Source: Candidatus Omnitrophota bacterium
Lineage (GTDB): Bacteria > Omnitrophota > Gorgyraeia > Gygaellales > Profunditerraquicolaceae
Assembly: GCA_025453445.1 (NCBI GenBank)
Contig: JALOQJ010000004.1
Span: 1-51,479, forward strand
Length of the DNA: 51,479 nt
Direction of reading: 5' to 3'
The notes beneath the pieces were generated by a model. That model did not search any database. It was not told where the DNA came from and was given only the letters and a program-made list of their open reading frames with translations. This document shows positions 1 to 51,479 of the stretch, piece after piece (the first letter of the stretch is position 1; the number at the start of each line of letters is the position of its first letter). A program made the position numbers and the translations under genes.

Positions 1-31
1 AAGAGGCATTGCTTATTTAAAGGGGGTAGGC

Positions 32-511
32 ATGGGAAAACAAGCAAGAGCAATCGCGGATTTAAGTTTAAAGGAATTAGTGCATGACCTGAATAAGGCC
101 TATGCCGATGAATGGCTTGCGTTTTATCTTTATTGGTATATGGCACAGGCAGTTTCCGGACGCGCATACGAGGATATTGCTGAGATGCTGAATAAACTCG
201 CTAAGGATGAGTTAGAACACGCAGGAGAAATTGCAGATTTAATTATTAAGCTTGGTGGAATGCCGATAGCTAATCCAATGGATCTGGAAAAAAATGCCAA
301 TGCGCCTTATCTGATGCCGCCGAAGAATACCGCGGACATCAACCGGATTATCCGTATTGTTTCCGAGGCAGAGGCAGGAGCAATTGATGTATATCATAAG
401 ATTGCTAAAAAAACGCATGGCAAGGATCATGTAACTTATCAGTTAGTGACGCATATATTGTCCGAAGAAGTCTCGCATGAAGAGATGTTTGAAAATTTAA
501 TGGAGAGGTAA
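32..511 (+). CDS. Ferritin-like / Dps-like di-iron protein
   Basis: 159-aa ORF with a helical ferritin-like pattern and paired Glu/His ligand motifs (KDELEHAGE, SEEVSHEEM). A purine-rich RBS (aggggg) lies upstream of the ATG. Confidence 0.7.
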   Translation: MGKQARAIADLSLKELVHDLNKAYADEWLAFYLYWYMAQAVSGRAYEDIAEMLNKLAKDELEHAGEIADLIIKLGGMPIANPMDLEKNANAPYLMPPKNTADINRIIRIVSEAEAGAIDVYHKIAKKTHGKDHVTYQLVTHILSEEVSHEEMFENLMER

Positions 512-512
512 A

Positions 513-695
513 ATGGCGAAAGTAACAGTTGATGTTGCTACATGTGTAGGCTGCGGGTTGTGTGAACAAGCTTGCCCTGAGGTATTTCAGGTGCAAGGCG
601 ACGGGATTGCCCATGTAAAGGCGCAGGTATGCGCTTTGCATAATTTGCAGGAAGTGGCAGAGCAATGCCCGGTGAATGCGATTAAAGTAAGCTAA
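513..695 (+). CDS. Small 4Fe-4S ferredoxin
   Basis: 60 aa with the cluster motif CVGCGLCEQACP plus a distal C..CP. It starts 2 nt after the upstream stop, so it is probably translationally coupled. Confidence 0.75.
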   Translation: MAKVTVDVATCVGCGLCEQACPEVFQVQGDGIAHVKAQVCALHNLQEVAEQCPVNAIKVS

Positions 696-716
696 GAAAT
701 AGGGTCAAAAATAAAA

Positions 717-765
717 GGGGACGGTTATCTTTTTTTAAAAAAGAGAACCGTCCCCTAGTTTTTTT
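717..765. terminator. Bidirectional intrinsic terminator between convergent genes
   Basis: GGGGACGGTT (717-726) pairs with AACCGTCCCC (746-755), and an inner CTTTT/AAAAG extension lengthens the stem. An A-run lies upstream and a T-run at 759-765. It sits between the ferredoxin stop and the stop of the minus-strand giant gene. Confidence 0.6.
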
Positions 766-3700
766 ATTGGCTGCACTTGGAGCAGAAATCGGAATTGGGG
801 ATCTGCAGCCATGAATTAATCCCCGAGGCACTTAGGCCAAAGGTGCTGCCGGAAGCAGAATTTTCTTTGCCGAAATTAATTTCATAGCCGTATGTGCTGC
901 TAGGGTTATAATAGCTGGAGTAATAGGGCACATAACCTTTGGCAAAATAACCATATTGCGCATAGTTAGTGTATTGCTCCCACCAGTTCTCGTCGGGTTT
1001 CCTGATGCAACGGCCGTCAGAATAGCAAATTTGATAAGGGTAGCCGTACTGTACGTCATAATAACTTTTGACAAAGGTTCCATTTTCATCATAGATATGT
1101 TTATAATAGGCAAGCGGGATTGGAAGGCGTTTTTCTTCTGCTAATTGTATGAAAGAGCCGACAATGGTTCTTGTCTTAGGGGCTCCGTCAGCGCCTATCC
1201 AACGTTCTAAAGTATAGCCTTGGGGTTCATAAGGTGAGACCATTGCAGTATTATAAATTACATCGTAATAAACCCTGTTAGGTTGGGTAGTTTCTGTTGC
1301 TGAATCATATTTGCCTTCACCGGCGTTTAAAAGTACTGCCTGAGCATTCCCGGCGCCGGGGTTAGTAGGATTAAAGTATGTATTAATGAGATTTGCGGTC
1401 CATGTGCCCCAAGGAAGCGTATCAATGTTAATGCCATAGTCGTTGCAATATTTTACCAGTTTGCCATCTGTGTCATAAGCGAGTGCTGTTTCTTTAGTGA
1501 CGTTATTCAAATAATTATTTAGGAAATTTGAGTTTTTTAGAGAACTGGCGTAGTTATAAGAAGAAAAGCTCTCCCAGTAATTATAAGAGCTGATACCAAA
1601 AAGGCTGCTTATCTCGCTAATATACGGCTGAAAATAATCCGAGACTGTATAAATTGCCCGGTTTGTGCTGATCAAAGCCGCGGGTTTCCAGGTGTATTCG
1701 GAACTTGCACCGCCGTGTGCTTCTTTGTAGGCACTATAAGCAGCTGTTTCGCCGTCGCGCTGATGGTCAAGATTAAAGCTTCCTGCCACATAGATATTAT
1801 GCGGAGTAACTACTGTTAAGCCGTTTTCCGGCAGGATGCCGGCATTTTTTATAAAAACTGAAAAATCATATGCAATATCGTTAGAATTAGCACTTTCTAT
1901 ATAAATTACTCCGTTAAAAGGCTGGTTGTTTTGCGTTAAATATTGCCTTAATTGCGCTACGTCGATTTCCATAATTTTAGTTTTACCGGCGTTTGAAGTT
2001 GAAAAACCAGTAGAGTATTCCTGCGTAACTTTCGCCGGATGAAGGATATTATAAAATTGGCTGAAGTTGACTACTTGCCCTTCTTCTAAATCTCCGGCAG
2101 TAGTATTCCATTCATATTGCTGTGGAGGGGGGTTTTGCGCGTATAATGCTGTATATGCATCCCAATAGGCATCGAGAAGGTCAAAGAAATCAGACATAGG
2201 AATTGTGCCGAGAAGATCAAAAATTGGATCATCTTGATCACCAAAAGTAAAACTAATGGTATATTCTCCCAGTAAGGTAACGGTGTGCACAGTATCTTCC
2301 CAATTTTGATATGCCGTAGTATACCCATTAGATATATAAAGGCCTCCGTCCTGCGCTTTATTCTTATAGGAGTCGTTATCTAAACCGATTGCAGTCATGT
2401 AGCTGGCGCCGTTGGAGCTATCCTTGATAACATTATTTAATGAGGTTGTTGTGGTTTCTTCTGTATCAGTTTTTTTAATAGTCGCTGTTTTGCTGTTCAG
2501 CCAGCTCAGCCAGTCTGTGGATTGTTCTTTAGTATTCAGGAAAGGCACATCAATATAATCGCCGGCTGAGCGGTCATCGCCGTAGGTTAAATCAGTCCAC
2601 CATTCGCTGTTGATATAGGATGGGTTTGTGCCCTGCCATGTTTCCCAGAATTTCCTCGCCAAGGCTCCGGTAGTATCGGTATCGGAGCTAGTATAGCCGT
2701 TATTAGTTTTCCATGTTTCCCAATTAAAAGTGGAGGGGCTGCTGCTAAAAGTAGCATAATCAGTGCTGTTTAAGAAGTTACCTGAGCCTTTTTTATAGGC
2801 CAGCCAAGCAAGGGCAGGATTATCAATTTTAAAAGCAATCGGTACTTCGCTGCTGGATTTTGTCCCGTCATATTTGTCCCAGCTCCAAGTTGTACTCAGT
2901 TCAACAGGCAGTGGAACACCGTCAACTGTGGCGCAGTAAGTTGTAGCGAGATAATTGGAATTAAAATGATATCTGGTATTATAACCTATAGTAGACGATA
3001 GAGAATAATCGTAAGGAGGGGTGTCGTTTTTAGGCAGGGACGCTATGCCGTCAATAGTAGTATTATTGCTATCATATGAATAGGGGGAACTAAATTTCCA
3101 GTTATAGAGTGAATAGTATCCTCTATGCCCGCTGTCAGCAGTGCTTAGTTCAACAATATTTTTAAAAATTGTGCTCGTTGATCCGCCGGCAAAAATAATC
3201 ATGCCGTTGACATGAATTTTTCCGTAACCCGCGCCATCATAAGTGCCGCCGGAAAAAGTATGGTCGCTGGGGAAGAAGTAGAAGTAATTAAACATTGAAT
3301 TTTTGTTTACTCTTAATTCTAATGTGCAGGCAGCAGTTGCCTTGGGGTCTGTACCTTGGGAATGTATTACGATGATGCCGGTAGCAACGCCGGTATCCTT
3401 ATTTAGTTCCGGGTAAACAACCACTTTAAAATAATGCGGGTTTAGCGTTTCATCCATATAATATGATCCGTCTGTATTGAATTTGCCTTCGTAACCGCTG
3501 CCAATGAGGCTGGAAGTTACGGTGTTTTTTATTAAGCTTGTAGTACCCGACCAAGTGTGTGTGTTCCAGTCAAAATTATGCTGGTTTAATTCTGCATAGG
3601 CATAATGAATGCCTTCCTCGGCATTGTAAAAAGCCTGTGTTAAACCTTTCTCCCTCTGGGAAAGCACATGTTCAGAGGCATAGCGCAGGAAGATAGCACT

Positions 3701-3781
3701 GCCTAAGACGCTTAAAAAAAGCAGCACGCCAAGGGCAATTATCAGGGCGGCACCGTTATTATTCTTTTTTATTTTGTCCAT
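764..3781 (-). CDS. Giant PilX/GspK-like pilus-tip protein, paralog 1 (1005 aa)
   Basis: The N-terminus NNNGAALIIALGVLLFLSVLGSAIF is a PilX_N/GspK-type hydrophobic helix with no G|F cleavage motif and no E5. The remaining ~960 aa are rich in Tyr/Asn/Trp/Ser/Thr. By eye it is ~50-55% identical to the ORFs at 4873-7755 and 7758-10745. It follows two prepilin-type genes with a 1-nt gap. Confidence 0.55.
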   Translation of the reverse strand: MDKIKKNNNGAALIIALGVLLFLSVLGSAIFLRYASEHVLSQREKGLTQAFYNAEEGIHYAYAELNQHNFDWNTHTWSGTTSLIKNTVTSSLIGSGYEGKFNTDGSYYMDETLNPHYFKVVVYPELNKDTGVATGIIVIHSQGTDPKATAACTLELRVNKNSMFNYFYFFPSDHTFSGGTYDGAGYGKIHVNGMIIFAGGSTSTIFKNIVELSTADSGHRGYYSLYNWKFSSPYSYDSNNTTIDGIASLPKNDTPPYDYSLSSTIGYNTRYHFNSNYLATTYCATVDGVPLPVELSTTWSWDKYDGTKSSSEVPIAFKIDNPALAWLAYKKGSGNFLNSTDYATFSSSPSTFNWETWKTNNGYTSSDTDTTGALARKFWETWQGTNPSYINSEWWTDLTYGDDRSAGDYIDVPFLNTKEQSTDWLSWLNSKTATIKKTDTEETTTTSLNNVIKDSSNGASYMTAIGLDNDSYKNKAQDGGLYISNGYTTAYQNWEDTVHTVTLLGEYTISFTFGDQDDPIFDLLGTIPMSDFFDLLDAYWDAYTALYAQNPPPQQYEWNTTAGDLEEGQVVNFSQFYNILHPAKVTQEYSTGFSTSNAGKTKIMEIDVAQLRQYLTQNNQPFNGVIYIESANSNDIAYDFSVFIKNAGILPENGLTVVTPHNIYVAGSFNLDHQRDGETAAYSAYKEAHGGASSEYTWKPAALISTNRAIYTVSDYFQPYISEISSLFGISSYNYWESFSSYNYASSLKNSNFLNNYLNNVTKETALAYDTDGKLVKYCNDYGINIDTLPWGTWTANLINTYFNPTNPGAGNAQAVLLNAGEGKYDSATETTQPNRVYYDVIYNTAMVSPYEPQGYTLERWIGADGAPKTRTIVGSFIQLAEEKRLPIPLAYYKHIYDENGTFVKSYYDVQYGYPYQICYSDGRCIRKPDENWWEQYTNYAQYGYFAKGYVPYYSSYYNPSSTYGYEINFGKENSASGSTFGLSASGINSWLQIPNSDFCSKCSQ

Positions 3782-3782
3782 A

Positions 3783-4400
3783 TTAATTTAAGTTCCTCAG
3801 CCAAACCCGCGATTTTAATGATGTAGTTACATTTTTCGTATTTGCGGCAGTTAAAGCAATTTGCACGGATGTCGGGCTGTAAGTATTATTAGGTAAACCA
3901 ATAAATTCCACGGATTCTATATTATTTGCCAATACCATACTGCCGGAAGAAACTTCGTTTTTGTTGGAATCAAGGAGTATTCTTTTTAACTGGCCAGTAT
4001 CTTTCTCTGGAGCTTTTACAACTTTGTAACAAATCCAATAATTTTCCATGGAGTCACCGCCCCAGATTTTAGAGCCTGCGCTGTCCAGTTTTATCTGCTG
4101 GCTAGTATATAGGGGTACCTGAAAGCGGATTACGCTGCCTGTGCCAGTGGAAATAGCCGAGCCGGAATCATCTAATATTTGCAGATGGCCGGAAGAGCTG
4201 CTGAAACGGAGTTCCTGCGACATTGCCTGCATTGCCCTGCGGCTGTCCTGCTGGATTTGAATTTTTGCTTCCGAAACCCGCCAGCTGGATAAGCCTGCTA
4301 TCATTGTTGTCATAATTGCCCCGCAGACAAGCGAAAAAATAGCCGCGGTAATTAAGACTTCTGCTAATGTAAAAGCTTTTTCAGGGTGCGGTGAATTCAT
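3783..4400 (-). CDS. PilW/GspJ-like minor (pseudo)pilin
   Basis: Prepilin N-terminal methylation motif KAFTLAEVLITAAIFSL (E5 present), followed by QQDSRRAMQAMSQELRFS, typical of the PilW/GspJ family. 205 aa. Confidence 0.7.
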   Translation of the reverse strand: MNSPHPEKAFTLAEVLITAAIFSLVCGAIMTTMIAGLSSWRVSEAKIQIQQDSRRAMQAMSQELRFSSSSGHLQILDDSGSAISTGTGSVIRFQVPLYTSQQIKLDSAGSKIWGGDSMENYWICYKVVKAPEKDTGQLKRILLDSNKNEVSSGSMVLANNIESVEFIGLPNNTYSPTSVQIALTAANTKNVTTSLKSRVWLRNLN

Positions 4401-4404
4401 ATTA

Positions 4405-4851
4405 TTACCCCATATTCATAATCGTGGTTTGCAAGGATACCGGCGAAGCAGTTTTACTGCCTATTGTTTTGCCGTCAACTTCTGTCCACCAGACCAAAAC
4501 TTTTACCCTGTACATTGTTATTGGCTGAGTCATTGCAGCCTGCACATAAGAAATGCCTTTAAAATTCGGCAGCACAGTTGTGTTATCTGCGGCATAAATA
4601 TCAAATTCTGAATTATTATATTGGGTTAACTGATCAAAATCGATTTTTAAGGTTTCATCGCTGGGGTTGGTGCGCGCTTTAATTTTCTCCAGCCTTTCCA
4701 GCGCTGCATTGACGGCAACGCTAAAATTGCGCGTTGATTCCAGGCTCTTAAGATATTGGGCGTTAAACGATAGGATTCCGGTAAAAGCCGTTACCAGAAT
4801 AGCCGCGGCAAGTAGGATTTCTACTAAAGTGAGCCCTTTATTTCTTGGCAT
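4405..4851 (-). CDS. PilV/GspI-like minor (pseudo)pilin
   Basis: Prepilin motif NKGLTLVEILLAAAIL (E5 present). 148 aa, first gene of the distal module. Confidence 0.7.
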   Translation of the reverse strand: MPRNKGLTLVEILLAAAILVTAFTGILSFNAQYLKSLESTRNFSVAVNAALERLEKIKARTNPSDETLKIDFDQLTQYNNSEFDIYAADNTTVLPNFKGISYVQAAMTQPITMYRVKVLVWWTEVDGKTIGSKTASPVSLQTTIMNMG

Positions 4852-4872
4852 TTTTATCCGTTCCTTTCATTA

Positions 4873-7755
4873 CTAATATTCAGGATAAAAATTATTGTTA
4901 GGTATTTCAAACCAGGAGCCGACTGCTGCGGCAATCGGCCCGCTGGTTGAGCCTTCAGATGAGCTCTTAGCAAAATTAGGTTCGTAATTATAGTAACTCT
5001 TGCCAACATAAGAGCCGGAATATTGAGGAATATATCCGTGGCTATTATAACCATAATGGTATTTGCTGTTATAGTCATATCCGGGGCCTATTTGATATAC
5101 ATATAGGCCGGCTTGATTTTTTATACTGTAGGCGAAAGGCACTGAAGCCCGGTATTTATCTTCTAATTGTATCAAGGAACCTGTAATCTGGCGTTTTTTA
5201 GTAACACCGTCTACGCCTATCCAACGCTCTAAAGTATATCCTTCCGGTTCATAAGGGCTGACCATAGCAGTATTATAAATTACATCTTTAAGCACTCTAT
5301 TTGGCTGAGTAGCTTCGGTTGCTAAGTCATATTTGCCTTCTCCAGCATCTCGAAGTGCTTCTTGCGCTTTTCCGGCATCTGGATAAAGCGTAGTATTTAG
5401 GTATTGGTTAATATTATCTACCGTCCAAGTACCCGGGATATTCCCAAGTTCAGGATATTTAGCAAAAAAGTCTTTTACTGCCTGTGGAGCATTACTGCCT
5501 CCATAACTATTAAGATAAGAGTTGACAAAAACGCTGTCTTTTAAAGAATAAGGATAGTTTCCAGAGCTACCTAATCTCCAGTAATTATAGGAAGAAATAT
5601 CCGCAAGAGAACTTATAGCCTGATCTTTCTGAAAATTATCTGAAACCGTATAAATCATTCTTTGCGAACTGATTAAGGCAGCAGGGCGCCATTTGTAATC
5701 GGAGTTACTTCCACCGTGGTTCTCTTGATAATAATCATAGGCTTCACTTTCTGCTGCTGTTTTGCCTTCTTTATCGCGTTCATAATCAAGGTTAAAACTA
5801 CCCTGTACAATAATATTATGCGGGGTAACTAAAGTCAGGCCGTTTTCCGGCAGAATACCGGCGTTTTTTACCCTGATGGATAAATCATCGTAATAATAAT
5901 GATAATCCTCCACATCGGTACTTTCTACATAAACTACACCATTAAATGCCTGTCCCTTATCCTGCAGGTAATCCCTTAATTTTGCTACGTCGATATCTAA
6001 AATCGTAGTCGGCTTAGCATTTTGCACTCGGGTAGTTTCATTTTGCGAATCATAGACTCCCGGCTGGCGCACCGGGTTATAAAATAAGGTAGAGCTTATT
6101 ATATCTTCGAGGCCTTCGGGGATTTGCCATTCATACATGGTAGGCTTGCTTGAGTAATAAAGAGTATAATATGCAGTATACCATTGACCTATGCATAGAT
6201 AGTAAAGTGGGTCAGACGAATGGGTGGCAACCCAATTAGAAAACATAGTAGTGAAATTCGCCATAGTGAATACAACTGTTTCTCCGGTAGCTAAGAGGAG
6301 CTCGTGCGGCTGATTGAGCCACGCCGAATATTCATCGCTATATCCTTTAAGAATGGCAATCCCGCCGTTTTCCGCCTGTTTTTTGTAATTGGTCTCTAAT
6401 TTTATCGGTACAAGGTATTGCCCGCCGTTTGAGCCGTCTTTGAGTACAGAAGAGAGAGATTTGGTTTCGGGTTCGTCGGCATCGTATTTAGTAATAGTAG
6501 CAGTTTTGCCTTCTATCCAGCTTTGCCATGCGCTTGTTTGTTCTTTGGTATTTAGGTAGCTTACGTTGACAGTTTCGCTTACAGGACGGTCATTGCCATA
6601 GGTTAAGTCTGACCACCATTCATCATTGATATAAGATGGAGTATTGCCCAGCCAAGAGTTCCAGAATTTTCTCGCTAATGCACCGGTTGTATCGCTCCCC
6701 GAAGCTGTATAACCATTATTAGTTTTCCAGGTATCCCAGTCAAAGGTAGAGGGGCTGGCAACAAAACTCTGATAATCATCTCCGCTCAGGATAGCTCCAT
6801 CGCCGTTTTTGGTAGTCAGCCAGCTTAAAGCATCATTAGAAACTTGAAAAGATACTGCTTGTTCATTATCTGCGCGGTCGCCGCTATATTTATCCCAGGA
6901 CCATTCTTGGCTTAAAGTAGAAGGAAGGCTGACCCCATCAACACTAGCAGCTGTGTTGGAGGTAGTGAATTTGCGTGCTAGGGAGTACATATCATAGCTG
7001 GCATTGCTGGGAGTATAATAATCATAAGGAGGTGCGCTACTTCGCGAGAGAGGAGCAATACCATCAACAGTTGAGCCATCATAGCCTTTTGGCGAGCTAT
7101 ATTGGAAATTATAAAGCTGGAAATATCCGTTATTTGCGGCATTAGCAGTGCTTAGTTCGATAATGTTTTTAAAGATGGGGTTATTCTGTAGGATAATCCT
7201 GCCATTGACATGAATTTTCCCGTATCCTGCGCCGTCATAAGTGGCGCCACTAAAAGTATGGTCATTAGGAAAGAAATAAAAATAATCAAAAAGGGAATTT
7301 TTACTGACCCTTAATTCTACGGTGCGGGTTACTTTAGCCTGCGGGTCAGTAGCGCGGGAGTGGATTACAGTAACGCCTGTGGGAATTTTGGTAGTTTTAT
7401 TTAATTCAAGGTAAGTAATTACCTGAAAATGATGCCCGCTGATAGAATACAGTCCGTCATTATTGAAGCTGCCTCCGAACTGGGAAGTAATTCCTGAGGT
7501 GGGTGTTAGTGTAGTACCATTCCAAGTGTGTGTTTGCCAGTTATAACCATTTTGGGCAAGTTCACCATAAGCATAATTAAGGCCTTCTTCAGCATTGTAG
7601 AAAGCCTGCATCAGGGCTCTTTCGCGGTTAGAGATATTTTTTTCCGCGCCATAACGGATAAAAGAAGCGCTGGTAATAATGCTTAAGAAAAGCAATATCC
7701 CCAAGGCAATCAATAAGGCGATACCGTGATTTTTCGAAAGAGTAGTTTTTTTCAT
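4873..7755 (-). CDS. Giant PilX/GspK-like pilus-tip protein, paralog 2 (960 aa)
   Basis: N-terminal HGIALLIALGILLFLSIITSASF helix. It aligns along its full length with paralog 3 and with paralog 1. Confidence 0.55.
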   Translation of the reverse strand: MKKTTLSKNHGIALLIALGILLFLSIITSASFIRYGAEKNISNRERALMQAFYNAEEGLNYAYGELAQNGYNWQTHTWNGTTLTPTSGITSQFGGSFNNDGLYSISGHHFQVITYLELNKTTKIPTGVTVIHSRATDPQAKVTRTVELRVSKNSLFDYFYFFPNDHTFSGATYDGAGYGKIHVNGRIILQNNPIFKNIIELSTANAANNGYFQLYNFQYSSPKGYDGSTVDGIAPLSRSSAPPYDYYTPSNASYDMYSLARKFTTSNTAASVDGVSLPSTLSQEWSWDKYSGDRADNEQAVSFQVSNDALSWLTTKNGDGAILSGDDYQSFVASPSTFDWDTWKTNNGYTASGSDTTGALARKFWNSWLGNTPSYINDEWWSDLTYGNDRPVSETVNVSYLNTKEQTSAWQSWIEGKTATITKYDADEPETKSLSSVLKDGSNGGQYLVPIKLETNYKKQAENGGIAILKGYSDEYSAWLNQPHELLLATGETVVFTMANFTTMFSNWVATHSSDPLYYLCIGQWYTAYYTLYYSSKPTMYEWQIPEGLEDIISSTLFYNPVRQPGVYDSQNETTRVQNAKPTTILDIDVAKLRDYLQDKGQAFNGVVYVESTDVEDYHYYYDDLSIRVKNAGILPENGLTLVTPHNIIVQGSFNLDYERDKEGKTAAESEAYDYYQENHGGSNSDYKWRPAALISSQRMIYTVSDNFQKDQAISSLADISSYNYWRLGSSGNYPYSLKDSVFVNSYLNSYGGSNAPQAVKDFFAKYPELGNIPGTWTVDNINQYLNTTLYPDAGKAQEALRDAGEGKYDLATEATQPNRVLKDVIYNTAMVSPYEPEGYTLERWIGVDGVTKKRQITGSLIQLEDKYRASVPFAYSIKNQAGLYVYQIGPGYDYNSKYHYGYNSHGYIPQYSGSYVGKSYYNYEPNFAKSSSEGSTSGPIAAAVGSWFEIPNNNFYPEY

Positions 7756-7757
7756 CG

Positions 7758-10745
7758 TTAATACTCAGGATAAAAATTATTGTTAGATATTTCAAACCAG
7801 GAGCCGACTGCTGCGGCAATCGGCCCGCTGGCTGAGTCTTCTTTGGCGAAATTAGGTTCATAATTATAAAAACTACTGCCAATATAGCCGGAATATTGAG
7901 GAATATATCCGTGGCTATTATAGCCATAATGGTAACTGCTGTTATAGTCATAACCAGGACCTATCTGATAAACATATTGGCCAGCTTGATTTTTTATATA
8001 ATAGGCGAAAGGCACTGAAGCCCGGTATTTATCTTCTAATTGTATCAAGGAACCTGTAATCTGGCGTTTTTTAGCAACACCGTCTGCGCCTATCCACCGT
8101 TCTAAGATATACCCCTCTGGGTCATAAGGGCTGACCATGGCAGTATTATAAATTATATCTTTAAGCACTCTATTCGGCTGGGTTGCTTCTGTAGTTGAGT
8201 CATATTGCCCTTCGCCTATATTTAAAAGCACGCTCTGTGCGTCTCCCGCGCCCAGATTCTTTTTATCTAAAAGGTTAGTGATATCGGATACGCTCCAAGT
8301 GCGGTTATAACTGAGCCCATGGGCATCGCAATAGTCGCGATACTTTCTGCTTGAATCAAATTTAGCCAGAGCTTCATCAGTAATATGAGTATTGAGGTAA
8401 TTGTCTATGAAATAACTGCTCTGTAAAGAATACGGGTAGTCGCTTTCATTAGTATTCCAGTAATTATAGGATGAAATATCCGCAAGAGAATTTATAGCCT
8501 GATCTTTCTGAAAATTATCTGAAACCGTATAAATCATTCTTTGCGAACTGATTAAGGCAGCAGGGCGCCATTTGTAATCGGAGTTATTGCTTTGTTCCTG
8601 ATGTTGCGATTGATAATAATCATAAGCTTCGCTTTCTGCTGCTGTTTTGTTTTCTTTATCACGTTCATAATCAAGGTTAAAACTCCCCTGCACAATAATA
8701 TTATGCGGAGTAACTAAAGTCAGGCCGTTTTCCGGCAGGATGCCGCCGTTTTGTACCCGCACCGAGAAATCGTTATCAGTATCACTGGCATCAGTGCTTT
8801 CTACATAAATCACGCCGTTAAATGCCTGTTCGCTATCCTGAAGGTAATCCCTTAATTTTGCCACGTCGATATCTAATACTACAGTCGGATCAGCATTTTG
8901 TACTCGGGTAGCTTCATTCTGCGAATCGTAGACTCCCGGCTGGCGCACAGGGTTATAAAATGTGGTGGCAGTGACAATTTTGTTTTCGTTTAATTCTTTG
9001 GGGATATCCCATTTATAAGTGGAGATCTGTTGTGCCTGAAGTTCCTGATAAATAGAACTAATGAAAAGCCAAAATACATTCAAGAATTCTCCGCATATCG
9101 TGGAAGGCTGGGTAGGGGGGGGAGTGGGGCCGATAACCAGAATCAGGAGAGATGGGTCAGGGTAAGATGAGCTGGTGGGCGCGAATCCCCTTCGCCCCCC
9201 ACAATCATGCTGGGTTAACCAAGCAGATTGTACTTCGCTGTAGTTGTTCATAGTAAAAGTGATGGTTTCATCATGGAAGATCAATGTACGCGGCTGATTA
9301 AGCCAGGCTGTATAGGCGGCATTATAGTTTTTGGTAATAGCGATCCCGCCGTTTTCCGCCTGTTTTTTGTAATTGGTTTCTAATTTTATCGGCACAAGGT
9401 ATTGCCCGCCGTTTGAGCCATCCTTAATGATTGAGGAAAGCGATTTTGTTTCGCTTACGCCGGTATCAAATTTAGTAATAGATGCAGTTTTACCTTCCAG
9501 CCAGCTTTGCCATGCGCTTGTTTGTTCTTTGGTATTGAGATAATTTACGCTGATAGTCTCGCTTGCAGCACGGTCATTGCCATAGGTTAAATCCGACCAC
9601 CATTCATCGTTAATATAAGAAGGAGTATCTCCTAGCCAGCCGTGCCAAAACTTCTTAGCTAATTCGCCTGTAGTAGTAGTGCCCGCATACTCAGGATGGC
9701 TAGTCCACCAAGTATTCCAAAAGGCATCAAGATCCGCAGAAGCCTTAAAAGTCTCATATTCAGTTGTAGAAAGTATTGGGCCAAGAGAAGAAGTGGGGTT
9801 ATTATATTTAGAAACAAGCCAGCCCAAGGCATCATTAGAAACTTGGAAGGAAATTGCTTGTTCATCGCTTGCCTGGTCGCCGGCGTATTTGTCCCAAGAC
9901 CATTCCAGATCAAGCGTAGAAGGAATGGTTATTGTGTCAATTTTGGCAGCAGCGCTAGAACTGGTAAATTTTTTTGCCTTAGAATAAAAATCGCTACCGA
10001 TAGAATAATCATAAGGAGGCGAACTGGAACGGGAAAGAGATGCTATGCCGTCAATGATAGAGCCATCATAATTTTTTGGCGCGCCATACTGGGAATTGTA
10101 AAGTATAAAATACCCGTTATTCTGGGCATTGGCTGAACTTAACTCGATGATATTTTTAAAGGTTGGGTTTCCGGAAAGAATAATTTTTCCATTAACATGG
10201 ATTTTGCCATATCCCGCACCGTCATAAGTGCCGCCGCTAAAAGTATGGTCATTAGGAAAGAAATAAAAATAATCAAAAAGGGAATTTTTACTGACTCTCA
10301 ATTCTACGGTGCGGGTTACTTTTCCCTGCGGGTCAGTAGCGCGGGAGTGGATTACAATAACACCCGTGGGGATTTTAGTAGTTTTATTTAATTCAAGGTA
10401 AGTAATGACCTGAAAATGATGCCCGCTGATAGAATACAGTCCGTCATTATTGAAGCTGCCTCCGAATTGGGAAGTAATTCCTGAAGTGGGTTTCAGGGTA
10501 TTGTTGTCCCATGTATGCGTCTGCCAGTTATAGTCATTGTAGGCAAGTTCACCATAAGCATAATTAAGGCCTTCTTCAGCATTGTAGAAAGCCTGCATCA
10601 GGGCTCTTTCGCGGTTGGAGATATTCTTCTCTGCGCCATAACGGATAAAAGAAGCGCTGGTAATAATGCTTAAGAAAAGCAATATCCCCAAGGCAATCAA
10701 TAAGGCGATACCGTGATTATTTTGAAATGTAGTATTTTTCATCAC
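7758..10745 (-). CDS. Giant PilX/GspK-like pilus-tip protein, paralog 3 (995 aa, carries a GC-rich in-frame insertion)
   Basis: It has the same N-terminal helix as paralog 2, and the first ~60 aa are nearly identical. An insertion of about 40 aa (CGGRRGFAPTSSSYPDPSLLILVIGPTPPPTQPSTICGEFLNVFWLF) is absent from paralogs 1 and 2. Confidence 0.55.
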   Translation of the reverse strand: MMKNTTFQNNHGIALLIALGILLFLSIITSASFIRYGAEKNISNRERALMQAFYNAEEGLNYAYGELAYNDYNWQTHTWDNNTLKPTSGITSQFGGSFNNDGLYSISGHHFQVITYLELNKTTKIPTGVIVIHSRATDPQGKVTRTVELRVSKNSLFDYFYFFPNDHTFSGGTYDGAGYGKIHVNGKIILSGNPTFKNIIELSSANAQNNGYFILYNSQYGAPKNYDGSIIDGIASLSRSSSPPYDYSIGSDFYSKAKKFTSSSAAAKIDTITIPSTLDLEWSWDKYAGDQASDEQAISFQVSNDALGWLVSKYNNPTSSLGPILSTTEYETFKASADLDAFWNTWWTSHPEYAGTTTTGELAKKFWHGWLGDTPSYINDEWWSDLTYGNDRAASETISVNYLNTKEQTSAWQSWLEGKTASITKFDTGVSETKSLSSIIKDGSNGGQYLVPIKLETNYKKQAENGGIAITKNYNAAYTAWLNQPRTLIFHDETITFTMNNYSEVQSAWLTQHDCGGRRGFAPTSSSYPDPSLLILVIGPTPPPTQPSTICGEFLNVFWLFISSIYQELQAQQISTYKWDIPKELNENKIVTATTFYNPVRQPGVYDSQNEATRVQNADPTVVLDIDVAKLRDYLQDSEQAFNGVIYVESTDASDTDNDFSVRVQNGGILPENGLTLVTPHNIIVQGSFNLDYERDKENKTAAESEAYDYYQSQHQEQSNNSDYKWRPAALISSQRMIYTVSDNFQKDQAINSLADISSYNYWNTNESDYPYSLQSSYFIDNYLNTHITDEALAKFDSSRKYRDYCDAHGLSYNRTWSVSDITNLLDKKNLGAGDAQSVLLNIGEGQYDSTTEATQPNRVLKDIIYNTAMVSPYDPEGYILERWIGADGVAKKRQITGSLIQLEDKYRASVPFAYYIKNQAGQYVYQIGPGYDYNSSYHYGYNSHGYIPQYSGYIGSSFYNYEPNFAKEDSASGPIAAAVGSWFEISNNNFYPEY

Positions 10746-10751
10746 TTCACC

Positions 10752-11360
10752 CTAATTTCTTAGCCAGATCCGGGACTTTAAAAGCATGTCCGTTTCAGTA
10801 CCTTTAATGATATTTCTCTTTGTTAAAATAATCTCTAAAGAGCTGGGCGTATAAGTATTGTTAGGTAAGCCGTTAAATTCTATAGCTGCAACGCGATTAG
10901 CTAAAACTGCGCTGGAGATTTTTGTAATTTTATCACCTGTTAGGACCAGTCTTTTTAACTGGCCGCTAGTTTCACCTTGAGGTATAACAAGCTGGTAGCT
11001 AACCCAATAGCCTTGTGTCCCTTCTGCGCCCCAAACCAGTTGGCCTCCGGTATCAACTTGCACCTGTTGTTGAGAATATACCGGCATCTGGAAAATAATC
11101 CTTGTCCCGGAATAAGCCTGAATTCCGGAATCATTCAAGACCTGCAGATGATACGCGCTGCTTAAGCGCAATTCTTTGGACATCATTTCCATTGCCCTTC
11201 TTGTTTCCTGCTGGGTCTGGGTTTTTGCTTCTCCTATCTGCCATGAAGATACACCGGTCATAAAAACACTAAAAATAGCTACAGATATTACAGCCAGGAT
11301 AGACGTTGTAATTAATACTTCTGCGAGAGTAAAGCCATTTTTAAAATTCCGGCAGTTCAT
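10752..11360 (-). CDS. PilW/GspJ-like minor (pseudo)pilin
   Basis: Prepilin motif NGFTLAEVLITTSILAV followed by QQETRRAMEMMSKELRLS. It is a paralog of 3783-4400. Confidence 0.7.
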   Translation of the reverse strand: MNCRNFKNGFTLAEVLITTSILAVISVAIFSVFMTGVSSWQIGEAKTQTQQETRRAMEMMSKELRLSSAYHLQVLNDSGIQAYSGTRIIFQMPVYSQQQVQVDTGGQLVWGAEGTQGYWVSYQLVIPQGETSGQLKRLVLTGDKITKISSAVLANRVAAIEFNGLPNNTYTPSSLEIILTKRNIIKGTETDMLLKSRIWLRN

Positions 11361-11361
11361 T

Positions 11362-11874
11362 TTATTGCTCCATATTAATCAAATCAGCCTGAATAGATGC
11401 CGGGGAATCAAGTTCGGAATTACTGGTTTTATCTTCTCCGGAGTCAAGCGCGCCGTTTAAATTCGTATCTTCTCCGATTACCTGATTCTGACTGTTTTTC
11501 CAGCTAACCACTACTTTGACCCTGAACATCTTTAGCGGAAGGCCTGTGATTTCTTTTACGTAAGAGACGCCTTTAAAGTTTGTCAGCGCTGTAGTTTTAT
11601 TATTGCCGTAAACATCAAAAGTCAGGCCGTTATAATATTGTGCTAAATTATTAAAGTCGATTTTTGTGGTTTCTGTTGCATCCTGAGGATTAACCCGTGA
11701 CTTGATTTTTTCAAAACGTTCCTGAGCAGCATTCATTGCTAAGCTGAGATTGCGGGTTCCTTGTAGCTCTTTGAGGTACTGAGAATTGAACATTAGGATC
11801 CCGGTCAGGGCAGTGCTGAGTATAGCCGCAGAAATCAGGATTTCTACTAAGGTTAAGCCTTTATTTTTCAGCAT
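11362..11874 (-). CDS. PilV/GspI-like minor (pseudo)pilin with a C-terminal acidic Asp/Asn/Gly loop
   Basis: Prepilin motif NKGLTLVEILISAAIL. It is a paralog of 4405-4851 with an extra GEDTNLNGALDSGEDKTSNSELD segment. An RBS (ggagg on the minus strand) lies ~9 nt before the ATG. Confidence 0.7.
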   Translation of the reverse strand: MLKNKGLTLVEILISAAILSTALTGILMFNSQYLKELQGTRNLSLAMNAAQERFEKIKSRVNPQDATETTKIDFNNLAQYYNGLTFDVYGNNKTTALTNFKGVSYVKEITGLPLKMFRVKVVVSWKNSQNQVIGEDTNLNGALDSGEDKTSNSELDSPASIQADLINMEQ

Positions 11875-11897
11875 GTTAGTATAGCCTCCTATATAAA

Positions 11898-11926
11898 AGT
11901 ATAGCCTATTTTGGGGGTAAAAACAA
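11898..11926 (-). promoter_or_regulatory. Possible sigma70-type promoter of the pilus-tip operon
   Basis: On the minus strand, TTGTTT-17 nt-TATACT. The 9-mer AGGCTATAC occurs twice 20 nt apart (plus-strand GTATAGCCT at 11879-11887 and 11899-11907), overlapping the -10 element and the RBS. Confidence 0.3.
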
Positions 11927-11927
11927 A

Positions 11928-13343
11928 CTAGAAGCGGCTTTGCGCCTGCTTTTTTAACTCCGCGACAAACTTCAGGAATTGCTCCTGTTTTGCCTGTTCA
12001 AGCAGCTTTTGGCTGAATTCGGCTTTTTCAGCCTCAAATTTTTTCTTATCAAATGATGATTTTGTTTTTACCTTAATAATATAAAAACCGGAGGGCATTT
12101 CGATAATCTCGCTGAATTCGCCTTCTTTAAGTTTTGAGGCAGCAGCCCAGAATTGATCTGAAGCGCCGATGTTTTCAATATAGCTGCTATATTTAAATTT
12201 ATCGGTTGCCCCGTATTTCAGGCTGAAAATTTTGGCGGTTTTTTCAAAATCAACTCCTTTGAGATTAGCTGCGCTGAATTCTTTAAGCGCCTTCAGGCAG
12301 TTCTCCATTTTTTCTTTAGCAATGACTTGCGCCCTATCTTTGAGCAGGGCGTCTTTGGCCTTATCTTTAATGGCATTAAAATCAGGTATGTAGGGTTCTT
12401 TTCTTTCCTTGAGGCGCAGGATATAATAAGATTTATCAAGGGCAAGAGGAGGAAGGTACTGCTCGGGTTTTGCCTCGATAATCAGCTTAAGTACTTCCGG
12501 CGACCAGCCGAGGCCGGGCACAGGCCCTGCTTCGCTAAAAATGCCGGTTTCTTTTAAGGTGAGATTATTTTCTTTGGCAACTTTTTCAAAAGGTTCTTTC
12601 CTGAGCAGCCGAGAGTAGATTTTTTTGACCTGATCCTGGAGAGCGATTTCTACATATTCGACATTAAAAGATAACGGTTGCTTGAATTTTAAGGAATTTT
12701 TGCTGAAGTAACTGTTTAATTCTTTATCGTCGATTATGCTGTCTTTGGTGAAATCAGCGGCAAGGCCGGCAATATAATAGATACTGGTTTCTTCATTAGC
12801 TTTTTTATATTCCTCGAGGATATCCGCATCTTTTAAACTGACGCCGGAAGTAACCTGCTGGAAAAGCTTGGCGAGCATCAGGTTTTGACGCGTCTGCTCT
12901 TCGAATACGCGGGCCTGAACGCGGAAAACATAAGTGAGCATCTGAGCATAAATACGCTTGTCAAATGTGCCCATTGATTGGAAAAAGGGGTAACTTTCGA
13001 TTGAAGTAACTACTTCGTTATCACTCGTTTTAATTTTACGTTTTTGCGCTTCTTTCAGGATTACCAGCCTGTCCCATGCTTGTGCAGGTAAGTCGAGCGA
13101 TTTTTCAACTTCTGAAAATTTGTCTCCGAATTGGATCAGCGCGCGGTTTTTTACCGCATCCAGCGATTCCTGAAACTCTTGAATAGGAATCTTCTCACCG
13201 TTAATTTCCCCTGCAAATTTTGCCTCTTGTTTATTACTGACCATACTGCCGGAACCCCAGAGCACGAATGCCGGCAGGATCAAAATAGCCAGAACAATCC
13301 AAATTTTTTTTGCGGTTTCTTTCTTACGCAGTACTTTAAGCAT
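11928..13343 (-). CDS. PpiD/SurA-like periplasmic chaperone / peptidyl-prolyl isomerase
   Basis: N-terminal membrane anchor (KIWIVLAILILPAFVLWG), a SurA_N-like region, and a C-terminal parvulin-like segment (SGFYIIKVK). Confidence 0.65.
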   Translation of the reverse strand: MLKVLRKKETAKKIWIVLAILILPAFVLWGSGSMVSNKQEAKFAGEINGEKIPIQEFQESLDAVKNRALIQFGDKFSEVEKSLDLPAQAWDRLVILKEAQKRKIKTSDNEVVTSIESYPFFQSMGTFDKRIYAQMLTYVFRVQARVFEEQTRQNLMLAKLFQQVTSGVSLKDADILEEYKKANEETSIYYIAGLAADFTKDSIIDDKELNSYFSKNSLKFKQPLSFNVEYVEIALQDQVKKIYSRLLRKEPFEKVAKENNLTLKETGIFSEAGPVPGLGWSPEVLKLIIEAKPEQYLPPLALDKSYYILRLKERKEPYIPDFNAIKDKAKDALLKDRAQVIAKEKMENCLKALKEFSAANLKGVDFEKTAKIFSLKYGATDKFKYSSYIENIGASDQFWAAASKLKEGEFSEIIEMPSGFYIIKVKTKSSFDKKKFEAEKAEFSQKLLEQAKQEQFLKFVAELKKQAQSRF

Positions 13344-13390
13344 AATTTTCCTCCTAGTATTAAGGACTTATTATACTACTTTTTTTTTAC

Positions 13391-13419
13391 TTTACAAATT
13401 ATGATTGGGGCTGTATAAT
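13391..13419 (+). promoter_or_regulatory. Sigma70-type promoter of hisG (near-leaderless)
   Basis: TTTACA (13391-13396), a 17-nt spacer, then TATAAT (13414-13419). The ATG at 13428 is only 8 nt after the -10 element and there is no SD. Confidence 0.55.
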
Positions 13420-13427
13420 TAACCACT

Positions 13428-14312
13428 ATGAAAAATAAACTCTTAAAATTAGGTTTACCCAAAGGCAGCCTGCAGGAAGCAACCTTTAAGATGTTCCGCA
13501 AGGCTGGTTTTAATGTCGGGCTTCCTTCGGAACGCTCGTATTTTCCTTCGATTGACGACGCTGAGATTGAGCCGGTTTTGTTACGCGCGCAGGAAATGTC
13601 GCGTTATGTTAGCGACGGAGCATTGGATTGCGGTATCACCGGCAATGACTGGATCCTGGAGAATAAGTCTGATGTGGTGCGTGTCTGCAACCTGGCTTAT
13701 GCCAAACAAAGCCTAAGCAAGGTCAGGTGGGTTTTGGCTGTGCCTGAGGCAAGCGGAATTAAATCAGTCAAAGACCTAAAAGGCAAACGTGTTGCTACGG
13801 AACTGGTAAATGTCGCAAAGGAGTATTTTAAGAAGAATAAAGTTGATGTGGATGTGGAATTCAGCTGGGGGGCAACTGAGGTAAAAGTAAGTTCAGGCCT
13901 TGTAGATGCAATTGTGGAATTAACCGAAACCGGAAGAAGCCTGAAAGCCAATAAACTCGTCGAGATTGCTACGCTTTGTGAGTCTACCACTCAGTTTATC
14001 GCCAATAAAAAATCCTATCAGGACTGTTGGAAAAAAGAAAAAATGGCCGAGATAGCGGTTTTGTTAAATGGCGCTATCGCCGCCGAAGCAAAAGTCGGTT
14101 TAAAGATGAACGTAAAAAAAACAGACTTAAAAAAAGTGCTTGCCTGTTTGCCGGCGCTGAAAGAACCGACAGTCTCTAATCTTTCTGCGGACGGTTGGTA
14201 TGCGGTTGAGACCGTCATTGATGAAAAAATCGTACGGATTTTAATTCCGGGGTTAAAACGTGCCGGCGCAGCAGGAATTATCGAATATCCGTTAAATAAA
14301 GTTATTTTTTAG
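13428..14312 (+). CDS. hisG: ATP phosphoribosyltransferase (long form)
   Basis: [23 protein letters not shown] at the N-terminus is typical of HisG. At 294 aa it includes the C-terminal regulatory domain. Confidence 0.9.
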
Positions 14313-14321
14313 GGAGGGAAG

Positions 14322-14423
14322 ATGCCCTGCGGTAAGAAAAGAAAAAGACAGAAGATTAGGACCCACAAAAGAAAAAAGATGCGCCGCCGCCTGCGCCACA
14401 TCAAGAAGAGAGCTTGGGCTTAG
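14322..14423 (+). CDS. 33-aa highly basic peptide, bS22 / mS38 (AURKAIP1/COX24)-like ribosomal protein candidate
   Basis: This ORF is not in the ORF track because it is under 60 aa. It encodes MPCGKKRKRQKIRTHKRKKMRRRLRHIKKRAWA. A strong RBS (agggaggg) ends 3 nt (gaa) before the ATG. Confidence 0.55.
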   Translation: MPCGKKRKRQKIRTHKRKKMRRRLRHIKKRAWA

Positions 14424-14460
14424 GCTTTTCAAGGCGTATCAATTATCCGTAATCATACCG

Positions 14461-15450
14461 ATGTTTTTTAATCTAGGGAGATTCATTCGGCTTGGGGTAT
14501 TTTGCGCCCTGGTTATTTTAAGTGTCAGTGCTCAGGCAAGTGCTTTTGATAAAAAAGTATCACAGATATTAAGCCATTATATTATGGCGGTGATGTATGA
14601 TAATCTGGGACAGCTTGATTCTGCCATAGACGAATATAATAAGGCGCTAAAGGTTGATTTTAAAAATCCGTCAATCCATCTGAATTTAGCCTCTTGTTAT
14701 ATAAAAAAGAATCAGATTAGCAAGGCAGTGGATGAGTTGGGCTTGGCGGTAAATTTTGATCCTGAGGCAGTGGAGCCGCATGCTATACTCGGCCTGCTCT
14801 ATTCTCTGCAGGATAAGCCAGAAGAAGCAAACCGCGAATATGAAATTGCCCTGAAGAATGCCTCTAGGCTTGAACCTAAAAATATAGAAATTTACAAGAG
14901 CCTCGGCGCGGTATACCTGCGCCAAAATAAGCTGAAAGATGCGGAGAGCGTCTACCGCCTGATCATTGATTTATCGCCTGATGACGCTGAGGCACATTTT
15001 TATCTGGGTAGCATCTATTACGACGGGCAAAAAAAAGATCCTGCGGAAAAAGAACTGAAAAAGGCTCTTGCGATTAAGCCTGATTACCATGAAGCGCTGA
15101 ATTATCTGGGGTATGTCTATATAGAAGAGAGCAGGAACCTCGATGAAGCAGAGGTAATGATAAAAAAGGCTTTAGAATTACAACCGGATAACGGGGCTTA
15201 TATTGATAGTTTGGGCTGGCTTTATTTTAAAAAAGGTAAATTTACAGAAGCAAAAATTGAGTTGGATAAGGCAGCAGGTTTAATAGACGATCCGATTATT
15301 TTTGATCATTTAGGCGAGGTTTGTTATAAGCTTGGCGATAAGGAAAACGCGCAAGCTTACTGGGAAAAATCCCTGCAATTAGAGCCGGCTCAAAACAGCA
15401 TCAAAGAAAAAATAGAAAGCTTAAATTCGGTTAAAAATGCCATCCGCTGA
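14461..15450 (+). CDS. TPR-repeat protein with N-terminal signal/anchor
   Basis: Multiple 34-aa TPR-like repeats (e.g. AIDEYNKALKVDFKNPSIHLNLASCY, AEAHFYLGSIYY) follow a hydrophobic N-terminus. Confidence 0.8.
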   Translation: MFFNLGRFIRLGVFCALVILSVSAQASAFDKKVSQILSHYIMAVMYDNLGQLDSAIDEYNKALKVDFKNPSIHLNLASCYIKKNQISKAVDELGLAVNFDPEAVEPHAILGLLYSLQDKPEEANREYEIALKNASRLEPKNIEIYKSLGAVYLRQNKLKDAESVYRLIIDLSPDDAEAHFYLGSIYYDGQKKDPAEKELKKALAIKPDYHEALNYLGYVYIEESRNLDEAEVMIKKALELQPDNGAYIDSLGWLYFKKGKFTEAKIELDKAAGLIDDPIIFDHLGEVCYKLGDKENAQAYWEKSLQLEPAQNSIKEKIESLNSVKNAIR

Positions 15451-16258
15451 AAATAAAATTAAAGAACTGCAAAATAAAGCAAAAGAAATCAGGCGTTCTA
15501 TCGTGCGCATGGTGGCTTGCGCCGGTTCAGGCCATCCCGGAGGTAGCCTCTCAGCAACAGATTTAATCACCGCTTTATTTTTTGCTGTTCTGCGCCATGA
15601 TCCTAAAAATCCGCACTGGCCTTTGCGCGACAGGTTTCATATGTCTAAGGGGCATTGTTGCCCGCTTTGGTATTCAGTATTGGCAGAATGCGGTTATTTT
15701 CCTAAAGAAAAATTAATCACCTTAAGGCAATTTGGCTCGATGCTGCAGGGGCATCCGGATCGCCGCACTCCCGGGATAGAAGCAGCATCCGGTTCTCTTG
15801 GGCAGGGCCTGTCTATAGCGCTTGGTATGAGCCTCGCCGGAAAACTGGATAAATTAGATTACCGTACTTATGTGTTGATGGGTGATGGTGAAATTCAGGA
15901 GGGAAACATCTGGGAAGCGGCAATGGCATGCGCGCATTTTAAATCTGATAATCTATGTGCTATTCTTGATTATAATGGTTTTCAGATCGACGGAAAAACC
16001 TGCGCGGTAATGAATTTGGAGCCTCTGGCGCAGAAATGGCTTGCCTTTGGCTGGCATGTTATAGAAATTAACGGCCATGATATGCAACAGATCCTTGCTG
16101 CCTATGAAGAAGCAAAAACCATTAAAGGAAAACCTACAATTATTATTGCTAAGACTGTAAAAGGTAAAGGCGTATCTTTTATGGAAAATGTCTGTGATTT
16201 TCACGGCCGCGCACCGACTAAAGAAGAGGCCGAGAAAGCAGCTAAAGAGTTAGAGTGA
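15437..16258 (+). CDS. Transketolase, N-terminal (TPP-binding) subunit
   Basis: GSGHPGGSLSATD and GDGEIQEGNIWEA motifs. The 273-aa split-type architecture is typical. Confidence 0.9.
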   Translation: MPSAENKIKELQNKAKEIRRSIVRMVACAGSGHPGGSLSATDLITALFFAVLRHDPKNPHWPLRDRFHMSKGHCCPLWYSVLAECGYFPKEKLITLRQFGSMLQGHPDRRTPGIEAASGSLGQGLSIALGMSLAGKLDKLDYRTYVLMGDGEIQEGNIWEAAMACAHFKSDNLCAILDYNGFQIDGKTCAVMNLEPLAQKWLAFGWHVIEINGHDMQQILAAYEEAKTIKGKPTIIIAKTVKGKGVSFMENVCDFHGRAPTKEEAEKAAKELE

Positions 16259-16400
16259 TAATGACAAATGTCAAAATTCAAAGCACAAAATAAACCAAAA
16301 ATTCAAATGCCAAATTTCAAAACTAAAGTTTTGTTATTTGATATTTGTACTTTGATATTATTTTGTCATTTGTGCTTTGTTATTTGAATTTAAATTTACT
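16259..16400. repeat. ~130-nt AT-rich imperfect palindrome between the two transketolase subunit genes
   Basis: The centre is CAAAACT-aa-AGTTTTG (16318-16333). Collinear outer arms include CAAAT/ATTTG, AGCACAAA (16282-16289)/TTTGTGCT (16369-16376) and AAATTCAA (16274-16281)/TTGAATTT (16384-16391). Confidence 0.6.
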
Positions 16401-17327
16401 ATGGAAATGCTATATCAAAGAGATATTTACGGTCAGACCTTGGTGGAGTTAGGTAAAACCAATAAAGATATTGTGGTTTTAGATGCTGATTTATCCAGTT
16501 CTACGCGTACCGGGCTTTTTGCCAAACAATTTCCGGAGAGGTTTTTTAATTTTGGCGTGGCAGAGCAGAATATGATGGCAGCTGCTGCCGGCATTGCCTC
16601 TTGCGGCAAAATAGTTTTTACTTCCACTTTTGCAATTTTTGCTACAGGCAGAGCATGGGATCAGGTAAGAAATACCGTCAGCTATAATAATTTTAATGTT
16701 AAAATCGTTGCAACGCACGCTGGTTTAAGCGTCGGGCCTGACGGAGCCAGCCATCAGGCACTGGAAGATATTGCCCTGATGCGGGTTATCCCGAATATGA
16801 AAATTATTGCTCCTTGTGACGGGCCGCAAACAGCCGAGGCAATTATTGCCTGCGTGCAAACTCCCGGGCCTTTTTATGTTAGGTTAGGCAGGCCGAAAGT
16901 TCCGACAATAGAAAATAAAGGCAGCTTTAATTTAGGCAAAGCGCAATTTTTAACTGAGGGTAAAGACGTAACGATTATTGCCTGCGGAATTATGGTGCAG
17001 GAAGCGTTGTTTGCCGTTGCCAACCTTGCAAAGCAAGGTATTAAAGCGCGCCTGATTAATATGCATACCATTAAGCCGCTGGATAAAGAAGCTATATTGA
17101 GCGCAGCAAGAGAAACGCGCGGTATTGTTGTTTGCGAAGAGCATTCAATAGTCGGAGGATTGGCATCAGGCGTTGACGAGATTGTTGTAGAGAACTATCC
17201 CACTAAAGTTATACGCCTAGGTGTCAAAAATAGGTATGGCCAGTCAGGTGAACCCGCCGAACTTTTAAAGGAATATGATCTGACAAGTATCGATATAGAA
17301 AAAGCAGTGTCCACAATTATTTCTTAA
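16401..17327 (+). CDS. Transketolase, C-terminal (pyrimidine-binding) subunit
   Basis: The sequence GVAEQNMMAAAAGIA...ATHAGLSVGPDGASHQALEDIALMR is typical. The ORF track opens at a TTG (16377) inside the palindrome, so I chose the ATG at 16401 (MEMLYQRD). The start remains uncertain. Confidence 0.85.
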   Translation: MEMLYQRDIYGQTLVELGKTNKDIVVLDADLSSSTRTGLFAKQFPERFFNFGVAEQNMMAAAAGIASCGKIVFTSTFAIFATGRAWDQVRNTVSYNNFNVKIVATHAGLSVGPDGASHQALEDIALMRVIPNMKIIAPCDGPQTAEAIIACVQTPGPFYVRLGRPKVPTIENKGSFNLGKAQFLTEGKDVTIIACGIMVQEALFAVANLAKQGIKARLINMHTIKPLDKEAILSAARETRGIVVCEEHSIVGGLASGVDEIVVENYPTKVIRLGVKNRYGQSGEPAELLKEYDLTSIDIEKAVSTIIS

Positions 17328-17334
17328 GGCAGAA

Positions 17335-18207
17335 GTGGTCCTCAATTCCTACGCTAAATTAAACCTCTATCTGGAAGTTATTAACCGCCGCAAAGACAGT
17401 TACCATAATATAAAAACCCTTTTTGAGAGAATCAACCTTTGCGATATAATTACCTTGAAAGCCCGTCAAGATAAAATAATAAAAATTACTTCTAATTCAG
17501 CTGATATTCCGAAAGATGCAACAAATTTAGCTTATAAAAGCGCAAAAATATTGCAGGATAGCTTTCGGGTGAATAGAGGGGTGGAGATCAAAATCAACAA
17601 ACGCATCCCCGTAGGCAGCGGTATGGGCGGAGGTTCCAGTAATGCGGCAGTGGTATTATGCGGATTGAATAGGTTTTGGAAGTTAAACCTTTCCCGGGCT
17701 AAGCTTGTCAGCCTTGGCAAAAAAATCGGCAGCGACGTTCCCTTTTTCATTTATGACTGCGCGTTCGCTTTAGGTGGAGCAAAAGGCGATGTGATAAAAC
17801 CACTTAGCTCACTTAAAGGCATAAAGCTTTGGCATGTTTTAGTAGTGCCAAAAATCAAAGTTTCCACCCCCTTAATTTACAGAAAATGGGACAAAAATAG
17901 CTCAAATCTTGGGTTGACAAGGCCTGCTTATAATGTTAATATACTTCCTTTGGCATTAAAGAAAAAAGACCTCGCTTTGCTTGGCTCTTCCTTGTTTAAT
18001 AGTTTAGAAGCGGTTACTGCCAAAATTTACCCTGAATTAAAAAAAATCAGGGCAAAACTCGGATTTTTGGGGGTGCGATCAATTTTGATGTCGGGCAGCG
18101 GCCCGACGATGTTTGGTATCACTTCTTCGAGAAAGGAGGCGGTTTTTTTATACCGGCGACTTAGAAAAGAAAAATTTTGGCAGGTTTTCGTTACGCGGAC
18201 GCTTTAA
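17335..18207 (+). CDS. ispE: 4-diphosphocytidyl-2-C-methyl-D-erythritol kinase
   Basis: AKLNLYLEV...KRIPVGSGMGGGSSNAA GHMP-kinase motif. GTG start. Confidence 0.9.
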   Translation: MVLNSYAKLNLYLEVINRRKDSYHNIKTLFERINLCDIITLKARQDKIIKITSNSADIPKDATNLAYKSAKILQDSFRVNRGVEIKINKRIPVGSGMGGGSSNAAVVLCGLNRFWKLNLSRAKLVSLGKKIGSDVPFFIYDCAFALGGAKGDVIKPLSSLKGIKLWHVLVVPKIKVSTPLIYRKWDKNSSNLGLTRPAYNVNILPLALKKKDLALLGSSLFNSLEAVTAKIYPELKKIRAKLGFLGVRSILMSGSGPTMFGITSSRKEAVFLYRRLRKEKFWQVFVTRTL

Positions 18208-18237
18208 TGTCATGCAAGGAGGAGGGCCTTAGCAGCC

Positions 18238-18627
18238 ATGGAAATCACAGAGGTCAGGATGTTCTTAAAGGATTCACCGGATAAGAAGCTCAAAGCGTAT
18301 GCGACAGTAACCTTTGACAATTGCTTTGTAGTGAGGAATATTAAAGTTATCGAAGGCACTAAGGGTGTATTTATCGCCATGCCTTCCAGAAAAATAAAAC
18401 AGCCTTGTTCCAAATGCGGTTTTAAGAATGAGGCGCGCAGTAAATATTGCAACCAATGTGCTGCTCAGTTGCCTATAGTGCCTGTTACCACGACGGCAGA
18501 TGCAAATAACGGGGTGCAATCGGATCAAAAAGACATTGCTCATCCGATAACTCAGTCTTTCAGGGACTATTTGCAGAAAAGGATATTAGACGCTTACGGG
18601 CAGGAAAAAACAAGAGGCGCAGGATAA
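18238..18627 (+). CDS. spoVG: SpoVG-family protein with an inserted CxxC...CxxC zinc-ribbon
   Basis: MEITEVRMF..KAYATVTFDNCFVVRNIKVIEG.KGVFIAMPSRK ... DIAHPI is canonical SpoVG. About 46 aa, including CSKCGFKNEARSKYCNQC, are inserted between MPSRK and DIAHPI. Confidence 0.85.
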   Translation: MEITEVRMFLKDSPDKKLKAYATVTFDNCFVVRNIKVIEGTKGVFIAMPSRKIKQPCSKCGFKNEARSKYCNQCAAQLPIVPVTTTADANNGVQSDQKDIAHPITQSFRDYLQKRILDAYGQEKTRGAG

Positions 18628-18647
18628 GGGGAGTAACCACAATTTTT

Positions 18648-18718
18648 TGGGACGTCGTCCAATGGTAGGACTCGAGAATTTGGATCTCGCTATTGTGGTT
18701 CGACTCCACACGTCCCAG
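18648..18718 (+). tRNA. tRNA-Gln (anticodon TTG)
   Basis: Manual cloverleaf. The acceptor is TGGGACG/CGTCCCA, the D arm GTCC..GGAC, the anticodon stem CGAGA/TCTCG with loop ATTTGGA, and the T arm TGTGG-TTCGACT-CCACA. No CCA is encoded. Confidence 0.85.
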
Positions 18719-18732
18719 TTAAGATTATACTT

Positions 18733-19992
18733 ATGAAGAATATAGCAGTAGTAATTTTAGCCGCGGGAAAAAGCACGCGGATGAAATCGCTTACGCCTAA
18801 AGCGCTGCATCATTTATGCGGCAGGCCGATCTTAGGTTATGTTTTAGATTTGGCAAAGGAAGTTAATTCCGCTAAAACAGTGGTTGTATTGGGCTATGGG
18901 TATGAACAGGTAAGAAAAATTCTTCCTGCAGGCGTTGAGATTGCTGTCCAGAAGAAGCTTATTGGTACAGCTGATGCTGTAAAATGCGCCTACCCCGCGT
19001 TAAAAAATTTTAAGGGGACAGTTTTAGTCCTGTATGCTGATAATCCTTTATTAAAGAAAGAAACCGTTAAAAAATTACTTCAGGGGCATATTGATGCTGC
19101 TTCTGATGTTACTTTGCTGACTGCTAACGTCGATAAGCCGGTTGGTTACGGCAGGATTTTAAGGGATGAATATTCCGCGATTTGCGGGATTGTCGAGGAG
19201 AGAGACGCCGACGAATTCGAAAAAGAAATTAAAGAGATTAATACCGGCATTGCCTGTTTTAAAAGTGATAAATTATTTGCTGCTTTAAAAAAAGTCAGGC
19301 CTAATAACCGCAAAAAAGAATATTATCTGACAGATGCCATTGGCATCATTTATAAAAACAACGGTTTAATTGGAAGTGTTAAGATTGATGATGTGAGCGA
19401 AGCACAAGGCATAAATTCCCGTATAGATTTGGCACGCGCTAATAAGATTCAGCAGCGCAGGGTAAACGAAGATTTAATGAAAAAGGGAGTGACAATTATT
19501 GATCCGGAAACAACCTTTATCAGTTTCGGCAGCAAAGTTGGCGCTGAGACCGTGATTTATCCCTTTACAGTAATTGAAAATGATGTTAAAATTGGAAAAC
19601 GCTGTTCTGTCGGCCCGTTCGCGCATTTACGGGAAGGCACGAATATTGACAACGATGTGCTGGCAGGTAATTTCCTGGAAATTGTCCGTTCCACACTCGG
19701 CAGCAAAACCTTCATTAAACATTTTAGTTATATCGGAGACAGCCGTATCGGCAAGTCTGTGAATATCGGCGCAGGGACTGTCACTGCCAATTTTGACGGC
19801 AAAAAGAAGAATTTTACTATAATTAAAGATAATGCCCTGATTGGTTCAGATACAATTTTGGTTGCGCCGGCAAAAATCGGAAAAAATTCCGTTACCGGCG
19901 CCGGCTCGGTAATTGTTAAAAATATCCCTGTTCCGGACAATGCGATAGTGGTAGGTGTTCCGGCAAGGCAACTGAAAATAAGAAAAAAATAA
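18733..19992 (+). CDS. glmU: Bifunctional UDP-GlcNAc pyrophosphorylase / GlcN-1-P N-acetyltransferase
   Basis: N-terminal VILAAGKSTRMKS nucleotidyltransferase motif and C-terminal left-handed beta-helix hexapeptide repeats. It sits in the conserved spoVG-glmU-prs context. Confidence 0.85.
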   Translation: MKNIAVVILAAGKSTRMKSLTPKALHHLCGRPILGYVLDLAKEVNSAKTVVVLGYGYEQVRKILPAGVEIAVQKKLIGTADAVKCAYPALKNFKGTVLVLYADNPLLKKETVKKLLQGHIDAASDVTLLTANVDKPVGYGRILRDEYSAICGIVEERDADEFEKEIKEINTGIACFKSDKLFAALKKVRPNNRKKEYYLTDAIGIIYKNNGLIGSVKIDDVSEAQGINSRIDLARANKIQQRRVNEDLMKKGVTIIDPETTFISFGSKVGAETVIYPFTVIENDVKIGKRCSVGPFAHLREGTNIDNDVLAGNFLEIVRSTLGSKTFIKHFSYIGDSRIGKSVNIGAGTVTANFDGKKKNFTIIKDNALIGSDTILVAPAKIGKNSVTGAGSVIVKNIPVPDNAIVVGVPARQLKIRKK

Positions 19993-20070
19993 TGTCCTTC
20001 GTCTGCCTGCGGCGGACTCGGGATCAATTCGCCCTAAGAAAAATGAGGGCTCATTGAGGGTAAAATAAAA

Positions 20071-21009
20071 ATGGATAAATTAGCAATTTTTAGCGGTAAT
20101 GCCCATGTTGCACTGGCTAAAGATATTTGTAAATACCTGGAGGTGCAATTATCCGATGCCTTTGTAGGAAAGTTCAGTGAAGGGGAAATCCGCGTAAAGA
20201 TCAATGATAACATCAGAGGTAAAGATGTTTTTATCGTGCAGCCGACCTGCCCTCCGTCTAATGATAACCTGATGGAGCTTTTGATTATGATCGATGCTTT
20301 AAAGCGTTCTTCAGCACACCGCATTACTGCGGTAATTCCCTATTTTGGTTATGCACGGCAGGACAGGAAAGACCAGCCGCGCGTGCCGATTACCGCGAAA
20401 TTAGTGGCAAATCTTCTGACTACTGCCGGCGCAAACAGGATTCTGACTATGGATTTACATGCCGGACAGATTCAGGGATTTTTTGATATTCCGGTGGATC
20501 ATCTTTTTGCTATCAATGTTTTCATCGAATATTTTAAACAGCTAGATACAAAAAATCTGGTAATTGTTTCTCCTGATGTGGGCGGGATTAAAATGGCGCG
20601 TGCTTATGCCAAGAGGCTTTCCGCCGGATTAGCGATTATAGATAAAAGGCGCGATTCACCGGAAAAAACAGAAATAATGCATTTCTTAGGCGATGTAAAA
20701 GGCAAAGATGCAATTATGGCCGACGATCTTATTGCTACCGGTAGTTCCATGATTGAGGGTGTTGAGGCGTTAAAGAAAGCCGGTGCAAAGAGTATACGCG
20801 CAGCGATTACTCACGGTGTATTATCTGGCCCGGCAATCGAACGAATTCATAAATGTGTCGGCCTGGAGGAATTGATTATTACCGACAGTATCCCATTGGC
20901 AAAAGAGAAACAAAATCAGCGGATTAAGGTTTTATCCGTAGCGGGCCTTTTAGGTGAGGCAATTAAAAGGATACATCACGAAGAGTCAGTCAGCTCATTG
21001 TTTGATTAA
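20071..21009 (+). CDS. prs: Ribose-phosphate pyrophosphokinase
   Basis: The sequence GEIRVKINDNIRGKDVFIVQ...YFGYARQDRK...DLHAGQIQGFF is diagnostic. Confidence 0.95.
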   Translation: MDKLAIFSGNAHVALAKDICKYLEVQLSDAFVGKFSEGEIRVKINDNIRGKDVFIVQPTCPPSNDNLMELLIMIDALKRSSAHRITAVIPYFGYARQDRKDQPRVPITAKLVANLLTTAGANRILTMDLHAGQIQGFFDIPVDHLFAINVFIEYFKQLDTKNLVIVSPDVGGIKMARAYAKRLSAGLAIIDKRRDSPEKTEIMHFLGDVKGKDAIMADDLIATGSSMIEGVEALKKAGAKSIRAAITHGVLSGPAIERIHKCVGLEELIITDSIPLAKEKQNQRIKVLSVAGLLGEAIKRIHHEESVSSLFD

Positions 21010-21026
21010 AGGAGAGTGTAATTATC

Positions 21027-21722
21027 ATGGAAGAGATATTTTTGGATGTTGAATTAAGAGAGCAAATAGGCAAGGGTAAAGTCAAGGGTTTAAGGGATAC
21101 CGGGTTTATCCCCGCGGTTATTTATGGCGAAGGTAAAAATTCGCAGGCAATAAAAGTTTCCCACAAACAATTATTCCATTTATTGCATCAGTATCGGCTG
21201 GAAAATATTGTGATTAACCTGAAAGTTGCGGATGATAAAAAACAAAAGACCCATGCTTGCCTGATTAAGGAAATTCAGTATCATCCAGTCAAGGGTGATA
21301 TCGTGCATGTGGATTTTAATGAGATTTCGCTGACTAAAGCAATTAAAGTGAATGTGCCGATTACTGCCAAGGGCGAGCCGATAGGCGCCAAAACAGAAGG
21401 CGGTTCGCTGGAGCATATACTTTGGGAAGTGGAAGTGGAATGTTTACCGACTGCGATTCCTAAGGGCATTGAAGTGGATGTCAGCGCTTTAAAGATTGGT
21501 GATGCAATTCATGTTAAAGATATAGCTTTTCCTGCTGAGGTTAAAGTTTTAACTCCTTCTGATGCGATAGTTTTATCTTGTGTTGCGCCGATTAAGGAAG
21601 AAGTAGCTGTGCCTGCTGAAGGCGAAGAAGTCCAAGAGCCTGAAGTTATTAAGGAGAAGAAAGAAGTTCCGGCTGAAGGAGCTGAGGAAGAGAAGAAAGA
21701 GAAAGAGAAGAAAGAAAAATAA
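21027..21722 (+). CDS. rplY: 50S ribosomal protein L25 / general stress protein Ctc
   Basis: GKGKVKGLRDTGFIPAVIYG at the N-terminus and a Lys/Glu-rich acidic tail. It lies between prs and pth. Confidence 0.9.
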   Translation: MEEIFLDVELREQIGKGKVKGLRDTGFIPAVIYGEGKNSQAIKVSHKQLFHLLHQYRLENIVINLKVADDKKQKTHACLIKEIQYHPVKGDIVHVDFNEISLTKAIKVNVPITAKGEPIGAKTEGGSLEHILWEVEVECLPTAIPKGIEVDVSALKIGDAIHVKDIAFPAEVKVLTPSDAIVLSCVAPIKEEVAVPAEGEEVQEPEVIKEKKEVPAEGAEEEKKEKEKKEK

Positions 21723-21728
21723 TATTTT

Positions 21729-21791
21729 AGCTATCAGCTATCAGCTGCCAGCTGTTAGCTGAAGACTGAAAGCTGAAGACTGAAAGCTGAA
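21729..21791 (+). repeat. AGCT-phased tandem repeat (four 7-mers followed by 2.5 copies of a 14-mer)
   Basis: The sequence reads agctatc agctatc agctgcc agctgtt agctgaagactgaa agctgaagactgaa agctgaa and ends at the pth start codon. Confidence 0.8.
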
Positions 21792-22376
21792 ATGAAATTA
21801 ATCGTAGGTTTGGGCAATCCCGGCGGGGCTTATCTTCATTCAAGGCACAATATCGGTTTTATGGTTGTTAAGGCACTGGCAAAGGCAGAAGGCCTTGCCT
21901 TAAAAAAAGATAACAGTGCTTCGGCTCTAAGCGCGAAATTAAAAATTGATAATCAGGCTGTTGTGTTGGCGATACCGTTGACTTTTATGAACCTGTCTGG
22001 CATTGCCGTAAGGCAGTTAGCAAAAAAATATAAGGCAGGGCATCAGGATATACTGATTGTTTGTGATGACTTGGATTTAGCGTTCGGTAAGCTAAAGATA
22101 AGAAAAGAAGGCTCTTCCGGCGGCCAGCGCGGGTTGGAATCAATCATTGATTTTTTGGGGGGCAAAGATTTTAGCCGTTTGCGCATCGGAATCAGCAGGC
22201 CCCAGCGCAGTAGCGATGCGGCAGAATACGTATTATCCGCTTTTACGAAACAGGAAAGAGAAGAACTTAAAGAAATAATCAGCAAAGCGCTTGATTGCTG
22301 CCTGAGCTGGGTTTGTTCAGGCATTGATGAAAGTATGAATATTTTTAACCAACGCAGTTGTAGGGAGGAGAAGTAA
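21792..22376 (+). CDS. pth: Peptidyl-tRNA hydrolase
   Basis: LIVGLGNPG..Y..SRHNIGF and DDLDL.FGKLKIR motifs. Confidence 0.95.
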   Translation: MKLIVGLGNPGGAYLHSRHNIGFMVVKALAKAEGLALKKDNSASALSAKLKIDNQAVVLAIPLTFMNLSGIAVRQLAKKYKAGHQDILIVCDDLDLAFGKLKIRKEGSSGGQRGLESIIDFLGGKDFSRLRIGISRPQRSSDAAEYVLSAFTKQEREELKEIISKALDCCLSWVCSGIDESMNIFNQRSCREEK

Positions 22377-22428
22377 ATGAACCCCGCCCTTCCTAAAGGG
22401 TTAGGGGAATTAAACGAGTAAAATTATT

Positions 22429-22743
22429 ATGCAAAAGAAAGAAAGGAAGGGCGGGGTGAATAAATACGAAGCGATGTTTATCGTTAAGCCAGATTTATCC
22501 GAAGAGGAAAGGAAAATTTTATTTAACCAGATTAGTGAGGCAGTAACTAAAAATAGCGGGACAGTCACCAACGCTGCTGTCTGGTCGGAAAAACGCAAGT
22601 TATTTTTTCCGATTAAGAAACACATGGAAGGCGTATATTACCTGATGAATTTCAGCGTTGACCCTCTGGCAGTGACAAAGATGAGGCATGCTTACAATTT
22701 GAATGAAAACATCCTCAGGGTGTTAATCACTAAGGCTGCCTAA
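22429..22743 (+). CDS. rpsF: 30S ribosomal protein S6
   Basis: YEAMFIVKPDLSEEE is typical of S6. The true start may be the GTG at 22456, which is preceded by aggaagg. Confidence 0.9.
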   Translation: MQKKERKGGVNKYEAMFIVKPDLSEEERKILFNQISEAVTKNSGTVTNAAVWSEKRKLFFPIKKHMEGVYYLMNFSVDPLAVTKMRHAYNLNENILRVLITKAA

Positions 22744-22755
22744 GGAGAAAAACAA

Positions 22756-23190
22756 ATGGCTAATTTAAATAAAGTTTTATTAATGGGTAATCTGACTAAG
22801 GATCCTGAACTGCGTTACACTCCGCAGGGCACAGCAGTAGCTAATCTAAGGATGGCAATAAACAGGCGTTACCGCGATAAGAATCAGGAACAGAAAGAAG
22901 AAGTTTGTTTTATTACTGCCGTAGTCTGGGATAAACAGGCAGAGGTCTGTAATCAGTATTTACATAAGGGAAGCCCGGTTTTTATCGAGGGCAGGCTGCA
23001 GTCGCGCTCTTGGGAAGATAAGGCCGGACAGAAACGCAATGTTATCGAAGTTAGGGCGGAACGCGTGCAATTCTTAGGCAAGGCGCCGTCTAAAACAGGT
23101 GCCTCCGGAGAAGTTTCTCAGGAAGAAGTACCACCGTCTACTGAAGCATCATGGTTAGGAGAAAGCGAGGAGAGTCTTAATGAGGGATAA
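22756..23190 (+). CDS. ssb: Single-stranded DNA-binding protein
   Basis: The OB-fold N-terminus is MANLNKVLLMGNLTKDPELRYTPQGTAVANL. The C-terminal tail lacks the usual DDDIPF-type tip. Confidence 0.9.
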   Translation: MANLNKVLLMGNLTKDPELRYTPQGTAVANLRMAINRRYRDKNQEQKEEVCFITAVVWDKQAEVCNQYLHKGSPVFIEGRLQSRSWEDKAGQKRNVIEVRAERVQFLGKAPSKTGASGEVSQEEVPPSTEASWLGESEESLNEG

Positions 23191-23455
23191 AGAGAGGGAT
23201 ACAAAAAGAAAAATTCTTAAAAAAAGAGAAAAAAGCGGTTCGGCCTTTGGTATGCGCAAGAGGTTTTGCCGTTTATGCGTAGATAAGGTTAGATCGCTGG
23301 ATTATAAAGACATGAAAAGGCTGGAAGCGTTTATTAAAGAAAGAGGTAAGATTACTTCTACGCGCGGCTCAGGCAATTGCGCCAAGCATCAGCGCATGCT
23401 TACTGAAGTAATTAAGCGTGCCCGTTTTGTTTCTCTTTTGCCCTACGTGCGTTAA
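23180..23455 (+). CDS. rpsR: 30S ribosomal protein S18
   Basis: The sequence FCRLC......LDYKD...L..FI.ERGKI...R.SG.CAKHQR is typical. It sits in the rpsF-ssb-rpsR-rplI order. Confidence 0.9.
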   Translation: MRDKERDTKRKILKKREKSGSAFGMRKRFCRLCVDKVRSLDYKDMKRLEAFIKERGKITSTRGSGNCAKHQRMLTEVIKRARFVSLLPYVR

Positions 23456-23473
23456 CAGCCTTAGGAGATTATT

Positions 23474-23917
23474 ATGGAAGTAATTCTTAATAAAGATGTA
23501 GCGAACATCGGTAAAGCAGGACAGGTAATCAAGGCCAAAGACGGCTTTGCGCGGAATTTTCTTATTCCTAACGGCTTGGCTGTGCCGCTCAATACGGTAA
23601 ATCTGAAAAAATTAGAAGAGGATAAGCAAAGAAAAACCCTGCAGCAGGAGAAATTGAAAAAAGAGGCTGACGAGTTGAGCCTGAAAATATCCGGCCTTTC
23701 TTTAACTATCCCTGTGTTGACGCAGGAAGAGGACAAGCTTTATGGTAGCATTGGTATTGTTGAGTTGTTAGCCTCTCTGAAAGAAGAAGGCATTGAGCTG
23801 GAAAAAAACAAGATCGCATTAACTGAACCGCTTAAGGCATTAGGGATATATGAAGTGCCGGTTAAGCTGCATCCGGAAGTAACAGCTAAGTTAAAAGTTT
23901 GGATCGTTAAAAAATAA
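23474..23917 (+). CDS. rplI: 50S ribosomal protein L9
   Basis: MEVILNKDVANIGKAGQVIKAKDGFARNFLIPNGLAV is canonical L9. Confidence 0.9.
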   Translation: MEVILNKDVANIGKAGQVIKAKDGFARNFLIPNGLAVPLNTVNLKKLEEDKQRKTLQQEKLKKEADELSLKISGLSLTIPVLTQEEDKLYGSIGIVELLASLKEEGIELEKNKIALTEPLKALGIYEVPVKLHPEVTAKLKVWIVKK

Positions 23918-23923
23918 TTTATT

Positions 23924-25258
23924 ATGGCGGATATAATCCTTGAGAAGCTTCAGCCGCAGAATTTAGAAGCTGAAATGGCGGTATTAGGTTCCATGCTGGT
24001 GGATGAAGAGGCCATTTCCGTCGCTGCCGAAAGGCTGGATAAAGACGCTTTTTATAAGGATACTCACAGGAAGATATTTGATGCCATATTAGATCTTTTT
24101 AACGCCAATAAAGCAGTTGATCTGATTACTCTTGCCGACGAATTAAAAAGAAGAAGCCTCCTTGAAGAAACAGGAGGCGTAAGTTTTTTAACCAACCTTG
24201 CCAATTCTGTTCCTACCTCGGCCAATATCGGCCATTATGTTACAATCGTCAAAGAAAAAAGTATTTTAAGGACCTTGATCAATAGTGCCACGCGGATAGT
24301 TTCATCCTGTTATGAAAGCGACGGCAATATTGATGAAGTAGTAGATCAGGCAGAGCGCCTGGTTTTTGAAGTCAGCGATAGGAAACAGCACGGGACTTAT
24401 CTGCACCTTAAAGAAATCATCAAAGACAGCATTGAAACTATAGACAAGCTTTATCAGAAAAAAGAACATGTTACGGGTGTGCCGAGCGGCTTTATAGATT
24501 TTGATTTGAAGACCGCCGGTTTACAGCCTTCAGATCTGGTTATTATTGCCGGCAGGCCTTCAATGGGTAAAAGTGCTTTTGCCTTAAGTATTGCCGAATA
24601 TGCCGGTGTAGTAGAAAAAGTTCCTGTGGCACTTTTCAGCCTTGAAATGTCTAAAGAACAACTAGTGCAGAGAATGCTTTGTGCGCATGCAAAAGTCGAC
24701 GCGCATAAAGTTCGCACAGGGTATCTTGCAACATCAGATTGGCCGCGCCTGACTGCCGCAGCAGGAAAACTTTCCGAAGCACCGATTTTTATCGATGATA
24801 CTCCGGCAATTTCCGTAATGGAATTGCGAGCCAAGGCACGCCGCCTGAAAGCGCATCAAAATATTCAGCTGATTATCCTTGATTATATGCAGTTAATGCG
24901 CGGTACAGGCAGCCCGGAAAGCAGGCAGCAGGAAATCTCCGAAATTTCCCGGTCTCTGAAGGCACTGGCCCGTGAATTAAACGTTCCGGTGATTGCTATT
25001 AGTCAGCTTTCCCGCGCTGTGGAATCGCGTAACGACCATCGGCCGCAGCTTTCCGACTTGAGGGAGTCTGGCGCCATTGAGCAGGATGCAGATGTGGTTG
25101 TATTGATTTTAAGAGAAGAATATTATAATCCCACGCCTGATAATCAGGGTGTGGCTGAAATTATTATCGCCAAACAGCGTAACGGCCCGGTAGGGTCGCT
25201 AAGATTAGCATTTATTAAAGAATACACCCGTTTTGAAAATATAGCGCGAATAGAATAA
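23924..25258 (+). CDS. dnaB: Replicative DNA helicase
   Basis: PQNLEAEMAVLGSML at the N-terminus, Walker A GRPSMGKSAF, and ISQLSR / LSDLRESGAIEQDADVV motifs. Confidence 0.95.
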   Translation: MADIILEKLQPQNLEAEMAVLGSMLVDEEAISVAAERLDKDAFYKDTHRKIFDAILDLFNANKAVDLITLADELKRRSLLEETGGVSFLTNLANSVPTSANIGHYVTIVKEKSILRTLINSATRIVSSCYESDGNIDEVVDQAERLVFEVSDRKQHGTYLHLKEIIKDSIETIDKLYQKKEHVTGVPSGFIDFDLKTAGLQPSDLVIIAGRPSMGKSAFALSIAEYAGVVEKVPVALFSLEMSKEQLVQRMLCAHAKVDAHKVRTGYLATSDWPRLTAAAGKLSEAPIFIDDTPAISVMELRAKARRLKAHQNIQLIILDYMQLMRGTGSPESRQQEISEISRSLKALARELNVPVIAISQLSRAVESRNDHRPQLSDLRESGAIEQDADVVVLILREEYYNPTPDNQGVAEIIIAKQRNGPVGSLRLAFIKEYTRFENIARIE

Positions 25259-25275
25259 AAAAAAGGAGGTGTGTT

Positions 25276-25935
25276 ATGTACCGTAAAGGATTTACCCTTA
25301 TGGAGGTGCTTGTAACAGTAATCGTAATCGGCATCCTTTCAACTGTAGGTTATGTGAATTATGAGAATACCGTAGAAGATTCTAAAGCGAGGATAAGCCG
25401 GGCGAATATGGAGGCCCTAAATACTGCTCTGAATATCTATATCATGGAGAATGATCAGGTGCCCGGAGATTTAACCCGGATACCTCCTAAATACATCAGG
25501 GATGCCTATGCACAGGTTATAAAAGCTGAAGGCACCTGGAAAATGAAGTTAGCTTATTTTATTGTCGGGCTAAAGGAAGGGAATTTAGCTTATGCTTCCA
25601 GCGCCAAGGATTTTATGCTGAATAAATTAGCCAAAGGTGACATGCAATTAATTACCGATCCGGCAGATTCGACCCCCCCGGGTTCTTGTGCTACCTGTGT
25701 TTCTTATGGGTTGAACACATTAATAATAAATTTGAAAGCTGTGGATTATAATAAGCTCGATGATGTAGTTACCATTGGAGAATGTGATGTGCCGGTATTC
25801 TCGAATACATCCGAGCTTGCCGTTACGCGGCATACGAAACGTAACTTTATGTTACAAGCGAATAAATACGGGCAGGCCGTGACCAGGAAAGCCAGAATAG
25901 AGAAATTTAAACACGCAACCGGCTTGGATAATTAA
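25276..25935 (+). CDS. Type IV pilin / T2SS pseudopilin-like protein
   Basis: Prepilin motif RKGFTLMEVLVTVIVIGILS (G|F, E5). 219 aa. Confidence 0.7.
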   Translation: MYRKGFTLMEVLVTVIVIGILSTVGYVNYENTVEDSKARISRANMEALNTALNIYIMENDQVPGDLTRIPPKYIRDAYAQVIKAEGTWKMKLAYFIVGLKEGNLAYASSAKDFMLNKLAKGDMQLITDPADSTPPGSCATCVSYGLNTLIINLKAVDYNKLDDVVTIGECDVPVFSNTSELAVTRHTKRNFMLQANKYGQAVTRKARIEKFKHATGLDN

Positions 25936-25945
25936 TTTTATCACC

Positions 25946-28252
25946 TTGAAGAAAGCTCGTGATTTTTGGCAAATTTTATGCATCGGTTTCGGCAGTTTTT
26001 TAATTTCTTCTTTTTTTGTACGTTTTGCTTCGCCTGAATTCTTCGGCGTTAATGACCTTGCCAGTCGTTACGCCTATTCACTTTCCAAAAAAGCTGCTAA
26101 GCCGTTGAAAATTATCGGTATTGAAGTTGATACCGATTCTTTAACGCAGTTATCGCAGCGCTATCCTCTAAAAAGATCAGTCTATGCCCGGCTGCTAAAA
26201 GTTTTACAGCCGGAAGGCATAAATACCCTTGGGTTTGATTTTATCTTCGCCGGATCTTCGGAAAATCAGGAAGATGATTTGGCGTTAGAAGAAGCCTTAC
26301 GTGATGCATCATACAGGGTAGTTTTAGCTTATCTGATTAATCCTTCAACCGGTACTCCCGCCTTGCCTTTGCCTCAGTTGGAAAAATTAAGTTATGCCAC
26401 AGGGATGCTGAATACTCCTGAAGATAAAGATGGCTTAATCCGGCGCTTGCGCGGGTATGTAGTTTTGGATGAGAAGAGATATTATTCTTTTAGCGTTATG
26501 CTCAGTGCGGCCATACTGAACCAACAGCCGGAAAAAGTAATTTCCCGCCTCAGTTTACTCAAAAATAAAACATACTATATCAATTACCTGATTAAGCCAA
26601 CGGATATCATAAGAGTCAGCCTGTTTGAGGCGATATATAATCTCCCGGCTTTGAAAGAAAAATACGGTAGGGATTTTTTAAAAAACTCATTTGTTTTAGT
26701 TTATCCTCAGCCGGAAATTTCCCATGATATCTATCCTACTCCGTTAGGCAGGATACCCGGAGGCCTGCTGCATATCAACGGCGTCAATACAATTGTTTCC
26801 AACCGCCTGCTAAGGCAGGTAGATAATTTATCAATTTTCTTTCTTCTGGCAACCTTTCTTGTTTTGTACTACATCCTTAAATACGCAGGTTTCCTGAACG
26901 GCTGCCTTTTTATCGCCGGGCATATGATTATAGTTTTTTGGTCAGGCGTATTATTACTTTTGGCAGGGATGAGATTTGACTCAGGCAGGGTGATTGTTTT
27001 TGCGCTAATATTCTTTACCTTAGGTAGTTTGTATAAATACCTGGATTTTCTTGCCCAACTGTTTAAGATCAGGGTGAAAGCCACTATGGACCCTTTAAGG
27101 AATATTTTTACCTTAAGGTATTTCTACGGCCGGCTTGAGCTGGAAACAAAGAAAATTTATTTTTACCGCGAGCCATTCGTGGTTTTACTTTATTTTAAGC
27201 CTTTGGCTGCTGCAGTAGAAAATATGGATTTTCAGAAATTGAAAGAATTATGGCTTGCAATAAATAAAAGCATCAATTTAAAAGGAAGTTTATGGGCGGG
27301 TTATTCTGCGGAAGAAGTTGCAGGGTGTGTAATTACCTCTCCTAAAAAAATCGACAAGCTCTGTCGTATTTTAACGGATAATTTAAATGCTGAATTTTCC
27401 CGGCGTGGGATTAAGCTAGAAGTAAAATTGGCCTGTCTGAAATTCAGGAAAGGTTACCCTGTTCGAGAATTACTGTTTGTGCTTTCCGCAGAATTAAAAA
27501 AAGCTCAAGTAAATGATCTTATATTTTTTAAAGAGCATGAGTTGGATTATCTCCTTCATACATCTTATCCTGGGATAAAAGAGAGTCAGGAGGCATTGGG
27601 CGGCATCAGCGAAGATATTGAAGAGAAAAATCGTCAGCTTTTACTGCTTATCGATAATTTGAACAAAGAACACGCCCGCACTAAGGAAGCATTCTTGGAA
27701 ACTATTGCTTCTCTGGCCAAGGCTTTGGAGGCGCGCGATCCATATACTGAGGGCCATTCGGAAAGGGTGGCACGTTATGCTGTAATGCTGGCGGATGAAT
27801 TAGGCTGGTCGCCGGAATTAAAAGAAAAGCTAGCCAAAGCAGCGCTTTTGCATGACTTGGGGAAAATCGGCATCCCGGATAATATATTGCATAAAAAAGA
27901 GAAGCTCACGGAGGAAGAATATAATTCTATAAAAAAGCACGGGTTGATTTCCGCAAAGATCCTCGAGCCGCTAAAAGACGTCAGGGATATCCTACCGTGG
28001 ATTGCCGGCCATCATGAAAAATGGGACGGTTCAGGCTATCCCCAGGGCCTTGCAGGCAGTAATATTTCTCTGGGTGCCCAGATTATTGCTTTAGCAGATT
28101 CATTTGATGCGATTACTACCGGAAGGGATTATAAAAAAGCCTTTTCTATCGAGGATGCGATTAGAGAGATAACTAATGGCCGCGGCAGCCAGTTTAATCC
28201 GCAGCTAGCCGATATATTTATAAAAATAATTTGCAAATTACCGCACCTGTGA
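25946..28252 (+). CDS. CHASE2 sensor - transmembrane - HD-GYP c-di-GMP phosphodiesterase
   Basis: The N-terminal region is CHASE2-like (IIGIEVDTDSL...YPLKRSVYARLL..L...GINTLGFDFIF). Several TM helices follow. The C-terminal motifs are HSERVA...HDLGKIGIP...HHEKWDGSGYPQGL (HD-GYP). TTG start. Confidence 0.8.
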   Translation: MKKARDFWQILCIGFGSFLISSFFVRFASPEFFGVNDLASRYAYSLSKKAAKPLKIIGIEVDTDSLTQLSQRYPLKRSVYARLLKVLQPEGINTLGFDFIFAGSSENQEDDLALEEALRDASYRVVLAYLINPSTGTPALPLPQLEKLSYATGMLNTPEDKDGLIRRLRGYVVLDEKRYYSFSVMLSAAILNQQPEKVISRLSLLKNKTYYINYLIKPTDIIRVSLFEAIYNLPALKEKYGRDFLKNSFVLVYPQPEISHDIYPTPLGRIPGGLLHINGVNTIVSNRLLRQVDNLSIFFLLATFLVLYYILKYAGFLNGCLFIAGHMIIVFWSGVLLLLAGMRFDSGRVIVFALIFFTLGSLYKYLDFLAQLFKIRVKATMDPLRNIFTLRYFYGRLELETKKIYFYREPFVVLLYFKPLAAAVENMDFQKLKELWLAINKSINLKGSLWAGYSAEEVAGCVITSPKKIDKLCRILTDNLNAEFSRRGIKLEVKLACLKFRKGYPVRELLFVLSAELKKAQVNDLIFFKEHELDYLLHTSYPGIKESQEALGGISEDIEEKNRQLLLLIDNLNKEHARTKEAFLETIASLAKALEARDPYTEGHSERVARYAVMLADELGWSPELKEKLAKAALLHDLGKIGIPDNILHKKEKLTEEEYNSIKKHGLISAKILEPLKDVRDILPWIAGHHEKWDGSGYPQGLAGSNISLGAQIIALADSFDAITTGRDYKKAFSIEDAIREITNGRGSQFNPQLADIFIKIICKLPHL

Positions 28253-28288
28253 TATACTAATAAAATAAATTCACCTTCTACTATAAAT

Positions 28289-30661
28289 ATGCCCAAACGG
28301 ATATTCTTAGTTCTCCTAACTCTTTCTTTATTAGCCGGAAGTGTAGGTATTTCAATCGCACTCGCTCAGGAACAGGCTGAAAGTCAGCAGGTTTCTCAAG
28401 GATCAGCCCCTGCCTTTGTGCCCGCTCCGTTAAAGTTAGTTACTGCCATAGAAGTTAAAGGCAATAAGGCGATCAGTACCAATGTAGTTATTTCCAAAAT
28501 GAAAACTAAAGTCGGCTCGCCTTATCAGGAAAATATCGCCAGCGATGACCTGAAGCGGCTGTATCTTTTGGGTTTCTTCAGTGATATTAAAATTGATACC
28601 GAGGACTATAATGATGGCGTAAAAATAATCGTTACGGTGAAAGAACGCCCGATAATCGACAAAATTACATTTTCCGGCATAGTCCATTTAACTGTCTCCG
28701 AGATAAAAATTAAAGAGGCGTTAAAATCAAAAGAAGGCCAGTATCTTGATTATCCTAATCTGGCGGAAGACATCCGTATCATCAAAAAGATGTATGAGAA
28801 AATAGGCTTTAGCGCTGTACAGATAGATCATGCTGTTGATGTGGATAATGATACTCAGCGCGCTAAGGTTCAGTTTAATATTATTGAAGGCAAGAAGGTG
28901 CGGGTTAAAAATATTTTTATTGAAGGCAATACTATTTTTTCCGACCAGAAAATACTCAGGCTGATGAAGACCAAAGAGGCCTGGTTCTTTAACGCAGGTG
29001 TTTTGAAGGAAGATGTTTTGGCTGAGGATATCGAGCGTATAAAATCGTTTTACAAAAAAGAAGGCTTTATTGACGTTACCGCGGAATCACAGGTTAAGCC
29101 GCAGGCGTTGAAGCCGTTTTTACTGGATATTACGATTAAAATTAAAGAAGGCAAGCGTTATCTCGTAGGTAATGTAACTATAAACGGCACTAAAGACATT
29201 ACCCAGAAAGAAGTTCTCTCGAAATTGAAAGATTGTATTCCGGGCAAGGTATTCAGCCAGGAGGCCTTAAAGAAGGATATTATGAACATCCAGGGGCTGT
29301 ATTTTGACCGGGGCTATATTTCAGTCCAGGTTCAGGAAGCTACTTCACTGAATACTTATACCGGCCGTATTGATGTTGTTTATAATATTGCCGAAAATCA
29401 GATAACATATGTTGATAAGATTAAGGTAAGAGGCAATGTAAAAACCAAAGATATGGTTATCCGCAGGGAATTGAGGATCAGGCCGGGCGATCGTTTTGAC
29501 GGCGAAAAGCTTAAGCGTAGCAAAGAAAGGCTGCAGAATTTAGGTTTCTTTGAGGAAGTCAGCTATGATACCGAAGAGGGGTCAGCTCCCGATAAGAAAA
29601 ATTTATTGGTAGATGTCAAGGAGTCTAAGACTGGAGCATTTAGTTTTGGCGGCGGCTACAGTACTGTTGATCAGTTTGTCGGTTTTGTAGAAGTTGAACA
29701 GAAAAATTTTGACTGGAAGAATTGGCCGTATTTTACCGGCGGCGGGCAAAATCTTAAACTACGTACTTCTTTCGGGACAAGCACCGGAGGGATTGATTTT
29801 AATTTTACCGAGCCTTGGCTTTTTGATTATCCAATTTCTTTGGGCATCGATGCTTATAAGACTACTCACGACAAGGATTCAGATTCCGGCTATGGTTATA
29901 AAGAGAAGATTCTTGGAGGGGATGTGTCTTTGGGTAAAGAACTTACAGAATATATCAAAGCAGATATAACCTATCGTTGGAATCAAATAAAAATCAGCGA
30001 TGTTGATACAACTGCAACCAGTGCTTTATTGAATGAAGTCGGCACTAATGTTGTTAGCAGCACTACTTTTTCTGCCTCTTTTGATAACAGGGACAGTGTT
30101 TTTGATACTACAAAAGGTAACTTTTTGACGGGCAGTATTGAATGCGCAGGCGGGCCTTTTGGCGGAGATAAAAATTATGCGAAATTTAATAGCAGGGTTT
30201 CGCACTATGTCCCGCTGTGGAATGCTTCAGCTTTGGAATTCAGGGGGCGCGTAGGCGTGGTTAACCAGTATGGTGATTCTAACGAGGTTCCGATATATGA
30301 ACGTTTTTTTGCCGGAGGTGCCAGTACTATCCGTGGTTATAACGAAAGGAAAATCGGGCCTATTGATCCGATTACCAAAGACGCCCTGGGAGGTAATTCT
30401 ATGATGATTGGTAATATAGAATACCTTTATCCGGTCTTAAGTTTTGCCAAGGCAGCGGTTTTTTATGATGTCGGTAATGTTTGGGAGAAAGTCGATAAAA
30501 TTGGTTCAGGCGGATTCAAATCAGGCGTGGGCTTTGGCGTGAGGTTAAAGACTCCTATCGGCCCGATTATGCTTGATTACGGCATCCCTTTAAATAAAGA
30601 ACCCGGCGAAGATAGTAAAGGTGGCGGCCGGTTCCATTTCAATGTAAGCCACGGGTTTTAA
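28289..30661 (+). CDS. bamA: Outer membrane protein assembly factor BamA
   Basis: Signal peptide, POTRA repeats, an Omp85 barrel with the RGY..(FFAGGASTIRGY) motif, and a terminal aromatic residue (HGF). Confidence 0.9.
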   Translation: MPKRIFLVLLTLSLLAGSVGISIALAQEQAESQQVSQGSAPAFVPAPLKLVTAIEVKGNKAISTNVVISKMKTKVGSPYQENIASDDLKRLYLLGFFSDIKIDTEDYNDGVKIIVTVKERPIIDKITFSGIVHLTVSEIKIKEALKSKEGQYLDYPNLAEDIRIIKKMYEKIGFSAVQIDHAVDVDNDTQRAKVQFNIIEGKKVRVKNIFIEGNTIFSDQKILRLMKTKEAWFFNAGVLKEDVLAEDIERIKSFYKKEGFIDVTAESQVKPQALKPFLLDITIKIKEGKRYLVGNVTINGTKDITQKEVLSKLKDCIPGKVFSQEALKKDIMNIQGLYFDRGYISVQVQEATSLNTYTGRIDVVYNIAENQITYVDKIKVRGNVKTKDMVIRRELRIRPGDRFDGEKLKRSKERLQNLGFFEEVSYDTEEGSAPDKKNLLVDVKESKTGAFSFGGGYSTVDQFVGFVEVEQKNFDWKNWPYFTGGGQNLKLRTSFGTSTGGIDFNFTEPWLFDYPISLGIDAYKTTHDKDSDSGYGYKEKILGGDVSLGKELTEYIKADITYRWNQIKISDVDTTATSALLNEVGTNVVSSTTFSASFDNRDSVFDTTKGNFLTGSIECAGGPFGGDKNYAKFNSRVSHYVPLWNASALEFRGRVGVVNQYGDSNEVPIYERFFAGGASTIRGYNERKIGPIDPITKDALGGNSMMIGNIEYLYPVLSFAKAAVFYDVGNVWEKVDKIGSGGFKSGVGFGVRLKTPIGPIMLDYGIPLNKEPGEDSKGGGRFHFNVSHGF

Positions 30662-30706
30662 ACCATTCCGTAACGGTTAAAAAAAACAAAAAGGAGAGGA
30701 GCGAAA

Positions 30707-31231
30707 ATGAAAAAGATATTGGTAGCTTTGGTAGTAATTTTAGGGGTCACATTTTTGGCAACAAGCGCGTTTGCTGTAGAAAAGTTCGGTTATGTCAGCA
30801 TTGAGCGCATCGGTGATGCTTATCAAAAAGCAAAAGATTATATGAAAACCCTGGAAGATAAAGAAGCAGGATACACGTCAGAAATCGATAAAAAAAGAAA
30901 TGATTTAAAGCAATTACAGGATAAAATTAATTTGTTAAGCGAAAAAGAAAAAGAAGCGAAAAATCCGGAATTAGAAACAAAAATCAAAAGCCTGCAGGAA
31001 TTTGTCCGGCAGAAACAGGCTGATTTACGTAAAGAACAAGTTGATAAAACCATTGAATTATCGAAAGATATAAAAGAAGCAATTAACAGATACGCCGAAA
31101 AAGAAAGTTTTACTTTGGTGTTTGACGCTGCTGCTTTGGCATATCAGCCTAAGGGCATGGATATTACTGATAAAATTATTGAAATTTTGAATAAAGGTTA
31201 TCCGGCTAAAGGTAGTGCTAAAGGTAAATAA
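30707..31231 (+). CDS. skp: OmpH/Skp periplasmic chaperone
   Basis: Signal peptide plus a coiled-coil Lys/Glu-rich body. It lies between bamA and lpxD. Confidence 0.85.
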   Translation: MKKILVALVVILGVTFLATSAFAVEKFGYVSIERIGDAYQKAKDYMKTLEDKEAGYTSEIDKKRNDLKQLQDKINLLSEKEKEAKNPELETKIKSLQEFVRQKQADLRKEQVDKTIELSKDIKEAINRYAEKESFTLVFDAAALAYQPKGMDITDKIIEILNKGYPAKGSAKGK

Positions 31232-31237
31232 GGTGTA

Positions 31238-32302
31238 ATGCAGAAGACTCTAAAAGAAATAGCCAAATTTATCGGCGGGGAAATTGTAGGCGATGCTGAT
31301 ATTGTGATTACCGGTATCTGCGGCATCAAAGAAGCGCAGAAAGGCGATATTACATTTTTAGCAAATCCTAAGTATCTCCCTTTTATAGATAAAACCGGCG
31401 CTTCGGCAATTATAACTTCGCGCCAAATCGAGCGCGCCTCTAAGCCGATTATCCGCACGGAAGATCCGTCGTTGGCATTTGCTAAAATAGTTTCTTTTAT
31501 CGCCCCAGAAGCAGAAGCAAAGCACCATACCGGTATACATCCGACGGCAATTTTAGGAAAAAATGTTTCTCTTGGTAAGGATGTGGCTATCGGCCCTTAT
31601 GCGGTGGTAGGGGATTATGCGATAATCGGGGATAATAGCATAATTTATTCCGGTTGTTTTATAGGCCACCATGTTAAGATAGGCAACAATGGATTATTTT
31701 ATTCGAATGTCTCTATCCGGGAAAATGTTACTATAGGAGACCGGGTAATAATCCATAGCGGCACAGTAATTGGCTCGGACGGGTTTGGTTTTGTTACTGT
31801 CAAGAGTAAACACCACAAAATACCGCAGTTGGGTACGGTAATTATCGAAGATGATGTAGAAATCGGCTCTAATGTCAGTATTGACCGGGCGCGTTTTGAC
31901 AAGACTTTGATTTGCCGCGGCACAAAAATAGATAACCTTGTGCACATTGCGCATAATGTAATTGTGGGAGAAAATTCTATCATTGTTGCTCAGGCAGGCA
32001 TATCCGGCAGCACGATTATCGGCCGGGGAGCTACTTTAGCAGGGCAGGCAGGGCTTGTTGGCCATATTAGTGTAGGCGACAATGCGGTTATAGCTGCTCA
32101 GGCAGGAGTTACTAAATCAGTCCCGGCCAATACTATGGTGTCGGGTTATCCGGCGCGCGAGCACAGCAAGGCATTAAAAATAAATGCCTGTGTGCAGAAT
32201 CTGCCTAAATTATATGAATCTGTCACTAAATTAAAAAAGAAAATAGAAGAATTAGAAACGCGGATGAACGCGGATAATAAATCCGCGGATAGCTGCGGAT
32301 AA
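31238..32302 (+). CDS. lpxD: UDP-3-O-acylglucosamine N-acyltransferase
   Basis: LKEIAKFIGGEIVGD at the N-terminus and hexapeptide repeats containing IAHNV. The last ~14 codons are encoded by a CGCGGAT repeat cluster. Confidence 0.9.
   Translation: MQKTLKEIAKFIGGEIVGDADIVITGICGIKEAQKGDITFLANPKYLPFIDKTGASAIITSRQIERASKPIIRTEDPSLAFAKIVSFIAPEAEAKHHTGIHPTAILGKNVSLGKDVAIGPYAVVGDYAIIGDNSIIYSGCFIGHHVKIGNNGLFYSNVSIRENVTIGDRVIIHSGTVIGSDGFGFVTVKSKHHKIPQLGTVIIEDDVEIGSNVSIDRARFDKTLICRGTKIDNLVHIAHNVIVGENSIIVAQAGISGSTIIGRGATLAGQAGLVGHISVGDNAVIAAQAGVTKSVPANTMVSGYPAREHSKALKINACVQNLPKLYESVTKLKKKIEELETRMNADNKSADSCG
32259..32300 (+). repeat. Cluster of four (C/T)GCGGAT heptamers including a CGCGGAT-aataa-ATCCGCG hairpin
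   Basis: Copies lie at 32259-32265, 32269-32275, 32284-32290 and 32294-32300. The palindrome arms are 32269-32275 and 32281-32287. The cluster forms the 3' end of lpxD. Confidence 0.75.
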
Positions 32303-32324
32303 GGACACGCAAAAATTTACGAAT

Positions 32325-33650
32325 ATGGAAAAGCAGCGCACAATCGAAAAAGAAATCAGCCTGAAAGGAATTGGTTTGCATACGGCAGGCAATGTGAATA
32401 TCGTTTTTAAGCCGGCTGCTGTAGACACAGGAATAAATTTTATCCGTACTGACCTGGCAACCCATCCGCTAATCAGGGCTTCAATTGACAATGCTATTTC
32501 GCAGCCTGCCAGCAGCCCGCGCAGGACTTCAATTGGAAGCGAAGGCGGCCGAGTATGTACAATCGAGCATTTAATGTCGGCATTACTCGGCTTAGGGATA
32601 GATAACCTTATTATCGAAATTGATAATGAGGAAGTCCCGGGCTTAGACGGCAGCAGTTTAAGTTTTGTTGAAGCATTGGCTAAAACAGGGATTAAAGAGC
32701 AGGAAAAAGAAAAAAGAATTTATGCTATTAAGGATCCTATTATTGTAGAAGAAGACGGTTGTTCTTTGATAGCCCTGCCTTCTGCTGATTTTAAGGTTTC
32801 TTATACCCTGCAATATAATCATGCCTTTCTGAAATCTGATTTTTTAGAATTAGGCCTTAATGCCGATGCTTTTAAGAATGAAATCGCACCAGCGCGGACA
32901 TTCTGCCTGGAAGAGGAAGCCGGAGAATTACAGAAGCATGGCGTGGGCCTAGGCGCTAATTATGATAATACACTTGTCGTCGGGAAACAGGGTGTTATAA
33001 AAAATAAAATGCGTTTTGAAAATGAATTTGTCCGCCACAAAATACTGGATTTACTGGGGGATCTTTATCTTGTAGGGTATCCGTTAAAGGCTCATATCAT
33101 TGCGATTAAAAGTGGCCATTCCTTGAATTTAAAACTTGTCAAAAAAATTGAGCAGCAGAGGTTAAGGTTTGCATTGGGTGGAATCGGCATAAATTACCAT
33201 CCTGCGGAATCCGAGGTATTGGAAGCAGAATCAATTATGAAGATATTGCCGCATCGCGATCCGTTTTTATTCGTAGACAGGATTACTCATCTTGAACGCG
33301 GCAAGCGCGCCATTGGTATTAAAAATGTCACGATTAATGATTATTTTTTTAAAGGGCATTTTCCTGGTAAGCCGGTAATGCCGGGTGTTTTAATGCTGGA
33401 AGCAATGGCACAGGTCGGAGGGATTATGATGCTATCTCCGGAAGAAAACCGTGGCAAGTTGGCGTTTTTCTTAACGATAAATAATGTTAAATTCAGAAAA
33501 ACAGTTGTTCCTGGAGACCAATTGGTTTTTGAAGTTGTCGCCGGAAAAATTAAATCAAAAACAGGGCAAGTCCATGGTCAGGCCACAGTTGACGGCAAGG
33601 TTGTGGTGGAAGCTGATTTTATGTTTGCCTTGGACGATGCGCAAAGATGA
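32325..33650 (+). CDS. lpxC/fabZ: Bifunctional UDP-3-O-acyl-GlcNAc deacetylase / 3-hydroxyacyl-ACP dehydratase
   Basis: The N-terminal LpxC part has GIGLHTAG and HKILDLLGDL. The C-terminal FabZ hotdog part has LPHRDPFLFVDRI and FFKGHFPGKPVMPGVL. Confidence 0.9.
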   Translation: MEKQRTIEKEISLKGIGLHTAGNVNIVFKPAAVDTGINFIRTDLATHPLIRASIDNAISQPASSPRRTSIGSEGGRVCTIEHLMSALLGLGIDNLIIEIDNEEVPGLDGSSLSFVEALAKTGIKEQEKEKRIYAIKDPIIVEEDGCSLIALPSADFKVSYTLQYNHAFLKSDFLELGLNADAFKNEIAPARTFCLEEEAGELQKHGVGLGANYDNTLVVGKQGVIKNKMRFENEFVRHKILDLLGDLYLVGYPLKAHIIAIKSGHSLNLKLVKKIEQQRLRFALGGIGINYHPAESEVLEAESIMKILPHRDPFLFVDRITHLERGKRAIGIKNVTINDYFFKGHFPGKPVMPGVLMLEAMAQVGGIMMLSPEENRGKLAFFLTINNVKFRKTVVPGDQLVFEVVAGKIKSKTGQVHGQATVDGKVVVEADFMFALDDAQR

Positions 33651-34438
33651 TGATAGACAAAACAGCAATCATATCCAGTAAAGCAAAATTATCCTCTGGA
33701 ATCAGCATTGGGGCGTATACTGTTATTGCTGATAATGTAACGATAGGCGCAGGCAGCAAAATCGGCAGCCATTGTGTGATTGACGGAAATACCGTAATCG
33801 GAAAAAATTGCGAATTTTTTACCGGCGCAGTAATCGGCAGCCCGCCGCAGGATCTAAAATATAAAGGCGAGAATAATTCTCTGGAAATCGGAGATAATAA
33901 TATTATTCGGGAATACTGCACTTTTAATCCCGGCACAGGTGACGGCGGCAGGACTATTGTTGGGAATAATAACCTTTTTATGGCTTATTCCCATGTTGCG
34001 CATGACTGTCGTGTAGGCAATAACTGCATTATTGCCAATAACGGAACATTAGCAGGGCATGTTACTATTGAGGATAAAGCAGTGGTAGGGGGGTTAGTTG
34101 CTATACATCAATTTGTTACTGTAGGAATGCTTTCGATTATCGGTGGTTGTTCAAAAGTAGTACAGGATATCCCTCCGTATTCTACCTGTGATGGCCACCC
34201 TGCGCGTGTTTACGGCCTGAACCTGATTGGTTTAAGGCGGCATGGGGTGAGCAAGGAATCAATCCATCAACTCAGCCATGTTTTTAAAATCTGTTTTAAC
34301 TCAGGGCTTTCTGCGAAGCATGCCTTGAAAGAACTGGAAAAAGAGCCGGCGCTGTGTAAAGAAGTACAATATCTTGTTGAGTTTATTAAAAAATCTTCAC
34401 GCGGTATCAGCCATTCCTGCCGAACAACGAAAGACTAA
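33647..34438 (+). CDS. lpxA: Acyl-ACP--UDP-GlcNAc O-acyltransferase
   Basis: Hexapeptide repeats with SHVAHDC.VGN, and C-terminal GLNLIGLRR.G. Confidence 0.9.
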   Translation: MMIDKTAIISSKAKLSSGISIGAYTVIADNVTIGAGSKIGSHCVIDGNTVIGKNCEFFTGAVIGSPPQDLKYKGENNSLEIGDNNIIREYCTFNPGTGDGGRTIVGNNNLFMAYSHVAHDCRVGNNCIIANNGTLAGHVTIEDKAVVGGLVAIHQFVTVGMLSIIGGCSKVVQDIPPYSTCDGHPARVYGLNLIGLRRHGVSKESIHQLSHVFKICFNSGLSAKHALKELEKEPALCKEVQYLVEFIKKSSRGISHSCRTTKD

Positions 34439-34447
34439 GATTAAATT

Positions 34448-35251
34448 ATGGAAAAAATCGGCGTTATCGCCGGGAATAGGAAATTCCCGCTTTTATTATC
34501 AACCGCTGCCAAGAAGAAAAACTGCCATATTGTTGCCGTAGCAATTAAGGGTGACACTTCCCGCCAATTAAAAAAACTCGTCGATAAAATATACTGGCTG
34601 GGCCTGTCGGAATTTTCAAAAATGTTTGAGATTTTTAAATCCGAAGGTATTACCAAACTTGTGATGGCCGGGCAAATCAGCCCGCGGCGTTTGTTTAGCA
34701 AGGAGATACAAAAAGACCCGCAATTAAAAGCGCTTTTGGCGGGTTTAGAGGATAAAAGGGCAGATACTATTTTTGGTGCGATTGCCGAGAAATTAAAACA
34801 GGATGGTTTTGAATTGCTGGATTCAACGCTTTTTTTGCAGGAGTTCTTACCTAAAAAAGGTATCCTTACAAAAATAGAACCTGGATTTGCTACATGGGAA
34901 GATGTCTATTTCGGTTTTGATTTGGCCAAAGCAATAGCTTATCTTGATATAGGCCAGTCTGTTGCCGTAAAAAATAAAGCGATTGTGGCAGTGGAAGCAA
35001 TGGAGGGTACAGACAAGTTAATCCGCCGGGCAGGCAGTATTGGCCGCGCAGGAATTACCTTGGTTAAAGTAAGTAAGCCCAAGCAGGACATGCGTTTTGA
35101 TATACCTGTTGTGGGCCTGAATACCGTAAAAAACCTGATTAAAGTTAAGGCCAGCTGCCTTGCTTTTGAGGCGAGTAAGACCCTTTTTATAGATAAAGAT
35201 GCAAGTATCAGGCTTGCCGAGAAAAAAGGCCTCTCCATAGTTGCGGTATAA
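34448..35251 (+). CDS. lpxI: UDP-2,3-diacylglucosamine pyrophosphatase LpxI (DUF1009 family)
   Basis: IGVIAGNRKFP ... GQSVAVKNKAIVAVEAMEGTDKLIRRAG ... KPKQDMRFDIPVVG. It follows lpxA directly. Confidence 0.8.
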   Translation: MEKIGVIAGNRKFPLLLSTAAKKKNCHIVAVAIKGDTSRQLKKLVDKIYWLGLSEFSKMFEIFKSEGITKLVMAGQISPRRLFSKEIQKDPQLKALLAGLEDKRADTIFGAIAEKLKQDGFELLDSTLFLQEFLPKKGILTKIEPGFATWEDVYFGFDLAKAIAYLDIGQSVAVKNKAIVAVEAMEGTDKLIRRAGSIGRAGITLVKVSKPKQDMRFDIPVVGLNTVKNLIKVKASCLAFEASKTLFIDKDASIRLAEKKGLSIVAV

Positions 35252-35273
35252 AAAATCTTGGAAGCAATTTTGC

Positions 35274-35302
35274 TTGACATCACCTGAATTGTTAGGTATA
35301 AA
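35274..35302 (+). promoter_or_regulatory. Sigma70-type promoter
   Basis: TTGACA (35274-35279), a 17-nt spacer, then TATAAA (35297-35302). An aggagg RBS and the ATG at 35331 lie downstream. Confidence 0.55.
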
Positions 35303-35330
35303 TATAAAGACAAAATAGAAGGAGGTAGCG

Positions 35331-35609
35331 ATGGCAAAGACAACCAGTTCAAAGTCAGCCACGTTTAAACTTTTTGCTCCCAAAGCAAAAAGGGTCAGCT
35401 TAGCAGGAAGTTTTAATAATTGGGACACCAAGGCGCATGCCGCAAAAAAGGATCTAAAGGGCAATTGGGCAGCTAAAATTAGCCTGAAGCCGGGACGGTA
35501 TGAATACAAGTTCTTCGTCGACGGCACATGGATAAATGATCCAAGTTGCAACGGCGGCTGCATAACGAATTCCTTTGGCACCCAAAACTGTATCGTAGAA
35601 ATCAAATAA
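35331..35609 (+). CDS. Stand-alone CBM48 / AMPK-beta-like glycogen-binding domain protein
   Basis: FKLFAPKAKRVSLAGSFNNWD....A.KD..G.W...I.L.PG.YEYKF.VDG.W..DP is the early-set/CBM48 signature. Confidence 0.65.
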   Translation: MAKTTSSKSATFKLFAPKAKRVSLAGSFNNWDTKAHAAKKDLKGNWAAKISLKPGRYEYKFFVDGTWINDPSCNGGCITNSFGTQNCIVEIK

Positions 35610-35614
35610 AGCTA

Positions 35615-35675
35615 AAAATACCCTCAGCCCGATGAATTTATTTAAAAAATTTACTGGTTGAGGGTATTTTATTTA
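35615..35675 (+). terminator. Long-loop hairpin terminator candidate
   Basis: AAAATACCCTCA (35615-35626) pairs perfectly with TGAGGGTATTTT (35659-35670) around a 32-nt AT-rich loop. A T-rich tail follows. Confidence 0.45.
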
Positions 35676-35682
35676 TCCCAAA

Positions 35683-36402
35683 ATGAAATATATCTTTGGC
35701 CCTTTAAAATCCCGCAGGTTAGGTAATTCTTTAGGTATTACCCTAACCCCTTATAAAATATGCACTTTTGATTGTGTTTATTGCCAGTTAGGCAAGACAA
35801 ATGTTTTAACCCGGGAAAGAAAAGAATATATTTTTTCCTCGGAGATTATTGAAGAATTACGGAATTGGTTGGAGGGTCATTCCGCAGAAATAGATTACCT
35901 GCAGTATATTACTCTTTCCGGTTCAGGAGAGCCTACTTTAAATATTCGTATCGGTGATTTGATAAGAGAGATTAAACAGATTTGCAAGATACCGGTGGCA
36001 GTTATTACTAATGGCTCATTGTTGGCTGAAGATTGTTTACGCAGGGAATTAGTTGAAGCAGATTTAATTATTCCTTCCCTGGATGCAGCTACTCAGGCAG
36101 TCTTTGAGAAAATCGACCGGCCAGTCAGCGGAATAACGGTTGATGGAGTCATTGCAGGGTTAATTGTTTTTAGAAAAGAGTACAGAGGGCAGCTTTGGCT
36201 TGAAATAATGCTGGCGGCAGGAATAAATGATGATTTAAGGCAGATTAAAAAATTAAAAGTTGCGATAGATAAGATAAATCCCGATAAAATCCAGTTGAAT
36301 TCTCCTGTGCGTAGTACTACTGAAGCAGGCATCTTACCGGTTAAAAGGCAGAAACTGGAAAAAATAAGGAAAATTCTGGGTGATAGGTGTGAAATAATTT
36401 AA
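35683..36402 (+). CDS. Radical SAM protein (small, COG0731-like)
   Basis: GPLKSRRLGNSLGI...CTFDCVYCQLG contains the CxxxCxxC motif, followed by the SGSGEPTL glycine-rich motif. Its stop is 3 nt before tRNA-Arg. Confidence 0.75.
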   Translation: MKYIFGPLKSRRLGNSLGITLTPYKICTFDCVYCQLGKTNVLTRERKEYIFSSEIIEELRNWLEGHSAEIDYLQYITLSGSGEPTLNIRIGDLIREIKQICKIPVAVITNGSLLAEDCLRRELVEADLIIPSLDAATQAVFEKIDRPVSGITVDGVIAGLIVFRKEYRGQLWLEIMLAAGINDDLRQIKKLKVAIDKINPDKIQLNSPVRSTTEAGILPVKRQKLEKIRKILGDRCEII

Positions 36403-36405
36403 ATT

Positions 36406-36479
36406 GCGCCCATAGCTCAATTGGATAGAGCGTCAGTCTTCGGAACTGAATGTTGCAGGTTCGATTCCTGCTGGGCGCA
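36406..36479 (+). tRNA. tRNA-Arg (anticodon TCG)
   Basis: The acceptor is GCGCCCA/TGGGCGC, the D arm GCTC..GAGC, the anticodon stem TCAGT/ACTGA with loop CTTCGGA, and the T arm GCAGG-TTCGATT-CCTGC. No CCA is encoded. Confidence 0.85.
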
Positions 36480-36530
36480 CTACACTATAAGTGTGAGCCC
36501 GCCCTGAGCGGAGTCGAAGGGCTGGGCGCA
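36480..36530 (+). repeat. GC-rich element copy 1 (CCTGAGC-GGA-GTCGAAGGG) plus a 10-nt duplicate of the tRNA-Arg 3' end
   Basis: The core lies at 36503-36521. GCTGGGCGCA occurs at 36470-36479 (tRNA end) and again at 36521-36530. Confidence 0.7.
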
Positions 36531-36550
36531 TAAAAGGAGAGCATTAGTTT

Positions 36551-36919
36551 ATGATGTATGAAGGAAATGATTTGCGCAAGCATGAACGTATTGCCGGGCA
36601 GTTTGTTATACTATACCGTATCCCCGAAGAGAATTATCGTGCTGATATCTGTCAGACAAAAGATATAAGTTTAGGAGGACTCAATTTTACTGCTAGTAGG
36701 CAATTCGATGAGGGCGCGCATATTGTTTTGGAGATACGCCTGTTCTCTGAGCAGAAAGGCGTAATCATCAAAGGAAAAGTAAAGAAATCCCGGGAAATTG
36801 CCAAAGGCCTTATTTATGATACGCGGCTTGAGTTTTTAAATCTTGACGATATGCAAAAAGAAGCTATTGGCCAGGTAGAAAAAATATTATTGGGGAATAA
36901 ACAAAAAAATAACCCCTGA
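36551..36919 (+). CDS. PilZ-domain c-di-GMP receptor
   Basis: RxxxR (RKHER) and DxSxxG (DISLGG) motifs at canonical spacing. 122 aa. Confidence 0.75.
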   Translation: MMYEGNDLRKHERIAGQFVILYRIPEENYRADICQTKDISLGGLNFTASRQFDEGAHIVLEIRLFSEQKGVIIKGKVKKSREIAKGLIYDTRLEFLNLDDMQKEAIGQVEKILLGNKQKNNP

Positions 36920-36923
36920 ATAG

Positions 36924-37397
36924 TTATCTTTTTATCACTGCTTTCCATTCTTCCAGAAGGTATCCCGGGACTACCCAGTTAATTTTTCCGAAATTTTTTG
37001 AATCAAGGGTTATAGTGGCGCTGCGGGAGGTTAAAATGTAGCGTGCCGTCGGGCCAGAGGCGTCGAAAGAAGCTTCAGTTGTAATAATTTCTTTTTTGTC
37101 ATCAGAGAATGTGCTGCCTAAGAAGGCAATCGGGAAGACCGAAGCAGTAAATTTTATGCTTCCGCTGACAAATATTACTTTTTCCCGTTGTTTGAGGATA
37201 AAGCTGAGCGTGTAATTAGAGTCCGGGCGGTTTTTGGAAAATAGAACCTGGTCAAAATATCCGGCTCCTGCGAAAGAACTGACAACTCTGGTTTTCTGGG
37301 CGTTTTGATCGTAGAATTCCGAAATTCCACAGGTACCTAACGCGGGGGTGGATATAAAAATTATAGCCGCTGTCAGAGAGGCATAAAATCTTTGCAT
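36924..37397 (-). CDS. Hypothetical secreted protein or lipoprotein
   Basis: N-terminal hydrophobic signal with ...PALGTC. I recognise no family. It is the only minus-strand gene in the 13-50 kb block. Confidence 0.4.
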   Translation of the reverse strand: MQRFYASLTAAIIFISTPALGTCGISEFYDQNAQKTRVVSSFAGAGYFDQVLFSKNRPDSNYTLSFILKQREKVIFVSGSIKFTASVFPIAFLGSTFSDDKKEIITTEASFDASGPTARYILTSRSATITLDSKNFGKINWVVPGYLLEEWKAVIKR

Positions 37398-37456
37398 TTT
37401 TCCTCCTTTCTCTAATTATACCACTAAAAATTGGAATAAAGTAATTCTTTAAATAT

Positions 37457-37485
37457 TTGACTAAGGCGGTTATTTAATATAAAAT
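37457..37485 (+). promoter_or_regulatory. Sigma70-type promoter upstream of tRNA-Lys / archease / rtcB
   Basis: TTGACT (37457-37462), a 17-nt spacer, then TAAAAT (37480-37485). Confidence 0.5.
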
Positions 37486-37581
37486 ATTACATTCTACAGG
37501 GAAATTTAGCCCCCTCGCAGTAGTTGCGTTAGCCGTAACTGCCCGGGGTCAATTTTCAGGTAAGTAATAGCAGGAAAATTG

Positions 37582-37648
37582 AGGGCCATTAGCTCAACCC
37601 TTCGACTTTGCTCAGGATTTCGCTAATGGCTTAGATAGGCAATAGATA
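37582..37648 (-). repeat. GC-rich element copy 2 (reverse orientation) plus a 16-nt duplicate of the tRNA-Lys 5' end
   Basis: AGGGCCATTAGCTCAA occurs at 37582-37597 and at 37649-37664 (the real tRNA). The core cccttcgactttgctcagg at 37598-37616 is the reverse complement of CCTGAGC-AAA-GTCGAAGGG. GCCATTAGC (37585-37593) pairs with GCTAATGGC (37622-37630) and encloses the core. Confidence 0.7.
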
Positions 37649-37649
37649 A

Positions 37650-37725
37650 GGGCCATTAGCTCAATTGGCAGAGCAGGACACTCTTAATGTCAAGGTCGTA
37701 GGTTCGACTCCTACATGGCCCACCA
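37650..37725 (+). tRNA. tRNA-Lys (anticodon CTT)
   Basis: The acceptor is GGGCCAT/ATGGCCC, the D arm GCTC..GAGC, the anticodon loop CTCTTAA, and the T arm GTAGG-TTCGACT-CCTAC. CCA is encoded. Confidence 0.85.
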
Positions 37726-37741
37726 TAATTCAAGGTAAAGT

Positions 37742-38158
37742 TTGAAAAATTACGAGATTTTAGAGCATACCGCTGATATCGGCATCCGCGTAAAGGCAAA
37801 AGATTTGGGCGGTTTATTCAAGGCCGCGGCTCAAGCGATATTTGCACTTACCGCAGAGAAACAGCCCTCCAGAGACAGAGAAAAACATAAAGTAATCATT
37901 AACCAAAAAGCAGCCAGCCTTGAAGAATTATTTATTAATTGGCTGAATGAAGTGCTTTCTTTATCGGCAGTAGAAGCAATGGTCTTTGAAGATTTTCAGA
38001 TTAGTAAAATTGATGAGCATAATATTGAAGCTGTGGCTTTGGGCAGCGATATAAAAAATTATAAAATCAATACCGAAATAAAAGCCGCAACATACCACGC
38101 CTTAAAAATTGAAAAAAACAATTCTGGTTGGGTTGCTGAAGTAATCTTTGACGTCTAA
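37742..38158 (+). CDS. Archease (RtcB activator)
   Basis: YEILEHTADIGIRVKA at the N-terminus and KAATYHAL.I near the C-terminus. TTG start. It overlaps rtcB. Confidence 0.85.
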   Translation: MKNYEILEHTADIGIRVKAKDLGGLFKAAAQAIFALTAEKQPSRDREKHKVIINQKAASLEELFINWLNEVLSLSAVEAMVFEDFQISKIDEHNIEAVALGSDIKNYKINTEIKAATYHALKIEKNNSGWVAEVIFDV

Positions 38159-39614
38159 TATGAGTGAAAGTCAAATTAAGCTTGAAAAAATCGATGATTT
38201 TCGCTGGCGTATACCCAGGTCTTACAAGCCGGGGATGCGTGTGCCGGGTTTAATTTACGCCGACGAGAAATTACTTAAGGATATTTATCAGGATAAAGCG
38301 TTAGAGCAGGTGGCTAACGTCGCATTCCTGCCGGGGATTGTAAGTTATTCTCTTGCCATGCCGGATATTCACTGGGGGTACGGTTTTCCTATCGGAGGGG
38401 TTGCGGCAACAGATATTGAAGAAGGGGGAGTAATTTCTCCCGGTGGGGTGGGATTCGACATTAATTGCGGCGTGCGTTTGATGAGAACCAATCTTGAATA
38501 CACTGATGTAAAAGATAAGATCAAAGATTTAGTGTATAGGTTATTTTCTGATGTTCCGGCGGGGGTCGGTTCCAAAGGCGATATCCGGTTAAGCGCTAAA
38601 GAAGAAAAAGAAATTTTAATCAAAGGTTCGCAATGGGCAGTAGCAAATGGCTACGGTATAGAAGATGATTTAGATTGTACTGAAGAACGTGGCGCAATTA
38701 CCGGAGCTGATCCTGATGCTGTTTCTGAGCGAGCATACCAGAGAGGCAAGGCGCAATCCGGGACACTCGGATCAGGGAATCATTTTCTTGAGATACAGGT
38801 AATTGATCAGCTTTACGACGCCGAATTGTCTGATGCTTTTGGTTTGAATTTAGGCCAGATTATGGTGATGATCCATTCCGGTTCGCGGGGCTTAGGCTAT
38901 CAAATCTGCGATGATTATACAAGAAACATGGTGCATTGCTTGCAAAAATATAGTATCACTGTGCCTGATCAACAGTTGGCTTGCGCTCCGGTGAATTCTC
39001 CCGAAGGAAAAAGTTATTTAGGGGCGATGAAATGCGCGGCAAATTATGCCTGGGCAAACCGGCAGTGTTTGATGCACCTTACGCGCCTGAGTTTTGAGAA
39101 AGCTCTTGGGTTGCCTTGGGAAAAATTAGGTATGCAGTTAATTTATGACGTGGCGCATAATATCGCAAAAATAGAGAAGTATGAAATTGAAGGAATTACA
39201 AAGAACCTTTGTGTGCATAGAAAAGGTGCCACCCGCGCTTTTCCTCCGGGCCATCCGGCGCTTCCTGAAAAATACAAATTGACAGGACAGCCGGTAATTA
39301 TTCCGGGGGATATGGCTAGGAATTCTTATTTACTGGTTGGAACAGAAAAAGCTCAGGAAACTTTTTATTCGGCTTGCCACGGAGCCGGACGGGTGAAATC
39401 GCGCACTGCCGCCACCAAGTCAATTAATCTAAATGTTTTATTGAAGGAATTGGAATCTAAGGGTATAATTGTTAAGGCCTCTGGTCGCGGGACAATAGTG
39501 GAAGAAGCGCCTCAGGCTTATAAAAACGTCAACGATGTAGTAGATGTTGTGCATAACGCGGGAATTTCCAAGCGTGTCTGTAGGATGAGGCCGCTTGGCG
39601 TCATTAAGGGTTGA
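38148..39614 (+). CDS. rtcB: RNA 3'-phosphate/2',3'-cyclic phosphate ligase RtcB
   Basis: MPDIHWGYGFPIGGVAA, GGVGFDINCG, GSGNHFLEIQ and HGAGR motifs. The ATG at 38160 is an alternative start. Confidence 0.95.
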   Translation: MTSNMSESQIKLEKIDDFRWRIPRSYKPGMRVPGLIYADEKLLKDIYQDKALEQVANVAFLPGIVSYSLAMPDIHWGYGFPIGGVAATDIEEGGVISPGGVGFDINCGVRLMRTNLEYTDVKDKIKDLVYRLFSDVPAGVGSKGDIRLSAKEEKEILIKGSQWAVANGYGIEDDLDCTEERGAITGADPDAVSERAYQRGKAQSGTLGSGNHFLEIQVIDQLYDAELSDAFGLNLGQIMVMIHSGSRGLGYQICDDYTRNMVHCLQKYSITVPDQQLACAPVNSPEGKSYLGAMKCAANYAWANRQCLMHLTRLSFEKALGLPWEKLGMQLIYDVAHNIAKIEKYEIEGITKNLCVHRKGATRAFPPGHPALPEKYKLTGQPVIIPGDMARNSYLLVGTEKAQETFYSACHGAGRVKSRTAATKSINLNVLLKELESKGIIVKASGRGTIVEEAPQAYKNVNDVVDVVHNAGISKRVCRMRPLGVIKG

Positions 39615-39665
39615 GGGAGCCCTGAGCTTGTCGAAGGGCGACCTCTTGGCGTTATAAAAGGATAA
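39615..39665 (+). repeat. GC-rich element copy 3 (CCTGAGC-TT-GTCGAAGGG) plus a second, synonymous copy of the last 8 codons of rtcB
   Basis: The core lies at 39621-39638. The sequence at 39642-39665 (cct ctt ggc gtt ata aaa gga taa) encodes PLGVIKG*, as does the real end at 39591-39614 (ccg ctt ggc gtc att aag ggt tga). The two copies are 51 nt apart and in frame. Confidence 0.75.
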
Positions 39666-39668
39666 AAA

Positions 39669-40937
39669 ATGCTAGACTTAAAATTCATCAGGGAAAATCA
39701 GGATTTGCTAAAAAAATCTTTAAGCGATCGCGGCTTAACCTTGGATTTGGATAATCTCTTTAAATCCGATGAGAAGCGGCGTAAAGTTTTAAGTGAACTT
39801 GAGGCCTTAAGGCAAGAGAAGAATTTGGCCAATGACGAGATTACTGCTTTGTTAAAAGCTAAAGTTGATGCTAAGCCGAAAATCGCTTCAATGAAAGAAA
39901 TCTCTCTTAAAATCGGCAAGTTAGAAGTTGATCTAAAAGAGATAGAGGTTGAATTAGATAAAGTTACATTAAATATTCCCAATATTCCACATGATTCAAT
40001 ACCGCGGGGAGATGCAACTTGTAATAAAATCGTGCGCACCTGGGGCGAGCCGCCGAAATTAAATTTTAAACCCAAGACGCATATTGAATTAGCGCAAAAA
40101 TTAGATATTATTGATTTAGGCAGGGCAACAAAAATTACCGGCACTAATTTTATCCTTTATAAAGGCTTAGGGGCAAAATTAGAACGCGCTTTGATTAATT
40201 TTATGCTGGACCTGCATACTAAAAAGCACGGCTACACCGAGATTTTCCCGCCATTTTTAGTCAACCGCGCCTCAATGACCGGCACAGGCCAGCTTCCGAA
40301 ATTAGAAGAAGATATGTACCGTTTAAAAGATGACGATCTATTCTTAATCCCTACGGCAGAAGTCCCTGTAACCAATATTTTCCGCGATGAAACTCTTGAT
40401 GAGGATAAGCTGCCGATTTATTACGTTGCCTATTCCGCTTGTTTCAGGAGAGAGGCAGGATCTTATGGAAAAGATACTAAGGGCCTTACCCGAGTCCATC
40501 AATTTGATAAAGTGGAAATGGTAAAGTTTGTCAGGCCTGAAACTTCTTATGATGAGTTGGAAAAGTTAGTGGGTAATGCTGAAGCAGTGCTGCAGGCGCT
40601 GGGCCTGCCTTATCGCGTGGTCATGCTGGCTACTAAGGATCTAAGTTTTTCAGCAAGCAAATGTTATGACTTGGAAGCTTATGCTGTTGGAGTGGATAAG
40701 TGGCTGGAGGTTTCCAGTTGTAGTAATTTTGAGAATTTTCAAGCACGCCGGGCGAATATCAAATTCAGAAGAAAAGAAACAAAGAAAACCGAATTTTTAC
40801 ATACCCTCAATGGCTCAGGTGTAGCTATGGCGCGCACAGTAATTGCCATATTAGAAAATTACCAACAGGAGGATGGTTCAATACTGATACCGGAAGTATT
40901 GCGGCCATATTTGGATGGCAGAGAAAGAATTCCCTAA
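39669..40937 (+). CDS. serS: Seryl-tRNA synthetase
   Basis: [14 protein letters not shown] coiled-coil N-terminus and class II motifs ([25 protein letters not shown]). Confidence 0.95.
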
Positions 40938-41604
40938 AATTAATTTAGAAGAGCCGTTGCCAGAAAGCGCAGGAGGCTCCGGCCTAAAGCCGAAGATATC
41001 CGAGTTTACGCGGAAGTTGCTTGTTTTTATCAAGTTTGTCCTTGGGGTCTGTCTCTTACCCTGTGTTTATGCAGTTTCCGCGGCATTTTTAAAACAATTC
41101 GGCCTGATTGATATTTCCATTCAGGATTATTTCTGGCAGGGCGTAATCACGCTGTTGATTATTTATTTATTTATTTGGGAGCCGGTGATAGTTTATACCA
41201 AGGGCCAGAAAATAGTGGAACTGCTTTTTACTTTTTTCAAACCTTTAGTCAGAGTCGCTCCGTATTTACTGCCAATTTACACTATTTTGTTGGTGGCTGT
41301 TTACGGAGTATTGTCGTGGGTATATAAGGACTTGCTTGGGTATTTTGTCTTTATGTTCGGCTTTACATTGGCGCTGCATTTAATTTTCAGTGCCAAAACC
41401 CTGCGGTCAAAAAAGGAAGATTTTTTTAAGACCAATTATATATTTGGTTTTTCTCTGGTTTTTATTATCAACCTGACTTTACTTGCTTTTTTTATCAACC
41501 TGATGTTTGATAAATTTTCCTTCGTAGGGTTCTGCAATGACGTTGTCCGGGTTAGCCGGGGTATTTTTGAGGCAGTTTTTACTCAGCTTTTTATTAATAA
41601 ATAA
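40915..41604 (+). CDS. Hypothetical multi-pass membrane protein
   Basis: About 5 hydrophobic helices, and I recognise no family. It overlaps the serS end by 23 nt, so the start is uncertain. Confidence 0.45.
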
Positions 41605-41613
41605 ATTATTTTT

Positions 41614-41703
41614 GGTGGGGTGGCTGAGCGGTTGAAAGCGGCAGTCTTGAAAACTGTTGTGGGCATTAGTCCACCCTGGGTTCGAATCCCAGCCCCACCG
41701 CCA
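41614..41703 (+). tRNA. tRNA-Ser (anticodon TGA)
   Basis: The acceptor is GGTGGGG/CCCCACC, the anticodon stem GCAGT/ACTGT with loop CTTGAAA. There is a long variable arm, the T arm is CTGGG-TTCGAAT-CCCAG, and CCA is encoded. Confidence 0.85.
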
Positions 41704-41756
41704 ATTAAACTAATAGATTGTGGGTTTTATTTTAGGGAAATTTAATTGTTTAAAAA

Positions 41757-42668
41757 ATGGCAGAAGTTGTAAATTTACATAAAGATAGCCTTACCGGTTG
41801 TTTTACGCGCGATAGCCTTTTCAGATTTTTAGAGACACTGCATATCGAAGCGAGCGTGAAACATAAGCCTTATTCGCTGGTGCTTATTGATCTGGATCAT
41901 TTTAAAGAGATGAACGATAAGCACGGACACGCCTTTGGTGACGAGATGCTTAAGTATTTTTCAAGCACCTTAAGGCTTAGCCTCGAAACCGATGAAGTTA
42001 ATAATTTAGTGCAGGGGTTTGTTTTTCGTTACGGCGGCGATGAATTCGTTATAGTATTTCCGGACAAAAATCCTGAGCAGGCCTATAAAATTGCAGCAAA
42101 TGTCCTTTATAATATAAAACACAGGCCCTGCCTTTATCATGGCCGTAGGTATAAAATCAGTTTCAGCGGTGGAATGGTGAGTTTTCCCGGAGACGGCCAA
42201 ACTCCGGAAGAATTAATTGAGCATGCCGATAAATCCATGTACTGTTCTAAAAAAACCGGTAAAGGTAAAATTACCTGTTATTCCCGAATTAAGTTTTCTG
42301 GCTTAAAGAACTTTATCCTGTTCATTTTGGTTTTTGTTGTTATAGCCTTACTCCTATTGGTATTTTTAAAATATAAGGATAAGATCCATTTTTTAGGGAA
42401 ACAGGCTAAAGCTAAAAAGGCAGATGTTTTGAAACAATTGAAACGCCAGGTTAAAAAGATAGACGATAAAAATCTTTCTACAGTATATTTGAAAAAAGGC
42501 GGGATATTAAAAGGAACTATAGTCCAGGAAGGTGAACCTTTAATCATCATAGTGGAATTTGATCAGGGTAAGGCTACGTTATCGCTAAAACAGTCGGAGA
42601 TCTCCAGGATCGAGAAGGGTAATTTTACTGCGAACGAAGGTGGATCTCAGAAGTTAAATTCTAAATAA
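41757..42668 (+). CDS. Diguanylate cyclase (GGDEF domain) with a C-terminal membrane anchor and extension
   Basis: LIDLDHFKEMNDKHGHAFGDEML...FRYGGDEFVIVF. A TM helix (FILFILVFVVIALLLLVFL) follows the domain. Confidence 0.8.
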   Translation: MAEVVNLHKDSLTGCFTRDSLFRFLETLHIEASVKHKPYSLVLIDLDHFKEMNDKHGHAFGDEMLKYFSSTLRLSLETDEVNNLVQGFVFRYGGDEFVIVFPDKNPEQAYKIAANVLYNIKHRPCLYHGRRYKISFSGGMVSFPGDGQTPEELIEHADKSMYCSKKTGKGKITCYSRIKFSGLKNFILFILVFVVIALLLLVFLKYKDKIHFLGKQAKAKKADVLKQLKRQVKKIDDKNLSTVYLKKGGILKGTIVQEGEPLIIIVEFDQGKATLSLKQSEISRIEKGNFTANEGGSQKLNSK

Positions 42669-42669
42669 A

Positions 42670-44850
42670 ATGAAGAAAAAAATAAATCCTAGGGCAAAAA
42701 AAATAGTTAAAAATAAAAATAGGATGGTTCCTGTTGTGCAGGTAGAGAATTTGCTGAAGCGCGCGATGCATGATTTGGAAAAAGCCCGCGAGATTTCTGA
42801 TGCCGGCGAAGGGGCTTCTTTAGCAGGGCCTTCCGGCGAACTTGAGGCGAAGATTAAGGAGAGGACGCTCGAGCTATCCGTATTATACGAATTTTCCAAT
42901 GCCGTTGCCTACACATTAGATTATCATCAGCTGATAAAGCTGGTGATGGAGTCATTATTTAAAATAGTTGAACACGATATTTGTGTCGCGCTTCTTTGTA
43001 ATGAGAATATTGCTAGCGTTACGATTAAACCCTCCTATGCAGAGAGTGTCAAATTTACTGAAGAAGTGAAAAACGCCATTATTGATTCTGCGGCTATGCT
43101 TACGGGCGAGGATATCCGTGGAAAACATCTAAGCAGTTTTTTAATTCCTTCTAGCAGTGCTGTTCAACCTAAAGAAGATAGTGAGTTTGATAAAATAAGG
43201 TCATCTTTTAATGTGCCTTTTATTGTGCAGGCTAAGACCGTCGGGCTGATTAATGTCTCCAGCTGCCGCGAGAGCGCTTTTAGCGAAGAAGATATCAAGC
43301 TAATTTCTACCATTATCAATCAGGCCTCTACTGCTATTGAGCGCATGCGCGCGGTAATTACCGCTGAAAAATCAAAAATGGAATCTATGGTTGAGGGCAT
43401 GGCTGAAGGCGTAATTATGCTTGATGAGGACGATGAGATAGTGGTAATAAATCCCAGGGCAGAAGATATACTGGGTTTTGGCCCTAAAGAAGCAGCTACT
43501 TCCGGTATGTTGAGGGAAAAATTCCATACCCTTGGTTTAGATAAGGCTTTTGAAGAATGTAAAACCGCCAAACACCTGATTACTAAAGAGATTAACATTG
43601 CCAATGACGGTGCTGCGGTAGTGCGTTGCGACATAACAGCGGTAAAAAATAGTGCAGGTGAGGCTATCGGCATAGTTGCCATCCTGCGGGATATCACCAA
43701 AGAAAAAGAAGTAGACAAAATGAAAAGTGAATTTATTTCGACTGTTTCCCACGAACTACGCACGCCGCTTACTACTATGCGCGAGTTTATTTCAATTATT
43801 GCCGATGAAATCCCGGGAAAGCTAAGTAAGGAACAAAGGGATTATATTGAAATTATCAGAGGCAATATTGACCGCCTGAGCCGGTTAATTAACGATCTCC
43901 TGGATATTTCTAAAATAGAAGCCGGCAAGATTGAACTGAAAAGGTCTTTTATTACTCTGTCGAATTTAATTAAGGATGTTGTGGCAACTTTAAAGCCTAA
44001 AGCAGTTGCCAAACATATAGAGCTGAAAACCTCCTTTCAGGCATTTTTGCCGAGGGTTTATGTGGATGCTGATAGGATTGTTCAGGTGTTTACTAACCTG
44101 ATAGAGAACGCGATTAAATTTACTCCGCAGAACGGTAAGGTTATCGTAAAAATGATTAACAAAGAAAATGAAATCGAATGTAGTGTTTCCGATACAGGCG
44201 CGGGTATCGCTCCGGAAAACTTAGGTAAAGTTTTTTCCCGCTTCCAACAATTCGGCAGGGTGGCCGGAGGAGGGGCAAAAGGCACAGGGTTGGGCTTGGC
44301 AATTACCCGGGAATTGGTGCATATGCATAAAGGAAGAATACGGGTGGAATCTGAATTGGGACATGGGACTACTTTTATTTTTACCTTGCCCAAAGATACG
44401 ATTGAATCCCTGGTAAAAAAACTTATTCATGACAGGATAGAAGAGGCAAAAAAGCTTAATGCAAAATTATCCGTGCTCACCCTTTCAATAATTGATTTCA
44501 ATGGTGTAAAACGGCAGCTAGAAAACCAAAAGCTAAAATTTATACTACTTGATATAGAACGGGTTATCCGTTATGCCCTGCGTAGGCCTACAGATACTGT
44601 ACTGCGGGATGACGGGGAGATTTTTGTAATCTTAGAAGAGTGTAATAAGGACGGCGTATTAATTGTGAAGAAAAAGCTTGAGCAGGCAATTACTGATTAT
44701 CTAAAACGCGAGGATTTAGCAGAGGTAATAAAGTTGCAGATAAACGCGCTAACTTACCCTGACGAAGCTCAAAGCGAAGAAGAATTATTTGTAAAGGCGA
44801 GAACATCGCAGAGGGGAGGCAATGATGTCCGGGAAAGTATTATTAATTGA
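42670..44850 (+). CDS. GAF-PAS sensor histidine kinase with a C-terminal degenerate GGDEF-like domain
   Basis: The HisKA H-box is FISTVSHELRTPLT. HATPase motifs are NLIENAIKFT, DTGAGI and GTGLGLAI. The C-terminal ~150 aa have a GGDEF-fold pattern with RPTD-x5-DGEIF in place of RxxD-x5-GGDEF. Confidence 0.8.
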   Translation: MKKKINPRAKKIVKNKNRMVPVVQVENLLKRAMHDLEKAREISDAGEGASLAGPSGELEAKIKERTLELSVLYEFSNAVAYTLDYHQLIKLVMESLFKIVEHDICVALLCNENIASVTIKPSYAESVKFTEEVKNAIIDSAAMLTGEDIRGKHLSSFLIPSSSAVQPKEDSEFDKIRSSFNVPFIVQAKTVGLINVSSCRESAFSEEDIKLISTIINQASTAIERMRAVITAEKSKMESMVEGMAEGVIMLDEDDEIVVINPRAEDILGFGPKEAATSGMLREKFHTLGLDKAFEECKTAKHLITKEINIANDGAAVVRCDITAVKNSAGEAIGIVAILRDITKEKEVDKMKSEFISTVSHELRTPLTTMREFISIIADEIPGKLSKEQRDYIEIIRGNIDRLSRLINDLLDISKIEAGKIELKRSFITLSNLIKDVVATLKPKAVAKHIELKTSFQAFLPRVYVDADRIVQVFTNLIENAIKFTPQNGKVIVKMINKENEIECSVSDTGAGIAPENLGKVFSRFQQFGRVAGGGAKGTGLGLAITRELVHMHKGRIRVESELGHGTTFIFTLPKDTIESLVKKLIHDRIEEAKKLNAKLSVLTLSIIDFNGVKRQLENQKLKFILLDIERVIRYALRRPTDTVLRDDGEIFVILEECNKDGVLIVKKKLEQAITDYLKREDLAEVIKLQINALTYPDEAQSEEELFVKARTSQRGGNDVRESIIN

Positions 44851-45196
44851 TGACGAGCCGGAGTTGGTAGCAGCAGTAGAAATAAGGCTAAAAGCGAATG
44901 GTTACGATGTGGATTTTGCTTATGACGGCCAGGCTGGCCTTGAGAAAATCAAAGTAAATAAGCCTGACTTAATCCTTTTGGATATTGTCATGCCGAAGAT
45001 TGACGGTTATGAAGTCTGTAAAAGGCTAAAAACAGACCCTGAGGCTAAAGATATTCCTATTATCATTTTTAGCGCTTCACAGCGTAAGGGTTTCGAAGAT
45101 AGGTATAGGGCATTGGGAGTGAATAATTTTATCTTCAAGCCTTTTGATAGCAAGGAATTGCTGGATATGATTAAGAAGGTAATCGCAAAAGGATAA
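44822..45196 (+). CDS. Single-domain response regulator (CheY-like receiver)
   Basis: VLLIDDEPE...DLILLDIVMPKIDGYEV...PIIIFSA. It overlaps the kinase end. Confidence 0.85.
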   Translation: MMSGKVLLIDDEPELVAAVEIRLKANGYDVDFAYDGQAGLEKIKVNKPDLILLDIVMPKIDGYEVCKRLKTDPEAKDIPIIIFSASQRKGFEDRYRALGVNNFIFKPFDSKELLDMIKKVIAKG

Positions 45197-45204
45197 AACA
45201 GGAA

Positions 45205-45561
45205 ATGAAAATACTGGTCGCCGACGACAATCAGGAAGCCGCTGAGTTGATCCAAAAGCGGATGATTAGGAAGGGCCATAGTGCCGATATTGCTTTTGAC
45301 GGCAGAAAAGCCCTGGATCTGATTAAAGTAAATGATTATGATTTGGCATTTCTTGACCACGATATGCCGGAAATTACCGGTTTGGAGTTAATAAAATATA
45401 TTAAGGAAAATGGGTTGAAGGCTAAGACAGTAATGATTACAGGTTATCCTGCGATTGAGGGTTTTGCTGCGCATGATTTCGGGGCGGATGAATATTTGGT
45501 CAAACCGATAGATTTGGCAGATATAGAAGCTCTCATTGAGAAATATAAAAATCCGTCTTAA
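45205..45561 (+). CDS. Single-domain response regulator (CheY-like receiver)
   Basis: ILVADDNQE...DLAFLDHDMPEITGLEL...VMITGY...KP. Confidence 0.85.
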   Translation: MKILVADDNQEAAELIQKRMIRKGHSADIAFDGRKALDLIKVNDYDLAFLDHDMPEITGLELIKYIKENGLKAKTVMITGYPAIEGFAAHDFGADEYLVKPIDLADIEALIEKYKNPS

Positions 45562-45575
45562 AATATTAAATAGAT

Positions 45576-45660
45576 GGAGAGATGGCAGAGTGGTCGAATG
45601 CGGTCGTCTCGAAAGCGACTATCCCGCAAGGGATCGCAGGTTCAAATCCTGCTCTCTCCG
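45576..45660 (+). tRNA. tRNA-Ser (anticodon CGA)
   Basis: The acceptor is GGAGAGA/TCTCTCC, the anticodon stem GTCGT/GCGAC with loop CTCGAAA. There is a long variable arm (TATCCCGCAAGGGATC), the T arm is GCAGG-TTCAAAT-CCTGC, and no CCA is encoded. Confidence 0.85.
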
Positions 45661-45687
45661 TAAAATTTTCCGACAAGGAAAATTTTA
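45661..45687 (+). terminator. Perfect 11-bp AT-rich hairpin immediately 3' of tRNA-Ser(CGA)
   Basis: TAAAATTTTCC-gacaa-GGAAAATTTTA. It could be a terminator or a processing signal. There is no separate U-tail. Confidence 0.4.
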
Positions 45688-45874
45688 CGGATACTGAGCG
45701 AACGTAGCGCGGCGACAAGCCGCGCAGTGAGCGAAGTATTTTGCCGCCTGACAAAGAAAAAAATCACGGATTCTGAACGAGCGCAGTGCCGCGGCAAGCG
45801 GCACAGCGAGTGAAGAATCTTAACCTGAGGCCGCGCAGTGAGCGAAGTATCTTGCCTCCTGACAATGAAAAAAG
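45687..45874 (+). repeat. Composite direct repeats with conserved GC hairpins between tRNA-Ser(CGA) and the GIY-YIG gene
   Basis: ACGGATNCTGARCGARCG occurs at 45687 and 45766. The hairpins are GCGCGGC-gacaa-GCCGCGC (45707-45725) and GTGCCGC-ggcaa-GCGGCAC (45786-45804). The 39-nt tail CAGTGAGCGAAGTAT.TTGCC.CCTGACAA.GAAAAAA occurs at 45726 and 45835 with 3 mismatches. Confidence 0.8.
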
Positions 45875-46128
45875 GCATTTACAGTAATCCTTGGTGCGTT
45901 TATATTGCTGAGTGTAAGGATAAGACTTTATATACAGGCGCAGCCTTAGATGTAGAAAAGCGCATACAAGATCATAACACTACTAATAAATGTCGTTACA
46001 CAAGGTTCCGTAAGCCGTTAAAACTTATGTACCGGGAAGTTTGCGGTAACTATCATTTAGCTCGAAAACGCGAGGAAGAGATTAAGAGATTTAGCAAGGG
46101 TAAGAAGTTGGAGTTGATAAGAAGTTGA
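45865..46128 (+). CDS. GIY-YIG nuclease-family protein (small, UPF0213/YhbQ-like)
   Basis: WCVYIAECKDKTLYTGAALDVEKRIQDHN......YTR...P..L.Y.E......A.KRE..IK. I chose the ATG at 45865. The track's upstream GTG (45838) lies inside the repeat. Confidence 0.75.
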   Translation: MKKGIYSNPWCVYIAECKDKTLYTGAALDVEKRIQDHNTTNKCRYTRFRKPLKLMYREVCGNYHLARKREEEIKRFSKGKKLELIRS

Positions 46129-46190
46129 GATCTCTCGCCCCGATATTCATCGGGGCTCGAGATCCAAAAATTTACTTCGTAAATTTTTGG
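46129..46190 (+). terminator. Two consecutive strong hairpins between the GIY-YIG gene and tRNA-Ser(GGA)
   Basis: The first hairpin (46129-46164) is GATCTCtcGCCCCGAT-attc-ATCGGGGCtcGAGATC. The second (46164-46190) is CCAAAAATTTAC-ttc-GTAAATTTTTGG, a perfect 12-bp stem whose last GG is the first two nt of the tRNA. Confidence 0.5.
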
Positions 46191-46276
46191 AGAGGTGCCG
46201 GAGCGGTCGAACGGGCATGTCTGGAGAACATGTGAGCCGCAAGGCTCCCAGGGTTCGAATCCCTGCCTCTCCGCCA
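46189..46276 (+). tRNA. tRNA-Ser (anticodon GGA)
   Basis: The acceptor is GGAGAGG/CCTCTCC, the anticodon stem CATGT/ACATG with loop CTGGAGA. There is a long variable arm, the T arm is CAGGG-TTCGAAT-CCCTG, and CCA is encoded. Confidence 0.85.
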
Positions 46277-46285
46277 ACAAGGATA

Positions 46286-46349
46286 GGGCGCTGCTTCAAA
46301 CAAGGGACGGAAGGTGCCTTCCGTCGAAAAATTGAGGCGGCGCTCTTTT
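46286..46349 (+). terminator. Compound intrinsic terminator after tRNA-Ser(GGA)
   Basis: The outer 12-bp stem is GGGCGCTGCTTC/GAGGCGGCGCTC, including 3 G-U pairs. The inner hairpin is GACGGAAGG-tg-CCTTCCGTC. A TTTT run follows at 46346-46349. Confidence 0.6.
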
Positions 46350-46385
46350 AAAATAAAGTAGTAAATTTTTTGTTAGATTTTGCCT

Positions 46386-46434
46386 TTTCTTGCGTCTATT
46401 TTATAGTACGGGAAGATAATATTAACGCAAGAAA
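46386..46434 (+). promoter_or_regulatory. Perfect 10-bp inverted repeat bracketing the putative dinD-like promoter -10 / leader
   Basis: TTTCTTGCGT (46386-46395) and ACGCAAGAAA (46425-46434) are separated by 29 nt containing TATAGT (46402-46407). The right arm abuts the RBS (gaggag). Confidence 0.4.
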
Positions 46435-46449
46435 GCAGAGGAGCAAGTT

Positions 46450-47304
46450 ATGAAGAAAGAAATTATTGTGCAATTGAACAAAACGTTTGAAGAATCGGCT
46501 TATACCCAAAATGGCGTTGAATATTGGATGGCGCGGGATATGCAGAAGCTTTTGGATTATACTGAATGGCGTAATTTTTTATTGGTTGTTGATAAGGGTA
46601 AAATCGCCTGCATGAAGTCTGGGCAGAATATAAGCGATCATTTTGTTGACGTCAACAAAACGATTCCCATGCCCAAGGGAGCCGAAAAAGATATACAGGA
46701 TATTATGCTTACTCGTTTTGCCTGCTATCTTATTGCCCAAAATGGCGATCCTCACAAGGAGCAAATCGCTTTCGCTCAAAGTTATTTTGCTATTCAGACA
46801 CGTAAACAGGAGTTATTGGAAGAGCGCATTGCGTTGGTAGAGAGGGTGCATGCCCGTGAAAAGCTCGCTGATACCGAATCAGAACTTTCAGGGGTTGTCT
46901 ATGAGCGTGGTGTTGATGGAGAAGGTTTTGCGCGATTACGCAGCAAAGGAGATCACGCGCTTTTTGGCGGATACACAACATTGGATATGAAAAAGAAATT
47001 AGGCTTGCCTGATAAGCGGCCATTGGCTGATTTTTTGCCGACTATTACCATTAAAGCCAAAGATTTTGCCGCAGAAATAACAAGCTTCAATACGAAGAAA
47101 AATAACTTACACGGTGAACCGGCTATAACAAGCGAACATGTAAAGAATAATAGAAATGTTCGTAATCTGCTTGGGAAAAGCGGCATAAGGCCTGAAGCAT
47201 TACCTTTGGAGGAAGATATTAAGAAGTTGCAGCGCCGGATTAAGTCTGAAGGTAAAAAGATTGCTAAGGATGCAAAAAAGATAAAGAGGAATTTACTAAC
47301 TTAA
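46450..47304 (+). CDS. dinD: DNA damage-inducible protein D (DinD)-like protein
   Basis: From memory, it resembles E. coli DinD along its full length: W.AR.L.KLL.Y.E.R.F......A...C..SG....DHF, L.R.ACYL.AQNGDP.K..IA.AQ.YFAIQTR.QEL. Confidence 0.7.
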   Translation: MKKEIIVQLNKTFEESAYTQNGVEYWMARDMQKLLDYTEWRNFLLVVDKGKIACMKSGQNISDHFVDVNKTIPMPKGAEKDIQDIMLTRFACYLIAQNGDPHKEQIAFAQSYFAIQTRKQELLEERIALVERVHAREKLADTESELSGVVYERGVDGEGFARLRSKGDHALFGGYTTLDMKKKLGLPDKRPLADFLPTITIKAKDFAAEITSFNTKKNNLHGEPAITSEHVKNNRNVRNLLGKSGIRPEALPLEEDIKKLQRRIKSEGKKIAKDAKKIKRNLLT

Positions 47305-47345
47305 GGTTTCAATTTGCAGCCTCAAGATGGGCACTAGAGGTATAG

Positions 47346-47383
47346 CCCTTGCTGTGTTAGGGATAACGGCAAGGGTTTATTGT
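47346..47383 (+). terminator. Intrinsic terminator candidate after dinD-like gene
   Basis: CCCTTGCTGT (47346-47355) pairs with ACGGCAAGGG (47366-47375), including one G-U pair and a 10-nt loop. TTTATTGTT follows. Confidence 0.45.
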
Positions 47384-47768
47384 TATAATGTTAAAATAGT
47401 AAAAAAGTATTTGATTTAATTGGCCAGAAAAATATTTATAATCCCAAGAGAAGTTATGGTTATGTAGTGGGGATAATGGAGAATATGAATTTCCTTTCAC
47501 AGTAGTTTGTGGTAAAATTTTTTCATACTTTGGCCTAAAAGGATAGGTCAGGCCCTGTAAAATTTTTCTGATGAGGAAAAAATACGGATGCTGAACGAGC
47601 GAGAATCTGCTAAGCTCGAAAAAAGTAAAAATGTATGGATTATGATTATGCCTATTTCAAATAAATAGTGTATAATAGGGGGTAGTTCTTAAAAATAGAG
47701 CTGTCCTCATTTTTTTCTTAGTTTTAAAGGGTCAGGGTCAGTTTTTAATATGGAGGGATTTAAGAAAG

Positions 47769-48827
47769 ATGAAAAAAGAGGGGGGAGATTTAGTTATTCA
47801 GGCTGAGCTTGAATATGCTGAAGGTATTGTTACTGCTGTGCGCGAGCCAATGATTGTCCTGAATAAAGAATTAAAGATAGTTTCAGCTAGTAAGGCTTTT
47901 TATGGTGTTTTTAGAATAACACCTAAAGATACCATCGGGAAATTTATCTATGATTTAGGGGATCGTCAATGGGACATTCCGGAACTGCGCAGGCTCTTAA
48001 ATGAAATTCTCCCGCAGCAGAAAACCATTGATAATTTTCAGGTGCAGCATAATTTTGCACAAATCGGCAGGCGAATAATGATCCTGAATGCCGAATGGAT
48101 ACCCAAAGATGCTGTTAAACCACAGCTGATTCTTTTGGCTATCGAAGATATTACTGAGCGGGAAAAAATTGAGGCGTCTTTACGGGACAGCCGGCTTAAG
48201 ATCCGTGCTGTTTTTGACCAGACTTTCCAGTTTATCGGCCTGATGACTGTCGGAGGTATCCTGATAGAAGCGAATAAGACGGCATTAGATTTTTCCGGAA
48301 TTGAGATTTCAACAGTTTTAAACAAGCCTTTTTGGGAAACACCATGGTGGGCGCATTCTAAGGCGCTGCAGAAAAAGTTGCGTGATTCTATACGTAAGGT
48401 TGCAGCAGGAGAATTTGTACGTTTTGAAGCCACTCATATTGCTAAAGACGGAACCCTGCGTTACATTGATTTTTCTCTTAAGCCGGTAAAAGACGAATCC
48501 GGTAGGGTTATTTTTATGATTCCTGAGGGTCGTGATATTACTGAGCGAAAGGAATTAGAAGAGGATTTAAAAAATTCGTATACAGAGTTGGATATGCGCG
48601 TTAAAGTGCGTACTGCTGAGCTTTCCCGGGCAAATGAGGAATTGCATAAGGAAATCAGCCACAGCAGGCAGATAGAGAAGGAACTAAATGCGAAAATGCA
48701 GGCCTTGGAACGGGCCAATAAATCTACCGAGGATAAGGAATCAAAGATAGAACAGCTTCGGGAGAAAATCAAAGAATTGGAAAGAAGGCCGAAAAAGGTA
48801 AATGGTAGTTCAAAAAAAGCCGAATAA
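47769..48827 (+). CDS. Tandem PAS-domain protein with a C-terminal coiled coil (no output domain)
   Basis: The first PAS domain resembles the CheB/CheR-associated type (REPMIVLNKELKIVSASKAFYGVFRITPKDTIGKFIYDLGDRQWDIPELRRLL). The second is a PAS S-box (IRAVFDQTFQFIGL...). The tail is Glu/Lys-rich. Confidence 0.75.
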   Translation: MKKEGGDLVIQAELEYAEGIVTAVREPMIVLNKELKIVSASKAFYGVFRITPKDTIGKFIYDLGDRQWDIPELRRLLNEILPQQKTIDNFQVQHNFAQIGRRIMILNAEWIPKDAVKPQLILLAIEDITEREKIEASLRDSRLKIRAVFDQTFQFIGLMTVGGILIEANKTALDFSGIEISTVLNKPFWETPWWAHSKALQKKLRDSIRKVAAGEFVRFEATHIAKDGTLRYIDFSLKPVKDESGRVIFMIPEGRDITERKELEEDLKNSYTELDMRVKVRTAELSRANEELHKEISHSRQIEKELNAKMQALERANKSTEDKESKIEQLREKIKELERRPKKVNGSSKKAE

Positions 48828-50046
48828 ATATATCCGTTACCTGATAATTATTTTTATCAGTATCGTGGCTATTGGTTTAATTTTTTCAATTCCGGTGGGC
48901 AACACATCAGGCGATTTTGATGTATATTATGCTGCCAGCAGAAATTATTTAGCCAATGCCCCGGTTTATATCCCGCGCGGGGGCATAGAAGAATTCAAAT
49001 ACTCGCCGATGTTTGCCCTGATTTTTTCACCCCTTGCATTAATTGATAAAGCGTTGTCTTTGTATCTCTGGGGAATTTTAAACATCCTGCTGCTTTATCT
49101 AATCTTCTATTTGTTTTATAAGCTTAGGTTGATTTCCTTCAGTGGGCTCAGGGATTTCGGTATAATTTTTTGCTTGCTCGCCTTAACCGGCAGGTATCTG
49201 TTTTCTGATATTAAAATAGGGCAGGTAAATATTTTTTTATGTTTCCTACTGGTTTTAATGATGTATTTTGAAGTGAATAAGAAATATTTGCCTGCAGCAA
49301 TATGCCTTGCACTTAGCCTGATGATAAAATTATTCCCGTTGCTTTTTCTGGCTTATTTTGTCTTAAGGCGGCGGTTTAAGATATTAGCCTATACCATTGT
49401 TATGGTATTGATTTTTCTCCTTTTGCCGGCGCTTTATTCCGGTTTTGCGCAGAATTTACAATACCTCCGTGAATGGTTTGAGTTATTAAAGACGACTCCC
49501 GCCCCTATAATATATTCAGCAAAGAATTTTTCCCTGCTTGCGTTTTTCTCATGGTTTTTTGTTGCCCGGTACGAAGGTATGTTTGTCCTGAACTACCGCT
49601 TTATTACTAAAGGGTTAACTCCGGAAGTATATTATGCTTGGCTAGCAGCTTGTTTTATCTTATTTAGCTTATTTTTTTATGATTCATTTTTTAAAAAAGA
49701 TAAACCGCAGCAAAAGATGTATCTGGATTATGCCTGCTTATTTACCTGCGGGCTTTTATTTAACCCCTTGGCTTATTTAAACGCACTGATTTTTCTGATT
49801 GTTCCCTATTTTTTTATTTTACGCACATTATTTTATTCAGAGTTGGTTAAAAGGTGGGCAATAGTAATAGGGATATTAACCCTGCTGTGTTTTATTTCTA
49901 CGATGGCCTATAATAAGTGTTTTTTCCCTGACAGGCATCAATTTTACCGATTTTTAGAATTCAGGTTGCCGCTCTGGACCATGCTTTTAGTCTATCTTAA
50001 CTTATTTTTGATTAAGCTCGCGCGCCCTTCCTTAAGCGATAAGTAA
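48802..50046 (+). CDS. GT87 / DUF2029-type integral-membrane glycosyltransferase
   Basis: About 11 TM helices. DFDVYYAASRNYL...FKYSPMFALIFSPLA is the DUF2029 signature. Confidence 0.65.
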   Translation: MVVQKKPNKYIRYLIIIFISIVAIGLIFSIPVGNTSGDFDVYYAASRNYLANAPVYIPRGGIEEFKYSPMFALIFSPLALIDKALSLYLWGILNILLLYLIFYLFYKLRLISFSGLRDFGIIFCLLALTGRYLFSDIKIGQVNIFLCFLLVLMMYFEVNKKYLPAAICLALSLMIKLFPLLFLAYFVLRRRFKILAYTIVMVLIFLLLPALYSGFAQNLQYLREWFELLKTTPAPIIYSAKNFSLLAFFSWFFVARYEGMFVLNYRFITKGLTPEVYYAWLAACFILFSLFFYDSFFKKDKPQQKMYLDYACLFTCGLLFNPLAYLNALIFLIVPYFFILRTLFYSELVKRWAIVIGILTLLCFISTMAYNKCFFPDRHQFYRFLEFRLPLWTMLLVYLNLFLIKLARPSLSDK

Positions 50047-50075
50047 TTGACAGTAGTTGCGTTATATTATAATAT
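50047..50075 (+). promoter_or_regulatory. Sigma70-type promoter of tRNA-Arg(ACG)
   Basis: TTGACA (50047-50052) is followed either by TATAAT at 50068-50073 (15-nt spacer) or by TAATAT at 50070-50075 (17-nt spacer). Confidence 0.55.
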
Positions 50076-50086
50076 GTTACTCTATT

Positions 50087-50160
50087 GCGCCTGTAGCTCA
50101 ATTGGATAGAGCACTTGCCTACGGAGCAAGTTGTTGCAGGTTCGATTCCTGCCAGGCGCA
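50087..50160 (+). tRNA. tRNA-Arg (anticodon ACG)
   Basis: The acceptor is GCGCCTG/CAGGCGC, the anticodon stem CTTGC/GCAAG with loop CTACGGA, and the T arm GCAGG-TTCGATT-CCTGC. No CCA is encoded. Confidence 0.85.
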
Positions 50161-50168
50161 CTAATATC

Positions 50169-51254
50169 CTACCAGGCAACTTTCACAAATACAGTCGGGC
50201 CAGAAAGAGTATTATTGACGTTTCTGATGATATCCGCATTCGAATAAGCTTCTTTCCCGGCTTCATGCCCGGATTCTTTTGATTTATGCTGACGGCGGAT
50301 CATGTAGTTATAACCAAAACCACCTGAGATATGTTTGGTGAATTGATACTCGAACTCCGCTTCTAAATCAACGCCGTAACCTGAATATCCGGAATCGCCC
50401 TGCTGCCACGGGTAATCCCTCATATTCCACCAGCCATGGCTGTTGGTCTTTAGCCAGGCATAGGCAAAACTTAAGCGAGTAGCAAGCTTTTTATAAGAAT
50501 ATTCTCCCCGGGCGCCTAAGCGCGGGCCGCGATAGAAGACTTTATAGAATGAGTCATGGCCAAGCGATTTTTCACTCACAGGGATGTAGTTATCTACTGT
50601 GTCTGTTGCATCATATAAGCCATAGCGGCCTTTTTGGTATTGATAGCCGCCAAAAATATCTACAGTCATTCTGCTGTCTTTGCCTGCCAGAAGAAAATCA
50701 GATAACTTATCGGTGAAATCCTCATATTTGCCTTTTTCCAGATTCAGCAACCGGCCGTAAATATTAGCATCAAAAAAAGTAACTTCTGTTTTACAGGTAT
50801 CTGTTGATTCTGTCCAAACCAATCCACCCGTAGCGTCTTTCCAGTCTGTATCTGTAGAGGTAGAATCTTTCATCTGGAGTATTCTGCTATTGCTGAATCT
50901 GCCTCCTACAGAGAGGCGGGGCAAAATATGTAATTCCCCTTTGAAAATCATAGCTTGTCCGCGCTGCGGAAATTTTAAACGCGAAATTAAAGATTCATCG
51001 CTGTCTATAACGTCAAAAGTTTGTTGGCCGTGGCTGGCAAACATTAATTGAACGCTTAAATCGAGAAGTTCTTTTTTTGCAAGGTTTTCATTTTTAACCA
51101 GTTTTGCCGGTTCCAGTAAGTTTGTTGTATTTGATTTTACTGCGTTAGTTCCTTGATTGGCAGGGGGGATGCTGCTTGTTTGTGAAAAAGCCGTAAGCGG
51201 AGAGGATAATAAAAGTGCCAAGGATATCATTATAGCTAACCTTACGAAAAACAT
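50169..51254 (-). CDS. Putative outer-membrane beta-barrel protein
   Basis: Signal peptide (LALLLSSPLTAFSQ), alternating amphipathic Tyr/Gly-rich strands, and a terminal aromatic residue (VKVAW). Confidence 0.55.
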   Translation of the reverse strand: MFFVRLAIMISLALLLSSPLTAFSQTSSIPPANQGTNAVKSNTTNLLEPAKLVKNENLAKKELLDLSVQLMFASHGQQTFDVIDSDESLISRLKFPQRGQAMIFKGELHILPRLSVGGRFSNSRILQMKDSTSTDTDWKDATGGLVWTESTDTCKTEVTFFDANIYGRLLNLEKGKYEDFTDKLSDFLLAGKDSRMTVDIFGGYQYQKGRYGLYDATDTVDNYIPVSEKSLGHDSFYKVFYRGPRLGARGEYSYKKLATRLSFAYAWLKTNSHGWWNMRDYPWQQGDSGYSGYGVDLEAEFEYQFTKHISGGFGYNYMIRRQHKSKESGHEAGKEAYSNADIIRNVNNTLSGPTVFVKVAW

Positions 51255-51384
51255 GCTTACCTCCTTAATTTTGTTGTAATATATTTAATATGACCATGTT
51301 GCATTAATTTTAAACGACGTAATTAATAAAGTCAAGGAATTTGTATTTTGATAAGTATAGATAATCATTGTCAATGCAGTATTA

Positions 51385-51412
51385 TTGACAAACGCTGTAT
51401 TTGCGTTATACT
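51385..51412 (+). promoter_or_regulatory. Sigma70-type promoter of the terminal partial gene (near-leaderless)
   Basis: TTGACA (51385-51390), a 16-nt spacer, then TATACT (51407-51412). The ATG lies 9 nt downstream with no SD. The -35 element is one arm of the palindrome TTGTCAAT-8 nt-ATTGACAA (51368-51391). Confidence 0.45.
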
Positions 51413-51421
51413 TAATCCACA

Positions 51422-51479
51422 ATGATTCAAAAAAAACACGAATTATATATGCATGAAGCTTTAAAAGAAGCAGAGAAGG
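51422..51479 (+). CDS. Partial CDS, possibly tRNA adenosine(34) deaminase TadA / CMP-dCMP deaminase family (N-terminus only)
   Basis: MIQKKHELYMHEALKEAEK resembles the N-terminal helix of TadA-like deaminases. Only 19 codons lie in the window. Confidence 0.3.
   Translation, partial: MIQKKHELYMHEALKEAEK

Follow-up and report, generated by a model that had tools for sequence, protein, structure and literature searches.

The window, the whole 51,479-nucleotide stretch of Candidatus Omnitrophota DNA that we analysed, carries seven intact minus-strand genes in the order V1-W1-G1-G2-V2-W2-G3, all at the coordinates and with the gaps of 1-21 nt given in the original prediction. These are V1 (11874-11362, 170 aa), W1 (11360-10752, 202 aa), G1 (10745-7758, 995 aa, with a GTG start and ATG as the next codon), G2 (7755-4873, 960 aa), V2 (4851-4405, 148 aa), W2 (4400-3783, 205 aa) and G3 (3781-764, 1005 aa), separated in turn by 1, 6, 2, 21, 4 and 1 nt, so that a three-gene V-W-G set is repeated in tandem two and a half times, with G2 lacking a V-W pair of its own. 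The array ends 3' at a bidirectional intrinsic terminator (717-765) common to the end of G3 and a convergent ferredoxin gene (514-696, plus strand). Folding bore this element out as a hairpin (GGGGACGGTT...AACCGTCCCC) with A and T runs on its flanks and an energy of -27 kcal/mol (z = -5.9), with 0 of 200 shuffles as stable.

A strong AGGAGG ribosome-binding site precedes V1, and 53 nt upstream lies a minus-strand gene for a 471-aa, PpiD/SurA-like, membrane-anchored PPIase (11928-13343; Pfam SurA_N_3, SurA_N_2 and Rotamase_2) that is kept at the same position in related loci L001, L003 and L005. A promoter-like site at 13397-13370 is found near the PPIase gene, which may be co-transcribed with V1 onward, and it is plausible that the block from V1 to G3 is one operon. 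Elsewhere in the window, a fifth prepilin gene with a GspG-like N-terminus was found at 25276-25935 on the plus strand, and profiles run on ten of the window's larger ORFs beyond the locus turned up none for a pilus ATPase, a platform protein or a secretin, in line with the original prediction.

Small V and W pilins

Judged by their sequences, V1, W1, V2 and W2 are Glu5 type IV pilins, with the Pfam N_methyl motif in four of four (V2 slightly sub-threshold, at 20.4 vs 21.2 bits). The canonical prepilin motifs originally described for them held as to motif, Glu5 and quoted strings, except that W2 has Ala rather than Gly at position -1. V1 is a GspI/PilV-like minor pilin (N-terminus MLKNKG/LTLVEIL with Glu5; N_methyl 23.7 bits) that carries an acidic loop, GEDTNLNGALDSGED, close to its C-terminus; in NCBIfam it matched GspI weakly (28.1 bits) and also ComGE and PilV, all under cut-off. 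V2, a second GspI/PilV-like minor pilin (RNKG/LTLVEIL), is 57-58% identical to V1 and is without such a loop, and V orthologs could be aligned over 15 loci. W1 is a GspJ/PilW-like minor pilin (KNG/FTLAEVLIT, Glu5) that ends in the family motif ...LRN and scored 33 bits against GspJ, where the cut-off is 64.85. W2, the second of this kind (EKA/FTLAEVLIT, Glu5), shares 48% identity with W1 and 60% with the W protein of L026, and an alignment of W from 17 loci revealed E5, P93, W110-G111 and the terminal R-N all to be invariant. A GspH/FimU-type fourth minor pilin was not found in the modules.

Both W proteins also touched protein C of the Verru_Chthon cassette (TIGR02596-TIGR02600), a repeated set of prepilin-type proteins, one of them large, from a PVC-group phylum. 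The modules are likewise a repeated prepilin-type cassette with one large member, but the protein C match is confined to 58 residues at the N-terminus and scores 23-30 bits where the cut-off is 256.5, and cassette protein A drew no match from the giants or any member of their family.

Giant proteins and their predicted fold

In all three giants (960-1005 aa) a conserved Gly at the N-terminus precedes a hydrophobic helix (NNHG/IALLIALGILLFL in G1 and NNNG/AALIIALGVLLFL in G3), which lacks Glu5 as had been described. The accompanying description of this N-terminus as non-cleaved is probably wrong, since at least 90% of giant-family members keep Gly at -1; their N-termini also lack Glu5. GspK, a cleaved protein, likewise has Gly at -1. 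Identities of 75% (G1/G2) and 49% (G1/G3) confirm the giants as paralogs, with G2 a tandem paralog of G1 that is most closely related to the pair of tandem giants in L025, and with the nearest relative of G3 being P0001 of L026 (55% identity). Compared with the window's other genes, the giants are enriched in Tyr (7.4-8.8% vs 3.3%), Asn (7.3-8.1% vs 4.4%) and Trp (2.3-2.5% vs 0.6%).

Conserved homologs, together with a G1/G2 dN/dS of ~0.27 that indicates purifying selection, mark these as real genes rather than chance ORFs. Along the G1/G2 pair, residues 1-181 and 892-995 have dS values of 0.17-0.4, and the stretch in between is mostly ~0.5 to saturated, the exception being residues 705-766 (0.19), such that the two genes are mosaic, with homogenised ends and divergent middles. 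This pattern suggests that the ends, which presumably touch V and W as well as the filament, stay similar as much of the body changes.

Profile searches of G1, G2 and G3 returned no Pfam or NCBIfam match, with GspK, PilX_N and all other curated thresholds unreached, no match to the T2SSK profile and no PilY1/PilC domain found in Pfam. The predicted absence of a known domain from the ~950-aa Tyr/Asn/Trp-rich body thus stands, as the body matched zero entries in Pfam, NCBIfam, PHROG, PDB and BFVD. Across the wider family, PilX_N was the sole recurring Pfam family (7 of 29 members, weak and sub-threshold), HpsA the sole NCBIfam family touched by any of 47 members (1 of 47, E = 0.0016), and CAZy-type or enzyme domains were detected in none of the 47. 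This family comprises 433 representative clusters and, with every named source being Omnitrophota, appears restricted to that phylum as far as matches are named.

We modelled G3 with AlphaFold2 (AF2) from a 79-sequence alignment, which gave a mean pLDDT of 88.5, a pTM of 0.86 and a predicted topology of a pilin-type helix and sheet, then a ~820-residue mixed alpha/beta body, then a final β-strand. The pilin-like module spans residues 1-162 (3296-3781, minus strand), with alpha-1 at 9-67, strands between 75 and 162 and block-mean pLDDT of ~78-97 beyond the first ten residues, and hhalign aligned the G N-domain with the W pilins across alpha-1 (probability 86.8%, E = 4e-6). The conserved C-terminal strand (residues 984-994, SWLQIPN..F; 800-832, minus strand) lies in blocks with mean pLDDT of 82-93 bounded by low-confidence linkers, and the C-terminal motif PPGD...W.E(I/V)..(D/N)F is kept family-wide, independent of protein length. 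Covariation (MI-APC) over 127 related sequences, in which phylogeny can inflate signal, placed pair 992-155 at rank 4 within G3 (z = 7.9), and this pair and 990-157 fit one antiparallel register of the terminal strand against strand 151-162; pairs 992-153 and 986-155 are also high and lie outside that register. Strand 984-994 is thus a candidate in-cis 'C-beta' strand that would complete the pilin sheet, a pairing for which covariation is the basis. In the model, G is a pilin fold (~residues 1-165) interrupted before its last β-strand by the body, a topology shared with those GspK/PilX-class tip pilins that carry an insertion, namely ComZ, cyanobacterial PilX/HpsA and CpaL. The PilX_N/GspK-type helix of the original prediction is therefore upheld by the AF2 helix and sheet and by the weak PilX_N matches, but not at profile thresholds. 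The G3 fold had no significant match in PDB or BFVD, and its top Foldseek match, ComZ, was non-significant (E = 0.015, probability 0.13).

Among known systems, GspK/XcpX (T2SS) and PilK/PilX (type IVa) are the apical 'K' minor pilin of an I-J-K initiation complex, and the modules resemble them in the order I-like, J-like, K-like, in the Gly-preceded hydrophobic N-terminus without Glu5 and in the K-like protein being the largest of its set. They differ in their missing H-type pilin, unmatched T2SSK and sub-threshold PilX_N, in size (~3x that of GspK by the original comparison, with PilX and PilK exceeded still more) and in an insertion that precedes the last strand, whereas the GspK alpha-domain sits mid-sheet. 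The predicted interruption of the giants' pilin fold by a bulky domain, placed between the last two β-strands, is shared with ComZ (Thermus thermophilus, PDB 6QVI) and cyanobacterial PilX/HpsA-type proteins, which are proposed to act in place of PilY1 as the plug or adhesin of the tip (PMC6561018; bioRxiv 10.64898/2026.02.12.705559), but similarities to these are non-significant and the giants' insertion is longer (~820 aa) and predicted mixed alpha/beta, not a plain beta-solenoid. In CpaL of the Caulobacter Tad pilus, a pilin-like N-domain is followed by a large middle region that is dispensable and an extreme C-terminal strand that is essential, and CpaL acts together with two small minor pilins (PMC13533445), so that by description both architecture and partners resemble those here; it differs in being ~600 aa, and the giants' informative contexts are mostly type IVa. 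PilY1/PilC with FimU-PilVWX likewise places a ~1000-aa adhesin at the pilus tip, as the giants may, but PilY1 is a polypeptide of its own, with a signal peptide, a beta-propeller and a strand donated in trans, whereas the giants would combine adhesin and K-pilin in one chain.

Pilus machinery beside related loci

More than 20 Omnitrophota loci carry the V-W-giant triad, in both gene orders. Where the window has its array, close relatives have a single module in synteny, which makes the array an expansion. In three loci (L017, L023 and L014) the triad adjoins the platform gene pilC in a type IVa pilus cluster, and in L017 and L023 pilM, alignment genes and a secretin lie on its other side. The L017 order is PilB, GGDEF/AAA, MshEN, PilC, V-W-G-G-V'-W', PilM, a PilN-position gene (no Pfam match), PilO, a PilP-position gene and secretin, with L023 agreeing for PilC, PilM and secretin and L014 for PilC. 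L017 is on the contig that also carries L005, which among the syntenic orthologs is closest to the window locus, and type IVa pilus genes occur in nearly all Omnitrophota (PMC10066038). As no machinery genes turned up in the window itself, the link to a machine rests on relatives at just 22-45% identity. For the window's clade a type IVa machine is the most likely, although a distant giant-family member, P0141 of L028, sits beside a Tad-like cluster and the L011 member stands alone.

Immediately ahead of that L028 member and its V and W pilins lie genes for a SurA-like PPIase, RcpC, an RcpA-type secretin and a TadZ-TadA fusion ATPase, and the window module too has a SurA/PpiD-like PPIase upstream. 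Omnitrophota commonly encode Tad systems (PMC10066038), and V, W and G could be counterparts of CpaK, CpaJ and CpaL, the last a pilin-like tip protein of ~600 aa that has an adhesin region in its middle and a C-terminal strand (PMC13533445). Service to a Tad-type (type IVc) pilus is nonetheless unlikely given the triad in type IVa clusters at three loci, one of them on the contig of L005, and V/W signal peptides that are type IVa/T2SS-like (G/FTLxE) and not short Flp-type. Improbable to a further degree is a short periplasmic T2SS-like pseudopilus (endopilus) acting in secretion, with the triads as its tip: relatives carry PilM, PilO and a secretin beside the triad, with PilB the best model for the ATPase, instead of GspL, GspM or GspC, GspH is absent, and a ~100-kDa aromatic- and Ser/Thr-rich, patchily diversifying body resembles an exposed binding module, not a piston cap. 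It does draw on GspI and GspJ being the top (sub-threshold) NCBIfam matches of V and W, on the pilin with a GspG-like N-terminus, on a terminal strand that the K-type subunit would supply to itself, like GspK (PMC13533445; covariation here), and on giant-protein loci in Omnitrophota being flanked by secretion and pilus genes (bioRxiv 10.64898/2026.06.07.730766).

The giants might instead be signal-anchored envelope or surface proteins (e.g., glycan-binding or -degrading) that merely lie beside minor pilin genes, outside the filament, as the unmatched body, a Trp/Tyr/Asn-rich composition like that of carbohydrate-binding proteins and the L011 member without neighbouring pilin genes would allow. 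We consider this very improbable and the least likely of these alternatives, given the conserved Gly-hydrophobic N-terminus with a pilin-like sheet behind it, the covariation of the terminal strand with that sheet, tight co-occurrence with V and W in both gene orders and the lack of detected CAZy-type or enzyme domains.

Proposed tip complexes

The block is probably a minor-pilin (tip/priming complex) locus that has expanded in tandem and belongs to a type IV filament system, with type IVa the most likely kind. It is largely supported that each unit combines a GspI/PilV-like V, a GspJ/PilW-like W and a ~1000-aa GspK/PilX-class G, and the I/J/K-type module with a giant in the K/PilX slot, as originally proposed, agrees with the recurring triad, its adjacency to pilus clusters, the AF2 model and covariation. 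K-family pilins are without Glu5 and receive or provide a terminal β-strand (PMC13533445), and ComZ and cyanobacterial PilX have bulky insertions ahead of that strand's position at the end of the fold (PMC6561018; bioRxiv 10.64898/2026.02.12.705559).

From these observations we infer that the proteins form a complex and that the three giants sit at the tip, act as adhesins and are used as alternatives to one another. Prepilin peptidase would process V, W and G, which would form an initiation complex in the inner membrane, with the major pilin polymerising beneath it and G, without Glu5, remaining apical and displaying its body as plug and adhesin. V1-W1 would pair with both G1 and G2, and V2-W2 with G3, giving up to three alternative tips on a single machine encoded elsewhere in the genome. 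Several minor-pilin sets can serve one machine, as do the three minor-pilin clusters of Myxococcus xanthus (PMC7541494), and interchangeable, host-specific tips are a plausible reading. A two-component system adjoins many giant-family loci, which recalls FimS-AlgR, linked to minor pilins and PilY1 in P. aeruginosa (PMC5979040). If this is true, the Omnitrophota cell would have alternative adhesive pilus tips with a giant apical pilin.

Organization of the giant-pilin locus

The locus comprises seven minus-strand open reading frames, all lying exactly where the original prediction had placed them. These encode, in order, V1 (11874-11362, 170 aa), a GspI/PilV-like small pilin; W1 (11360-10752, 202 aa), a GspJ/PilW-like one; two giants, G1 (10745-7758, 995 aa, with a GTG start and ATG as the next codon) and G2 (7755-4873, 960 aa); a second V- and W-type pair, V2 (4851-4405, 148 aa) and W2 (4400-3783, 205 aa); and a third giant, G3 (3781-764, 1005 aa). 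The intergenic gaps measure 1, 6, 2, 21, 4 and 1 nt, and we refer to V1-W1-G1-G2 as module 1 and to V2-W2-G3 as module 2. At the block end, a hairpin (GGGGACGGTT...AACCGTCCCC) flanked on both sides by A and T runs is common to the giant block and a convergent 60-aa ferredoxin gene (514-696), and its folding energy (-27 kcal/mol, z = -5.9, with 0 of 200 shuffles folding as well) bore out the bidirectional terminator proposed there.

The three giants are enriched in Tyr, Asn, Trp, Ser and Thr relative to the remainder of the window, with G1 being 75% identical to G2 and 49% to G3. Comparison of G1 with G2 gave a dN/dS of ~0.27, which argues for functional genes, neither chance ORFs nor decaying copies, and this ratio together with the intact ORFs led us to reject pseudogenised duplicates. 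An origin from phage or mobile elements was also rejected, given the flat GC, flanking core genes that are syntenic with other Omnitrophota, and no PHROG matches. Rfam and tRNA scans revealed no match within the giant-pilin locus. The remainder of the window is core chromosome that includes BamA, LpxC-FabZ, DnaB, RtcB, SerRS, seven tRNAs and sensor kinases, and its 36-50 kb portion is unusually dense in tRNA genes, three tRNA-Ser included. A tRNA-Ser(GGA) at 46189-46276 (+) was called by ARAGORN and was absent from the Rfam gathering-threshold scan (7 vs 6 tRNAs).

All four small pilins possess a class III signal peptide, in which a short basic leader ends in Gly (or Ala) at -1 and is followed by a hydrophobic alpha-1 with Glu at +5. 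The canonical prepilin motif originally ascribed to them held for the N-methylation motif and Glu5 (4/4) and failed at one position, the -1 residue of W2 being Ala, not Gly. With Pfam N_methyl (cut-off 21.2 bits) the set scored 23.7, 21.8, 22.5 and 20.4 bits, V2 falling just under, and PDB profile matches were limited to the pilin alpha-1. For class membership we used curated cut-offs, namely TIGR01707 or TIGR02523 for GspI/PilV and TIGR01711 for GspJ/PilW. V1 and V2 scored 28.1 and 24.6 bits with the GspI profile (cut-off 44.35) and 16.7 and 14.4 bits with the PilV profile (cut-off 52.2), so their assignment rests on size, gene order and best weak match, while W1 and W2 scored 33.0 and 16.7 bits (cut-off 64.85) over their N-terminal 58 residues only.

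Several further features of the small pilins were observed in the window and in loci of relatives carrying giant-family members (numbered with the prefix L). Ala replacing Gly at -1, as in W2 (3783-4400), also occurs in minor pilins of L007, L009, L017 and L019 (e.g., KKA/FTLxE, the slash standing between -1 and +1), and its recurrence in these Omnitrophota minor pilins suggests a prepilin peptidase that may tolerate Ala at this position. V1 residues ~139-160 (about 11395-11460) form an acidic loop, GEDxNLNGxLDSGED, resembling a calcium-binding motif; the loop is also present in V-type pilins of L001, L003, L005, L006, L015 and L028, and absent from V2 (4405-4851) and several relatives with the order G-V-W. 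At L029 6792-7928, just upstream of a 740-aa giant-family member, a W-type minor pilin with an N_methyl motif and the ending ...TFKN is split by a Hint/intein domain. An intein within a pilin gene is unusual. The window itself holds a fifth prepilin-type gene (25276-25935, +, 219 aa, MYRKG/FTLMEVLVTVIVIGIL) between dnaB and the gene for a CHASE2-HD-GYP protein (25946-28252). Its N-terminus is GspG/PilA-like (TIGR01710 E = 5e-10, under cut-off), and it could be a candidate major pilin or pseudopilin of the same system as the giants.

Sequence family and predicted structure of the giants

The giants begin with a prepilin-like N-terminus (NNHG/IALLIALGILLFL in G1, NHG/IALLIALGILLFL in G2, NNNG/AALIIALGVLLFL in G3) in which the +5 residue is Ile in all three, matching both the K class of minor pilins and the claim that Glu5 would be missing. 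Across 29 diverse family members Gly-1 is at least 90% conserved, and no Glu5 occurs among the listed N-termini. The family pattern consists of basic residues, Gly and a hydrophobic stretch followed by the motif QAFYxAExGIxYAY, and at the extreme C-terminus a second motif, PPGD...W.E(I/V)..(D/N)F, is kept irrespective of protein length. Searched exhaustively with a profile, 1.84 billion representatives contained 433 related clusters at E <= 1e-3 (78 at E <= 1e-30), mostly 700-1200 aa long. Close homologs of G1-G3 number only six among 5.8 billion clustered proteins, the sole named one being a 'hypothetical protein' from a Candidatus Omnitrophica MAG, and two word-index searches with alignments gave no further homologs.

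These sequences could not be placed in a described family. Direct Pfam, NCBIfam and PHROG scans of G1-G3 returned no match, those of 47 diverse family members with Pfam and NCBIfam gave only weak ones (Dockerin in 3/47; HpsA NF038301 in 1/47, E = 0.0016), and profiles of the whole family or of its N-domain had no meaningful match among PDB sequences, in keeping with the earlier remark that no known domain was recognized in the body. In profile searches, the expected likeness to PilX_N and GspK showed as a faint PilX_N signal. PilX_N (PF14341) matched G3 at E = 4 and 7 of 29 family N-domains weakly (best E = 0.0074, far under the 25.5-bit cut-off), and it was the only Pfam family that these N-domains matched recurrently, always too weakly to count. 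T2SSK had no match in the giants. PilY1/PilC combine a Sec signal peptide with a C-terminal beta-propeller, whereas the N-terminus of the giants is pilin-like, and the PilY1/PilC domain had no Pfam/NCBIfam match in the giants or the 47 family members. From the Verru_Chthon cassette only protein C was touched, by W1 and W2, through the N-terminal helix and at 23-30 bits vs a 256.5 cut-off, with protein A matching no giant-family member. Because all of these profile tests failed or stayed sub-threshold, the system is not a demonstrable member of GspK, PilX_N, PilY1, HpsA or Verru_Chthon. In hhalign, the N-domain profile of the giants and that of the W pilins did match along alpha-1 (probability 86.8%, E = 4e-6), and the column of the pilins' Glu5 is hydrophobic in the giants.

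AlphaFold2 gave an unusable result from an 8-sequence alignment (pLDDT 46) and a confident model of G3 from 79 sequences (mean pLDDT 88.5, pTM 0.86). In this model a predicted 59-residue helix (residues 9-67) leads into an antiparallel sheet up to residue 162, then a body of ~820 residues with mixed alpha/beta structure, in part short, regularly spaced strands that look solenoid-like, and finally poorly predicted linkers and a long confident strand (residues 984-994). Covariation (mutual information with APC, 127 sequences) favored a pairing of that final strand with strand 151-162 of the pilin sheet. Its top pair, 992-155 (z = 7.9), ranked fourth protein-wide, pair 990-157 falls in the same antiparallel register, and W991 covaries with alpha-1 residues 51 and 55, while the pairs 992-153 and 986-155 also scored highly yet lie outside this register. 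As relatedness inflates mutual information, we regard this placement of the final strand as supported but not decided by covariation.

The pilin-like N-terminal helix anticipated for the giants was predicted with confidence, as was a sheet behind it, and a significant fold match was not obtained. Foldseek of the G3 model against PDB and BFVD gave no match at E <= 0.001, and the best PDB match, the tip pilin ComZ (6QVI), was non-significant (E = 0.015, TM-scores <= 0.15). In comparison with GspK, PilK and PilX, the giants share the prepilin-like N-terminus without Glu5, and they differ by falling outside the T2SSK and PilX_N profiles. The predicted helix, strands to 162 and last strand would fit a pilin sheet completed by a C-terminal strand. 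Such a topology would agree with that of ComZ and cyanobacterial PilX, with an inserted domain that is longer and unrelated.

Triads in relatives and divergence of the tandem array

A scan of one genome per species recovered 20 loci, 13 labelled Omnitrophota and 7 in third-party bins labelled 'uncultured Planctomycetia' or 'Planctomycetales', with L005, which is syntenic with the window, among the latter. Open reading frame maps showed a triad in almost all loci with sufficient flank, consisting of a pilin of 130-180 aa, a pilin of 175-215 aa and a giant, in the order V-W-G or G-V-W. On three large contigs, L001, L003 and L005 share the window gene order at 65-78% nucleotide identity (HisG, PpiD/SurA-like PPIase, pilin, pilin, giant, ferredoxin, ferritin) and hold one V-W-G module each, so the extra genes of the window are an expansion specific to its lineage, at a chromosomal site that is conserved. 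Multiplied arrays occur in some relatives, with G-V-W-G in L008, V-W-G-G-V'-W' in L017, and two tandem G1/G2-type giants adjoining the ferredoxin gene in L025, the closest relative (ferredoxin/ferritin stretch 87% identical), whose contig breaks within the upstream copy. Several MAGs contribute two loci apiece, so multiple modules per genome are common.

Three types of neighborhood recurred among the loci, namely the PPIase/ferritin synteny above, a two-component pair and a type IVa pilus cluster. In the window (11928-13343, -) and in L001, L003 and L005, the gene just upstream of V-W-G encodes a membrane-anchored SurA/PpiD-like PPIase, and a different SurA-like PPIase (L028 1181-2080) heads a Tad-like cluster ahead of a distant V-W-G module; such a PPIase is a possible chaperone for the giant pilins. 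Upstream of the giant or triad in eight loci (L006, L008-L013 and L015) is a divergent OmpR-type response regulator with a small histidine kinase, called by position and N-terminal similarity with Pfam run on L011 only, an arrangement reminiscent of FimS-AlgR beside the P. aeruginosa minor-pilin operon. The window has no such pair flanking its module.

As had been noted for the window, no pilus machinery gene occurs among the ten larger ORFs profiled outside the locus. As the mark of a type IVa system we took the presence in one genome of PilB, PilC, PilM/N/O/P and PilQ along with a prepilin peptidase, and found machinery genes beside the family in L017 and partly in L023 and L014. L017 carries PilB (TIGR02538, E = 2e-171), a GGDEF-AAA protein, an MshEN protein and PilC ahead of its triads, and on the opposite strand PilM, a PilN-position gene with no Pfam match, PilO, a PilP-position gene with a weak T2SSB match, and a secretin; L023 shares PilC, PilM and the secretin with this arrangement, and L014 shares PilC. 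Because L017 and L005 lie on one 281-kb contig, the genome with the closest syntenic ortholog also possesses a type IVa cluster and two more family members. The setting in L028 is Tad-like, its distant family member being preceded by genes for a SurA-like PPIase, RcpC, an RcpA-type secretin and a TadZ-TadA fusion. The secretin (L028 2906-4483) has a C-terminal TonB_C domain, and in the adjacent ATPase a TadZ-like ParA/CbiA domain is fused to a TadA-like T2SSE domain. Between pilB and pilC of L017 (1657-6290), the 1338-aa GGDEF-AAA-HEAT protein and the stand-alone MshEN-domain protein suggest that this type IVa pilus may be under c-di-GMP control.

In the window, V2, W2 and G3 are 48-58% identical to V1, W1 and G1, as distant as other-lineage orthologs, and module 2 is closest to L026 (W 60%, G 55%), which led us to reject a recent simple duplication of module 1 and points to an old paralog or an acquisition from another Omnitrophota lineage. 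Between G1 and G2, dS is low at residues 1-181 and 892-995 (0.17-0.41) and mostly about 0.5 to saturated between these ends, except at residues 705-766 (0.19), with the most divergent patches around residues 250-350, 495-595 and 790-840. This profile is consistent with gene conversion, or with a swap of the central portion, preserving the similarity of the pilin module and C-terminal region. Similar ends are what one would predict were G1 and G2 to share V1-W1 as their docking pair. G1 residues ~515-575 (window 9100-9200) contain a private insertion of ~35 residues, Pro-rich with Cys (CGGRRGFAPTSSSYPDPS...PTPPPTQPSTIC), in the most variable patch (local dN/dS 0.69).

A putative tip complex with an insertion-bearing K pilin

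In type IV filaments, Glu5 is invariably missing from the K-type minor pilin (GspK, PilK, PilX), which occupies the apex and whose sheet needs a terminal beta-strand added before the I-J dimer docks (PMC13533445). This completing strand comes in trans from PilY1/PilC, or in cis in GspK, ComGG, CpaL and the K-type pilins of Thermus and V. cholerae competence pili (PMC13533445). In Thermus ComZ and cyanobacterial PilX/HpsA, a bulky domain separates the penultimate strand from the last one and is proposed to assume the PilY1 plug and adhesin role (PMC6561018; bioRxiv 10.64898/2026.02.12.705559). Given the ComZ and PilX/HpsA topology predicted for the giants, we read V, W and G as candidates for the I, J and K positions in the initiation complex. 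The giant would be processed at its Gly and stay at the pilus tip, binding through an exposed body; G1 and G2 would both dock on V1-W1, and G3 would have its own V2-W2 pair. The conserved co-location of the triad is consistent with such a V+W+G heterotrimer at the filament tip.

We consider a tip complex of the I-J-K type, its K pilin bearing an insertion, the probable main explanation for the V-W-giant modules. A further reading, which we hold only tentatively and think rather unlikely to be right in full, is that the body is a new fold acting as a host-, prey- or surface-recognition or cell-wall-attacking module, built into the K pilin at the pilus apex of these nanobacteria, with G1, G2 and G3 as a swap-in set for partner range whose ends are kept V/W-compatible by gene conversion while the middle diversifies. 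By analogy, alternative tips have precedent, because Myxococcus (PMC7541494) and Synechocystis (bioRxiv 10.64898/2026.02.12.705559) run several minor-pilin sets on one machine. Neither the overall architecture nor the use of more than one tip set is new. New here are a family at the K position that, going by its named homologs, is restricted to Omnitrophota, a body with no detectable sequence or fold relatives, and a tandem giant array with homogenised ends.

Omnitrophota are ultrasmall, uncultured bacteria thought to be attached to or to prey on other cells. Nearly all of them have type IVa pili (PMC10066038), and the giants, a previously unannotated family of 433 representative clusters without a Pfam, NCBIfam or PDB relative, are likely the apical subunit of these pili. 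With this family, an emerging rule by which lineages that have no PilY1 carry the tip adhesin inside a K-type pilin (ComZ, cyanobacterial PilX/HpsA, CpaL) would gain a further, independent case, and the confident G3 model provides a base for further work. With its conserved ends and divergent middles, the G1/G2/G3 array offers a concrete handle on partner specificity, and, if the swap-in reading is true, tip cassettes would set partner range in a largely uncultured, putatively predatory or parasitic phylum.

Follow-up and report, generated by a model that had tools for sequence, protein, structure and literature searches.

A second, silently re-spelled rtcB gene end behind a hairpin repeat at an Omnitrophota rtcB-serS boundary: a possible recombination joint of two diverged alleles

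In the window, i.e. the whole stretch of 51,479 nucleotides that was analysed, the rtcB gene lies 3' of the genes for tRNA-Lys and archease and is followed closely by serS. The features with which this report is concerned are the following (positions are those of the window).

36470..36530, forward strand: sister insertion at tRNA-Arg(TCG), with the repeat core at 36503-36520 after the tRNA and a 10-nt tRNA 3' end repeated after the core
37582..37664, reverse strand: sister insertion at tRNA-Lys, with the core in reverse orientation (37599-37616), flanked on one side by a displaced tRNA-Lys 5' end of 16 nt and on the other by the real tRNA-Lys
38160..39614, forward strand: rtcB coding sequence (RNA 3'-phosphate/5'-OH ligase), from the ORF list and from 70-90% identical RtcB homologues with PF01139
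39588..39614, forward strand: copy 1, the working rtcB end, agg ccg ctt ggc gtc att aag ggt TGA, encoding RPLGVIKG*
39594..39644, forward strand: 51-nt segment absent from a contig of soil run X5 (contig alignment joint 39593 -> 39645, 8 nt shared)
39613..39645, forward strand: hairpin element, from folding and the family census
39621-39637, within the rtcB hairpin: 17-nt family core, CCTGAGCTTGTCGAAGG
39639..39665, forward strand: copy 2, the displaced rtcB end, cga cct ctt ggc gtt ata aaa gga TAA
39669..40937, forward strand: serS, from the ORF list and from Pfam families on an identical contig

According to the first-pass annotation, PLGVIKG* is spelled twice, at 39591-39614 and 39642-39665, with an offset of 51 nt and six differences, each of them silent. 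Letters and coordinates match the window, and the count of differences was the same when the copies were re-read. The likeness is one codon longer than was described, since agg (39588-39590) and cga (39639-39641) both encode Arg, and over these 27 nt there are eight differences, all silent. In a codon-position randomisation, as had been proposed in that annotation, six random substitutions placed on the real end were all silent in approximately 1e-4 of the trials, and eight random substitutions in 27 nt gave an all-silent outcome in 0 of 100,000 trials. rtcB is also the sole ORF of the 1.29-Mb genome whose last seven residues and stop codon recur at most 220 nt downstream.

The second copy is part of the start region of serS. 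The ribosome-binding site of serS, AAAGGA (39657-39662), lies inside the last 9 nt of copy 2, whose stop codon is 3 nt 5' of the serS ATG, and the same tight junction, "...aaa gga TAA a(a)ATG", is common to most single-copy relatives. The duplication keeps both the RtcB C-terminus and the serS ribosome-binding site intact.

A chance resemblance, or a metagenome assembly artefact in which two strains were fused, might be suspected because the source genome is a MAG and because the Logan unitigs of run X1 are interrupted at 39482-39511 and 39591-39620. However, the chance probability is about 1e-4, and the same architecture was found in at least 16 genomes from different studies (see below). Furthermore, a separate JGI contig of 21.6 kb agrees with the window at every position of a 4455-nt overlap, structure included, and copy 1, the hairpin and copy 2 lie together on one 366-nt unitig of a second run (X2). 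The structure is therefore not an assembly artefact; the collapse of two strains, which the first-pass annotation had named as a way in which its observation might fail, is contradicted by these two sequences, and we regard chance or artefact as extremely improbable. Contigs of runs X1 and X2, which come from wetland samples, contained the array form only, with no precise-excision variant among them, although contigs drop rare variants.

When a degenerate codon pattern, P-x-G-V-I-K-G-stop, was searched over 234 genomes in an order-wide census, the rtcB end was found in 179, and at least 16 of these 179, from many genera and two families, contained two to four tandem rtcB ends, 50-141 nt apart. 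Each tandem pair is separated by a GC-rich hairpin. Outside the order, this layout was found in 1 of 78 rtcB loci. Silent-only duplicates beside the element, for which the first-pass annotation had suggested a census, are a recurrent feature of the order. The pooled codon changes of the arrays were 83 silent versus 7 non-silent, where 63 non-silent changes were expected under the null, a statistic inflated by the codon-shaped pattern with which the copies had been searched. The non-silent changes were L/V, I/V and I/L, variants that are also present in working orthologues, and the displaced copies carry natural residue variants (Val, Ile) used by orthologues.

The arrays differ in divergence and in arrangement. 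Four genomes (G136, G127, G078 and G056) resemble the window, with 6-7 silent differences each. Fresh duplications exist as well: G116 has two identical copies around a 19-nt perfect hairpin, and G125 has four near-identical copies with a 54-nt unit. Alternating arrangements were found in G148 (beta-alpha-beta), in G114 and G095 (A-B-A) and in G058 (A-B-A-B).

The sequences argue against translation of the extra copies, for several reasons: the offsets in the arrays (50, 52, 53, 56, 83, 88 nt and others) are mostly not multiples of 3, there is no start codon between the rtcB stop and copy 2 in the window sequence, and some displaced copies have decayed. For instance, the displaced copy of G018, which has the same hairpin at the same site, contains an indel and a Pro-to-Leu change, the third copy of G078 is ruined, and only a 10-nt remnant is left in G030. 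The earlier suggestion that both copies have been, or still are, used as the coding end can therefore be divided. That both have been so used is in agreement with the silent-only pattern in at least 16 genomes and the 83 versus 7 changes, whereas continued use is not in agreement with the offsets, the lack of a start codon and the decayed copies.

Several ways of reading through or around the first copy were also considered and rejected. Read-through translation does not fit offsets that are out of frame. An alternative genetic code does not fit either, as TGA ends 24% of the long ORFs of the genome and the rtcB genes of several relatives end in TGA. In the translational bypass of T4 gene 60, matched take-off and landing codons, a stop codon after the take-off codon, a hairpin, and an ORF continuing after the landing site are found together. 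The rtcB locus resembles this arrangement in its GGT-TGA, hairpin and 51-nt gap, but the landing Gly codon is GGA and is followed by an immediate stop, and in other arrays the Gly codons do not match and the gaps vary in length. A diversity-generating retroelement was likewise rejected, because the differences between the copies are not adenine-specific.

The spacer between the copies is one 27-base GC-rich hairpin repeat with the core CCTGAGC-N2-3-GTCGAAGG. The hairpin that had been read from the letters, GAGG-GA-GCCCT / AGGGC-GA-CCTC, with an outer GAGG/CCTC stem, a tandem G.A step and an inner GCCCT/AGGGC stem, is the minimum-energy fold of both the RNA and the DNA. The 5' arm extends into the TGA stop of copy 1, and the 3' arm into the start of copy 2. 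In nearest-neighbour folds of 14 array hairpins, about 5 folded clearly better than shuffled sequences, with an energy model that is poor for tandem G.A pairs. In G018 the same element, at the same site, has a compensating C:G -> T:A change. Scans against Rfam 15 at the gathering threshold (window) and at E up to 1 (14 array loci) gave tRNAs only, with no ribozyme or other RNA family, and no terminator-like site was found near the rtcB hairpin.

The core, with an N(2-3) loop, has about 8 good copies in this genome, three of which lie inside 3.2 kb: after tRNA-Arg, before tRNA-Lys (reversed) and after rtcB. No other core copy with a 2-nt loop is present elsewhere in the genome. The same kind of duplication as at tRNA-Lys was also found in G032, in G018 and at locus L324. 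Within the family, the core was present in 43 of 101 genomes, while a reversed control pattern was almost absent. The element is patchy within genera, being present in G018 and absent from G147, and the hairpin plus CGACC of the window genome (G000) is identical over 24 nt to the hairpin of G148, which belongs to a different genus. In many arrays, the outer arms of the hairpin are GGGAG, right after the stop, and CGACC, which are the rtcB Arg-Pro codons; in G116, the GGGAG letters recur just 5' of the serS ATG. A related element elsewhere has the form CGACC-NNN-GGGAGT-core and is flanked by direct repeats of 5-15 nt. The duplications sit where loss of an end would be harmful, namely at tRNA ends, in 5' leaders and at the end of rtcB, where it overlaps the serS ribosome-binding site.

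Beyond the family, the exact 17-mer of the rtcB copy was found in more than 120 metagenome contigs of 31-73% GC, mostly within a longer hairpin with variable outer arms and often in head-to-head pairs, and core copies are sometimes in frame within genes (L056). On these grounds, the hairpin repeat is a member of the pan-bacterial REP-like hairpins. A literature search with the core sequence gave no match. Described families of comparable type include the REP-type palindromes, such as CGTC-tagged REPs, dRS3/NTS and RPE-4/6 (PMC3733652), and the Ssn-related motifs (SRMs) of GIY-YIG ssDNA nucleases (PMC11893778). The present repeats share with both their short GC-rich hairpins in many phyla, their location often right after stop codons or in frame in genes, the frequent head-to-head orientation and the absence of a transposase inside. 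The core hairpin has the general traits of the CGTC-type REPs, i.e. a small dispersed palindrome, often in head-to-head dimers and 3' of ORFs. In those REPs, an unpaired CGTC or TGTC tag at one end goes with an 8-9 bp stem that starts with AT and a 4-5 nt loop. Many metagenome copies of the present repeat have the form tGTCAT-core-ATGAC; in the rtcB copy, the 5' flank is instead TGAGGGAG, and tandem G.A pairs occupy an internal region of 11 nt. How CGTC-type REPs are mobilised was left open by those who described them (PMC3733652), and a duplication of flanking gene ends is not mentioned in PMC3733652 or PMC11893778.

Membership in the SRM group was rejected. The SRM/NTS string of PMC11893778, HGTCWYN(0-2)YYVSBRHN(0-5)WNVSBRGN(0-2)RNCYNB, has 2 matches in the genome, and neither overlaps any of the 8 hairpin copies. 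SRMs flank single-domain GIY-YIG genes of the ssnA type, but none of the three small GIY-YIG genes of G000 (two on C22 and one at 45892-46098 of the window) has a core copy beside it, and among 150 hairpin-bearing loci a GIY-YIG homologue was found in 2, adjacent in one.

Direct repeats of at least 8 nt flank 6 of 38 family copies, in comparison with 0 of 38 controls, and their lengths range from 8 to 33 nt. The element therefore makes no regular target-site duplication and leaves no obligatory transposon footprint, and a classical transposon or MITE, for which a fixed-length and initially identical duplication is expected at every copy, was rejected. Ordinary target-site duplication followed by drift could nevertheless be proposed for the rtcB locus itself, with the upstream copy changing only silently under selection and the downstream copy staying unchanged as the serS ribosome-binding site and hairpin arm. 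The last 9 nt of copy 2 do form that ribosome-binding site and the stop-start junction, its first 4 nt are paired in the hairpin, and the arrays of identical copies show that duplication occurs. However, 6 of approximately 8 silent sites have changed, which amounts to saturation, and yet there are no first- or second-position differences in the unconstrained part of copy 2. In addition, the arrays of G148 and G078 are silent-only too, with a last copy that is far from the serS ribosome-binding site, and 5 of the last 13 nt of copy 1 are already different in a relative with a divergence of only 2-4%. Together with the low proportion of family copies that have direct repeats, this makes duplication followed by drift quite unlikely.

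That relative is represented by a 255-nt contig from soil run X5, which is 96% identical to the window and is without exactly 51 nt. The register of these 51 nt is ambiguous by 8 nt, because cttggcgt is present in both copies. The gene end of this contig has the spelling of copy 2, with no listed difference over 39645-39668. For this reason, 5 of the 6 differences from copy 1 fall in the last 13 nt of copy 1, and the flanks differ by 2-4%. The same polarity was found in two other pairs. When G181 was compared with the working end of its congener G220, the displaced copy 2 differed at 2 of 24 positions and the working copy 1 at 7 of 24; in G107, compared with its congener G129, copy 2 shares a rare Val and differs at 3 of 24, while copy 1 differs at 6 of 24. 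In the three informative comparisons (G000/X5, G181/G220 and G107/G129), the downstream copy thus appears native-like and the upstream, working copy divergent, as far as spelling can tell.

Other observations complicate this pattern. In the 50 nt 5' of copy 1, there is one difference from the X5 contig, so that an imported tract would have to be very short or its donor very close. Relatives that are approximately 95% identical, from runs X4 and X7, share the gtc att spelling of copy 1, which suggests that copy 1 may be native to the rtcB lineage. The polarity is opposite in genus g19, where single-copy G147 carries the allele that is upstream in G018. The codon usage does not help. The downstream copy had been described as using the codons typical of this genome, but with a codon log-likelihood of -12.0 it scores below the upstream copy (-10.3), and CGA, the Arg codon of copy 2, is the rarest Arg codon of the genome (3%); an argument from codon usage as to which copy is native is therefore unsupported. 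The X5 contig also bears on the reversible insertion and excision that had been proposed. A contig without exactly the 51 nt is what such a process would leave, but it is indistinguishable from a site that was never occupied, and the contig could instead be a secondary deletion or slippage product rather than an empty site.

The existence of the 51-nt-less allele is also compatible with an in-place duplication of the target by hairpin insertion, in which both copies are still selected and the downstream one is still used. This could come about by precise removal of one repeat unit from the RNA, with religation possibly by RtcB, or by frequent deletion and re-expansion of the DNA, so that every copy is periodically the coding end. 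Silent-only differences are also found in the low-divergence arrays of G062, G137 and G125; in G058, there is no difference among the A copies, and the B copies are distinguished by the stop codon only, even though the spacers between them differ; unit removal at equivalent positions stays in frame at any spacing; and the hot spot adjoins the gene for an RNA ligase. These observations have to be set against the decayed copies in G018 and G078, the lack of any Rfam ribozyme or other RNA family match in the window and the 14 array loci, and the fact that duplications by the same hairpin also affect 5' leaders and the ends of tRNAs, for which splicing would make no sense. Moreover, differences in a working copy that derives from a junction would necessarily be silent anyway, and flipping at the DNA level offers no selection to maintain an unused copy. 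We consider in-place selection unlikely, and its bolder variant, in which RtcB itself would rejoin the rtcB-serS transcript after removal of the repeat unit, very unlikely indeed.

The explanation that we favour, with a probability of roughly 0.55, is that the 51 extra bases are a hairpin-marked recombination joint of two diverged alleles at the rtcB-serS boundary, in which the native end has been displaced. Most likely, the downstream copy (39639-39665) is the native end and the upstream copy, with the hairpin, the incoming part. The downstream copy has kept the tight ancestral junction, where the serS ribosome-binding site is formed by the final codons of rtcB. The incoming copy would supply a complete C-terminus and stop codon, so that RtcB would stay intact. 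Each copy would have gained its silent differences as the working end of a separate lineage, which would account for the differences being silent. Displaced copies would later decay, or be lost via slippage between the repeats, and the survivors would be only those joints that preserve the expression of both rtcB and serS.

Recombination tracts that end at the array were indeed found. The congeners G136 and G137, both with arrays, are approximately 20% diverged over the last ~340 nt of rtcB and the array, whereas they are 5-10% diverged on either side of this tract, and the first 140 nt of serS are nearly identical. In G181, a sliding-window comparison with congeners gave no signal of a foreign tract against a background of 13%, and 27 relatives were too distant, and too different in indels, for an ungapped comparison of the rtcB 3' and serS 5' regions. 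Against a joint, it may be said that the A-B-A and A-B-A-B arrays of G148, G114, G095 and G058 require more than one event. The data consist of MAGs and contigs. Of the three mechanisms offered in the first-pass annotation, two fit best, namely a gene end carried in by the element itself and a recombination between haplotypes, since the downstream copy corresponds to the relative's end in three pairs and the G136/G137 tract ends at the array, while the formation of the joint is inferred. The joint could be formed by import of a cassette consisting of a foreign gene end and a hairpin, perhaps after a nuclease break, or by a local hairpin-associated duplication, one side of which was later overwritten by homologous recombination with relatives; the present data do not separate these two routes.

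Replacement of a gene end by incoming DNA is known from larger elements. In fungal mitochondria, mobile endonuclease genes (mORFs) carry the C-terminals of genes, as in atp6 of Allomyces macrogynus and atp6, atp9, cox2 and nad3 of Glomus; the inserted, divergent 3' end is in use and the native end, which is close to that of a relative, is displaced downstream, with differences that are largely silent (PMC3630166). This pattern has been interpreted as horizontal transfer with 3'-end reshuffling (PMC3630166). The rtcB arrays are similar in that the upstream copy is divergent and the downstream copy native-like in G000/X5, G181/G220 and G107/G129, with G018/G147 as the exception. They differ in scale and host: the mitochondrial insert carries an ORF of about 1 kb for a LAGLIDADG or GIY-YIG endonuclease, and the duplicated ends span tens to hundreds of nucleotides (PMC3630166), while at rtcB there are a 27-nt hairpin and a gene end of 24-27 nt, or 8-9 codons, in a bacterium. 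According to the ORF list of the window, there is no endonuclease ORF inside the rtcB insert, and any nuclease would therefore act in trans.

A bacterial parallel is prophage e14 (and phage 21) in the icd gene of E. coli, which, according to PMC13626634 (Hill et al. 1989 as cited there), leaves the pseudo-end icdC. In that account, e14 provides an alternative 3' end with mainly silent differences and the original end is kept beyond the element, so that loss of e14 re-fuses icd to its old end; in contrast to the rtcB insert, e14 is a prophage of 15 kb that has its own integrase and recombines at defined att sites (PMC13626634). Integrase-mediated integration of this type was rejected for rtcB, because there is only a hairpin between the copies, with no recombinase, att core or cargo. 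The attachment sites of integrative elements in tRNA genes offer a further likeness, in that incoming DNA rebuilds the end of the gene and leaves a partial copy out of place, as in the window at tRNA-Arg and tRNA-Lys, but only ~30-50 nt, including the hairpin, lie between the copies and there is no integrated element. By analogy, the rtcB joint looks like a tiny counterpart of e14/icd and of the gene ends carried by mORFs. The hairpin family is known, as is the combination of a foreign end with a displaced native end; the occurrence of both together on this tiny scale, and the rtcB-serS arrays, are not described in the literature examined.

A more far-reaching reading, which we put forward tentatively and hold to be doubtful, is that a hairpin with 8-10 re-spelled codons is a self-contained mini homing cassette, which would be the smallest known strategy based on a foreign gene end. 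On this doubtful reading, such cassettes, driven by a structure-specific nuclease acting in trans, would spread between Omnitrophota genera via the conserved flanks of the tRNA-Lys-archease-rtcB-serS module and would repeatedly reshuffle the silent sites of gene ends.

If the 51 extra bases are a recombination joint, a gene-less hairpin of approximately 27 nt leaves the same footprint as prophages and homing-endonuclease genes, in which a foreign, re-spelled end is used and the native end is parked behind it. This would account for the much greater silent-site variability of the final rtcB codons, compared with the remainder of the gene, among near-identical strains. For annotators, it would be a reason to expect short, intact-looking pseudo-ends behind such repeats, and the copy-hairpin-copy arrangement would be a concrete substrate with which the movement of the repeat and the acting nuclease could be tested. 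REP-like hairpins would then visibly mark, and perhaps bring about, the exchange of alleles at the edges of conserved gene modules in uncultured bacteria.

Three of the eight copies of the CCTGAGC..GTCGAAGG core in the genome that contains the window (G000) lie within 3.2 kb (window positions 36503-39637). Two of these cores, inverted relative to each other, flank the tRNA-Lys-archease-rtcB module on both sides, and displaced gene ends, which are second copies of a gene's terminal sequence lying across the hairpin from the working gene, were found outside both of them.

Ends of tRNA genes are also repeated beside hairpins. The last 10 nt of tRNA-Arg(TCG), at its 3' end, occur a second time without any difference beyond a hairpin copy (window 36470-36530), and the 23-nt spacer of this repeat holds a small inverted repeat of its own (acact/agtgt). 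For tRNA-Lys, a second copy of the initial 14-16 nt precedes the gene, and the two copies are separated by a small hairpin element (window 37582-37664). This 5'-end duplication was observed in four different genomes with differing types of element, and the gene body was 5' of the element in all cases seen:

window 37582-37664, tRNA-Lys 5'-end repeat with hairpin element
locus L012 (genome G032), the same arrangement
locus L019 (genome G018), the same arrangement
locus L324, 400-520, the same arrangement

Elsewhere in G000, a second hairpin, whose loop is conserved (GCCTCTGGCG) and whose stem differences are compensating, precedes the core in three copies, all three of which are located in 5' leaders of reverse-strand genes, with a portion of the leader recurring past the core in each:

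contig C47, 1940-2020, core preceded by second hairpin
contig C56, 630-710, likewise
contig C33, 22090-22160, likewise

Hairpins of the word family CTGAGCGAA...GAGCGAAGTAT, which is related to but distinct from the rtcB-type core, adjoin a small GIY-YIG gene (45892-46098) at window 45680-45860. In other genomes, five units of the hairpin core follow one another in tandem with a 24-nt period at a contig start (G030, C27, 12-125), and a 42-nt head-to-head hairpin pair is found within a 4Fe-4S ferredoxin-type gene (L056; G078, C29, ~21566), where its in-frame reading is ASTTLSINPEQSRR.

The rtcB gene of two genomes, G012 and G149, carries an in-frame, intein-sized insert of ~500 residues after approximately residue 102:

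G012, contig C35, 3300-6284, open frame of 996 aa
G149, contig C33, 78454-81426, open frame of 998 aa (loci L194, L197 for the pair)

In the window, the 3' portion of rtcB contains a promoter-like TTGAAG-17-TATAAT sequence (10 of 12 matches; 39441-39469), which is 200 nt ahead of serS. The rtcB-serS spacer of several relatives contains a different palindromic element of ~75 nt (atatcccgcttcgtaaacgc...gcgggat):

locus L324, 2454-2527, palindromic element
loci L005 and L209, palindromic element
sequencing run X4, loose end, palindromic element

Because this element is also found there, the rtcB-serS junction gathers small elements of at least two kinds.
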